From the IMG/VR virus record IMGVR_UViG_3300029258_002129, positions 1 through 31,489 of that record: DNA of 31,489 nt; one strand, 5' to 3'. The position numbers and the translations under genes are program-made. The DNA is from a virus (lineage: Duplodnaviria; Caudoviricetes). A model generated the notes under the pieces. It saw nothing but the letters and a program-made list of their open reading frames with translations. It was not told the origin of the DNA and searched no databases. Positions 1-31,489 of this stretch are shown here, piece after piece. How positions within the stretch are numbered: position 1 is the stretch's first letter; each line of letters starts with the position of its first letter.

Positions 1-108
1 ATTCTACACCCTGCCGATGCGGTACGATGAAGTACCCAGCAATGTCACACTGTTTACCAGCGCTGCGACTTGGCCCAGAGTGGTATTCGGTGTAGGCAAG
101 TATCCACC

Positions 109-687
109 ATGTCCCAGAGTGACACAGGCGACGTAGGCGACGGGATGCTCCATCAGCTGGAGTATGAGTACTGGCGCACCAACAAGCAGAACGTCACGGC
201 GACGGCCCAGCACTTCGGGTGCACGCGCAAGACGATCTACCGCTGGATGAAGGCGGAGAACTGGCAGGCCGTAGCGGCCAGAGGGAACGCCAAGCAGGCC
301 GAGGCCCTGGCCGAGACCAGCGCCAGGCAGCTGACCCGGCACGTCACGGACGGCGAGACTGCGGTGGAGAATGCACGGCGCAACCACGGCAACCTACAGC
401 AGTGCATCGGGCTGCTGGCGGCGCTGACACAGGACGTGCTGAAGCAGGCACAGGGCAAGGTGAAAACCAGTGCGGACCTCGTGGCGGTACTATCGCAGGC
501 CGGCCTGGAGGAGCTGCGGCTGGCCGTGGCAACGGATGCGAAGATCGCAGCCACGCTGTACCCGGCGCTGATCCCGCAGCACATCGCGGTGAGCCAGGTG
601 CCGTCGCCGGCGGATGACATGCGGGAGCAGTTCGAGGAGAGCGTGCGGGAGTTCGAGCTGGTAGCGGGCCAGCAGGAGGCGTCATGA
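109..687 (+). CDS. Putative terminase small subunit (N-terminal HTH); start uncertain (TTG70, ATG109 or ATG145)
   Basis: HTH-like NVTATAQHFGCTRKTIYRWMKAENW followed by a helical region; lies upstream of the large terminase. Confidence 0.65.
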   Translation: MSQSDTGDVGDGMLHQLEYEYWRTNKQNVTATAQHFGCTRKTIYRWMKAENWQAVAARGNAKQAEALAETSARQLTRHVTDGETAVENARRNHGNLQQCIGLLAALTQDVLKQAQGKVKTSADLVAVLSQAGLEELRLAVATDAKIAATLYPALIPQHIAVSQVPSPADDMREQFEESVREFELVAGQQEAS

Positions 688-911
688 GCGTACCTGAGTT
701 GAAACCGGGGACAGCGTACATCGTGTTCGACCGGCAGCCATACATCGTGCGCTGCTTCCGGGAGTGGCTGCGGCAGACGCTCGGCTATCGGATCAAGAGG
801 GACGGCACGGTGCTGCGGCGGCCCAGGCGTGGCTATGCGCTGCACGTGATCGCTGACTCTGTGCCGTGGTACGTGCGCCTGCTGGCCCCGCTGCTGAAGG
901 AGATTATCTGA
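684..911 (+). CDS. Hypothetical phage protein (75 aa)
   Basis: ATGA overlap with the previous gene, GGAGG RBS, TGATG coupling to the next gene. Confidence 0.7.
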   Translation: MSVPELKPGTAYIVFDRQPYIVRCFREWLRQTLGYRIKRDGTVLRRPRRGYALHVIADSVPWYVRLLAPLLKEII

Positions 912-1252
912 TGCTGTCACTGGAGCGATGCCGCAAGCTGAAGGAGGCGGGGTTCCCGCAGACGACGAGCGATTGGGTGTGGATTGACGTGCCCGGCATT
1001 GACCCCGCACAGCACAAGCCGTGGAGCAGGTCGGACGCCTGTGTTGTCGCGGGCTTCAACATCGACAGCCCAGAGCTGATCGCCTGCCCCAACTCCGACG
1101 AGCTGCTGGTGAACATCGCCGCCCGCTACGGCTACACCTGCTGGCAGGACATCGTGGGCGATGCCGAGCGCTTGGTAGATCACCCTGAGTATGACCTTAA
1201 CGACACGCTGGCGCAGCTATGGCTGGTGCGGGCGAAGGAGAGGGCCGCGTGA
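911..1252 (+). CDS. Hypothetical phage protein (113 aa)
   Basis: ATG911 overlaps the upstream TGA with an AAGGAG RBS. The N-terminus SLERCRKLKEAGFPQ resembles a motif common in small phage proteins. Confidence 0.75.
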   Translation: MLSLERCRKLKEAGFPQTTSDWVWIDVPGIDPAQHKPWSRSDACVVAGFNIDSPELIACPNSDELLVNIAARYGYTCWQDIVGDAERLVDHPEYDLNDTLAQLWLVRAKERAA

Positions 1253-1584
1253 GCACTGATCCCCCCCTGATCGGCCTGATGCCCGGCGTGCCGGTGCCGC
1301 GGCTCGTCTCGCTGTGCGATGGCAACGGCGAGGTGTGGTTCGAGGTGCATGCCGGTCACGGACGCGGGCTCCGCTACGTTCTGCCCGATGGCAGCTGGAC
1401 ATTCGAACACTGGCCATTGGCCCTACCACCGCCGCCGGATGCGCCTGAGCGATACGCAAGCCGCAAGTATGCGACCCGCGCCGATGCCCTGGCCGCCATC
1501 CGCAACTACATCGGCCGCACCAGCGCAGCCGAGCGCTACGTACTGGCCGAGGAGACCGTGGATCGAGTAGCGGAGCCCGCCTGA
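1249..1584 (+). CDS. Hypothetical phage protein
   Basis: GTGA overlap at 1249-1252 with an AAGGAG RBS; ends 1 nt before terL. Confidence 0.65.
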   Translation: MSTDPPLIGLMPGVPVPRLVSLCDGNGEVWFEVHAGHGRGLRYVLPDGSWTFEHWPLALPPPPDAPERYASRKYATRADALAAIRNYIGRTSAAERYVLAEETVDRVAEPA

Positions 1585-1585
1585 C

Positions 1586-3007
1586 GTGGCAGCCGCCCGC
1601 CAGATACTAACCCCGTCACAGATCAACACCAGCCGCGAGCACCGCCGCCTGCGCCTCGCCATGCGCAATCGCCTGTGGCGCAAGATCGACTACGTACCCC
1701 ATGACCACCAGCGCCCCGTCCACGATGCGATTGTCCGCGGCGCCCGCTTCCTGAGCACCCGCGCCGGCCGCCGCTCAGGCAAGTCCGAGCTGTGGGCAAC
1801 CGAGGTCCTCACCGAGATGGCCTTCAGCCCGATCGGCCATCTGCCATTCCGCTACTGCCTGATCGGCGCGCCCGAGACCGACATCACCGACCACATCTTC
1901 GGGTACCTGTGGCGCTGGATCGTCGACCGCCGCGTACTGAACTATGAGCCGCTGTATAAGGCTACGCGCGAGCGGCGGATCGAGATGCCCTGGCACAGCA
2001 AGATCGAGGGCAAGACGACCGACAATCCGACATCCCTGCGCGGGCCCGGCCTCGTGATCACCGTCGCCGACGAGTACGCGTTCGGCGAGGACATCCTGGA
2101 CGATCACCTGAAGCCGCCGCTACTGGACTGCTCCGGAATCCTCGGCCTGCCTACAACCCCGAACGGCCAGAACCACGCTGCGGATACGCACGACCTGTGG
2201 CTGGAGCTGATGGAGGACGGCGATCCCGACTACTTCGCGACCAGCTGGACCAGCTACGACAACCCGCATCTGCCTGCGGGTGCGGTTGCCAAGATCGAGC
2301 AGTACGCACGGCGCACCGGCAACTACGACGTCTTCTGTGAGGAGTACCTGGCCCAGGTGGGCGCCATGGCCGGCGCCATGTATCCGATGTTCGACAAGCG
2401 CCGGCACGTTGGCGAGTTCGAGTTCGACCGGGATCTGGCGCCGCTCACGCTCGGCGTGGACTGGGGCTTCAGCAATCCCGCGGCGGTGGGCTTCTGGCAG
2501 TTCCTGGGCAATGAGCGGGCGCTGCTGCATGACGAGATTTACGAGCGCGGGCTAGTTACTGAGGAGCTGGCTGACCTGGTGCTGGAGTGGTGCGCTGAGC
2601 ACGACGTCGATCCGCAGGATGATGAGCAGTTCAATATCGCGTACTGCGATCCGAGTGGCCCCAAGGATATTGAGGTCTTCGAACGCAAGGGCATTCCGGC
2701 CGCGGGCAAGACGGCCACCGGCGGCAAGCTGAATGACGTGCGGGGCGGGATCGGCCGCGTCCGCAACCAGCTCAGCCGCGGAGCGATTGAGGGTGAGCCC
2801 GAGGAGGAACCGGCGATCCTGATCCATAAACGCTGCGTCAACCACATCAGGGAGATACCCAAGTACATGGTCAAGCGGACGGCTAAGCGTGAGCCGGACC
2901 CGGATGAGAAGCCCAGGAAGATTGATGATCACGCCTGCGATGAGATGCGCTACGCGGTGTTTGGTGAGTTGGGGGAAGTGTTCGATACAGCGAGTATCTG
3001 GTTGTGA
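1586..3007 (+). CDS. terL: Terminase large subunit
   Basis: Walker A AGRRSGKS, Walker B ITVADE, coupling motif TTP, RNase H-like nuclease motifs GVDWG, YCDPSG and DDHACDEMRY. Confidence 0.95.
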   Translation: MAAARQILTPSQINTSREHRRLRLAMRNRLWRKIDYVPHDHQRPVHDAIVRGARFLSTRAGRRSGKSELWATEVLTEMAFSPIGHLPFRYCLIGAPETDITDHIFGYLWRWIVDRRVLNYEPLYKATRERRIEMPWHSKIEGKTTDNPTSLRGPGLVITVADEYAFGEDILDDHLKPPLLDCSGILGLPTTPNGQNHAADTHDLWLELMEDGDPDYFATSWTSYDNPHLPAGAVAKIEQYARRTGNYDVFCEEYLAQVGAMAGAMYPMFDKRRHVGEFEFDRDLAPLTLGVDWGFSNPAAVGFWQFLGNERALLHDEIYERGLVTEELADLVLEWCAEHDVDPQDDEQFNIAYCDPSGPKDIEVFERKGIPAAGKTATGGKLNDVRGGIGRVRNQLSRGAIEGEPEEEPAILIHKRCVNHIREIPKYMVKRTAKREPDPDEKPRKIDDHACDEMRYAVFGELGEVFDTASIWL

Positions 3008-3014
3008 GGAGATC

Positions 3015-3227
3015 ATGACCCAGCGAATCCACAGGCCCACGTACAGCGCACGGCTGCCCCAGGTGCGCATCACTGAGGAGCAGCTGGAGCAACTGCGCCG
3101 CGATGCCCTGGACGCCGGCTACCGCAAGCCGGACGGCAGCGCGGACCTGAGTCGCTACATCCGCGCGATCCTGTTCGATGACGACAGGGACGCCGAGCCC
3201 GAGGCCAAGGCCACCATCTGGCTCTGA
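3015..3227 (+). CDS. Small ribbon-helix-helix (CopG/MobC-like) DNA-binding protein, 70 aa
   Basis: GAGGAG RBS and ATG3015. Strand-helix-helix pattern QVRITEEQLEQLRRDALDAG...LSRYIRAIL. Confidence 0.7.
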   Translation: MTQRIHRPTYSARLPQVRITEEQLEQLRRDALDAGYRKPDGSADLSRYIRAILFDDDRDAEPEAKATIWL

Positions 3228-3249
3228 GCAGCGTTTCACGATAAACATT

Positions 3250-3318
3250 CTGTACGTACGCCTGCCGGACTCGATCCTATAAGCCCGCGCCCAGACCGGC
3301 CTGCCGTTGTACGTACAG
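3250..3318. promoter_or_regulatory. Paired palindromic GTACGTAC sites, putative operator/promoter upstream of the portal gene
   Basis: GTACGTAC at 3252-3259 and 3309-3316, which also form the inverted repeat CTGTACGTAC/GTACGTACAG. GCCTGCCG is directly repeated at 3260 and 3299. TATAAG lies at 3278. Confidence 0.4.
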
Positions 3319-3340
3319 CTGCCTCGCTAGCCTGTTAGCA

Positions 3341-5524
3341 GTGCTCGGTGCACTCGCCAACCGGCTGCGAATGGGCATGTTCAACATCGCCCTGCGTGCG
3401 GTCGGCGCAACTCTGATCTTCCCTATCAATGACGCCCTGAGCAGTACCACGCGGACCTGGCGCTTCACCGACTACGTAACCGAGGGCTACAAGCGCAATC
3501 CGGTCGTCTATGCATGTCTCAGCCGGATCAAGGCAGGGGTGGCCGCGGTAATCATTAACCTCAACCTCGATGGCGAAGTAGTGGACCTGGCCGAGATCGC
3601 CAAGCTGCCAGAGCCGGTAAAGGGCCTGGCGCGGCTGCTTCGGCGCCCGAATGCCAATCAGACCTTTACGGAGCTACGCAAGGCGTGGGTGGATCACATC
3701 TACCTGGCTGGCTCGAGCTACTTCCGCGGCTGGGGCCTGGGGACCGACACGTTCCTGGGTAAGAAGCGCAGCAAGAAGGCGCCTCGTCTGCGCCTGCTTC
3801 GGCCCGATACCGTTGAGCTGGAGCACTCGCAGGATGAAGTAACCAAGTACGAGGTCCACTACGGTACCCGCCGTGAGGACGTGAAGCCGGACGAGATTGT
3901 CACCGTACGCTTCACTGATCCCAATGATGAGTTCGCTGGCGTCAGCCCGCTCGAGCCCTGTGCGTACACCATCGACAGCAGTAACTACGCCATCAAGTGG
4001 AACATGAACCTGCTTAAGAACGCCGGTGTGCCAGCGGGCGTGCTGATCGTGAAAAGGGTCAAGCAGCTATCGAGGAAGCAGCGGGCCGAGCTGCGCGACG
4101 AGTTCAAGGATGAAGTGGCGGGCCCGGACAACGCCGGCAACCTGCTGGTGATGAGCGGCGAAGATGCCGATTACAAGCAGCTGGGCCAGACCAGCCGGGA
4201 CCTTGACTGGCGGGGCGGCAAGCAGGAGAGCATGCGCGAAATCTGCGCGGCCCTGGGCGTGCCGTCCGTGCTGCTGGGTGATCCGCAGAACCGTACCTAC
4301 GCGAATGTAGAGGCGGCCAAGGCCGACTTCTACATCACCACCATCCTGCCGCTGCTGCGCCTGCTGATCGATGAGCTGGGCAACTTCCTGCTGCCCAAGT
4401 ACGAGCTGGAGGAGCGGGCCAGCTTTGCACTTAACACTGATGATGTGCCTGAGTTGCAGGAGAACGAGGCTGAATGGATCGGTGCCTATAAAGATGCGTT
4501 CTGGCTCACGATTGATGAGCTGCGCGAGCGGATGCCCAAACCGCTGGAGCCGTTCCAGGAGGACTGGTCGGAGATTCCGATGGTGCGGCTGCCGGGGTCG
4601 CTGAAGCCGGTCCAGCCCGAGGAGCTGGTGACTGCCGACGATGAAGGCGAGGAGATCCAGAAGCCCGCCGACGAGAAGGAGGAGGAGCGCCAGCGCCGCA
4701 GCGATGATGAGCTGGACTTCCCCGGCAGTCTCTACCCGACGCTAGAGCAGCGGGCCGAGTTCATCAGGCGCCAGGATGACCGCCGCGAGGAGGCTGAGCC
4801 GCGGTACCGCCGGGCGCTGGATACATACCTTGCCGGCCAGCTGGAGCGGGTGCTGGACAACCTCGATCTGCGCTCCGAGCAGCGCGCCGACGTCGTGCCG
4901 GCCGAGGAAATCCTGAAGCCTGAGGTCGAGTTGCTGCACTGGACCGACGAGATCGGTCCTACAGAGCAGTCCATCATCATCGAGTTCGGCCAGGCCGCGC
5001 TTGATGACCTGCTGGCGGACGGCACGCTGTTCAGCATCGAGCGGCCGGAGATGAAGCAGTGGCTGGCCGACAACCTGGCGGAGCGCAGCGCCCTGATCAA
5101 CGAGACGACCGCGGCCGACATCCAGGAGATTCTGGCGGAGAACGTTGGCGCTTCCCACAAGGAGACCGCCAAGCTGCTGCGCGGCTACTACGAGGACAGC
5201 ATTCCGAGTCGGCGTGCCGAGGCCATCGTGCGCACGGAAGTGGGCCGCGCGGATACCAAGGCCACGCTGGAAGGCTACAGCCAGGCCAGCGAGAAGCTGG
5301 GCAAGCGTATCCGTGCCGAGTGGATTACCGCCCGCGATGGCAAGGTGCGGGGCGGCGGCAAGGACCCGTACAGCCACATCGCCATGGACGGCGCGCTGAC
5401 CAACGACCAGGACGTATTCGAGACCGGCCAGGTCGGCGAGGTTGAAGGGCCGCTGATGGACGGTCCCGCGGGCTGGGTAATCAACTGCCGGTGCGGCGTA
5501 GCACCGTGGATCGAGGAGGAGTGA
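3341..5524 (+). CDS. HK97-family portal protein fused to a C-terminal Mu gpF/SPP1 gp7-like head morphogenesis domain
   Basis: Portal motifs NPVVYAC, LLRRPN, GVSPL, EICAALGVPSVLLG, TYANVE and LTIDELRE. An acidic linker is followed by RAEAIVRTEVGRA, EWITARDGKVR, H-x3-DG and INCRC. Start may be ATG3371. Confidence 0.92.
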   Translation: MLGALANRLRMGMFNIALRAVGATLIFPINDALSSTTRTWRFTDYVTEGYKRNPVVYACLSRIKAGVAAVIINLNLDGEVVDLAEIAKLPEPVKGLARLLRRPNANQTFTELRKAWVDHIYLAGSSYFRGWGLGTDTFLGKKRSKKAPRLRLLRPDTVELEHSQDEVTKYEVHYGTRREDVKPDEIVTVRFTDPNDEFAGVSPLEPCAYTIDSSNYAIKWNMNLLKNAGVPAGVLIVKRVKQLSRKQRAELRDEFKDEVAGPDNAGNLLVMSGEDADYKQLGQTSRDLDWRGGKQESMREICAALGVPSVLLGDPQNRTYANVEAAKADFYITTILPLLRLLIDELGNFLLPKYELEERASFALNTDDVPELQENEAEWIGAYKDAFWLTIDELRERMPKPLEPFQEDWSEIPMVRLPGSLKPVQPEELVTADDEGEEIQKPADEKEEERQRRSDDELDFPGSLYPTLEQRAEFIRRQDDRREEAEPRYRRALDTYLAGQLERVLDNLDLRSEQRADVVPAEEILKPEVELLHWTDEIGPTEQSIIIEFGQAALDDLLADGTLFSIERPEMKQWLADNLAERSALINETTAADIQEILAENVGASHKETAKLLRGYYEDSIPSRRAEAIVRTEVGRADTKATLEGYSQASEKLGKRIRAEWITARDGKVRGGGKDPYSHIAMDGALTNDQDVFETGQVGEVEGPLMDGPAGWVINCRCGVAPWIEEE

Positions 5525-5525
5525 G

Positions 5526-6236
5526 ATGTCACCGGAGCTAGTAGCAGTCAAGGGCGGCGACAAGCACATCCACGTGAGCAAGTTCCAGATCGCCGAGGTG
5601 ACCGATGCCGGCGAGGGCAGCGAGGGTCGTTTCAGCGGCTACGCGGCGATCTTCGATGAGCTGATCCCTAGTTACAACGAGATCGTCGACAAGGGCGCAT
5701 TCACACAGACGCTGCGCCACAATCGCGGGCAGGTACCGGTGCTGTGGATGCACGGCTCGTGGATTGACCCGCCGATGCCGATTGGCCTGGGACAGCGGGC
5801 CGAGGAGGATGACTACGGCCTGTTCGTCGAGGCCAAGCTGGACCTTCAGAACAACCAGGCAGCCCGCGAGGCATGGGGCTTTATGCGGCTGGCCAATGAG
5901 GTCAACCGCAAGATCGGCCTGAGCATCGGTTTCAATCCGATCCAGCTGCTGGTCACTGACGGCGACGAACCGAGTCACGTCAAGGAGCTGCGGCTTTGGG
6001 AGTACAGCCCGACACCGCCCGACTGGCAGGCGGCACCGAACGCAGGCATCGATGAGATGCGGAGCAGCTATCGCAGCGAGATGTACCGCGTAGTCGCGGA
6101 GCTGCTCAGAGAGATGGGAGTCAACAACTCGGCACTTGAGGCGGCAGCCGCTACTCAAGGCGCCACTACCGAGCTGACTGAGGCGCAGCTGCACTCAGTA
6201 GCGGAATCACTGGACGGATTACTCACCAAGTTATGA
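5526..6236 (+). CDS. HK97-family prohead maturation protease (Peptidase S78)
   Basis: FSGYAAIF, IVDKGAF, VPVLWMH (catalytic His), GLFVE, GLSIGF (catalytic Ser), LWEYS. Confidence 0.93.
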   Translation: MSPELVAVKGGDKHIHVSKFQIAEVTDAGEGSEGRFSGYAAIFDELIPSYNEIVDKGAFTQTLRHNRGQVPVLWMHGSWIDPPMPIGLGQRAEEDDYGLFVEAKLDLQNNQAAREAWGFMRLANEVNRKIGLSIGFNPIQLLVTDGDEPSHVKELRLWEYSPTPPDWQAAPNAGIDEMRSSYRSEMYRVVAELLREMGVNNSALEAAAATQGATTELTEAQLHSVAESLDGLLTKL

Positions 6237-6250
6237 AGGAGGGCATAGCA

Positions 6251-7585
6251 ATGCCTGAAGTAACACTGGCACAGATTGATGACAAGATCAAGCAGGTCGG
6301 TGTCCAGCTGGAGGAGAACCGGCAGACGATCCTCGACGAGGCCGGCAAGCAGGCCCAGGAGCTGGTCAGCACCAGCCACGCGGATGTACGCGCCGATCTC
6401 CAGGAGGAGAATGCGCGGCTCCGCGAGGACATCACGAAGCTGATCGAGGAGCGGCAGACCATCGAGATGGCGGAGAAGGCGAATGAGGCCATCCTGGCAC
6501 GGATGGACGAGTTCACCACCCGGCTCGAGATGGCGATGTCGGGCGACGGCGCGGCGCAGCCGCGGCGATTGAGCCAGACCGAGCAGCTGCACATGCAGGC
6601 GTTCATGCACTACAGCCGCACCGGCGTGATGGGCGGAGAGCCCGAGCGCGAGTGGCTGGGGAGCCTGGACGAGATACAGCGGCGCGCCATTACGGAGGGA
6701 ACCGCCGACGCCGGCGGATTCCTGGTGCCGGATGGCATGCGGCTGGACATCATCAAGAACATCCTGGAGCTTGACCCGATCAGCCAGTTGGCCAGGCGGG
6801 TCGAGATCACGGAGGGCAATTCCTATACCGTGCCGCGCATGAGCGACACGGGGCGCGGCGCTGCTGGGCAGAACGTCAGCGAGACGGGCAGCGGTACCGG
6901 CAAGAAGCCCAAGTGGGAGATGGTGACGCGCGTGGTGCATCCGGTTGTGGTACCCACGGAGCAGATCAGCCAGGACTTCCTGAGCGACGTTCGCAACGCG
7001 GGTGAGATTCTCGCTGACTGGGCAGGAGAGGAGTTGGCATACAAGGTCAACTACAACTACCTGCTCGGTGATGGCGCGGCCAAGGCCGAGGGCATCCTGC
7101 AGAATGCCACGGTCGTTGCGGCCACGCTGACCGGTACGGATACTACCGATCACCGGATCACCGGCGAGGACTTCTACTACGCGCTGAGCGGGCTGAAGGA
7201 GAAGTACCAGCAGCGGGCCGTGTTCCTGTTCTGCCGGACCACGCTCTCGCATGCGATGACACTGCGCGAGGACCGCACGGCGGACGGCGGCGGAACTGAC
7301 AGCGGTGGATTCATCCTGCCGTTCAGTCTGCGCGACGGCTATCCGCCCACGATTGCGGGGCTGAAGTACTACCTCAGCCCCAACATGCCGGCGGACGGCA
7401 CCAAGGGCAACAAGATGCTGCTCTGCGGTGATCTGAAGGCGGGCTACTACTTCGCCCGCAAGGACGGCATCTACTTCATCGCCGACCCGTATAGCCACAA
7501 GCCCAACTGGGAGTACCTGTGGCGCATGCGCGATGACGGTGTGGTGGTCAAGCCGGAGGCGCTTCAGATCGTGACAGCGGGCTAG
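6251..7585 (+). CDS. HK97-fold major capsid protein with N-terminal coiled-coil scaffolding (delta) domain
   Basis: AAGGAGG RBS before ATG6251. A coiled-coil N-terminus is followed by GGFLVP, ISQDFLSD, LLGDGAAKAEGIL and GDLKAGY. Confidence 0.95.
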   Translation: MPEVTLAQIDDKIKQVGVQLEENRQTILDEAGKQAQELVSTSHADVRADLQEENARLREDITKLIEERQTIEMAEKANEAILARMDEFTTRLEMAMSGDGAAQPRRLSQTEQLHMQAFMHYSRTGVMGGEPEREWLGSLDEIQRRAITEGTADAGGFLVPDGMRLDIIKNILELDPISQLARRVEITEGNSYTVPRMSDTGRGAAGQNVSETGSGTGKKPKWEMVTRVVHPVVVPTEQISQDFLSDVRNAGEILADWAGEELAYKVNYNYLLGDGAAKAEGILQNATVVAATLTGTDTTDHRITGEDFYYALSGLKEKYQQRAVFLFCRTTLSHAMTLREDRTADGGGTDSGGFILPFSLRDGYPPTIAGLKYYLSPNMPADGTKGNKMLLCGDLKAGYYFARKDGIYFIADPYSHKPNWEYLWRMRDDGVVVKPEALQIVTAG

Positions 7586-7635
7586 TCGACGCGCGCAGCG
7601 CGAGCCTGACAGAGTAACGAGCAAAGGAGAAGAAC

Positions 7636-8076
7636 ATGGCATTGCAATGGGATGTTTTCAACAACATCAAGATCGACCTGCTGACCGTGCCGGCTGTCAA
7701 GACCGCGACAGTTACCTCGGACGCCGCCGACATGGCTGGCTACGAGGGCGCCCGGTTCGACGTGATCTTCGGCGAGAGCGGCAACAGCCTGTGCGGTGGC
7801 GTCAAGTGGGACTGCAAGTTGCAGGAGTCCGACGACGACGTGACGTATGCGGACGTCGACGCCGATGACGTGATCGGCAACACGAGCGATCAGTTCGGCC
7901 TTGTCGATGACGCAGCGAGCGACGGCGCGGTGTACAGCCTGGGCTACAAGGGCATCAAGCGGTACGTCAAGGTCGTCGTCACAGCCACCGGCACGCACGG
8001 CACCGGGATCATCATCACCATCGCGGTGAACCGGTTCAAGTCGATCAACCCGCCGAGCAACGTAGTCAACGCGTAA
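7636..8076 (+). CDS. Putative capsid decoration/cement protein
   Basis: AAGGAG RBS. Beta-rich 146 aa protein with DMAGY, KLQESDD and GIKRYVKV, as in genes that commonly follow HK97-type capsid genes. Confidence 0.7.
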   Translation: MALQWDVFNNIKIDLLTVPAVKTATVTSDAADMAGYEGARFDVIFGESGNSLCGGVKWDCKLQESDDDVTYADVDADDVIGNTSDQFGLVDDAASDGAVYSLGYKGIKRYVKVVVTATGTHGTGIIITIAVNRFKSINPPSNVVNA

Positions 8077-8169
8077 CCCAAGCTAGCCAGGTCGCGATCA
8101 GGGCCGATGCACTTGGCTGGGTGAGGGTGAAGCCTGCGGGGATGGGCCTTCGGGCCTGTCCCCGTGGGC
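8076..8169 (+). promoter_or_regulatory. Two-hairpin RNA element after the head genes (mRNA stabiliser or attenuator)
   Basis: 17-bp stem with G-U pairs, GCCTGCGGGGATGGGCC-TTCG-GGCCTGTCCCCGTGGGC (8132-8169), capped by a C(UUCG)G tetraloop. An upstream stem AGCCAGGT/ACTTGGCT is closed by ACCCA/TGGGT. No U-tract follows. Confidence 0.55.
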
Positions 8170-8179
8170 AGGAGTAGCG

Positions 8180-9304
8180 ATGCACAAGTACGTGAACAGC
8201 GTGGAGGATATCAGGCTGAAGCACGACAGCCCGCCGGCGGGATCGCCCCTGGCCGGCCGGTCGCTGGCGGTCAGTTGCCACATGGAGCGGTGGCTGGTAG
8301 CGGAGCGGCTGCTGCCGCTGTTTGCGAGCTTCGGCCACATTTGGGTTGTCAACGAGCATCGGTACACCGACCGGCGGCTAGCGGATGCGTTCCACGAGCG
8401 GGAGATCGACACGTTCATCGTGGGTGAGTACGCGAGCCACTGGAACATGCGCAGCCGGGTTCTGCGGCAGGCGGGCATCCGCGTGTACCACTACGGCCTT
8501 GGGATCATCAGCCACTACGACACCAGCCGCTTCGACTGGGGCATGTACGACGACGATACGTGGCTGCGCTGGGCAACCAGCCCGGAGCAGCTGCCGTCCG
8601 AGCCCGCGGTCGACACCGGCGAGCAGGTGGAGCGGGTGCTGATCATCGGCCAGGTGCCGGGCGATCAGGCGCTTCAGTACGGCGGCCGCGGCTATACCAT
8701 GGCGCAGCTGGTGCGGGAAGTCCGGATGGTGCTTCCGCGCGCTGAGCTGTGGTACCGGCCGCATCCGCGTACGCTGGAGCGCGTCGGCATTCCGCATAGC
8801 CTGCCGGATAGCTACCTGCTCGATCCCGATGACAAGATCCCGGTGCTTGTACCGGATCGCTTCACCGACGCCGAGACCATGGCGGCGATTCGGGCCCGGT
8901 ACCCGCGGGCGCAACTGACAGCCGGCGGCTCGCTCGGCGACAGCCTCGCGCAGGTCGACGCCGCGGCGATGGTCAATAGCACGGCCTGCTACGAGTGCGT
9001 ACAGGCAGGCGTCACGGCCTACATCGCGGGCGTGCCGCTGATTGATCTGCATCAGGGCGGCATGGCACTGCTGGGCAACATCACGCAGGGCCGGCATCTG
9101 CCCAGCACCGACTACAGAGACAAGCTGCGGGCGCAGCTGCTCAGCATGCAGTCACAGCCAGGGCAGGTATACGGCGCCCATGAGTTCATCGCCCACGAGC
9201 AGGCGATGCAGACGGCGCGGAATTGCCACGGGCTGAAGTGGGCCAGTCGAGATGAGGATGCCAATCTGATGTTGACGCCTGAGCTACAGGGGGTGGTGCT
9301 GTAA
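8180..9304 (+). CDS. KpsC/KpsS-like (Capsule_synth, GT107-like) glycosyltransferase
   Basis: VLIIGQVPGDQAL, LWYRPHP and AMVNSTACYECVQAGV match the Q-x2-D, R/K-x-HP and NS-x-G/A-x-EA motifs of this family. Paralogous to the N-terminus of 27054..28646. Confidence 0.75.
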   Translation: MHKYVNSVEDIRLKHDSPPAGSPLAGRSLAVSCHMERWLVAERLLPLFASFGHIWVVNEHRYTDRRLADAFHEREIDTFIVGEYASHWNMRSRVLRQAGIRVYHYGLGIISHYDTSRFDWGMYDDDTWLRWATSPEQLPSEPAVDTGEQVERVLIIGQVPGDQALQYGGRGYTMAQLVREVRMVLPRAELWYRPHPRTLERVGIPHSLPDSYLLDPDDKIPVLVPDRFTDAETMAAIRARYPRAQLTAGGSLGDSLAQVDAAAMVNSTACYECVQAGVTAYIAGVPLIDLHQGGMALLGNITQGRHLPSTDYRDKLRAQLLSMQSQPGQVYGAHEFIAHEQAMQTARNCHGLKWASRDEDANLMLTPELQGVVL

Positions 9305-9957
9305 TGGCGCTGGCCAGGCTCGAGCTGCTCAAGTCCAAGAACTATCTGAAGATGACCGATGGCACGCTGGATAGTGAGCTGAAGGCGCTGCTGCTGGAGG
9401 CTACCGCCAGGGTCGAGCAGGAGACCGGCCGCGTACTGGAGTCCACTACCCACACCGACGAGCGGCACACCGGGCGCGACACGAACGAGCTGTACCCCCA
9501 TCAGTGGCCGGTCACTGCGCTGGGGAGCGTGTACATCTGGAATACCACCAGCGAGACATTCGTATCGGAGAGCACTGCGTACTTCGACGTGATCACCCCG
9601 CCGGGCGACCGGTCGTACATCTACTACCCCAAGCTGGGCCAGGATGACAACAGCGAGTACACCGAGTACCCGACCACGCCGAACGGCATCAAGATCACGT
9701 ATACGGCGGGCTACGTGACTACGGCATGGGCTACGGCGGAGATCACGGCGAGCTTCGACGTGCCGGCCGACTTGGAGCGGGCAACAGCGATGCTGGCCAT
9801 GTTGGCCTGGCTCGAGGGCAAGGGCGCCGGGCAGGCGCGGATGGGCATGAAGCGCACAGTGATCGGCGAGCAGCAGATCATCGTGGACCGCCCGGCGAGC
9901 GGCCTTGTCGCGGAAGTAGAGGCCATTCTGAGCTGCTACAGGAGGGCATCGCTGTAA
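9304..9957 (+). CDS. Head-tail adaptor (gp6/gp15-like connector)
   Basis: N-terminal KNYLKM...D...L..LL..AT..VE..TGR, plus WPVTAL, IKITYTAGY and VPADLERA; C-terminal ILSCYRR. Confidence 0.85.
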   Translation: MALARLELLKSKNYLKMTDGTLDSELKALLLEATARVEQETGRVLESTTHTDERHTGRDTNELYPHQWPVTALGSVYIWNTTSETFVSESTAYFDVITPPGDRSYIYYPKLGQDDNSEYTEYPTTPNGIKITYTAGYVTTAWATAEITASFDVPADLERATAMLAMLAWLEGKGAGQARMGMKRTVIGEQQIIVDRPASGLVAEVEAILSCYRRASL

Positions 9958-10346
9958 TGGCGCGAGGACAGCGAGAGCAGGTGCGGGTCGACAAGCTCAA
10001 CGTCCGCTTGAGCGACTTGATCAGCGGCGTGGCCAAGAGCCATGCCGCGGTTGTGGCCGGCATGAGCCAGGAGCTGCCGGTGAGGTTCGAGCGTGCGGCC
10101 AAGACGAACTACGACAAGGTGCTGGGCCGAATCAGCGGCAATCTGTACCGCAGCATCGAGGGCTTTGCGCGCCGCAAAGGTGGCGACCTATGGGAGATCG
10201 GGCTGCGCGACAAGATGGCCTATGCCCGCTTCCTGGAGTACGGCACGAAGCGCATCAAGCCTCGGCGGTTCCTGGGCAACCCCATGCGCAGCATCGCCCG
10301 CGGCTGGATACGGCGGGTGATCAAGAGGGTTAGCTTCGATGGCTGA
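9957..10346 (+). CDS. HK97 gp10-like neck/tail-completion protein
   Basis: ATG9957 overlaps the upstream TAA; SGNLYRSI and YARFLEYGTKRIKPRRFL. Confidence 0.85.
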   Translation: MARGQREQVRVDKLNVRLSDLISGVAKSHAAVVAGMSQELPVRFERAAKTNYDKVLGRISGNLYRSIEGFARRKGGDLWEIGLRDKMAYARFLEYGTKRIKPRRFLGNPMRSIARGWIRRVIKRVSFDG

Positions 10347-10770
10347 TCAGACCAGAGACGCGGCGATCACGGCGCTGGAGACGGCGCTGGGGAGTGTGAC
10401 CGGCGTTAAGACGGTCAGTTCCGAGCTGATCACCTTTGACGCGATCAGTGAGACCGAGATGCCCTATGTGCTGATCGAGGAGTTGGAGGAGGCTGAGATC
10501 AATCGGGATGCCACCAGCAAGCGTGAGATTTCACTGCACGTTGCGGTGCACCTGGTGTACGACGACAAGGAGAGCGGCACCGGCGGCGGTCGCGACATGG
10601 CAGACAGCATGGTCAAGGTGGTCGAGGCCGCGGCTGCGAATCTGCTGGGCGGCACCGTGATGAACATCTCGGCGGAGCCGGGCCTGCCGCCGATTCAATG
10701 GCCGCCGGCCAATATCAGGAAAGTCCGTTCGCGCCGGCTGCTGCTGGTGATCCAGCAGGACTTTGGATAG
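10339..10770 (+). CDS. Putative tail terminator protein
   Basis: Size, position between gp10-like gene and tube, and the MPYVLI strand pattern. Confidence 0.65.
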   Translation: MADQTRDAAITALETALGSVTGVKTVSSELITFDAISETEMPYVLIEELEEAEINRDATSKREISLHVAVHLVYDDKESGTGGGRDMADSMVKVVEAAAANLLGGTVMNISAEPGLPPIQWPPANIRKVRSRRLLLVIQQDFG

Positions 10771-10779
10771 GAGGAGCAG

Positions 10780-11118
10780 ATGGAACCTGAAGCGAAAAGA
10801 CGGCAGACGAGGCTGGACCCGGCCGCGGCTCAGCGTAAGACGCGGGCGCATGGACCGGAGGCAGCCGCGGAGCCGCAGTCCGCCGAGCAGGCTGTCAAAC
10901 CGGCGGAGCCGGTAGCGGAGCCTGCGGCGGAGCAGCCCAAGCCTCAGCCGCGCCGGAGCCGCCGGCCGAAGATCACCAGGGGTGATGTCGGCACCATCCC
11001 CCGCGGCTACACCGAGGACGAAGCGAGAGAGTGGATTCACAGCCACAGCCTTGCGCAGTGGAAGGCCATGGGCCAGCCGAAGCGTAAAGCTGCATTGGAG
11101 GAACTGAGACATGGGTAA
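10780..11118 (+). CDS. Hypothetical Pro/Ala/Glu-rich protein
   Basis: Strong GAGGAG RBS; fills the gap between terminator and tube; low-complexity N-terminal half. Confidence 0.65.
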   Translation: MEPEAKRRQTRLDPAAAQRKTRAHGPEAAAEPQSAEQAVKPAEPVAEPAAEQPKPQPRRSRRPKITRGDVGTIPRGYTEDEAREWIHSHSLAQWKAMGQPKRKAALEELRHG

Positions 11119-12010
11119 CCTGATCACAGCGCTGGACATCGTTGAGGTCGGCGGTGTCAGGATCGTCGTTGAGAACGCCGACTTCAAGGAGCGAGCCTCG
11201 TTTGACGAGCCAAACGCGCAGACGCCGGAGCAGCATCGCGATATTGCTCTGCCAGGCGCGCTGTACAGCGTGGGCAGCTTCACGACTCGCGTCAGCGGCT
11301 CCGGTGCGGCCGGTACAGCGCCGTTCGACGGCCCGCTGATCAAAGCCGCGGGCATGACGGAGACCATCAACGCCGGGACATCGGTCGTGTATACGCGCGA
11401 TCCGACGATGGCTGGCACCAAGGTGGACATCGACTACTGGCGCGGCAATGCCTTGCTGGTAGCGCTGGCTAACTGCGTGGTACGGCCTGAGTGGGTGATC
11501 GAGCCGAACAAGGCGATGCGCTGCAACTGGCAGGTGCACGGCACGTACACCGAGCCCAGCAGCGGCAGCTCTACAGGTGTGCTGACGACGGCGGCGGCGC
11601 GGGCGCCGGTCTGCAAGGGCCTGGCAATCACCATCGGCGGCATCACGATCAAGCTGAAGCGGCTGGTCATCACCATCCCGAATCAGTGGGAGGAGCCTGA
11701 CGAGGACGCCTGCGGCTCGCACGGGATTATCAACCCGTCGATCTATGAGCGCGCATTCCACGTTGACGCGACGATCCGCGCCCAGCTGCCGGCGACGTCC
11801 AACTGGTGGAACAACCTGACGGGCAAGACCAAGATGGCGCTGTCGGCGGTGCTGGGAAGCGACGCAGGCAACATTCTGACAGTCACGGCTGATCTGTACT
11901 TCCGCGAGCAGATCGATCCCAGCCAGGCCGCCGGGCGCCATGAGATCACCCTGCCGCTGGCGGTCAGCTATGCCGCGGGCGACACCGGGCTGACGTTGAC
12001 GTACACCTAG
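11111..12010 (+). CDS. Major tail tube protein
   Basis: 299 aa beta-rich protein with GSGAAGTAP..GPLIKAAG..ET and GSDAGNI; lies immediately before the chaperone and TMP genes. Confidence 0.8.
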   Translation: MGNLITALDIVEVGGVRIVVENADFKERASFDEPNAQTPEQHRDIALPGALYSVGSFTTRVSGSGAAGTAPFDGPLIKAAGMTETINAGTSVVYTRDPTMAGTKVDIDYWRGNALLVALANCVVRPEWVIEPNKAMRCNWQVHGTYTEPSSGSSTGVLTTAAARAPVCKGLAITIGGITIKLKRLVITIPNQWEEPDEDACGSHGIINPSIYERAFHVDATIRAQLPATSNWWNNLTGKTKMALSAVLGSDAGNILTVTADLYFREQIDPSQAAGRHEITLPLAVSYAAGDTGLTLTYT

Positions 12011-12051
12011 GCCGCGAGCCTGGGTCAGTAGTGTTGTAGGAGGCTGGCAAG

Positions 12052-12849
12052 ATGCAAGCCAAGGCTTTACCCCCCAAAGTAACCGGCGGTTGGATTACCG
12101 CACGATGCGATGTGCCTGAGCATCTGCTGGAGCAGGCCAAGCAGAGCTTCAGCGGATTCTACGGAACCTTCTGCGCGGCCCTGGAGAGCCTGCCGGAAGT
12201 CGATGCAGCGCTGCGGGAGGCCGCGGCCGATCTGAAGCTCGACATCGAGCACGGCCCGGAGGAGTTCTACCATACGCTCCGCTACGACCCGATCGTGGAC
12301 TTCGAGCGGAAGCGCAACTGGCACACGGCGCTGATCAATCTGCTGTCGCTGCTGGAGCTCGAGCAGCTTGAGTCGCTGGGCCGCGTGTTCGACTGGGAGC
12401 CGAGCGTTCGGTTCAAGATTCGGGAGCTGCACGACCGGCATGCGGAGTACGCGGCGGGTCTGAATATCAGCGGCGACACCGTGAACGTTCGGACGGCGGC
12501 GCGTAGCTGGGCGCGCGTGGCATTGACTCACATTGAGGGCCTGACTGATCCGGAGACCGGCAAGGACTATGAACTGAGCTTCCAGAAGGTCACCATCGAC
12601 GGCAAGAAGGTGCGGGTCGTTACCACTGCCTGCGCCGACCGGCTGCCGCAGCTGCTGCTGCTGGAGGTCATGCAGGCGTGCCGCGATGCAACCGGCCTGA
12701 GCGAGGAGGAGGTGGAGGACGTGGTTTTTCCCTCAGGCTCAGCCTCAGCCTCCAGTGTCCCAGGGAGTGCTCAGGCCAAGGACAAGATGAGCGAGACTGT
12801 CCCCACCACTGCCTCCAGGGACTCCTCAAGATCGGAGAGCGACGCGTAG
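12052..12849 (+). CDS. Tail assembly chaperone (gpG-like)
   Basis: AGGAGG RBS; between tube and TMP; GLSEEEVEDVVF followed by a Ser-rich low-complexity tail. Confidence 0.75.
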   Translation: MQAKALPPKVTGGWITARCDVPEHLLEQAKQSFSGFYGTFCAALESLPEVDAALREAAADLKLDIEHGPEEFYHTLRYDPIVDFERKRNWHTALINLLSLLELEQLESLGRVFDWEPSVRFKIRELHDRHAEYAAGLNISGDTVNVRTAARSWARVALTHIEGLTDPETGKDYELSFQKVTIDGKKVRVVTTACADRLPQLLLLEVMQACRDATGLSEEEVEDVVFPSGSASASSVPGSAQAKDKMSETVPTTASRDSSRSESDA

Positions 12850-13094
12850 GAGACGCCATTGAGGACATCATTGCCACAGGCTGCCCGTTCCGCGACGTCA
12901 GCGAGTTCGCCGTGCGCGTGCAGCGGCTTTACGGCTACTACAGCACGGGTCATCTGCTGCGAGCGGGCGGTCTTGTTGATCAGCCCCTGTGGTATCTGGC
13001 CGCGATGCGGCTGGCGGATTCAGTAGTGAAGGAGCATCAGCGCGAGGAGCAGGAGGCCGCGCGCCGTGACATGGAGAGCAAGCTTAGACGGTAA
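12729..13094 (+). CDS. gpT-like extension, probably reached by -1 frameshift to give a gpGT fusion of about 347 aa
   Basis: Open -1 frame from GGTTTTTC (12723-12730) to the TAA overlapping the TMP ATG; contains the gpT-type motif GHLLRAGGLVDQPLWY. Confidence 0.75.
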   Translation, partial: SLRLSLSLQCPRECSGQGQDERDCPHHCLQGLLKIGERRVGDAIEDIIATGCPFRDVSEFAVRVQRLYGYYSTGHLLRAGGLVDQPLWYLAAMRLADSVVKEHQREEQEAARRDMESKLRR

Positions 13095-16000
13095 TGGGTA
13101 GCGATACCGAACAGAAGATTCTGGAGGTCGTGCTGGAGCTGAACGACAAGTTCAGCGGCGGTCTGGCCAATACCAACAGGCAGATCGGCGGCCTCGCCGG
13201 CAACCTCCAGAAGACCGGCCGGGCGATGAAGGCCGTGGGTACCAGCATGAGCCGGTACGTGACGGTGCCGATCCTGGCTGCCGGCGGAGCGATTATCAAG
13301 CTGGGCCTGGACTTTGACAAGTCGATGCGCCGCGTCAAGGCGCTCAGCGGTGCCACCGGCGAGCAGTTTGAACAGCTGAGGCAGCAGGCAAAGGACCTCG
13401 GCGCGACGACGGTATTCACGGCCAATCAGGCCGCGGAAGCGCAGGGCTTCCTGGCGATGGCCGGCTTCAAGACGAACGAAATCCTGGGCGCCATGCCCGG
13501 CACGCTTGCCATGGCTGCCGCGGGACAGGTCGATCTGGCACGCGCAGCCGACATCGCGAGCAATATCCTCACCGGCTTCAATTTGGAAGTAAAGGACATG
13601 GGCCGCGTGTCGGATGTGCTGACCAACACCTTCACTAGTGCGAATGTCGATCTGGAGATGCTCGGCGAAACAATGAAGTACATAGCACCTGTTGCTGCGG
13701 GTGCCGGTATGCAGTTCGAGGAAATTGCGGCCGCAGTAGGTCTGATGGGTAACGCCGGTATTCAGGCTAGCCAGGCCGGTACTTCATTGCGCATGGGCAT
13801 CCTGTCGCTCATTGATCCGGGAGATAAAGCAGCGGCCATCATGAAGGAGCTGAAGCTCCAGGTAATGGATTCCGAAGGCGCCATGCTGCCTCTGGTCGAC
13901 ATCATTCGCCAACTGGAAATCGGCTTGGGGGAAATGGGCGAGGCTCAGCAGATGGCCACTCTGAAGACCTTGGTTGGTCAACGCGCCGCGTCGGGGTTTG
14001 CCGGCTTGATCTCACAGGGCAGCGAGGCGCTGAACGAGTTGACACAGTCCAACTTAAACGCCGCGGGCAAAGCGCAAGAGATCGCCGAGGAGATGATGAC
14101 GCCGTGGGAGCGGTTCAAGTCCGCGGTGCAGGGCGCGGGGCTGGCGATCTCCGAGTCCGGCCTGCTGGACGATTTCACCAGGATCATCACGAAGCTCACC
14201 GACTATCTCCGGAAGATAGCGCAGGCCAGCCCCGCAACCCTGCGGTTTGCCACTGGGCTCGCAACAGTAGCGGCCATCGCGGGGCCGGCGCTGATGGTCA
14301 TCGGGCAGATGAGCATCGGAATCGCGGCACTGTCACGCGGCATGGTTGGCTTTACCGCGGGCATCAACGCGTTTCTGGCCGGTCCTGGTTGGGGCTTCAA
14401 TGTCTGGCTGGCGAAGGCGACGGGGACTGCGGCCGGTGGCGCGGGAGCGCTCGGCCTACTCGCCGCTCTTACAGCGCTGGCGGCAACTGTCTGGACCATC
14501 AACATCAAGTATGCGATCGAGAACTGGGACCCATCGGCAAGAGCCGCTGAGGACTTCCAGCGAATGCTGCGAGAGCGGGTGGGACCGGAAGGCGAGACGG
14601 CCTGGGATATGGCTACCGACTTCCAGAAGGGCGAGGCTGCATTGGAGTACGCGATGCAGGACGCGGCTCCCCGGCTCAAGACGAACTTTGCATCGCTCTG
14701 GGAGGGGCTGAAACTCGTCTATGACCAGAGCTGGTTCCATACCACTGCCGACAAGGATATCCAGGCTGCGCTCGATGCGATTGCCCAGCTGTTCAGCAGT
14801 GGCACGGGACCTATCGCTGCTGAGTGGGACGCGTTCTGGCAGGGCTGTAAAGAGATCTACGACACGAGCTGGTTCCATACCGTCGCCGATGTCTGGATTC
14901 AGGAGAAGCTGGATGCCATTGCGGCGTTCTTCACCAATGCCAAGACGACCATTCCGCAGTTGTGGAATGACATGTGGACTGCTCTGAGGGATACAGCCAC
15001 AAGCTGGGGCCAGCAGATTGTCGACAAGGTGACGTGGTTCAAGGAGAAGGTACAAGGCGTCTTTACGTGGCTGAAGGATGTGGTAGTCGGTCACTCGATC
15101 TGGCCGGACATGTGGGGCAAGATGCTCAATGTCACGGTTGCCTATGCAGCTGACATCGAGTCTGAAGTATCCACGATGAGCGGCAACATCCTGGACGAGA
15201 TTCGTACGCTGGAGGACACGTCGGTCGCCAGCTTCGAGCATATGGGCTGGGCGATGGCGGATGCATTCCAGCGGGCCGGCCAGCAGGTGGCGGCAACGCT
15301 GGCCGGAATCGCACAGCAGGTCGCGGGAGTGGCGACCACGCTGCGCCAGCAGCTGAGCGATGCGATTGCGGGCGCGGTTGAAGCCGCCAATCAGGCGATG
15401 ATCGCGGGCGGTACCGGCTGGGAGACCGCGGCCGCGGGGCTCGATACCGAGGAGGGTATCCTGCGCGGCGACAACGGCGAAATCCTGATGCAGGGCGGGC
15501 AGTACACGATGGCCGGTCTCGAGGCGTTGAAGGCTGCGGGCGTCGACATCAGCGAGATGCTGTCGATGATCAACACCTACGAGCCGCAGTATCAGAATCC
15601 GCTGGCTACGTACAGCCGGTCAGGTCTGGAGAACCTTGGTCTGCTGGGCGGTTGCGGGCCCGGCGGTTGAGGCGTGCCGTCCCCTCAGGATGAGGGGCTA
15701 TTCGGTACGGATCAGCAGGGACAGCAGCAGGTTGCCCAGGACACGGCGCGCGGAATGCGGCAGCAGGGCTCGATGCTGGGCGGCATCCTGACGGAGAGCC
15801 TGGGGCGCAGCATCGGCGAGGCGTTCCGCACCCACGACTGGTCAGGCGTCGCCGACGAGCTGGCTAACACGATGAGCCAGCTGTTCAGCCAGGTGTTCAG
15901 CGGGATGGGGCCGTTCGGCGGCTTCGTCGGCGGGATATTCGGCGGCTTGTTCGGTGGCGTGCTCGGCGGCCTGTTCGGTGGCGGCGGTAGCAGCAGCCGG

Positions 16001-16177
16001 CGCGGCGAGTCCATGAGCAACCCGATGTACACCTATGATGTGCGGGCCGAGTCGCTGCTGACCGAGCTGCTCAATGCCACCAAGCTCCAGCGCCTACAGA
16101 TGGCCGCGGCGGGCGGCGCTGACGCCGGTGACCTGCAAAGCGACATCTACCTGATGGGCGGTGACGATCTTGGCTAG
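13094..16177 (+). CDS. Tape measure protein (TP901-type core): 858 aa to the UGA at 15668, or 1027 aa with in-frame UGA readthrough (putative Sec859)
   Basis: FDKSMRRVKALSGAT, LGATTVFTANQAAEA, LAMAGF, LGETMKYIAPVA, GIQASQAGTSLR; Trp-spaced repeats and VVGHSIWPD. ORF 15674..16177 is in the same frame and looks like a TMP C-terminus. Confidence 0.9.
14692..14980 (+). repeat. Two-copy 46-aa (138-nt) internal repeat in the tape measure gene (boundaries approximate)
   Basis: GAGCTGGTTCCATACC occurs at 14728 and 14866. Protein: YDQSWFHTTADKDIQAALDAIA versus YDTSWFHTVADVWIQEKLDAIA. Confidence 0.8.
15668..15709 (+). promoter_or_regulatory. In-frame UGA plus bacterial SECIS-like hairpin
   Basis: TGA 15668-15670; lower stem CGTGCCG/CGGTACG; upper stem CCCCTCA/TGAGGGG; apical loop GGA after a 17-nt spacer from the UGA. 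Confidence 0.65.
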
Positions 16178-17033
16178 CGATGCTGTGAGCAGGACAGTCA
16201 GGATCACGCAGACGGACGGTGCACCCGACTACTGCCGCCGCGACAACGGCGTCGGCTTCGATGACTACGACAGTGACATCGGCGACCTGAGCGGTGCTGG
16301 CAACCCGCTATGGGGCGGCGCGGCACACGTCATGTACTTCGGCGCCGACGCCAAGTTCATGTCCATGGGCCTGCGGCTGGTCAGCGCGCCGAGCATCGGC
16401 GCGATCACCTGGGAGTATAGCGACGGCGCTGCGGGCTGGGTTGCCTTCAACGGCAGCAACCCGTTCCACGATTCGACCAGCGACTTCACCGTCGACGGCT
16501 TCATGGCGTGGCAGGACCCGCCGGGCGCATCGGCCTGGGGTAAGAACACCGTTGACGGCACAGAAGCATACTGGATCAGGGCCAGCATCGGCGGCCATAC
16601 CGGCACCGGCAACTTCCTCAACTTCCTGCGCAACCAGACGCTCCAGGGACCGCTGCGGCTGGCGGCACAGATCCCGGCGGGCAATGTGTTCCGCGACATC
16701 AGCGACGATTTGCAGAGCGCTGATGTTGCCTATACCGGGCCCACCACGCTGACTATCAGCTGCAAGCTCAAGGCGACGATTCACCCGACCACGCTCAAGG
16801 GCGGCCCGAACCTCGCGCTGCTGCATTACTGGTGGCAGAACCGCGCCGCGCTGTTCATCGAGGACCTGGCGCAGTCTACGGCGCCGCCTGATCTCGACTG
16901 CGAGAGCTACTGGAAAGACTACACCGGCAGGCTCAGCAAGGGCGCCGGTGATCACATCGCGCCGTTCAAGATGAGTAGCAGCGGCTATGAGCTGCACTTC
17001 ATGATCTCAGCTGTAACGGCGGTGCTGGAATGA
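16161..17033 (+). CDS. Putative distal tail (Dit) protein with an inserted beta-sandwich domain
   Basis: First gene after the TMP; internal ITWEYSDG...W...DG...W..P...W.K.TVDG..AYWIRA segment. Confidence 0.55.
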   Translation: MTILASDAVSRTVRITQTDGAPDYCRRDNGVGFDDYDSDIGDLSGAGNPLWGGAAHVMYFGADAKFMSMGLRLVSAPSIGAITWEYSDGAAGWVAFNGSNPFHDSTSDFTVDGFMAWQDPPGASAWGKNTVDGTEAYWIRASIGGHTGTGNFLNFLRNQTLQGPLRLAAQIPAGNVFRDISDDLQSADVAYTGPTTLTISCKLKATIHPTTLKGGPNLALLHYWWQNRAALFIEDLAQSTAPPDLDCESYWKDYTGRLSKGAGDHIAPFKMSSSGYELHFMISAVTAVLE

Positions 17034-19414
17034 GCATCACCATCACATTCACCAACCCTGAGGAGAACTACAACGGTGGCGGCGGCTGCTCGGCAGCGGT
17101 GCCGGTGGCCACTCTGGAGCCGGTCTACGAGCTGGGAGTGGTCAGCAGCTGTACTCTGACGATCGCGCACGACGTCAGCAGCAAATACGGGCTGGAGACG
17201 GACGATGCGAATAACCCGTGCCAGGTCAACAGCACGGCGCTGGTAGCTGTCGACGGGAGCACCGTGCTCCGCGGCCGCGTGGCCGACAAGCCGAAGCACG
17301 TGCGAGTCGTCAACGATCAGCGGAACACCGTCACGTACCTCTCCGTGAAGCTGGAGGGCAACGAAGCCGCGCTACTCGATGCGGTCTGCCCCGATGCCAG
17401 CGGCAACGAGAGCTGGACCATGGCGACGGACACCTATCAGGTGGGCGCCGCCGGCGCCATGCCGCTTAAGGCCAGCAGCAGCTACGGCACCTTCGCCAGC
17501 GATACGCTGTGGCCTGATCCCGCCGACGCCGAGGGTGCGAAGTGCTACATCAGCGACGCCAAGAGCCCGTCAGATACGATCAACGCGCAGATTCTGATCG
17601 GCGCGGCCTGCCCGTTCTACATCGAGTTCACGGCGACCGACCAGGGCTTCCCGCCGCAGTTCTGGCTGAAGATCAACGCCGAGTGGTTCTACTGCGAGGG
17701 CTACGACGCGACGGGCGGCGGCGGGCGGTACCGCACGCAGGCCATTGCCCGCGCGGAGCTGGGTACCGCTGCGGCCGGTCACGCCGCCAACGACACCGCC
17801 TACGCGAAGGTCGCTAAGAAGATCGGCCCGCAGACACCGGTGCTCTACCGCGATGATGGCGGCGGTGCCGTCAAGATGCGGTACGACAAGGACTACAAGG
17901 TTCTCACGGGATACGGCTGCTTCGTGCTGGTGGGCCTTGATGCCGGCGCGGATACCTTCACCGGCACATACAGCGTGTACGACGAGGATAAGTCCCTGGA
18001 CGCGGGTAGCAACGTGGTCTATCTGGAGGATGTGGTCCAGGTGCTTGTCACCGGCCCGGCTGCCTACGGCGGCGCGGGCTTCGCGGCGGGCGACTGCGAC
18101 TTCGACGCGCTGGAGATCGGCATCACGCGGATCGACTACGACCCGGAGAAGTGGCCGCAGACGCCGTGGAACGCAATCCAGCATCTGATCCGGCTGCTCA
18201 AGCTTGAGGATGAGATCGGCTTCTGGTTCAAGCACTCGACGGGCAAGTTCCGGCTGGCGCAGATCGGCAATGCCGGTGCACCTGATCTGACCATCACCGG
18301 CGGTATCCAGCAGGTGCAGGCGGACATGAGCCTGCGCGATGTGTACTCAGCTGTTCGGGTCGCCTACACGTACGACCAGGACCCGAACCTGATCAAGCAG
18401 GAGCATAGCTACCACTGCGAGCCGGCGGCGGCAGGGGCGCAACCGGACCGCTGGCTCAAGGTCACCGCTGGCGGTGAGGACTGGCATACGGATGAGTATG
18501 TGGAGTACGCAACCGGTGATCCCGCAGATACGGACTTCGGCGTGGACATGCTCACGGATGGCAAGAACGAGACCAAGCTGATGGCCGACTACGAGCACGA
18601 CCCAGGCGGGGAGTTCGACTTCTGCCACTTCTGGTTCGGCGACGGGGCGCCGACGATTCGCCTGGACTACCTCGATCTGTGGGTCAATGCGTACCGCGCG
18701 ATTACCAGCGACCGCAGCACCCGCAACGACGAGGGTGAGTTCGTGGTCCGCGTCGACGGCTGTGCTGACTACGATACCGCCACGCATGCACCGACAAGCG
18801 GCGTCTGGTACGAGCTGGGCGGCGCGATCATGGGCGTGCCGTCGCGCGATGGGACGGCGGTCGAGCTGGAGATGAGCAGCTTCATCGTTCGCCAGGTCAA
18901 CGCGATCCGGATTGTGTTCGAGTACATGGCCGGACCGGTCGACGGCGGCGACCAGTACTGGGCCTGCGTGCACCAGCTGATCGTGCAGGGCAACGTGACG
19001 AAGTATGCGCTGGTGCAGACGACGGATAACGCCGCGCTCAAGACAGAGCCGGAGTACATCTACAACGTTGGCGCCCATACGAAACTGCGCGGGGGGATCA
19101 ACTCCAGCGGCAGCGCCGGCTGCCCGCGGGTGAAGTCCATCAAGAACATCGGCCCGGCCAGCGACGCGGCGGCACTGACCATCGGACGCGCCTACCTGCG
19201 CAACGCGCTGAAGCTGTACAGCATGCGGCAGTATCGCGGCTCCGGAGCGCTGAGCGCGTGGCCTGAGCTGGGCGACACGATTGCGATTGACGAGGACAGC
19301 AGCGGCGCCGCGGACTACACCGGCGTCTGCCGGATGTTCAAGCCGACGATCCGGCCCGGCAAGCGCACCTACCAGCTGCGGGTGCTCGACTACGACGCGA
19401 GTGACATCGAATGA
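17030..19414 (+). CDS. Putative tail hub/Tal-like baseplate protein
   Basis: 794 aa. N-terminal CTLTI...VLRGRV, central YSAVRVAY and C-terminal PELGDTIAI resemble hub proteins; internal ARAELGTAAAGHAAND repeat-like motif. Confidence 0.65.
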   Translation: MSITITFTNPEENYNGGGGCSAAVPVATLEPVYELGVVSSCTLTIAHDVSSKYGLETDDANNPCQVNSTALVAVDGSTVLRGRVADKPKHVRVVNDQRNTVTYLSVKLEGNEAALLDAVCPDASGNESWTMATDTYQVGAAGAMPLKASSSYGTFASDTLWPDPADAEGAKCYISDAKSPSDTINAQILIGAACPFYIEFTATDQGFPPQFWLKINAEWFYCEGYDATGGGGRYRTQAIARAELGTAAAGHAANDTAYAKVAKKIGPQTPVLYRDDGGGAVKMRYDKDYKVLTGYGCFVLVGLDAGADTFTGTYSVYDEDKSLDAGSNVVYLEDVVQVLVTGPAAYGGAGFAAGDCDFDALEIGITRIDYDPEKWPQTPWNAIQHLIRLLKLEDEIGFWFKHSTGKFRLAQIGNAGAPDLTITGGIQQVQADMSLRDVYSAVRVAYTYDQDPNLIKQEHSYHCEPAAAGAQPDRWLKVTAGGEDWHTDEYVEYATGDPADTDFGVDMLTDGKNETKLMADYEHDPGGEFDFCHFWFGDGAPTIRLDYLDLWVNAYRAITSDRSTRNDEGEFVVRVDGCADYDTATHAPTSGVWYELGGAIMGVPSRDGTAVELEMSSFIVRQVNAIRIVFEYMAGPVDGGDQYWACVHQLIVQGNVTKYALVQTTDNAALKTEPEYIYNVGAHTKLRGGINSSGSAGCPRVKSIKNIGPASDAAALTIGRAYLRNALKLYSMRQYRGSGALSAWPELGDTIAIDEDSSGAADYTGVCRMFKPTIRPGKRTYQLRVLDYDASDIE

Positions 19415-19917
19415 CCCAGGACAGCAAGATCAAGCGGGTGAAGCGGCCGGCGGCCGAGATACTGGCGCTGCTCAAGCAGGGCCAGGACTACGAGGCTACC
19501 GAGCTGGCGGACGTGAGCGCCGGTACTGTGGTCTACGCTGACAATGAGCCGGGCGGCGGCGGCGGCGCGGAGATGAGCCAGATTAAGCAGAGCTGCGCCG
19601 ACAACGCGACGACCGACATCATCCTGGGCAGCTCCAGCCTGATTATCGCGGCGCTGCTGATCTACCGCGGCCACACGGACAACGCCGGTACGGAGTACTT
19701 CGAAAGCGGCTTCTGTGTGGTGTGGCATGACGGCACCAACGGCGAGGTGGTCGGGCCGTACCGCAACTACACGGACGCCGGCTACTGCCTGGACGATGAC
19801 GCGCCGATCGCGGCCGATCTCAACGGCGGCAACCTGCGGATCAACGTGACTACTAAGAATCGGGGCGCGGCCTGCGACTTCCGCGCGACTTTCATCATCG
19901 TGGAGGCTCAAGCATGA
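19411..19917 (+). CDS. Putative tail-tip structural protein
   Basis: ATGA-coupled on both sides; GGGGG linker then a beta-rich domain. Confidence 0.55.
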   Translation: MTQDSKIKRVKRPAAEILALLKQGQDYEATELADVSAGTVVYADNEPGGGGGAEMSQIKQSCADNATTDIILGSSSLIIAALLIYRGHTDNAGTEYFESGFCVVWHDGTNGEVVGPYRNYTDAGYCLDDDAPIAADLNGGNLRINVTTKNRGAACDFRATFIIVEAQA

Positions 19918-21827
19918 GACTGCTAACCCTTATGATCGCGCTCACGGCGCTGTGGCTGAGCTGCGCTTGGGCTGGCGAGAATCGTATCCAGGGCGATCCG
20001 GTGGTCATCGGTCAGGGCAACATCGAGCTGGGCGACAGCGACACCGCTGGCACCTGTAAGTGGTTCGACGTTGACGGCGCGTGGTTCAAGATCACCGCCG
20101 CCGACATGGCCGCTAACTTCACCTATGTCTGGCCAGTAGACGACGGCGACGCCGACGAGGTGCTCCAGACGGACGGCGCCGGCATTCTGACGTGGGCCGA
20201 TGTATCCGCCGCGCTGGAGGACGGAACGGCTGACGGCCAGATGCTCTTCTGGGATACGGACACATGGAAGCACACGGAAGTGGGCGAGCTGGTCTGGGAT
20301 GACACTAACAAGTGGATGGGCATTGGGCAGGACACGCCGCTCAGCCCGCTGCACGTCCGCGATGCGGCGAGCAACGATCTGGCGATGCTGGAGTATGACA
20401 ACAACGGCGCCAGCGGCCCGAAGCTGGAGTTCTACCTGAACTCCGACACGCCAGCCGACAACGATGTGGTCGGCGTGCTGGAATTCAGCGGCGAGGACTC
20501 CAACAGCGACATCGAGGACTATGTGCGCATCACCGCCTACGCCGAGGACGTGACGCACGATGCGGAGGACGGCGGGCTGGCCATCGAGGTGCAGGTGGGC
20601 AGCACGCTGCAGAACGTCTGGGACTGCTGGCCGGACGAGGTGCTGATTAACGGCGACGGCGTGGACATCGACTTCACCGTCGAGGGCGAGAACGATACCA
20701 ACCTGCTGTGTACGGACGCCGCGAACGACCGTATCGGCGTCAGCGACTCAACGCCGGACGCGCTGGTGGACATCGACGGCAACGACACGACGGCGGACCC
20801 GACGCTGCTGGTCGAGCGCGACCTAGCCAGCGGCAGCACGGACAGCCCGGTAGTAACGATCCACCAAGACAACGCGGGGGATGACCAAGACGCGCTCAGC
20901 GTACAGCAGGACTGCGACGCCGACGCCGTTGTTGCCGTTGCGCAAGCGGGGGAAGCGTTCTCGGGGCTCAGCACGGATGGCTACGCCGTGCTTGGTTGGA
21001 GCATCAATGACGATGGAATAGTTGGCTCGTCAACGAGCGCGGCAAACGACGACTACTCCATTAAGGCACTGGAACACACCTACCTCGCCAACTACGCCGA
21101 CTACTACACGGCGCACGCCCTCGCCCCCATGACGGCCCCACCAGCCGATACGCTGCGCACCTACGCGGACACGACCCTGACCAGCCGCCTCTACGCGAAA
21201 GACTCCAGTAGTAACGAGATTGACCTGAGCATTCAGTCTGACCACGTATTCCAAGGCCAGTGGCTCGCGGACACTGAGGATGAGACGTGGGAGGACGCCG
21301 CGCAAGACCTCATCGCCTGCGAAGCGACGGCCAGCCGCAAGTATGACTTCGACTTTGTGAACATGCAGCAGGACGCGAGCTATGGGCAGTGGGTGTGGGA
21401 CGCGGTGCGGGCGCAGATGGCGCTGAACTGGGCGCAGTGCCAGTTTGCCACCGGCGGGCAGATCGACTACAACGGCTGCACGGACCTCACGCTGCGGGCG
21501 CTGGTCTGGGTCAACTGCGCGACGGCCGAGGGCGCGGCACCCGGCGGCACGTACTGGGACTCGATCAAGTTCTACGTCACGGAATCCAACGGCGAGGACA
21601 ACGACACGGTGAGCGCCGACCTGCAAGGCCAGACGAGCAACGGCGCTTGGACCATCATCGAGGCGGACGTGGATGTAAGCGCGTGGAGCATCGGTGCGGA
21701 GGAGGCGCTGCGCGTCGGGCTGGTGTTCGTTGGCGAGGACGTGGCGGACCCCGGCATGGACCCGCAGACAACGTGGACCTACGAAGTGCGCATCGAGTGG
21801 ATCAAGGTCACGCAGTGGGTGGAGTGA
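19914..21827 (+). CDS. Acidic tail-fibre-like protein with an N-terminal Sec-type signal peptide
   Basis: MRLLTLMIALTALWLSCAWA then GENR. Fibre-type motifs DEVLQTDGAGILTW, LVWDDTNKWMGIG..PLSPLHV and DIDFTVEG..DTNLL..DAANDRIGV. Confidence 0.65.
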   Translation: MRLLTLMIALTALWLSCAWAGENRIQGDPVVIGQGNIELGDSDTAGTCKWFDVDGAWFKITAADMAANFTYVWPVDDGDADEVLQTDGAGILTWADVSAALEDGTADGQMLFWDTDTWKHTEVGELVWDDTNKWMGIGQDTPLSPLHVRDAASNDLAMLEYDNNGASGPKLEFYLNSDTPADNDVVGVLEFSGEDSNSDIEDYVRITAYAEDVTHDAEDGGLAIEVQVGSTLQNVWDCWPDEVLINGDGVDIDFTVEGENDTNLLCTDAANDRIGVSDSTPDALVDIDGNDTTADPTLLVERDLASGSTDSPVVTIHQDNAGDDQDALSVQQDCDADAVVAVAQAGEAFSGLSTDGYAVLGWSINDDGIVGSSTSAANDDYSIKALEHTYLANYADYYTAHALAPMTAPPADTLRTYADTTLTSRLYAKDSSSNEIDLSIQSDHVFQGQWLADTEDETWEDAAQDLIACEATASRKYDFDFVNMQQDASYGQWVWDAVRAQMALNWAQCQFATGGQIDYNGCTDLTLRALVWVNCATAEGAAPGGTYWDSIKFYVTESNGEDNDTVSADLQGQTSNGAWTIIEADVDVSAWSIGAEEALRVGLVFVGEDVADPGMDPQTTWTYEVRIEWIKVTQWVE

Positions 21828-21843
21828 GCAGGAGGGCTAAGCG

Positions 21844-22149
21844 ATGACGGCAGCAGGCAGTAGTCACGAGCACCCGGAGCTGGAGCGTCGGATCGGCGAG
21901 CTGCGCGAGGATCAGCAGCGCGACCGCGACAACCTGTTCAAGATCGCGAACGACACACGGGAGCGAGTGGCGAGTGTCGAGACCAAGGTCGATCTGATGC
22001 ATGGCGATCTCAAGTCCCTCGCTAGTGACGTGCGCAATGGCAAGACCCGCCGCGGCGACAGCTGGCAGCGGGCGACTTGGACGGTGATCGTGCTGGCGAT
22101 CACGATCCTGCTGGCGGTCATCGGCTGGACGGTGGCGATCGCCAAATGA
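21844..22149 (+). CDS. Coiled-coil protein with one C-terminal TM helix (XhlA/holin-like)
   Basis: GGAGG RBS; ERVASVETKVDLMHGDLKSL coiled coil; TM segment WTVIVLAITILLAVIGWTVAIA. Confidence 0.65.
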   Translation: MTAAGSSHEHPELERRIGELREDQQRDRDNLFKIANDTRERVASVETKVDLMHGDLKSLASDVRNGKTRRGDSWQRATWTVIVLAITILLAVIGWTVAIAK

Positions 22150-22203
22150 AGTGTGCAAATAGTGTGACGGATTCTGTGACTGAATCCGTGAAGGAGCAAT
22201 CGT

Positions 22204-22797
22204 ATGCGAGTGTTTGTTGTAGCGATCATGGCCCTGCTGGTGGGAGTGCTGGCGGGCTGTGACAAGAACGACCGCGGCAAGCTGGAGCAGCTGGCGGCAG
22301 CGCTAGCGCCCACACTGATCGGCGAGGCCGAGGACTTCCTTAACAGCGGCCAGTGCCGCGACGCGCTCGGAACCGAGGGCCACGACCTGGCACTACTGGC
22401 AGCCAACTATCTCACGCCGCGGCTGCTCAACAAGGCATCGGAGCTGGCGGCCGGCGAAACGCCGATCAGCCTGGGCCACGACTGGATCAGCCGCGAGTAC
22501 CCTACCGTCGGCGCGATGATCTACCGCGTCAACGACTACGGGATCGCAGAGGGTCTATGGCCGCGGCTGGAGGTCTGGCTGCGCGACAAGGGCTACCTGG
22601 GCGAAACGACGTTATATCAGGCTGTCACCGGGGAGTACATCAGCTTCCGCGTCGAGTTCAGCGACGATGACCTGGAGGAGCTGGCCGAGCTGGCACCGCG
22701 CGCGATCATCGAGGAGTACTATGCCGTCAAGTACGCGGCCAAGGCCGCTGAGCCGCCAGTGGATACCAGCGAGGGCATCGAAGTAGGGGGTGAGTAG
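22204..22797 (+). CDS. Lipoprotein of unknown function
   Basis: AAGGAG RBS; MRVFVVAIMALLVGVLAG then C, a canonical LAGC lipobox. Confidence 0.8.
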   Translation: MRVFVVAIMALLVGVLAGCDKNDRGKLEQLAAALAPTLIGEAEDFLNSGQCRDALGTEGHDLALLAANYLTPRLLNKASELAAGETPISLGHDWISREYPTVGAMIYRVNDYGIAEGLWPRLEVWLRDKGYLGETTLYQAVTGEYISFRVEFSDDDLEELAELAPRAIIEEYYAVKYAAKAAEPPVDTSEGIEVGGE

Positions 22798-22799
22798 CC

Positions 22800-23414
22800 A
22801 TGGCGACCGCTGCTGACATCCGCGAGGGTGACGTGCTGGCCTTTGGCGGCAATCCGTGCAACATCGGCCACCTGATCATCATGCTGCTTCAGCAGGCGAA
22901 CGGTGGTGACAATGACGGCGCGTGGCGGGCAGTACACGTCGGCATCGTCGTTACGTGGATGGGACGGTTGTTCCTCGCGGAGTTTCTGCTGCTTCGCATC
23001 TTGCCCTGGCCGCGGGGCGGGATGCGGCTGACGCCGCTTGAGCGGCGGTTGGCCGAGTACCCGCATGGGATCGTGCATCTGCCACTGGACGGCGACGCGC
23101 GGGCCCGGCTGGACAGTGACCGCCTGACCGAGATCACCGTCAAATCACAGTCCTTCTACTACAACATCTGGGGCCTCGTATTCGCGGTTCTCCGCTGCTT
23201 CATCGGCTGGCGGCGCCCCGGCAGCTACTTTTGCTCCGAGTGGGTACGCGCCGCGCTCAGCTACGCCCTGGCCTGGAACGGCAGCCGGAAGCTGCTGGTC
23301 CGCCGCGGCGGCAGGCTGATGTTCATCGAGGCGCGCGTGGAGCCCCAGCGATACAGCCCGTGGGATATCTGCCGGGCTCCAGTATTCGGTGATGCGGAGG
23401 TAGTCAGCGCGTAG
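22800..23414 (+). CDS. Permuted papain-like NlpC/P60 amidase (YiiX/YebB-like)
   Basis: IREGDVLAF, HVGI (His before Cys), YN, YFCSEWV, SPWD. Confidence 0.8.
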   Translation: MATAADIREGDVLAFGGNPCNIGHLIIMLLQQANGGDNDGAWRAVHVGIVVTWMGRLFLAEFLLLRILPWPRGGMRLTPLERRLAEYPHGIVHLPLDGDARARLDSDRLTEITVKSQSFYYNIWGLVFAVLRCFIGWRRPGSYFCSEWVRAALSYALAWNGSRKLLVRRGGRLMFIEARVEPQRYSPWDICRAPVFGDAEVVSA

Positions 23415-24664
23415 TGGATCACAGAGCGATAGTCGAGCGGCTTTGCCGCGAGCGGCGCGATCTCGTTAGCCAGGGCTACGACAATGCGCTCGGCTATCTC
23501 TCTGGGCTGCTGCCCGAGCTGGAGATTCACGGCTATCCCAGCGGCACCGAGGTCTGGAACTGGATCATCCCCGATCGCTGGGAAGTGGACGCGGCCTGGG
23601 TGGCGGCGCCGGACGGCCGCCGGATCATCGACATTGACCAGCACGGCCTGCACGTCGCGTCGTACTCTCAGCCGATCCGCCGGCGTGTGAGCCACGGCGA
23701 GCTGATGGCGCATCTGATCACGCGGCCCGATGCAGCGGATGCTGTCCCCTTCGGCTACAGGTACTACCGCGACGACTGGGCCTTCTGCCTTCAGCACAAC
23801 CGCCTGCCGGAGCTGTGCCACGAGTACTACGACGTGCTGATCGACTCGCGCTTCGAGCCCGGCCGGCTCAAGGTCGGCGAGGTCTACCTGCCCGGCGCGG
23901 AGCGCGACGAGATAGTGCTGATCGGCCATCTGTGCCACCCGTTCCAGGCAAATGACAATGCCAGCGGGATCGCCGTCCTGATGGGGCTGGCCGACAAGCT
24001 GCGGAACGCGGTGCACCAGTACAGCTACCGGATCATCCTCTGCCCCGAGACCATCGGCAGCATTGCCTACCTGGCCCACAATGAGCACCTGCTGCATCGG
24101 ATGCGGTACGGCATCGCGCTGGACATGCTGGGCAATTCGAACCGGCTGATCGCGCAGCTGACGCCGGGTGGCAATACGCAGCTGGACAGGGCCGCGGAAC
24201 TGGTGATCGGCGAGTGCGCGCCGTATCGGATGGTCATCGGCAACGACGAGCGGGTGCTTAATAGCGTCGGCGTGCGAGTACCGACGATCAGCATTTCGCG
24301 GGCTGCGCGCTGGGGAGAGACGAGCGAGCTGCCCTTCAGGGGCTACCACAGCAGCATGGACACGCCGGATGCGCTGGACTACGACCTGCTCGCCGAAGCG
24401 CAGGACGCCGTGGAGTGGATTCTGACGCTGCTCGACGTCAACTTCAGTCCGCAGTCGCGCTGCCGCGGGCCGATCATGCTGAGCAGGCACGACCTGTGGA
24501 TCGACCCAGGCGACGACCACGAGCGCGGGATACAGATGCAGATGGTGCTGGACCTGCTCGACGGCAAGCACACGGTAATCGACATCGCCCATCAGGTGGG
24601 CATCGACCCGGCGGAGCTGCTGGCGTGGCTCTACCGCATGCGAGAGAAGGAGTTGATCGGCTAG
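23414..24664 (+). CDS. DUF4910-family aminopeptidase-like polysaccharide biosynthesis protein with C-terminal HTH
   Basis: SGTEVWNWIIP..W, LHVASYSQP, HLCHP.QANDNASG, PETIGSIAYL, DERV, YHSSMDTP; winged-helix end LDGKHTVIDIA. Confidence 0.85.
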   Translation: MDHRAIVERLCRERRDLVSQGYDNALGYLSGLLPELEIHGYPSGTEVWNWIIPDRWEVDAAWVAAPDGRRIIDIDQHGLHVASYSQPIRRRVSHGELMAHLITRPDAADAVPFGYRYYRDDWAFCLQHNRLPELCHEYYDVLIDSRFEPGRLKVGEVYLPGAERDEIVLIGHLCHPFQANDNASGIAVLMGLADKLRNAVHQYSYRIILCPETIGSIAYLAHNEHLLHRMRYGIALDMLGNSNRLIAQLTPGGNTQLDRAAELVIGECAPYRMVIGNDERVLNSVGVRVPTISISRAARWGETSELPFRGYHSSMDTPDALDYDLLAEAQDAVEWILTLLDVNFSPQSRCRGPIMLSRHDLWIDPGDDHERGIQMQMVLDLLDGKHTVIDIAHQVGIDPAELLAWLYRMREKELIG

Positions 24665-24673
24665 GAGGCGCGG

Positions 24674-25027
24674 ATGAAGAAGCTGAAAGATGTACATGAC
24701 GTCGTTTTTATGGAGCAGCGCGACGATGCAGGCAACCTGGTTGAATTGCGGATCAGGGCGGTCAACAGCCGCGAGGGCAGCATTGATCTAGCGCTGCTAT
24801 CCGTGCGTCCAGTCCTTGGAGGCGACGGCCAACCCGCTCTGCAGTTGGACCAGCTGAAACTGCATGATACGGATGTACTTGATCTGCGCGCCGCGCTGAA
24901 TCGGCCAGTTCTGCTGAACGTCCGCCGTGATGAAATCGACGCGGAGTGGCGTCAGCACGAGGAGCTGCTGGCGAAGATGAGGGAAGCGGAGCGGCAATCA
25001 GGGGAGGCGGATACCAGTGGCCGCTGA
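24674..25027 (+). CDS. Hypothetical protein
   Basis: AGGAGG RBS; coupled to both neighbours. Confidence 0.6.
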   Translation: MKKLKDVHDVVFMEQRDDAGNLVELRIRAVNSREGSIDLALLSVRPVLGGDGQPALQLDQLKLHDTDVLDLRAALNRPVLLNVRRDEIDAEWRQHEELLAKMREAERQSGEADTSGR

Positions 25028-25811
25028 CTACCAGAGCCTCTATAACGAGCAGTACTTCGCGGCCTACGTTGATGATCCGGCGCGCGACGAGATGCAGCGG
25101 CAGGAGTTCCACCAGCGGCTTGAGAAGTGGCTTAACGCGTACTGGCAGCCTGCGGTGGATCGGGCGTTGAAGGCCGAGAATGGCAGTGCGGTGATTGGGC
25201 ATGTGCTCGATATCGGTTGCGGCCTGGGCCGATTCCTGGATTGGTACTTCGTGGACGTCAGCCGCTACATCAATGTGGATGATGTAGGTATCGGCGCGAT
25301 TACTGACTTCGTAGGTTGGCACAAGTACGGCATCGAGATCAGCGAGCATGCGCGGGCCATCGCCAACAAGAAGGGCATCCGGTTTCACTGGCTGGAGGGC
25401 AAGCCCGAGCAATTCGACCTGATCATCCTGCGCGGCAGCCTGCAACACCTCGACCGCCCGCTGGATACGCTGCACAACTGCTACGAGTGGCTGAAGCCCG
25501 GCGGGCTGATTGCGCTGCTGGCTACCCCGAACGCGGGCAGCGTGGTCTACCGGCTCTGGGGTAGCATGCCGATGCTGGACCCGGCGCGGAACTTCGTGGT
25601 CTTGAGCGACGCGCAGCTGACGAACTGCCTGAAGCACATCGGCTTTGACGTGCTGGAGGTCCACTATCCGTACAGGGGGACGCCGTATGCGAGGCCGCTG
25701 CGCGACGCCTGGCGGTTTGCGCTGCGGCTGCTGGGTATCCGGCGGCTGCCGTTCGCGTGGCCGCGCAACATGATGGAAGTATACGCCCGCAAGCCGGGCG
25801 GGGAGCAGTGA
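25017..25811 (+). CDS. Class I SAM-dependent methyltransferase
   Basis: Motif I VLDIGCGLGRFL, then YGIEIS, FDLI, LQHL..P and LKPGG. Confidence 0.9.
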   Translation: MAADYQSLYNEQYFAAYVDDPARDEMQRQEFHQRLEKWLNAYWQPAVDRALKAENGSAVIGHVLDIGCGLGRFLDWYFVDVSRYINVDDVGIGAITDFVGWHKYGIEISEHARAIANKKGIRFHWLEGKPEQFDLIILRGSLQHLDRPLDTLHNCYEWLKPGGLIALLATPNAGSVVYRLWGSMPMLDPARNFVVLSDAQLTNCLKHIGFDVLEVHYPYRGTPYARPLRDAWRFALRLLGIRRLPFAWPRNMMEVYARKPGGEQ

Positions 25812-25908
25812 TGCACGAACGTGTCTATTGGTTCATATCTGGTGCCATCCTTGGCGCATTTCTCAGCGGGGTCTATGTGACATGGAGATTGACAGGGGGG
25901 CTCTGGTG

Positions 25909-26040
25909 ATGGATGGGCGCATGTTCGAAGGCGTATTCGTAATGGCGGCGGCCGCGTTGATCGCGATTCCACTTGCCATCTGGAAACTAATCGACATCAT
26001 CATCTGGCTTTGCCAGCATGTGAGTTTTGGCTTTCAATAA
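25909..26040 (+). CDS. Small membrane protein (about 43 aa; start uncertain)
   Basis: Hydrophobic AAAALIAIPLAIWKLIDIIIWL; lies in an AT-richer segment. Confidence 0.55.
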   Translation: MDGRMFEGVFVMAAAALIAIPLAIWKLIDIIIWLCQHVSFGFQ

Positions 26041-26063
26041 TCATCTAAGTATGGAGGTTTCTT

Positions 26064-26330
26064 ATGACCGGTAATATGGTCGGCGAAACACCTTGTTGCA
26101 CCATCGGTGGACCGGACCTTAGCGGGCCCGGTACCGGTGTCATGGTCTCTGGCTCGGTGATCCGTACCCGATATGTGGGCGAAGGAGAGCCGTCGCCTGG
26201 GACCGTACAGACGGTGCAGTACAGCATTGCGCTACTGCAAACGACCAGCATCATTCAGCTCAACCTCCCAGAGCGTGACTGGAATGCTGGTGACATCGTC
26301 AATCTGACGATTGAGAAGCACCAGGAGTAG
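26064..26330 (+). CDS. Hypothetical protein (88 aa, beta-rich)
   Basis: GGAGG RBS before ATG26064; C-terminal WNAGDIVNLTIEK resembles a small beta-barrel. Confidence 0.6.
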   Translation: MTGNMVGETPCCTIGGPDLSGPGTGVMVSGSVIRTRYVGEGEPSPGTVQTVQYSIALLQTTSIIQLNLPERDWNAGDIVNLTIEKHQE

Positions 26331-26373
26331 ATCGTAGGACGGGGTCGGCGGTGGCCGGCCCCGATACCGTCAT

Positions 26374-27063
26374 ATGAGCCGTGACATCTTCGAGCATCTG
26401 GGGGAGCTGGGCGTCACCAACCCCAGCTTCATCGTGGCCAGCGGGCCCTGCGGCCGGCCGCACTACGATCAGATCCCGGCTGGCTACTTCATCGCGGCGA
26501 TCAACAGCGCCATCCTGCTGCCGCTGAAGTTCAGCCTGTGGATATGTACCACGCCCGCCGCGCACGTGCTGGACCTGCCCTGGTGGCCGGTCGGACTGGA
26601 CAGCGGGGTACCGAGTCTGATGCGCCGCAACCCGGCCAGCGTGCCGCCCTACGGCGAAGTCCCGATGCGCAATGAGCGGGCCACGTACACGATGCGCGGC
26701 CACTCGATCAAGCGCCACGCCCTGCCGGATGGCGCAGATACGCTCGATGAAGGAGCCAGCAGCGGGGGTGTAGGAATTGCGCTGCTGCACCACGCGCTGC
26801 TGGAGCAGTTCCCGGACGGCCCGCGCGAGATCATCACCTGCGGCTTCGAGCTGATGGGCCGCGCGCACTTCGACGGGTCGGTCACGTGGCATGGCGAGGG
26901 CGACGGCTGGGCTACTCGCCGCGAGCACGCCAATAAGCTGATCCGCCGCGCCGCCGAGCTGGGTACGCGGGTGCGGTCGCTGTCGCCGGTACATCCCGAG
27001 CTCGAGCTGGAGCGCGTACCGGAAGCCGAGATCGCCGGCTGGCAGGAGGCCGCGTGCAGCTGA
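26374..27063 (+). CDS. Maf/DUF115 (GT29/GT42-like fold) putative glycosyltransferase
   Basis: FIVASGPCG, IAAINSA, SSGGVGIALL, EIITCGFEL...HF. Confidence 0.6.
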   Translation: MSRDIFEHLGELGVTNPSFIVASGPCGRPHYDQIPAGYFIAAINSAILLPLKFSLWICTTPAAHVLDLPWWPVGLDSGVPSLMRRNPASVPPYGEVPMRNERATYTMRGHSIKRHALPDGADTLDEGASSGGVGIALLHHALLEQFPDGPREIITCGFELMGRAHFDGSVTWHGEGDGWATRREHANKLIRRAAELGTRVRSLSPVHPELELERVPEAEIAGWQEAACS

Positions 27064-28646
27064 TCAGTACATGCACCGATCGCGACAGCCCGCTGATCGA
27101 CCGGCGGCTGGCCGTATCGCGGTTCCTGGGTAAGCAGATCAGCCGCGGCCGCTGGCCCGAGCTGTTCCCATTCTTCGCCGAGGTCCACGAGCTTGACGAG
27201 CGCGGCAAGAATGACGATCAGCTGCTGGCCGAGTGCCAGGACGCGGGAATCGATACGTTCATGGCGCATGAGTACATGGCCCACAGCGATGCGCGCCGGC
27301 GCCGGTTCCGGCAGGCCGGCCTCAGGTACTGGCACATCGGGCTCGGCGTGGCTGCGCACTACCGGACCGCGCGGATCGACTGGGCGATGTACGAATCGGA
27401 CACCTGGCTCAGGCACGCCACCAGCCCGGACAGGCTGCCGGCAGCCAGCGCGATCCCGGCGGACAGCCCGATCAAGCGGGTACTCGTGATCGGGCAGGTC
27501 CACGGGGATCAGGCCCAGCAGTATGGTGGGCTGGGCTTTAACAGCTGCCTGCTGATGAGCGAAGTCCGCGATCTGTTGCCGGACGCCGAGATCAGGTACC
27601 GCCCGCACCCGGAGTCCCTGCGGGCCGTCCCCGAGCACAAGATCACCGTCGACACGACGTGGTACCCCGACCCGTACCTTGCCTGGCCCGACGAGGATGT
27701 ACTGATCTCGCAGAACCGCACGCTCGCTGACGATATCGAGTGGGCGGACGCCTGCGCGACGATCAACAGCACTGCCGCGTATGAGTCGCTGCTGGCCGGC
27801 GTGCCGGTCTACCACGCCGGGATACCGCTACTGCACGAGCATCCGGGCGGCTGCTTCAGGCTCGGCCAGCTGGCGGACGGCAAGCGGTACGTGAGCCGCG
27901 ACTACCAAGACCGGCTGCGCGGCCGTCTCAACGAAATGCAGGGGCAGGTTTACGGCCTAGGCCCGGAGCTGTTCCTGAAGCATGAGCTGTACATGCTGGG
28001 CGACTGGACCGGCGAGGCCGTAGCCCCGCGGCCCAAAGTCCGCGGGCGGTGCCTGGGCGACCTGGACAGCTTCCGGCAGGCGTTCGATCCCGGCAGCCAC
28101 GTGCTGATCTGCGGTACCGGCCCGTCGCTACACCGCGCCAGGGACATCAACCTGAAGGGCTACACCGTGATCGCCGTCAACAGCGCCTGCAATCTGGTCG
28201 ATCCGGACCTGCTGATGCTGATGAACGTCAACTGCTGGCGGTACCCGCTGATCTGGGAGCACCTGCGCGGGCGCATGCACCTGCTGAGCGACCTGCTGGC
28301 GGCGAACGCCGGGCGCTATCCCTACGACTACCACACCTTCAAGCACCTGCCGCCGGTCGATGATCCGGTATTCGAGCCGTGGCTGCTCAGCAGCAGCGCG
28401 GGGGTCGCGTTCCGCGCGATTCAGCTGGCCGCGAGCTACCCGCAGGTCAAAGCGATCCACATGGTTGGCCTGGATAGCTACAACTGGCAGGTGCACTGGC
28501 AGCACGTGGACAAGGCGCCGGACGGCCCACCGTTCAAGCCGTATGGCGCCAAAGTGCGGGCGGCGAACAAGCTGATCCGAGCCCTGAGGACTCGGATCGA
28601 CTTCGCACACTTCGGGCCTACGAGCCTGAAGGTCAAGGTGAAGTGA
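27054..28646 (+). CDS. Two-domain glycosyltransferase: KpsC/KpsS (GT107)-like N-terminus fused to a Maf/DUF115-like C-terminus
   Basis: N-terminal VLVIGQVHGDQA, IRYRPHP, TINSTAAYESLLAGVPV. C-terminal VLICGTGPSL, VIAVNSA, SSSAGVAFRAIQLA, IHMVGLD. Confidence 0.75.
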   Translation: MQLISTCTDRDSPLIDRRLAVSRFLGKQISRGRWPELFPFFAEVHELDERGKNDDQLLAECQDAGIDTFMAHEYMAHSDARRRRFRQAGLRYWHIGLGVAAHYRTARIDWAMYESDTWLRHATSPDRLPAASAIPADSPIKRVLVIGQVHGDQAQQYGGLGFNSCLLMSEVRDLLPDAEIRYRPHPESLRAVPEHKITVDTTWYPDPYLAWPDEDVLISQNRTLADDIEWADACATINSTAAYESLLAGVPVYHAGIPLLHEHPGGCFRLGQLADGKRYVSRDYQDRLRGRLNEMQGQVYGLGPELFLKHELYMLGDWTGEAVAPRPKVRGRCLGDLDSFRQAFDPGSHVLICGTGPSLHRARDINLKGYTVIAVNSACNLVDPDLLMLMNVNCWRYPLIWEHLRGRMHLLSDLLAANAGRYPYDYHTFKHLPPVDDPVFEPWLLSSSAGVAFRAIQLAASYPQVKAIHMVGLDSYNWQVHWQHVDKAPDGPPFKPYGAKVRAANKLIRALRTRIDFAHFGPTSLKVKVK

Positions 28647-28657
28647 AGGAGGAGACC

Positions 28658-29503
28658 ATGCCGTTTGATCCGATTGCGACACTCAGGGGAATCGACCCCG
28701 AGCTGCGGCCGATGCTGCGCGTTGGTGTGCGGCCCGGCTGGCATGTGCGGCTGTACCGCCGCTGTCTGGCAGCCGCCGGGTATGAGTCGGCGCTGATTCC
28801 GGAAGGCGACGAGCCGGAGTTCAGCACCTTCAGCCTGGCGCTCGATGAGATCACGCGCAACTACCAGGAGGACTGCGGGCTGGTGGTAGACGGCATCGCG
28901 GGCCCGGTGACACTGGCGACTCTGGCGGGCGAGGTACCGCCGAAGCCGCGCGTGGTACCGGACAAGCCTGACGGCCTGGGCTACCAGCTGCGGCAGTCGA
29001 TCGTGCACGTGGCGCGGTACGCCTGCGATGTGCTGCGGATCAGAGAGGTCGGCGGGCCTAATAGCGGGCCGATGGTGGAGGCGCTGCTGGATCATGCTGG
29101 TGCGCCTGATCATTCGCAGTGGCCCTGGTGCGCGGCAGCCCAGCATGCGTTCATTGACTACGGCTATCTGCTGCTGGGGTTGTTCATGCCGGATGTCCCG
29201 GTGGCGCCCGGCGTGCCGGAGCTGAGCTGCTCGATGATCCACCGCTGGGCCGAGCAGAACAAGCGGCTGCGGCCCACGGCTGAGGCGCGGCCGGGCGATG
29301 TGTACCTGTTCGCCGGCGGCGGCAGCGGCTGGTACCACGTGGGCCTGGTTGAGCAGGTGGGCGAGGACGGCGAGCTGACTACCATCGAGGGCAACACCAG
29401 CGCCGACCCGCGGAACATCAGCGAGGACGCTGACGGCGACGGCGTGTACCGCAGGCTGCGGCCGGTGAGCCGGTATCCGGGCGCGGTAGTGAGCGTGACG
29501 TAG
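28658..29503 (+). CDS. Endolysin: peptidoglycan-binding domain plus CHAP amidase/peptidase
   Basis: AGGAGG RBS; PG_binding_1 YQEDCGLVVDGIAGPVT; CHAP motifs WCAA, PGDV, HVGLV, TIEGNT. Confidence 0.92.
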   Translation: MPFDPIATLRGIDPELRPMLRVGVRPGWHVRLYRRCLAAAGYESALIPEGDEPEFSTFSLALDEITRNYQEDCGLVVDGIAGPVTLATLAGEVPPKPRVVPDKPDGLGYQLRQSIVHVARYACDVLRIREVGGPNSGPMVEALLDHAGAPDHSQWPWCAAAQHAFIDYGYLLLGLFMPDVPVAPGVPELSCSMIHRWAEQNKRLRPTAEARPGDVYLFAGGGSGWYHVGLVEQVGEDGELTTIEGNTSADPRNISEDADGDGVYRRLRPVSRYPGAVVSVT

Positions 29504-29513
29504 TGCATTAGCA

Positions 29514-29660
29514 TTGACCAGTACTGGGCTGCTGAGCAGTACTGCTCGGGCTGGCTATACTGGTCCTGTGAGTGAAACCCCCGCAGAGCGGGGGTGTGGC
29601 TCGTTCCGGAAGCACCGTCAAGCACCAAGGGAACGAGCGGTTACATCGTAGACGAGGTGA
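29514..29660 (+). promoter_or_regulatory. Structured promoter/leader region of the parB-mom operon
   Basis: CAGTACTG at 29519 and 29537 and CTATACTG at 29555 (18-bp period); TATACT at 29556; hairpins ACCCCCGC/GCGGGGGT and GCTCGTTCC/GGAACGAGC; RBS GAGGTGA. Confidence 0.5.
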
Positions 29661-29667
29661 CCGTATC

Positions 29668-30321
29668 GTGTCCAGCAGTGCGGAATCCCTCATCGATGAT
29701 CCCGTCGATGAGGCTGTCCGGATTACACGGATGTCGCTGACGGAGCTGAAGCCAGCGCCACACAATCCACGCACGATCAGCGACGCTGCCCTGAAGGGGC
29801 TGCGCGCGAGTATCCGGCGGTTCGGGCTGGTGGAGCCTATCGTCTGGAACAAGCGCAGTGGGCAGGTGGTAGGCGGCCACCAGCGGATCAAGGCGCTACA
29901 GGCCGAGGGGGTAGATGTAGCGGACGTCGTGATCGTGGACCTGGACGAGACTGACGAGAAGGCGCTGAATCTGGCGCTAAACAACCCAGCGATTGCGGGC
30001 GAGTTCACGCTGGACGTGCAGGCGCTGATTGGTGAAGTGCAGGCAGTGCAGCCGGGGCTGGTGCCGGAGCTGCGATTCGATGCGCTGCTGGAGCAGGCCG
30101 GTATGTTCGAGGTCGGCGAAGCTGAAATGCCTGAGCTGCGCAGTGGCGACCGCGAGCCGTTCCAGCAGATGACCTTCACGCTGGCTGATAGCCAGGCCGA
30201 GTGCGTGAAGGCTGCGCTGGCAAAGGCGAAGGCAGCGGGTGCATTCAACGGCACCGGTAACGAGAATAGCAACGGGAACGCGCTGGCTCGCATCGTGGAG
30301 GATTACCTTGGGCAGGGCTAA
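29668..30321 (+). CDS. ParB/Srx N-terminal domain protein associated with DNA modification
   Basis: GAGGTGA RBS before GTG29668; LKPAPHNPR, SIRRFGLVEPIVWN, VVGGHQR, EKALNLALN. Confidence 0.88.
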   Translation: MSSSAESLIDDPVDEAVRITRMSLTELKPAPHNPRTISDAALKGLRASIRRFGLVEPIVWNKRSGQVVGGHQRIKALQAEGVDVADVVIVDLDETDEKALNLALNNPAIAGEFTLDVQALIGEVQAVQPGLVPELRFDALLEQAGMFEVGEAEMPELRSGDREPFQQMTFTLADSQAECVKAALAKAKAAGAFNGTGNENSNGNALARIVEDYLGQG

Positions 30322-31078
30322 GGATATCCGCGTCAAGCCGATCAGCGCCCAGGATGCGAATCGGATCATAAGGCAGCTTCACTACAGCGGGAAAGTAGTA
30401 CAGAACAGCCAGCTTCACCTAGGCGTTTTCCTCGATGGGAAATGCGGCGGCGCGCTGCAATTTGGGCCGTCGCTGGATAAGCGGAAGATCATCGGACTGG
30501 TGGCTGATACCAAGTGGAATGAGTTCCTGGAGCTGAACCGCTTGGCGCTTGCTGACTGGCTGCCACGCAACAGTGAATCGAGAGCGATTGCGGTTGCCAT
30601 GCGCCTGCTCAGGCGGCACTACCCGCATCTGAAGTGGGTTGTCAGTTTCGCGGATGGGACGCAGTGCGGCGATGGCACGATCTATCGTGCGGCGGGATTC
30701 GTGCTGACTGGTATCCGTGCCAACGCCACCATCATGGAGCTTGACGGCGAGGTGTTTACTGATATCGGCTTGCGTACCGGCACTGAGCGCCGAACGAAAG
30801 CACGACAGATCGTCGCGGCCAAAACACCGGACAATCCCAATTATCCTAGGCCAGGCGGACGGTATTGGAGCAGTTATGTGCAGGAGCAGGGCATCGGTCG
30901 AGTATTGCCAGGATTCCAGCTCCGCTATATCTACTTCCTCGATCCTGCCTGCCGCGCCAAGCTGACCGTACCGGAGTTACCATACAGCGCTATCGAGGAA
31001 GCCGGTGCCGGCATGTACAAGGGCAAGCCGAGATCATGCGCCAGTAGTGTAGTGGCAGCACAGCCTACACACCAGTAG
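30308..31078 (+). CDS. mom: Mom-family (GNAT-fold) DNA adenine hypermodification enzyme
   Basis: GGAGG RBS before TTG30308. HYSGK, LGVF, ELNRLAL...PRNSESRAI, YPHLKWVVSFAD and GTIYRAAGF resemble the phage Mu Mom motifs. Confidence 0.85.
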   Translation: MGRAKDIRVKPISAQDANRIIRQLHYSGKVVQNSQLHLGVFLDGKCGGALQFGPSLDKRKIIGLVADTKWNEFLELNRLALADWLPRNSESRAIAVAMRLLRRHYPHLKWVVSFADGTQCGDGTIYRAAGFVLTGIRANATIMELDGEVFTDIGLRTGTERRTKARQIVAAKTPDNPNYPRPGGRYWSSYVQEQGIGRVLPGFQLRYIYFLDPACRAKLTVPELPYSAIEEAGAGMYKGKPRSCASSVVAAQPTHQ

Positions 31079-31113
31079 GCAGGCGGCGGTTCGAACCCGA
31101 CCCTGGCGCTCCA
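31038..31113 (+). tRNA. Atypical tRNA-Gly-like RNA (76 nt, encoded CCA)
   Basis: Acceptor GCGCCAG/CTGGCGC plus T-CCA. D arm GTGT-AGTGGCA-GCAC. Anticodon arm GCCTAC-ACACCA-GTAGGC. T arm GGCGG-TTCGAAC-CCG(A)CC. Confidence 0.8.
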
Positions 31114-31119
31114 CTCTCC

Positions 31120-31488
31120 TTATCCTGCAAGCAGGGTCAAAGCGTGGTAAACTACGTTCGCGCTGATGCTGGGCAAAGCCCAGTTAACCTCGATCTCCCC
31201 GAACCTTGTTGCCAGCCGCTCCAGCTCTGATCCGAGCGTCAGATGCAGCTCCCAGTCCTCGCGGTCATACACCGTCACGCCGCCGCCCGCCGGCAGGATA
31301 TCCTCCAGCACATCCCGCAGCTGGTAGCTCTGCCCGCCGTGGCCGTACTCGACCGCCCGCCGGTACTTGTCGCGCGCCGCGTCGACGTGGGCAGGCAGTG
31401 CTCGGTACCACGCCGCCAGCTCCTCCAGATCAGCCAGGCACTCCTCGCAGCCGGTCAGCTCCGCGTCGAGGCTGTCCAGCCGCTCCTC
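31120..31488 (-). CDS. C-terminal part of a probable large serine recombinase/integrase (5' end outside the window)
   Basis: The frame is open to the window edge. Coiled coil EERLDSLDAELTGCEECLADLEEL followed by LRDVLEDIL...VTVY resembles LSR C-termini. The catalytic domain is not visible. Confidence 0.4.
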   Translation of the reverse strand, partial: EERLDSLDAELTGCEECLADLEELAAWYRALPAHVDAARDKYRRAVEYGHGGQSYQLRDVLEDILPAGGGVTVYDREDWELHLTLGSELERLATRFGEIEVNWALPSISANVVYHALTLLAG

Positions 31489-31489
31489 C

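Follow-up and report, generated by a model that had tools for sequence, protein, structure and literature searches.

A candidate selenocysteine codon followed by a SECIS-like hairpin in the tape measure protein gene of a tailed phage

An in-frame UGA in a tape measure protein gene

We analysed a stretch of 31,489 nt of phage DNA (IMG/VR record IMGVR_UViG_3300029258_002129; the whole stretch is called the window below), in which the tape measure protein (TMP) gene lies between the major tail/chaperone region and the genes of the baseplate in a tail operon. The features discussed here are the following:

13094..16177, plus strand: TMP gene; 1027 aa via the UGA, 858 aa if translation terminates there
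15653..15655, plus strand: Cys854, five codons before the UGA, likely partner of Sec859
15668..15670, plus strand: in-frame UGA, codon 859, predicted selenocysteine; also TGA in L005, L011, L066 and L092
15671..16177, plus strand: extension of 168 codons; a linker rich in Gly leads into a conserved helical TMP C-terminal region (~residues 894–1007)
15673..15709, plus strand: bacterial SECIS-like hairpin with two stems and a GGA loop
16161..17033, plus strand: following tail gene (290 aa if started at GTG16161), which overlaps the end of the TMP gene; called Dit from position only
17030..19414, plus strand: likely baseplate hub (Tal/gp27-like), expected partner of the TMP C-terminus

The TMP class is given by PF10145 at residues 96–295 (E 6e-51), TIGR01760 (E 3e-71) and PHROG tape measure families, and scores of 240 bits (cut-off 28.8) and 173 (cut-off 33.2) place the protein in the TP901-1 family of TMPs. 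Its frame reads C854-G-P-G-G from TGC (15653–55) to TGA (15668–70) and then remains open for 168 codons up to TAG (16175–77), giving a readthrough product of 1027 aa. The sequence and positions that an earlier note, made from the letters alone, had reported for the TMP, the UGA and the hairpin were borne out as described. Among 34 ORFs examined, the TMP ORF is the only one with more than 49 open codons past a terminal TGA, and no other in-frame sense-strand stop was found in the conserved genes of the window.

UGA is an ordinary stop in the window, as the earlier note had held when it argued against a change of genetic code: it ends 16 of the 33 other genes, in six cases a stop and the following start share letters as ATGA or GTGA, and the pattern of a reassigned code (UGA unused as stop and frequent inside genes) is not seen. 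A second explanation of this kind, sequencing error or recent nonsense mutation, had been named as grounds for abandoning selenocysteine, and it is indeed possible that the records of this exact phage all derive from the same few samples. Two IMG/VR contigs share 10,771 nt without a difference, and Logan contigs of four runs (word depth ~9) contain no alternative letter, these being possibly the source data and not independent; runs X5–X8 do not reach the UGA and lie outside this read support. The same codon stands in four divergent lineages, and a single comparable in-gene stop was met elsewhere, in the portal gene of a relative described below. Error, recent mutation and a phage-wide code change are thus largely refuted and, taken together, extremely improbable.

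Conservation of the UGA and its cysteine

The TMPs of relatives are 34–54% identical to that of the window, and Cys-x4-TGA is kept in three of the four relatives read across the junction as well as in the TMP of another family. L005 (CGPGG-TGA) and L011 (CGPQG-TGA) were located via a neighbouring gene, with no use of the motif. L066 carries two sites in series, CVGDG-TGA and CGPGG-TGA; the second of these, like L092, came from a pattern imposing CGPGG-TGA-GG. This pattern matched 75 loci, of which six are TMP genes (two of the window's own phage, L071, L066, L042 and L092); the remaining 69 we took to be chance matches, on the strength of a check of open-frame lengths and a reading of nine of them. 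The TMP shared by L042 and L092 is unrelated to that of the window (PF20155), has 865 open codons before its CGPGG-TGA and 319 after it, and contains a Pfam TMP C-terminal domain, PF09718, that sits beyond the UGA.

Compared with UGA-bearing relatives, the extension has a pS of 0.67–0.75, with silent sites near saturation. The codon at the UGA site is nevertheless always TGA, never TAA or TAG, and the true stops of these genes vary (TAG, TAA, TAA and TGA). A second pattern yielded no new members in 119 of ~800 matches (about a sixth of the collection), alignments A3 and A7 gained no new locus, and a word-index search of proteins with the junction as query gave back the window's own protein alone.

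Each of the five TMP lineages with a UGA has a cysteine at position −5. No other cysteine occurs in the TMPs of L011 and L092 or before the UGA in L005, and the L066 TMP has none beyond its two at −5. This stands out in proteins that are nearly free of the residue (19 Cys in 108,261 residues of 119 TMP relatives). Two uninterrupted homologues, P0023 and P0028, hold exactly two cysteines each, arranged as C-x4-C in the same linker, 44 and 52 residues before a conserved DW/NW motif from which the UGA sites are separated by 44–62 residues; the match is one of position, since the linker is poorly alignable and BLAST does not align these cysteines with U859. The earlier note had proposed to look for UGA or Cys at this place in homologues: TGA stands there in divergent relatives, and two uninterrupted proteins have C-x4-C at a similar distance from the DW/NW motif.

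L226, a relative sharing the hub gene (46%), has an uninterrupted TMP without Cys, and nine of the 12 long homologues of the extension contain no Cys. Because these proteins lack the motif, the sequences indicate that it is not universally needed and is dispensable in many lineages.

A SECIS-like hairpin follows the UGA

In the window, a lower stem (15673–79/15703–09) and an upper stem (15681–87/15691–97) enclose a GGA loop (15688–90) that begins 17 nt past the UGA. Pair probabilities of the upper stem are 0.66–1.0 in a 200-nt context, and the 53-nt fold reaches −24.3 kcal/mol (z −2.7), a value attained by 5 of 200 shuffles. The bacterial SECIS consensus asks for an apical loop of 3–9 nt, an upper stem of 4–16 bp, a G in loop positions 1–2, a spacing of 16–37 nt and an MFE of −7.5 kcal/mol or lower (PMC13188914). 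Applying this consensus with our own script, we found agreement throughout: a 3-nt GGA loop, 7 bp, a spacing of 17, and energies of −10.6 kcal/mol for the upper stem and −24.3 for the whole element.

The hairpin was not imposed in any search that found sites. All seven sites pass a G-loop hairpin test (stems of 5–7 bp, G in loop positions 1–2, +16 to +18) that 126 of 3530 background TGA triplets also pass, with thresholds that were set after the sites had been seen. None of the window's 16 true TGA stops passes; among 51 non-TMP matches to the same DNA pattern five do, all of them near-copies of one sequence. Loops beginning GG at +17 or +18 occur at five of the seven sites and at 13 of the 3530 background triplets (sites included). 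The earlier note would have given up its reading had the hairpin not been conserved; across the seven sites the G-loop geometry is kept while stem sequences differ, with at least three pair types at each of the five innermost stem pairs. The minimum-energy fold of L092 is not its G-loop hairpin, and the hairpin of the first L066 site is weak (−4.5 kcal/mol). Rfam gave no match at the hairpin (4 hits, E 1.9–9.9). Hairpin-passing TGAs near a Cys at 8640, 19847, 3238 and 196 were rejected as belonging to short alternative or antisense frames.

The extension as part of the TMP gene

Several properties mark the 168 codons as coding: (i) pN is 0.19–0.41, below a pS of 0.54–0.75, in comparison with four relatives; (ii) GC3 is 0.86; and (iii) the extension is homologous to the C-termini of 12 uninterrupted proteins of 460–808 aa. 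On these sequence comparisons we regard the extension as coding sequence of the TMP gene. Its C-terminal region matches no Pfam or PHROG TMP family, and its ESM Atlas matches are all under 0.9. The best homologue, P0019 (NCBI protein HSW65420.1), is labelled Dissulfurispiraceae, a family of the Nitrospirota, a label that is possibly a binning accident. An AlphaFold2 model of the junction, of low confidence (pTM 0.31), shows a coil linker and then helices; pLDDT is below 50 over model residues 12–38, around the motif, and the model is silent on a Cys-Sec bond.

The same codons could alternatively form a gene of their own, in which case the TMP would end at the UGA with 858 aa and a reinitiated small protein would resemble a TMP C-terminal fragment that is pre-cleaved at the genetic level. 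GTG15674 follows the stop at a distance of 4 nt, gene calls show 20 of 32 homologues of the extension as short ORFs, and cleavage of TMP C-terminal fragments has been proposed in other phages. A gene caller, however, yields such short ORFs from a recoded gene or a short contig, and P0030, which is among them, is the extension of L005 itself. GTG15674 itself lies within the lower stem of the hairpin, and its ribosome binding site measures −5.7 kcal/mol, compared with −6.3 or stronger at 12 of 15 chosen true starts. The lack of a well-spaced site at this codon, put forward in the earlier note, thus holds as a weak site and is not decisive alone, because coupled starts in the window are also weak. 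Across the lineages, codon +2 is GTG in the window only (ACG, CAA, ACG and GCG in the four others), the first possible starts after the UGA fall at differing places, and none is conserved or common to them. The two independently initiated genes against which the earlier note had weighed its proposal are accordingly not what homologues display. A plain stop would also drift freely, yet it is always TGA, and we consider two genes very improbable.

Selenocysteine insertion and other ways of decoding the UGA

We favour SelB/SECIS-dependent insertion of selenocysteine at UGA859 of a single 1027-aa TMP, and put its probability at roughly 0.8. Its support is the conservation of the UGA, of the cysteine at −5 and of the hairpin's geometry in divergent relatives whose stems differ in sequence, together with the lack of a shared downstream start and the existence of homologues with a cysteine pair. 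The earlier note's proposal of Sec in one 1027-aa protein thereby gains strong comparative support, and the functions it attached to the residue (a redox or metal switch, or a gating by selenium) stay conjectural. Host SelB with Sec-tRNA would recode the UGA by binding the G-loop hairpin that lies 17 nt past it, and the full TMP is predicted to carry Cys-Gly-Pro-Gly-Gly-Sec in a flexible linker just before the C-terminal helices. Termination at the UGA would leave an 858-aa TMP without the C-terminal region that presumably anchors it in the baseplate, and tail assembly would therefore depend on host Sec supply.

The same hairpin could direct cysteine instead, if a host SelC*/tRNA-ReC reads the UGA and the virion carries Cys-x4-Cys and no selenium. 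tRNAs of this type read UGA as Cys if a SECIS is present after it (PMC13582414) and are described from anaerobes including Nitrospirae and deltaproteobacteria (PMC5389517), natural C-x4-C homologues exist, and P0019 bears its Dissulfurispiraceae label. tRNA-ReC was found in ~17% of the Sec-type genomes of one study, alongside tRNA-Sec (PMC13582414), and TGC would suffice if only cysteine were needed, yet TGA is kept across saturated divergence; we judge cysteine insertion unlikely. Ordinary leaky readthrough (e.g. by Trp), stimulated by the stem-loop and setting a ratio of short to long TMP with the inserted residue irrelevant, has precedents in eukaryotic viruses, which set product ratios in this way with stimulating 3′ stem-loops (PMC8310308). 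A ratio would also make sense at the portal site described below, where the UGA falls between portal and MuF parts. Leakiness leaves unexplained why proteins with hardly any Cys keep one at −5, why the loop G stands at a constant spacing and why L066 has two sites in series, and Trp is aligned with the UGA in no alignment examined; we hold it to be quite unlikely.

If selenocysteine is inserted, a Cys854-Sec859 selenylsulfide may staple the linker in the virion, the role that we consider likeliest, though proposed tentatively and at somewhat below even odds. The bond could form within one chain or between chains of a TMP oligomer and would be opened by reduction at ejection. Selenium would allow the bond to form and persist in reducing sediment, unlike a disulfide.

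A portal gene with a similar site, and searches for hosts

The portal gene of the relative G002 contains C-G-TGA followed by a GGU-loop hairpin at +17, within an insertion in the portal-MuF linker that is absent from the portals of the window and of G003. When relatives were cross-compared and the list inspected by eye, this UGA alone stood out as a sense-strand stop within a conserved gene that aligned. Cys, UGA and hairpin together would behave as a portable insert in linkers of virion proteins. We suggest, with a confidence just short of an even chance, that in phages of selenium-using anaerobes a portable cassette (Cys, short Gly/Pro turn, UGA, SECIS) entered unrelated virion-protein linkers, giving reduction-resistant Se-S latches and an assembly tied to host selenium status. 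The linkers entered would be those of two TMP families and of the portal-MuF fusion, and the products would form a class of structural, non-enzymatic selenoproteins, hidden as split genes by standard gene calling.

For the host, searches of genome contigs with alignments of the downstream gene and the hub gave 53 and 64 pattern matches, none confirmed, and no GenBank phage matched the hub or the junction. We found no tRNA-Sec in five of five phage records, all incomplete, and no tRNA genes in eight loci.

Comparison with known systems

The locus resembles bacterial selenoprotein genes (SelB, in-ORF SECIS; prototype formate dehydrogenase alpha subunit; PMC13188914) in its in-frame UGA, in a 3′ in-ORF stem-loop whose 3-nt loop opens with G at +17, and in a nearby Cys and Cys-containing homologues. 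It differs in encoding a phage structural protein and no enzyme, with a C-x4-U motif whose linker is predicted to be disordered. In the 2026 review of bacterial selenoproteins, "phage", "virus" and "tail" have no occurrence, and among the table rows examined the sole x4 spacing is UxxxxU in TsoB (PMC13188914). Poxvirus selenoproteins (glutathione peroxidases of molluscum contagiosum and fowlpox; PMC8310308) likewise need host UGA-to-Sec recoding but are captured host enzymes with a eukaryotic SECIS, whereas here a core virion gene has a bacterial-type element. Phages with tRNA-Sec genes also suggest an interaction with Sec decoding (PMC10747093), but that report identifies no selenoprotein gene or SECIS, and neither word occurs in it.

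Siphophage TMPs (TP901-1 family; JBD30 gp46, T5 pb2) share the N-terminal domain, the place in the tail operon and a helical C-terminus after an unstructured linker (PMC11445458), but those known consist of one unbroken ORF each, and there is almost no Cys in the 119 closest matches. In Agrobacterium phage Milano, reducible disulfides lock the tail, and such chalcogen cross-links are proposed to control tail triggering (PMC10811340); these are many Cys-Cys bonds in contractile sheath and baseplate, in contrast to the one or two candidate Cys-Sec pairs of a TMP.

We found no phage selenoprotein described in the literature. If the proposed decoding is true, these would be the first found described, structural and not catalytic, and the roles of selenocysteine would widen past the enzyme-type and redox-motif families of the 2026 review (PMC13188914). 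Such phages would be confined to hosts with Sec machinery, a usable signal for host prediction, and some annotations of a "truncated TMP plus small hypothetical gene" in sediment viromes would be single recoded genes.

Downstream tail genes

TMP C-termini anchor in the baseplate (PMC11445458). ESM Atlas neighbours of the likely hub belong to VgrG, Phage_GPD and Prophage_tail clusters, with TM by query of 0.35–0.49, which makes them a lead only. The extension overlaps the start of the next tail gene, as the earlier note had seen, but the name Dit that it gave this gene rests on position: no Pfam, PHROG or NCBIfam profile matches. TTG16170 fits the N-termini of relatives better than GTG16161. 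The model of this protein (mean pLDDT 50) has a carbohydrate-binding-like N-terminal fold, with residues 160–290 not resolved, and the N-terminal domain resembles carbohydrate-binding folds and a tail chain of phage LME-1 (E 1.4e-6).

An in-frame UGA within the tape measure gene

The tape measure protein (TMP) reading frame and the hairpin directly 3′ of its in-frame UGA, with both stems, the GGA loop and the 17-nt spacer, were found as an earlier note on this DNA had described them:

13094: start of the TMP ORF
15668-70: in-frame TGA (UGA859), directly after C854-G-P-G-G
15673-79/15703-09: lower stem of the hairpin
15681-87/15691-97: upper stem
15688-90: GGA loop, 17 nt after the UGA
16175-77: TAG, the true TMP stop, with 168 open codons between TGA and TAG

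UGA is, as also claimed, a normal stop elsewhere in the window and ends 16 of the 33 other genes. Among the 34 window ORFs examined, the TMP site is the only TGA after which the frame stays open beyond 49 codons, and the strongest fold 3′ of any TGA is located there. Contigs of four runs show the same letter at the UGA, and a pair of IMG/VR contigs agree at every position over 10,771 nt; since contigs and runs may share one source, the main argument against a sequencing error is conservation.

We further considered (i) one gene that is read through and (ii) two independently initiated genes. The candidate start GTG15674, said to lack a well-spaced RBS, indeed shows weak Shine-Dalgarno pairing and is located within the lower stem. 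It is absent in four other lineages, where the first possible starts fall at differing codons, and no downstream start is common to the five lineages. In an AlphaFold2 model, the motif lies in low-confidence coil with five helices following. TMPs are anchored in the baseplate by their C-termini (PMC11445458), and by analogy the 858-aa product of termination, we infer, would fail to seed a tail.

Conservation of the UGA in related tail genes

Using the overlapping next gene and the likely baseplate hub gene as bait for related TMP genes, we read four relatives across the junction, locus L010 being left out of this count as too short. UGA and the Cys at position −5 are kept in three of the four. 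Loci L005 (record G002; CGPGG-TGA) and L011 (CGPQG-TGA) were found without imposing the motif, and L066 (G003; CGPGG-TGA) was found by a search pattern that imposes CGPGG-TGA-GG. In the fourth, L226 (G006), the TMP is uninterrupted and lacks Cys. L066 carries a further site, CVGDG-TGA, which the pattern does not impose, 61 codons upstream of CGPGG-TGA, and its TMP ends at a third UGA, an ordinary stop overlapping the next ATG:

L066:2833 and L066:3016: the two Cys-x4-UGA sites of the L066 TMP

The relatives' TMPs share 34–54% identity with that of the window. For the extension behind the UGA, pN of 0.19–0.41 at pS of 0.54–0.75 indicates conservation as protein, with silent sites near saturation. 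The true stops differ (TAG, TAA, TAA, TGA), while the internal codon is TGA every time.

The same pattern search returned L042 and L092, one lineage with a different TMP family (PF20155), for which BLAST gave no match to the window TMP. Here, 865 open codons precede CGPGG-UGA and 319 follow. The part downstream of the UGA includes PF09718, the Pfam TMP C-terminal domain, so that a recognised TMP domain is placed behind such a codon. A scan of the relatives added the portal-MuF gene of G002, which reads E-T-C-G-TGA-G-V-P-S with 451 codons before and 296 after, followed by a hairpin with a GGU loop at +17:

L092 (and L042) 2046-5576, minus strand: TMP ORF, PF20155 plus PF09718
G002:C1 around 59772, minus strand: portal-MuF UGA site (locus L220)

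The portal UGA sits in an insertion of ~18 aa in the portal/MuF linker that is absent from the window and G003 portals, and the four residues 3′ of it, GVPS, are the same as in the window TMP. This suggests that Cys, UGA and hairpin may form a small, potentially portable unit.

A SECIS-like hairpin at each site

The window hairpin folds at −24.3 kcal/mol (z −2.7) and lies within every constraint of the bacterial SECIS consensus as PMC13188914 states it: a loop of 3–9 nt, an upper stem of 4–16 bp, G in the first two loop positions, a spacing of 16–37 nt and an MFE at or below −7.5. A narrower test, set after the sites had been seen (a stem of at least 4, its loop at +16 to +19, and at most −4 kcal/mol), is passed by all seven UGA sites, by 126 of 3530 TGA triplets of the same genomes, by none of the window's 16 true TGA stops, and, among 51 distinct non-TMP pattern matches, by five that are near-copies. 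The G-loop hairpin recurs at 7/7 sites on stems that are little alike in sequence, with at least three pair forms at each of the five innermost pairs. At the upstream L066 site (CVGDG-TGA) it is weak (only −4.5), and in L092 the minimum-energy fold is a different one.

Across lineages, the sequences have kept the UGA, the Cys at −5, the G-loop hairpin and a coding extension. We regard the recoding signal in this core virion gene as real and conserved, and the pattern is best explained by a phage structural selenoprotein made via the known bacterial SelB/SECIS route, with a probability of about 80% that host SelB delivers Sec-tRNA at UGA859. It is possible that SelC* tRNAs read the UGA as Cys, a SECIS-dependent insertion described in PMC13582414 and PMC5389517. 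In PMC13582414, loop-G conservation set Sec-type apart from Cys-type hydrogenase genes (100% vs ~26%).

Cysteine context and possible roles

Cys is rare in these proteins, with 19 in 108,261 residues of the 119 closest TMP matches. The Cys at −5 is the sole Cys of the TMP in L011 and L092 and the only one before the UGA in L005; the L066 TMP has only the two at its UGA sites, and the window TMP has one (C585) besides C854. A junction search of all cluster representatives gave 32 non-self matches, 20 short ORFs and 12 long proteins (460–808 aa) that end in an extension-like region. Nine of these 12 are without Cys. P0023 and P0028 have exactly two, as C-x4-C, 44 and 52 residues before a conserved DW/NW motif, and P0036 has C-x2-C in the same linker. 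Because this linker has no residue-by-residue alignment with the window, the Sec/Cys pairing is positional and weaker than the column-wise criterion of selenoprotein searches (as outlined in PMC12013277). The same linker holds C-x9-C in P0021 and a single Cys in the fragment P0026.

That some homologues have a Cys pair, and that L066 has the motif twice, speaks for a chemical role rather than a stop that simply leaks, and L226 together with the nine Cys-free homologues argues against a universal role. Se-S bonds form and last in surroundings more reducing than S-S bonds can withstand. Given Sec insertion, a Cys-Sec selenylsulfide would staple the linker, either between TMP chains or inside one chain over its Gly-Pro-Gly-Gly turn, and would open on ejection; we put this forward tentatively. 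In phage Milano, tail firing is under the control of reducible cross-links (PMC10811340). A weaker candidate would be a site on the tail axis that binds metal, as the JBD30 TMP has been modelled with a sulfur-coordinated ion. It seems unlikely that Sec would serve mainly as a gate by which selenium supply sets virion output or the long-to-short ratio, and some other role is less likely again.

Host, precedent and gene content

The window covers part of the genome of a tailed phage that infects bacteria. No host was found by scanning genome contigs with next-gene and hub alignments and GenBank phages with hub and junction; of 28 proteins looked up, just one, the homologue P0019, carries a taxon label, Dissulfurispiraceae. 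Among the papers listed in our searches of a largely open-access literature, we found no phage selenoprotein described. The words 'phage', 'virus' and 'tail' are absent from the text of the 2026 selenoprotein review (PMC13188914), as are 'phage', 'virus' and 'viral' from the main text of BSepDB; the supplementary family tables of both could bear on novelty. Known viral selenoproteins are poxvirus peroxidases (PMC8310308), and three huge phages carry tRNA-Sec genes with no selenoprotein gene reported alongside in PMC10747093.

Profile matches identify terminase, portal-MuF fusion, protease, capsid, connector and tail genes, a CHAP endolysin with peptidoglycan-binding domain, ParB and a Mom-like gene, and the eight runs listed for the window DNA bear the label of a sediment or seawater metagenome. 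Ahead of the TMP gene, overlapping ORFs (12052-12849 and 12678-13094) are positioned like frameshift-joined tail assembly chaperones; a simple search of 12601-12850 found no slippery heptamer. Two genes of unknown family (8180-9304 and 27054-28646) are paralogues: G002 has two places that each of them matches, with 37–46% identity. A cargo block (23414-25811) holds a DUF4910/M28 aminopeptidase-like gene and a methyltransferase gene, which G002 also has (48% and 43%) at another genome location. At 26064-26380, a strong G+C hairpin (−26.3 kcal/mol, 50 nt) 3′ of the TAG of an 88-aa ORF is possibly a terminator or processing site. A tRNA-like element called by ARAGORN (31038-31113), with an irregular anticodon loop, overlaps the end of the Mom-like gene (30239-31078), and G002 encodes an RtcB RNA ligase (L218:10459-11634).

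Follow-up and report, generated by a model that had tools for sequence, protein, structure and literature searches.

The Mom protein of phage Mu transfers glycine from Gly-tRNA-Gly and makes 6-NcmdA on double-stranded DNA, a product that blocks restriction; the chemistry has been described for Mu only (Silva et al., 2026; PMC13219725). The donor was identified recently and is treated as a tRNA of the host pool. Each of the three ordinary E. coli tRNA-Gly isoacceptors can serve Mu Mom, which probably reads the acceptor end only (PMC13219725). In Staphylococcus aureus the non-proteogenic tRNA-Gly species NP1-NP3 are donors for FmhB, FemA, and FemB (PMC7826273; PMC3239215). Ordinary Gly-tRNA is sequestered by EF-Tu away from FmhB, EF-Tu inhibits a glycyl transferase other than Mom in vitro, and dedicated non-ribosomal tRNAs had by 2020 been reported from staphylococci only (PMC7826273). 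A 76-bp tRNA-Gly-like 'pseudo-tRNA' lying in a mom homologue has been described from the ssrA genomic islands of Dehalococcoides, where a parB-mom pair is also reported (McMurdie et al., 2011; PMC3146451).

The window analyzed here is a 31.5-kb stretch of viral DNA, and coordinates count from its first letter. The following features were identified:

29731..30321, + strand: ParB-N-domain protein, directly upstream of mom (PF02195, 31 bits; PHROG 620)
30297..30301, + strand: GGAGG resembling a Shine-Dalgarno site, 6 nt ahead of the mom start codon TTG (sequence)
30308..31078, + strand: Mom-family GNAT of 256 aa, predicted tRNA-dependent DNA N6-adenine glycyltransferase (PF25680, fold, residues)
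31038..31113, + strand: 76-nt tRNA-Gly-like RNA with encoded CCA, member of a mom-associated family (ARAGORN, Rfam, family model, covariation)
31069..31074, + strand: 6-nt loop ACACCA of anticodon type, closed by a 6-bp stem and lacking U33; C35-C36 at 31072-31073 (sequence)
31076..31078, + strand: mom stop codon TAG, in the 3' strand of the anticodon stem (sequence)
31100..31100, + strand: A that bulges out between T-stem pairs 50-64 and 51-63 and is predicted to act as an EF-Tu antideterminant (sequence, family)
31110..31113, + strand: discriminator U73 (31110) and CCA (31111-31113) (sequence)

The initial annotation had called the open reading frame at 30308 mom-like, and it was found to match PF25680 with 177 bits (E 4.9e-52; curated cut-off 27.1 bits) and, in a profile search, to be assigned to PHROG 1384 as well. 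Its sole sequence match in the PDB was 8BV8, Mu Mom (E 1.8e-29). The same entry was the top Foldseek match of its AlphaFold model (pLDDT 81), with an E of 8e-20 and TM scores of 0.64/0.73, while the next-best non-Mom match had an E of 1e-5. In the alignment, Mu residues H58, Y59, R111, S124, D149, and Y159 correspond to H25, Y26, R78, S91, D116, and Y126 of the window protein, so that the catalytic R111, S124, and D149 (Mu numbering) are kept. Mu residues R151, W48, and W181 are absent and aligned with T/Q, Q, and V/F, respectively; the same places are variable across 59 aligned Mom proteins. Full activity of Mu Mom needs all three, R151 being essential and W48 serving the dimer (PMC13219725). 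The window protein is a member of the Mom family, and we predict that it carries out DNA N6-adenine glycylation.

Homologues of mom share the N-terminus of the window protein at the TTG start in protein comparison. The start of mom overlaps the ParB-N gene by 14 nt; the frame of the latter is open from 29572 and its start is probably the ATG at 29731. A ParB-like gene was found no more than 1.5 kb upstream in 42 of 160 mom loci by single-query tblastn, and the parB-mom pair is also annotated in Y8A, phiEf11, and Appa. A promoter and terminator scan yielded no candidate that exceeded the shuffled expectation and none at all on the + strand.

The 76-nt cloverleaf at 31038-31113 proposed in the initial annotation, with its ACACCA loop, the bulge at A31100, and a 41-nt overlap with the mom frame, was confirmed from the sequence and by ARAGORN, which returned tRNA-??? 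at exactly these positions and made no second call in the window. The acceptor stem (31038-31044/31103-31109) has seven pairs including G1-C72, C2-G71, and G3-C70, and is followed by a D stem (31047-31050/31058-31061), an anticodon stem of six pairs (31063-31068/31075-31080), and a T stem (31085-31089/31097-31102). The bacterial GlyRS set is present (G1-C72, C2-G71, U73, C35, C36, and CCA), whereas a 7-nt loop with U33 and an unbulged 5-bp T stem, both features of canonical elongator tRNAs, are absent. This copy retains the D arm and a TTC T loop. It scores 27.2 bits with the Rfam tRNA model (RF00005), below the 29-bit gathering cut-off, and the Rfam search matched no dedicated family to it. 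By itself its folding energy does not stand out (z -1.89; 9 of 200 shuffles are equally stable). The final ~13 codons of mom fall within the element and make up a low-confidence part of the AlphaFold model.

A covariance model, R1, was built from 25 homologous RNAs with the window excluded. R1 scores the window RNA at 62.8 bits (E 5e-13), more than chance would give, with no other match in the 31.5 kb; R1 scores host tRNA genes too, at 31-47 bits. In a MAFFT alignment of 32 RNAs, 92.6% of cells were paired and 15 of 24 pairs varied on both sides, and the covariation score was reached by none of 500 shuffles. G1-C72 and C2-G71 were kept in all of 130 RNAs, G3-C70 in 125, and U73 in 128. Among 177 distinct protein-selected RNAs, U73 was present in 175 and CCA in 140; the bulged A was found in all 177, a count ascertained through the model. 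The T-stem pairs beside the bulge covary, and conservation stops at position 76. The expectation raised from the window alone, that homologues of mom are accompanied by a covarying cloverleaf, was thus borne out, with the GlyRS set and T-stem bulge kept. Mom-associated RNAs lacking the bulge occur in the Arthrobacter phages BarretLemon and Sicarius2, in Microbacterium phage Appa, where the copy is nearly canonical and antisense, and at locus L325.

A regular anticodon loop with CC was found in 112 of 130 RNAs, and positions 32-38 are paired in 107 of these. The 112 RNAs differ from 50 canonical viral tRNA-Gly in U33 (32/112 vs. 46/50), U8 (11/112 vs. 45/50), and A34 (60/112 vs. 0/50), and 48 of them have TGC in the T loop. 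Of the 177 RNAs, 77 span only 67-72 nt, and most of these 77 have no D arm. Within the family the GlyRS set persists, while U33 and U8 are eroded together with the T loop and the D arm; a bacterial GlyRS identity set matching the kept positions has been published (PMC9976931). With default settings, ARAGORN called the RNA at no more than 4 of 80 viral loci.

Hundreds of viral sequences other than the window have the RNA next to a Mom gene. When loci were selected by the Mom protein, the model matched all 58 distinct viral loci (including the 25 that had trained it), 77 of 80 metagenome loci (the sequence stops at the gene in the three misses), 9 of 10 loci from genomes, and all 80 loci of a second Mom clade. 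For the distant clade a single protein query was used, as its alignment was too diverse for a locus scan. When loci were instead picked by the RNA motif, a Mom-profile match was found within 3 kb at 76 of 80, and Pfam supported 48 of the 51 low-scoring Mom matches tested. In a matched control, a T arm and acceptor with canonical spacing had Mom nearby at 2 of 80 loci, against 62 of 80 when one extra base was included. Previously unseen matches with the bulged A had Mom at 32 of 34, and all 38 new Mom matches were confirmed by Pfam. Cultured phages carry the RNA as well, among them Psychrobacter phage vB_PmaS_Y8A, which has two copies behind the mom stop (7786-7853 and 7858-7926 of its record), Salinibacter phage B2_17, and Arthrobacter phage BarretLemon; in Appa and B2_17 it is annotated as tRNA-Gly. 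These cases were recovered by protein searches; blastn of two elements against cultured phages proved too insensitive, giving T5-like tRNA-Ala or no matches.

The family model found no such RNA at 44 Mu-type loci or anywhere in the Mu genome, and had no match in JD024, pAEv1818, Melnitz, Riggi, Darwin, phiEf11, P2-71, and L089, all of which have Mom; PX29 gave two weak matches, both far from mom. The RNA is thus dispensable for some Mom proteins. A FastTree phylogeny of the 99 of 312 proteins left by a redundancy filter suggests that Mu lost the RNA, an order of events that rests on midpoint rooting and on a sample skewed towards loci with the RNA.

At 289 of 300 loci the RNA and the mom frame overlap. 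Either end of the gene can be involved, with 14 loci forming a 5' class. Overlap is usual and not required, as downstream, tandem, antisense, and 5' copies occur. Antisense (L085, L090, and L483), distant (L028 and L206), and tandem copies (phage Y8A, L033, L157, L161, L167, and L259) fit a diffusible product. The RNA often immediately precedes terminase genes. All three frames of the RNA are translated across mom loci, which argues that selection acts on the RNA and not on a peptide and rules out peptide-level conservation of the Mom tail. Stops were found in the used frame of 26 of 159 RNA clusters compared to 184 of 318 in other frames; the used and other frames contain stops in 11 and 61 of 77 frame-1 users, in 10 and 30 of 68 frame-2 users, and, for the 5' class, in 0 against 11 and 10 of 12, contrasts that depend on few independent lineages. 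The initial annotation had suggested that excision of the RNA removes the mom stop codon and so provides feedback. The extent of frame overlap and the scarcity of stops in the used frame agree with this, while the separate, tandem, and antisense copies do not, and a stop within the RNA is ruled out as a conserved feature, being present at 32 of 300 loci only.

Judged by its sequence features, the RNA is likely to be a chargeable, non-decoding glycyl donor for the neighboring Mom. RNase P together with 3' trimming or CCA addition would release it from the phage transcript, and host GlyRS would charge it through G1-C72, C2-G71, U73, and C35-C36. The bulk of bacterial aminoacyl-tRNA is EF-Tu-bound. 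The affinity for EF-Tu depends on three T-stem pairs, amid which the bulged A lies; it could keep the RNA outside this pool, and the 5-6-nt loop without U33 would prevent decoding. Mom would then draw glycine from a pool of free charged RNA and place it on N6 of phage DNA adenine, so that the glycylated DNA would be disguised from host restriction enzymes. With the RNA inside the mom frame, a given transcript could be a source of protein or of RNA but not of both, and the amounts of the two may be coupled in this way. Of the steps proposed, this one is the weakest. The literature search found no study of a T-stem bulge tested against EF-Tu.

The use of Gly-tRNA-Gly by Mom, mentioned in the initial annotation, is correct (PMC13219725). 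Its further claim of a private donor is partly supported in that the RNA is conserved, covaries, and keeps the identity set and bulge, but Mu Mom works with ordinary tRNA-Gly. As ordinary isoacceptors suffice for Mu Mom, and Mu is without the RNA, Mom chemistry needs no such RNA. The frame overlap at 289 of 300 loci is unneeded by, and counts against, a purely trans-acting RNA, and a glycylated RNA free of EF-Tu would be more exposed to hydrolysis, a point against a donor role. A stronger proposal, which we put forward tentatively and hold to be possible rather than probable, is that most non-Mu Mom genes are two-product loci. The frame would also encode a ribosome-orthogonal glycine carrier with the bulged A as EF-Tu off-switch, excision would destroy the message so that a transcript would yield enzyme or cofactor, and Mu would be the exception that lost the RNA. 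On this view viruses would provide their first aminoacyl-RNA cofactor devoted to DNA modification.

The overlap could also mean that the cloverleaf acts in cis, setting the Mom level through binding of GlyRS or through cleavage by RNase P, after which the mRNA would be non-stop or headless, the free RNA being a by-product. The thrS operator is a precedent for an aminoacyl-tRNA synthetase binding to an mRNA element. The frequent overlap at either gene end and a stop-poor frame that tracks the frame used fit such regulation, as does the annotated regulation of mom in Mu by the translational regulator Com. The frame contrasts, however, come from few independent lineages, the use of either end of the gene also speaks against one cis mechanism, and copies in antisense, downstream, distant, or tandem arrangement have no way of controlling the mom mRNA in cis. 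In addition U73-CCA is kept up to position 76 and no further, which matters for a free 3' end, and we regard regulation in cis as unlikely. A tRNA-like signal at which RNase P splits mom off from the genes that follow, or else an att core or relic without present role, would suit the frequent position just before terminase genes and the MFE z of only -1.89, but the family retains C35-C36 and acceptor pairs 1 to 3 while other pairs covary, and we hold this explanation to be highly improbable. The initial annotation had named identity of the 3' half with a host tRNA att core as fatal to its proposal; the RNA does not resemble such a core. With 80 canonical viral tRNA-Gly-type ends it shares at most 14 nt without a mismatch, in the T loop, no more than 9 nt were common with host tRNA regions in two prophage-bearing genomes, and a tyrosine integrase (PF00589) was absent from two longer partial records of the window's virus in a search confined to tyrosine integrases.

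Two further explanations keep the RNA free but give it other work, and both seem very unlikely. It could be a decoy or insurance RNA that absorbs or resists tRNA-directed defenses such as Gly-tRNA acetylating toxins and anticodon nucleases, its link to mom reflecting the vulnerability of Mom phages to loss of Gly-tRNA. U73 and G71, determinants of the Gly-tRNA acetylase TacT (PMC9976931), are retained and the anticodon loop is remodeled; U73 and G71 belong to the GlyRS set as well, though, and a decoy would have no need to lie within or beside mom, as the RNA does at 76 of 80 loci. Alternatively it could be an odd but working translational tRNA-Gly refilling a glycine pool drained by Mom. The near-canonical members (Appa, L086, L090, and the 5' class), the tRNA-Gly annotations in Appa and B2_17, and the D arm and TTC T loop of the window copy point this way. 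Against this, U33 and U8 are mostly gone, A34 is common, 32-38 are paired, the D arm is absent in about four in ten, and the T stem is bulged, the canonical control set being without a bulge by its spacing.

A mom-encoded tRNA-like RNA linked to a glycyl donor was not found in print in a search that had few subscription papers in reach. If the RNA is the donor proposed above, a phage carrier that escapes EF-Tu would explain how Mom is supplied with glycine without starving late protein synthesis, and dedicated non-ribosomal tRNAs would extend to viruses and to DNA chemistry. In this family nature also supplies a series of putative minimal GlyRS substrates, 67-78 nt long and in many cases D-armless, and the bulged A may be an EF-Tu antideterminant of a single base. 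As regards annotation, many Mom proteins have variable C- or N-terminal tails that are in fact RNA genes, mostly overlooked by standard finders.

Compared to Mu Mom, the window protein shares family, fold, and H58/Y59/R111/S124/D149/Y159, but it is without the ~33-residue N-terminal extension of Mu, a portion of which is proposed to bind tRNA (PMC13219725). The gene upstream of mom is parB in the window and com in Mu, and while Mu relies on host tRNA-Gly, the window's phage carries its own tRNA-Gly-like RNA. This RNA resembles canonical tRNA-Gly (RF00005) in its cloverleaf, acceptor end, and C35-C36, and differs in the T-stem bulge, the loss of U8 and U33, A34, and the linkage to mom. With the staphylococcal NP tRNA-Gly the family shares glycine identity, a TGC T loop, and a 6-bp anticodon stem with a 5-nt loop, and the partner in both systems is a tRNA-dependent GNAT-fold transferase; the mom-associated RNA co-occurs with its own (76/80 and 62/80 vs. 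2/80 in the control). The staphylococcal tRNAs are chromosomal and free-standing, have weak T-stem pairs that lower EF-Tu affinity, and serve cell-wall synthesis, whereas the mom-associated RNA is viral, lies in the frame of the enzyme, has a bulged A, is often D-armless, and is predicted to serve DNA modification. As far as the comparison of features goes, the two appear not to be one lineage. Like the window element, the Dehalococcoides pseudo-tRNA is 76 nt long, tRNA-Gly-like, and inside mom, with an NCC anticodon (there DCC) and parB directly upstream. It lies at the 5' end of mom and the window element at the 3' end, and the 14-locus 5' class shares the former position. Going by its published description, it probably belongs to the same family as the mom-associated RNA. 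The system was thus partly published in 2011 as a mom-embedded pseudo-tRNA, from genomic islands of one genus and before the donor was discovered, the accessible part of that report proposing no function for it.

The window carries a tRNA-Gly-like cloverleaf that overlaps a mom gene (ORF 30308-31078, plus strand), with the following features:

31038-31113, plus strand: tRNA-Gly-like cloverleaf of 76 nt with G1-C72, C2-G71, G3-C70, U73 and CCA
within 31038-31113, plus strand: anticodon stem of 6 bp with the loop ACACCA
31100, plus strand: bulged A between T-stem pairs 50-64 and 51-63

The overlap comprises the last 41 nt of the ORF, with its TAG located within the anticodon stem. The cloverleaf, identity positions, loop, bulge, overlap and TAG described in the initial annotation were all present in the window sequence. 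ARAGORN called the RNA a tRNA with unassigned anticodon, and it scored 27.2 bits against the Rfam tRNA model, which is below the cut-off. The record contains portal, protease, capsid, tape measure and CHAP lysin and represents a partial tailed-phage record. Two other ORFs (8180-9304 and 27054-28646) had no Pfam or PHROG match and have a motif in common (IGQVPGDQA/IGQVHGDQA), which we take to recall capsule-polysaccharide biosynthesis proteins. Their neighbourhood includes a methyltransferase gene (25017-25811) and a DUF4910/peptidase M28 gene (23414-24664), and they are possibly part of a virion or DNA glycan-modification cluster.

The overlapping ORF was identified as Mom in profile searches (PF25680, 177 bits; PHROG 1384) and has a ParB-domain gene directly upstream. 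Mu Mom (8BV8) was the sole match in a PDB sequence search and the best structural match to an AlphaFold model of the window protein (pLDDT 81). Mu Mom residues H58, Y59, R111, S124, D149, and Y159 are also present in window Mom, whereas R151, W48, and W181 are not retained and are variable among 59 aligned Moms.

Loci fetched by protein similarity alone were searched with R1, a covariance model of the RNA family trained on 25 of the 76-nt RNAs with the window excluded. The window RNA scored 62.8 bits. The viral set held 80 loci, 59 of them distinct after the conserved core and including one from the window's virus, and R1 matched all 58 others (25 by construction). Matches were likewise obtained at 9 of 10 genome loci and at all 80 loci from a second, distant Mom clade. 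Among 80 metagenome loci 77 were matched, and the three without a match stop at the gene. Since these sets contain close relatives and some shared contigs, their loci are not independent events. R1 matched none of 44 Mu-type mom loci and had no match over the Mu genome. Covariation was found for 15 of 24 pairs in a MAFFT alignment of 32 RNAs and for 21 of 24 pairs in 75 model-aligned RNAs, the latter alignment being fitted to the structure; 0 of 500 shuffles reached the covariation score in either case. An Infernal search for a covarying cloverleaf beside mom homologues had been proposed as a check, and the family was found both conserved and covarying at the protein-selected loci. In a FastTree tree of 99 of the 312 proteins (midpoint root, biased sampling) the RNA was distributed over three deep Mom groups, among which Mu, JD024, and pAEv1818 form a group lacking it.

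Viral contigs were also scanned for a motif of bulged T arm and acceptor end. At least 120 matches were obtained, 80 of which had flanks, and among the matches listed a Mom-profile match was found within 3 kb at 76 of these 80. The remaining four were two loci at contig edges, one with an opposite-strand GNAT and one decayed copy after parB. Pfam assigned 48 of 51 low-scoring Mom-profile matches to Mom, the other three being fragments. In a matched control using one T-loop-plus-acceptor motif, Mom was within 3 kb of 2/80 loci with canonical spacing compared to 62/80 with one extra base. Because training of the Mom profile had drawn in part on overlapping contigs, unseen RNAs were recounted: Mom was near 38 of 52 overall and near 32 of the 34 with the bulged A, and Pfam confirmed all 38.

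tRNA-Gly-like genes with an extra T-arm base and no Mom within 3 kb were seen at loci L430, L436, L438, L441, L447, L455, L463, and L471; their partner may be further away, or they may form a separate class. At locus L245 a decayed RNA copy (3001-3074; A1, loop without CC) directly follows parB, no mom lies closer than 3 kb, and enzyme and RNA possibly decayed jointly. The RNA of L192 (558-631) is antisense to a truncated GNAT (17-553; Acetyltransf_1 in Pfam, not Mom), and in L483 a near-identical RNA runs antisense to an unambiguous Mom.

G1-C72 and C2-G71 were invariant in a set of 130 distinct RNAs from protein-selected loci, of which 125 had G3-C70 and 128 had U73; acceptor pairs 4-7 varied freely with pairing kept. 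The T-stem bulge was an A in all of 177 RNAs, CCA was encoded in 140 of these, and conservation ended at position 76. An A at position -2 (window 31036) was seen family-wide (133/177), and could reflect an RNase P leader preference or be an effect of lysine codons. Seventy-seven of the 177 RNAs were 67-72 nt long, most of them without a D arm; the window copy retains D arm and TTC, which places it among the more canonical members. Loops were compared between the 112 of 130 RNAs with a regular CC loop and 50 of 59 canonical viral tRNA-Gly. U33 was present in 32/112 family RNAs compared to 46/50 canonical ones and U8 in 11/112 compared to 45/50, whereas A34 was found in 60/112 compared to 0/50 and 32-38 was paired in 107/112 compared to 21/50. 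The T loop most often started with TGC (48/112). The conserved acceptor and discriminator set equals the bacterial glycine determinants (PMC9976931), and EF-Tu affinity is governed by pairs 49-65, 50-64, and 51-63 (PMC11231383; PMC3239215). No EF-Tu measurement for a T-stem bulge at these pairs was found in the literature.

At 244 of 300 loci the whole RNA lay inside the 3' end of the mom frame; it held the stop codon at 32, was at the 5' end of mom at 14 (13 inside the stop-to-stop frame), followed the mom stop at 8 and was antisense at 2. Depending on the mom locus, its region is read in any of the three frames, and it is stop-poor in the frame used (in-frame stops in 26/159 compared to 184/318), which in these few lineages hints at selection for read-through. 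Locus L050, on the same contig as L160, has two RNA copies 1.4 kb apart (754-830 and 2207-2283) and a second Mom-profile ORF placed in the distant clade on the tree; mom gene pairs were also seen at L219, L249, L427, L473, and L485.

In Psychrobacter phage Y8A two tandem copies, neither of them annotated, follow the mom stop, and Salinibacter phage B2_17 has one copy (90 bits) annotated as tRNA-Gly. Arthrobacter phages BarretLemon and Sicarius2 have variants without the bulge, with A51-U63 in its place in BarretLemon, and Microbacterium phage Appa has a near-canonical antisense tRNA-Gly. Bulge-less mom-adjacent tRNA-Gly-like RNAs were seen in actinobacterial phages (L674:2154-2228, L675:2107-2180, L676:2101-2174) and on a metagenomic contig (L325). 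The RNA was not found in phiEf11, P2-71, Riggi, Darwin, Melnitz, JD024 or pAEv1818, and PX29 had only two weak matches, both far from mom.

The RNA is probably a private glycyl donor for Mom. It would be processed from the transcript, charged with glycine, excluded from EF-Tu and, once charged, used by Mom. This reading fits best because features read by GlyRS and a free CCA end are kept while those needed by the ribosome are discarded, because the bulge is fixed at the EF-Tu site, and because the RNA is linked to Mom enzymes, the prototype of which uses Gly-tRNA as a substrate. Counting against this reading are the phages that manage without the RNA (Mu and several more), a bulge that is not universal, and the absence of R151 from window Mom, a predicted enzyme.

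A cis-regulatory role would account for the overlap with the mom frame but leaves antisense, tandem and distant copies unexplained; we consider it unlikely as the sole role, and both roles may hold. The donor reading is also a better fit than a decoy or an ordinary tRNA, each of which is very improbable, and than a processing signal or att relic, for which the chance is slighter still.

For one genus the anatomy of RNA and mom has already been published: 16 Dehalococcoides island modules were reported to carry a conserved tRNA-Gly-like locus of 76 bp with anticodon DCC, within the first 150 bp of mom and beside parB, and the available text assigns it no function (PMC3146451; McMurdie et al., 2011). 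The literature searches turned up no account of the family-wide linkage, the bulge, D-armless forms or the donor reading, and the available parts of the Mom preprint, PMC7824862 and PMC10011098 hold nothing further on a mom-linked RNA. In agreement with the initial annotation, Mom uses Gly-tRNA-Gly: Mu Mom transfers its glycine to adenine N6, accepting all three E. coli isoacceptors and not mischarged Gly-tRNA-Ala (PMC13219725; Silva et al., 2026). The main text of that paper, as available, does not mention an overlap, a tRNA-like element or an encoded tRNA. Part of the N-terminal extension of Mu Mom was proposed to aid tRNA binding (PMC13219725); this basic extension is absent from window Mom (30308 compared to L093:1393) and may offset Mu's want of an RNA of its own. 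The mom-linked RNA is real and widespread, a testable variant of the dedicated donor tRNA. The staphylococcal non-proteogenic tRNA-Gly have TGC and a 5-nt loop in common with the family, and bind EF-Tu weakly, thereby evading the sequestration that inhibits FmhB (PMC7826273).
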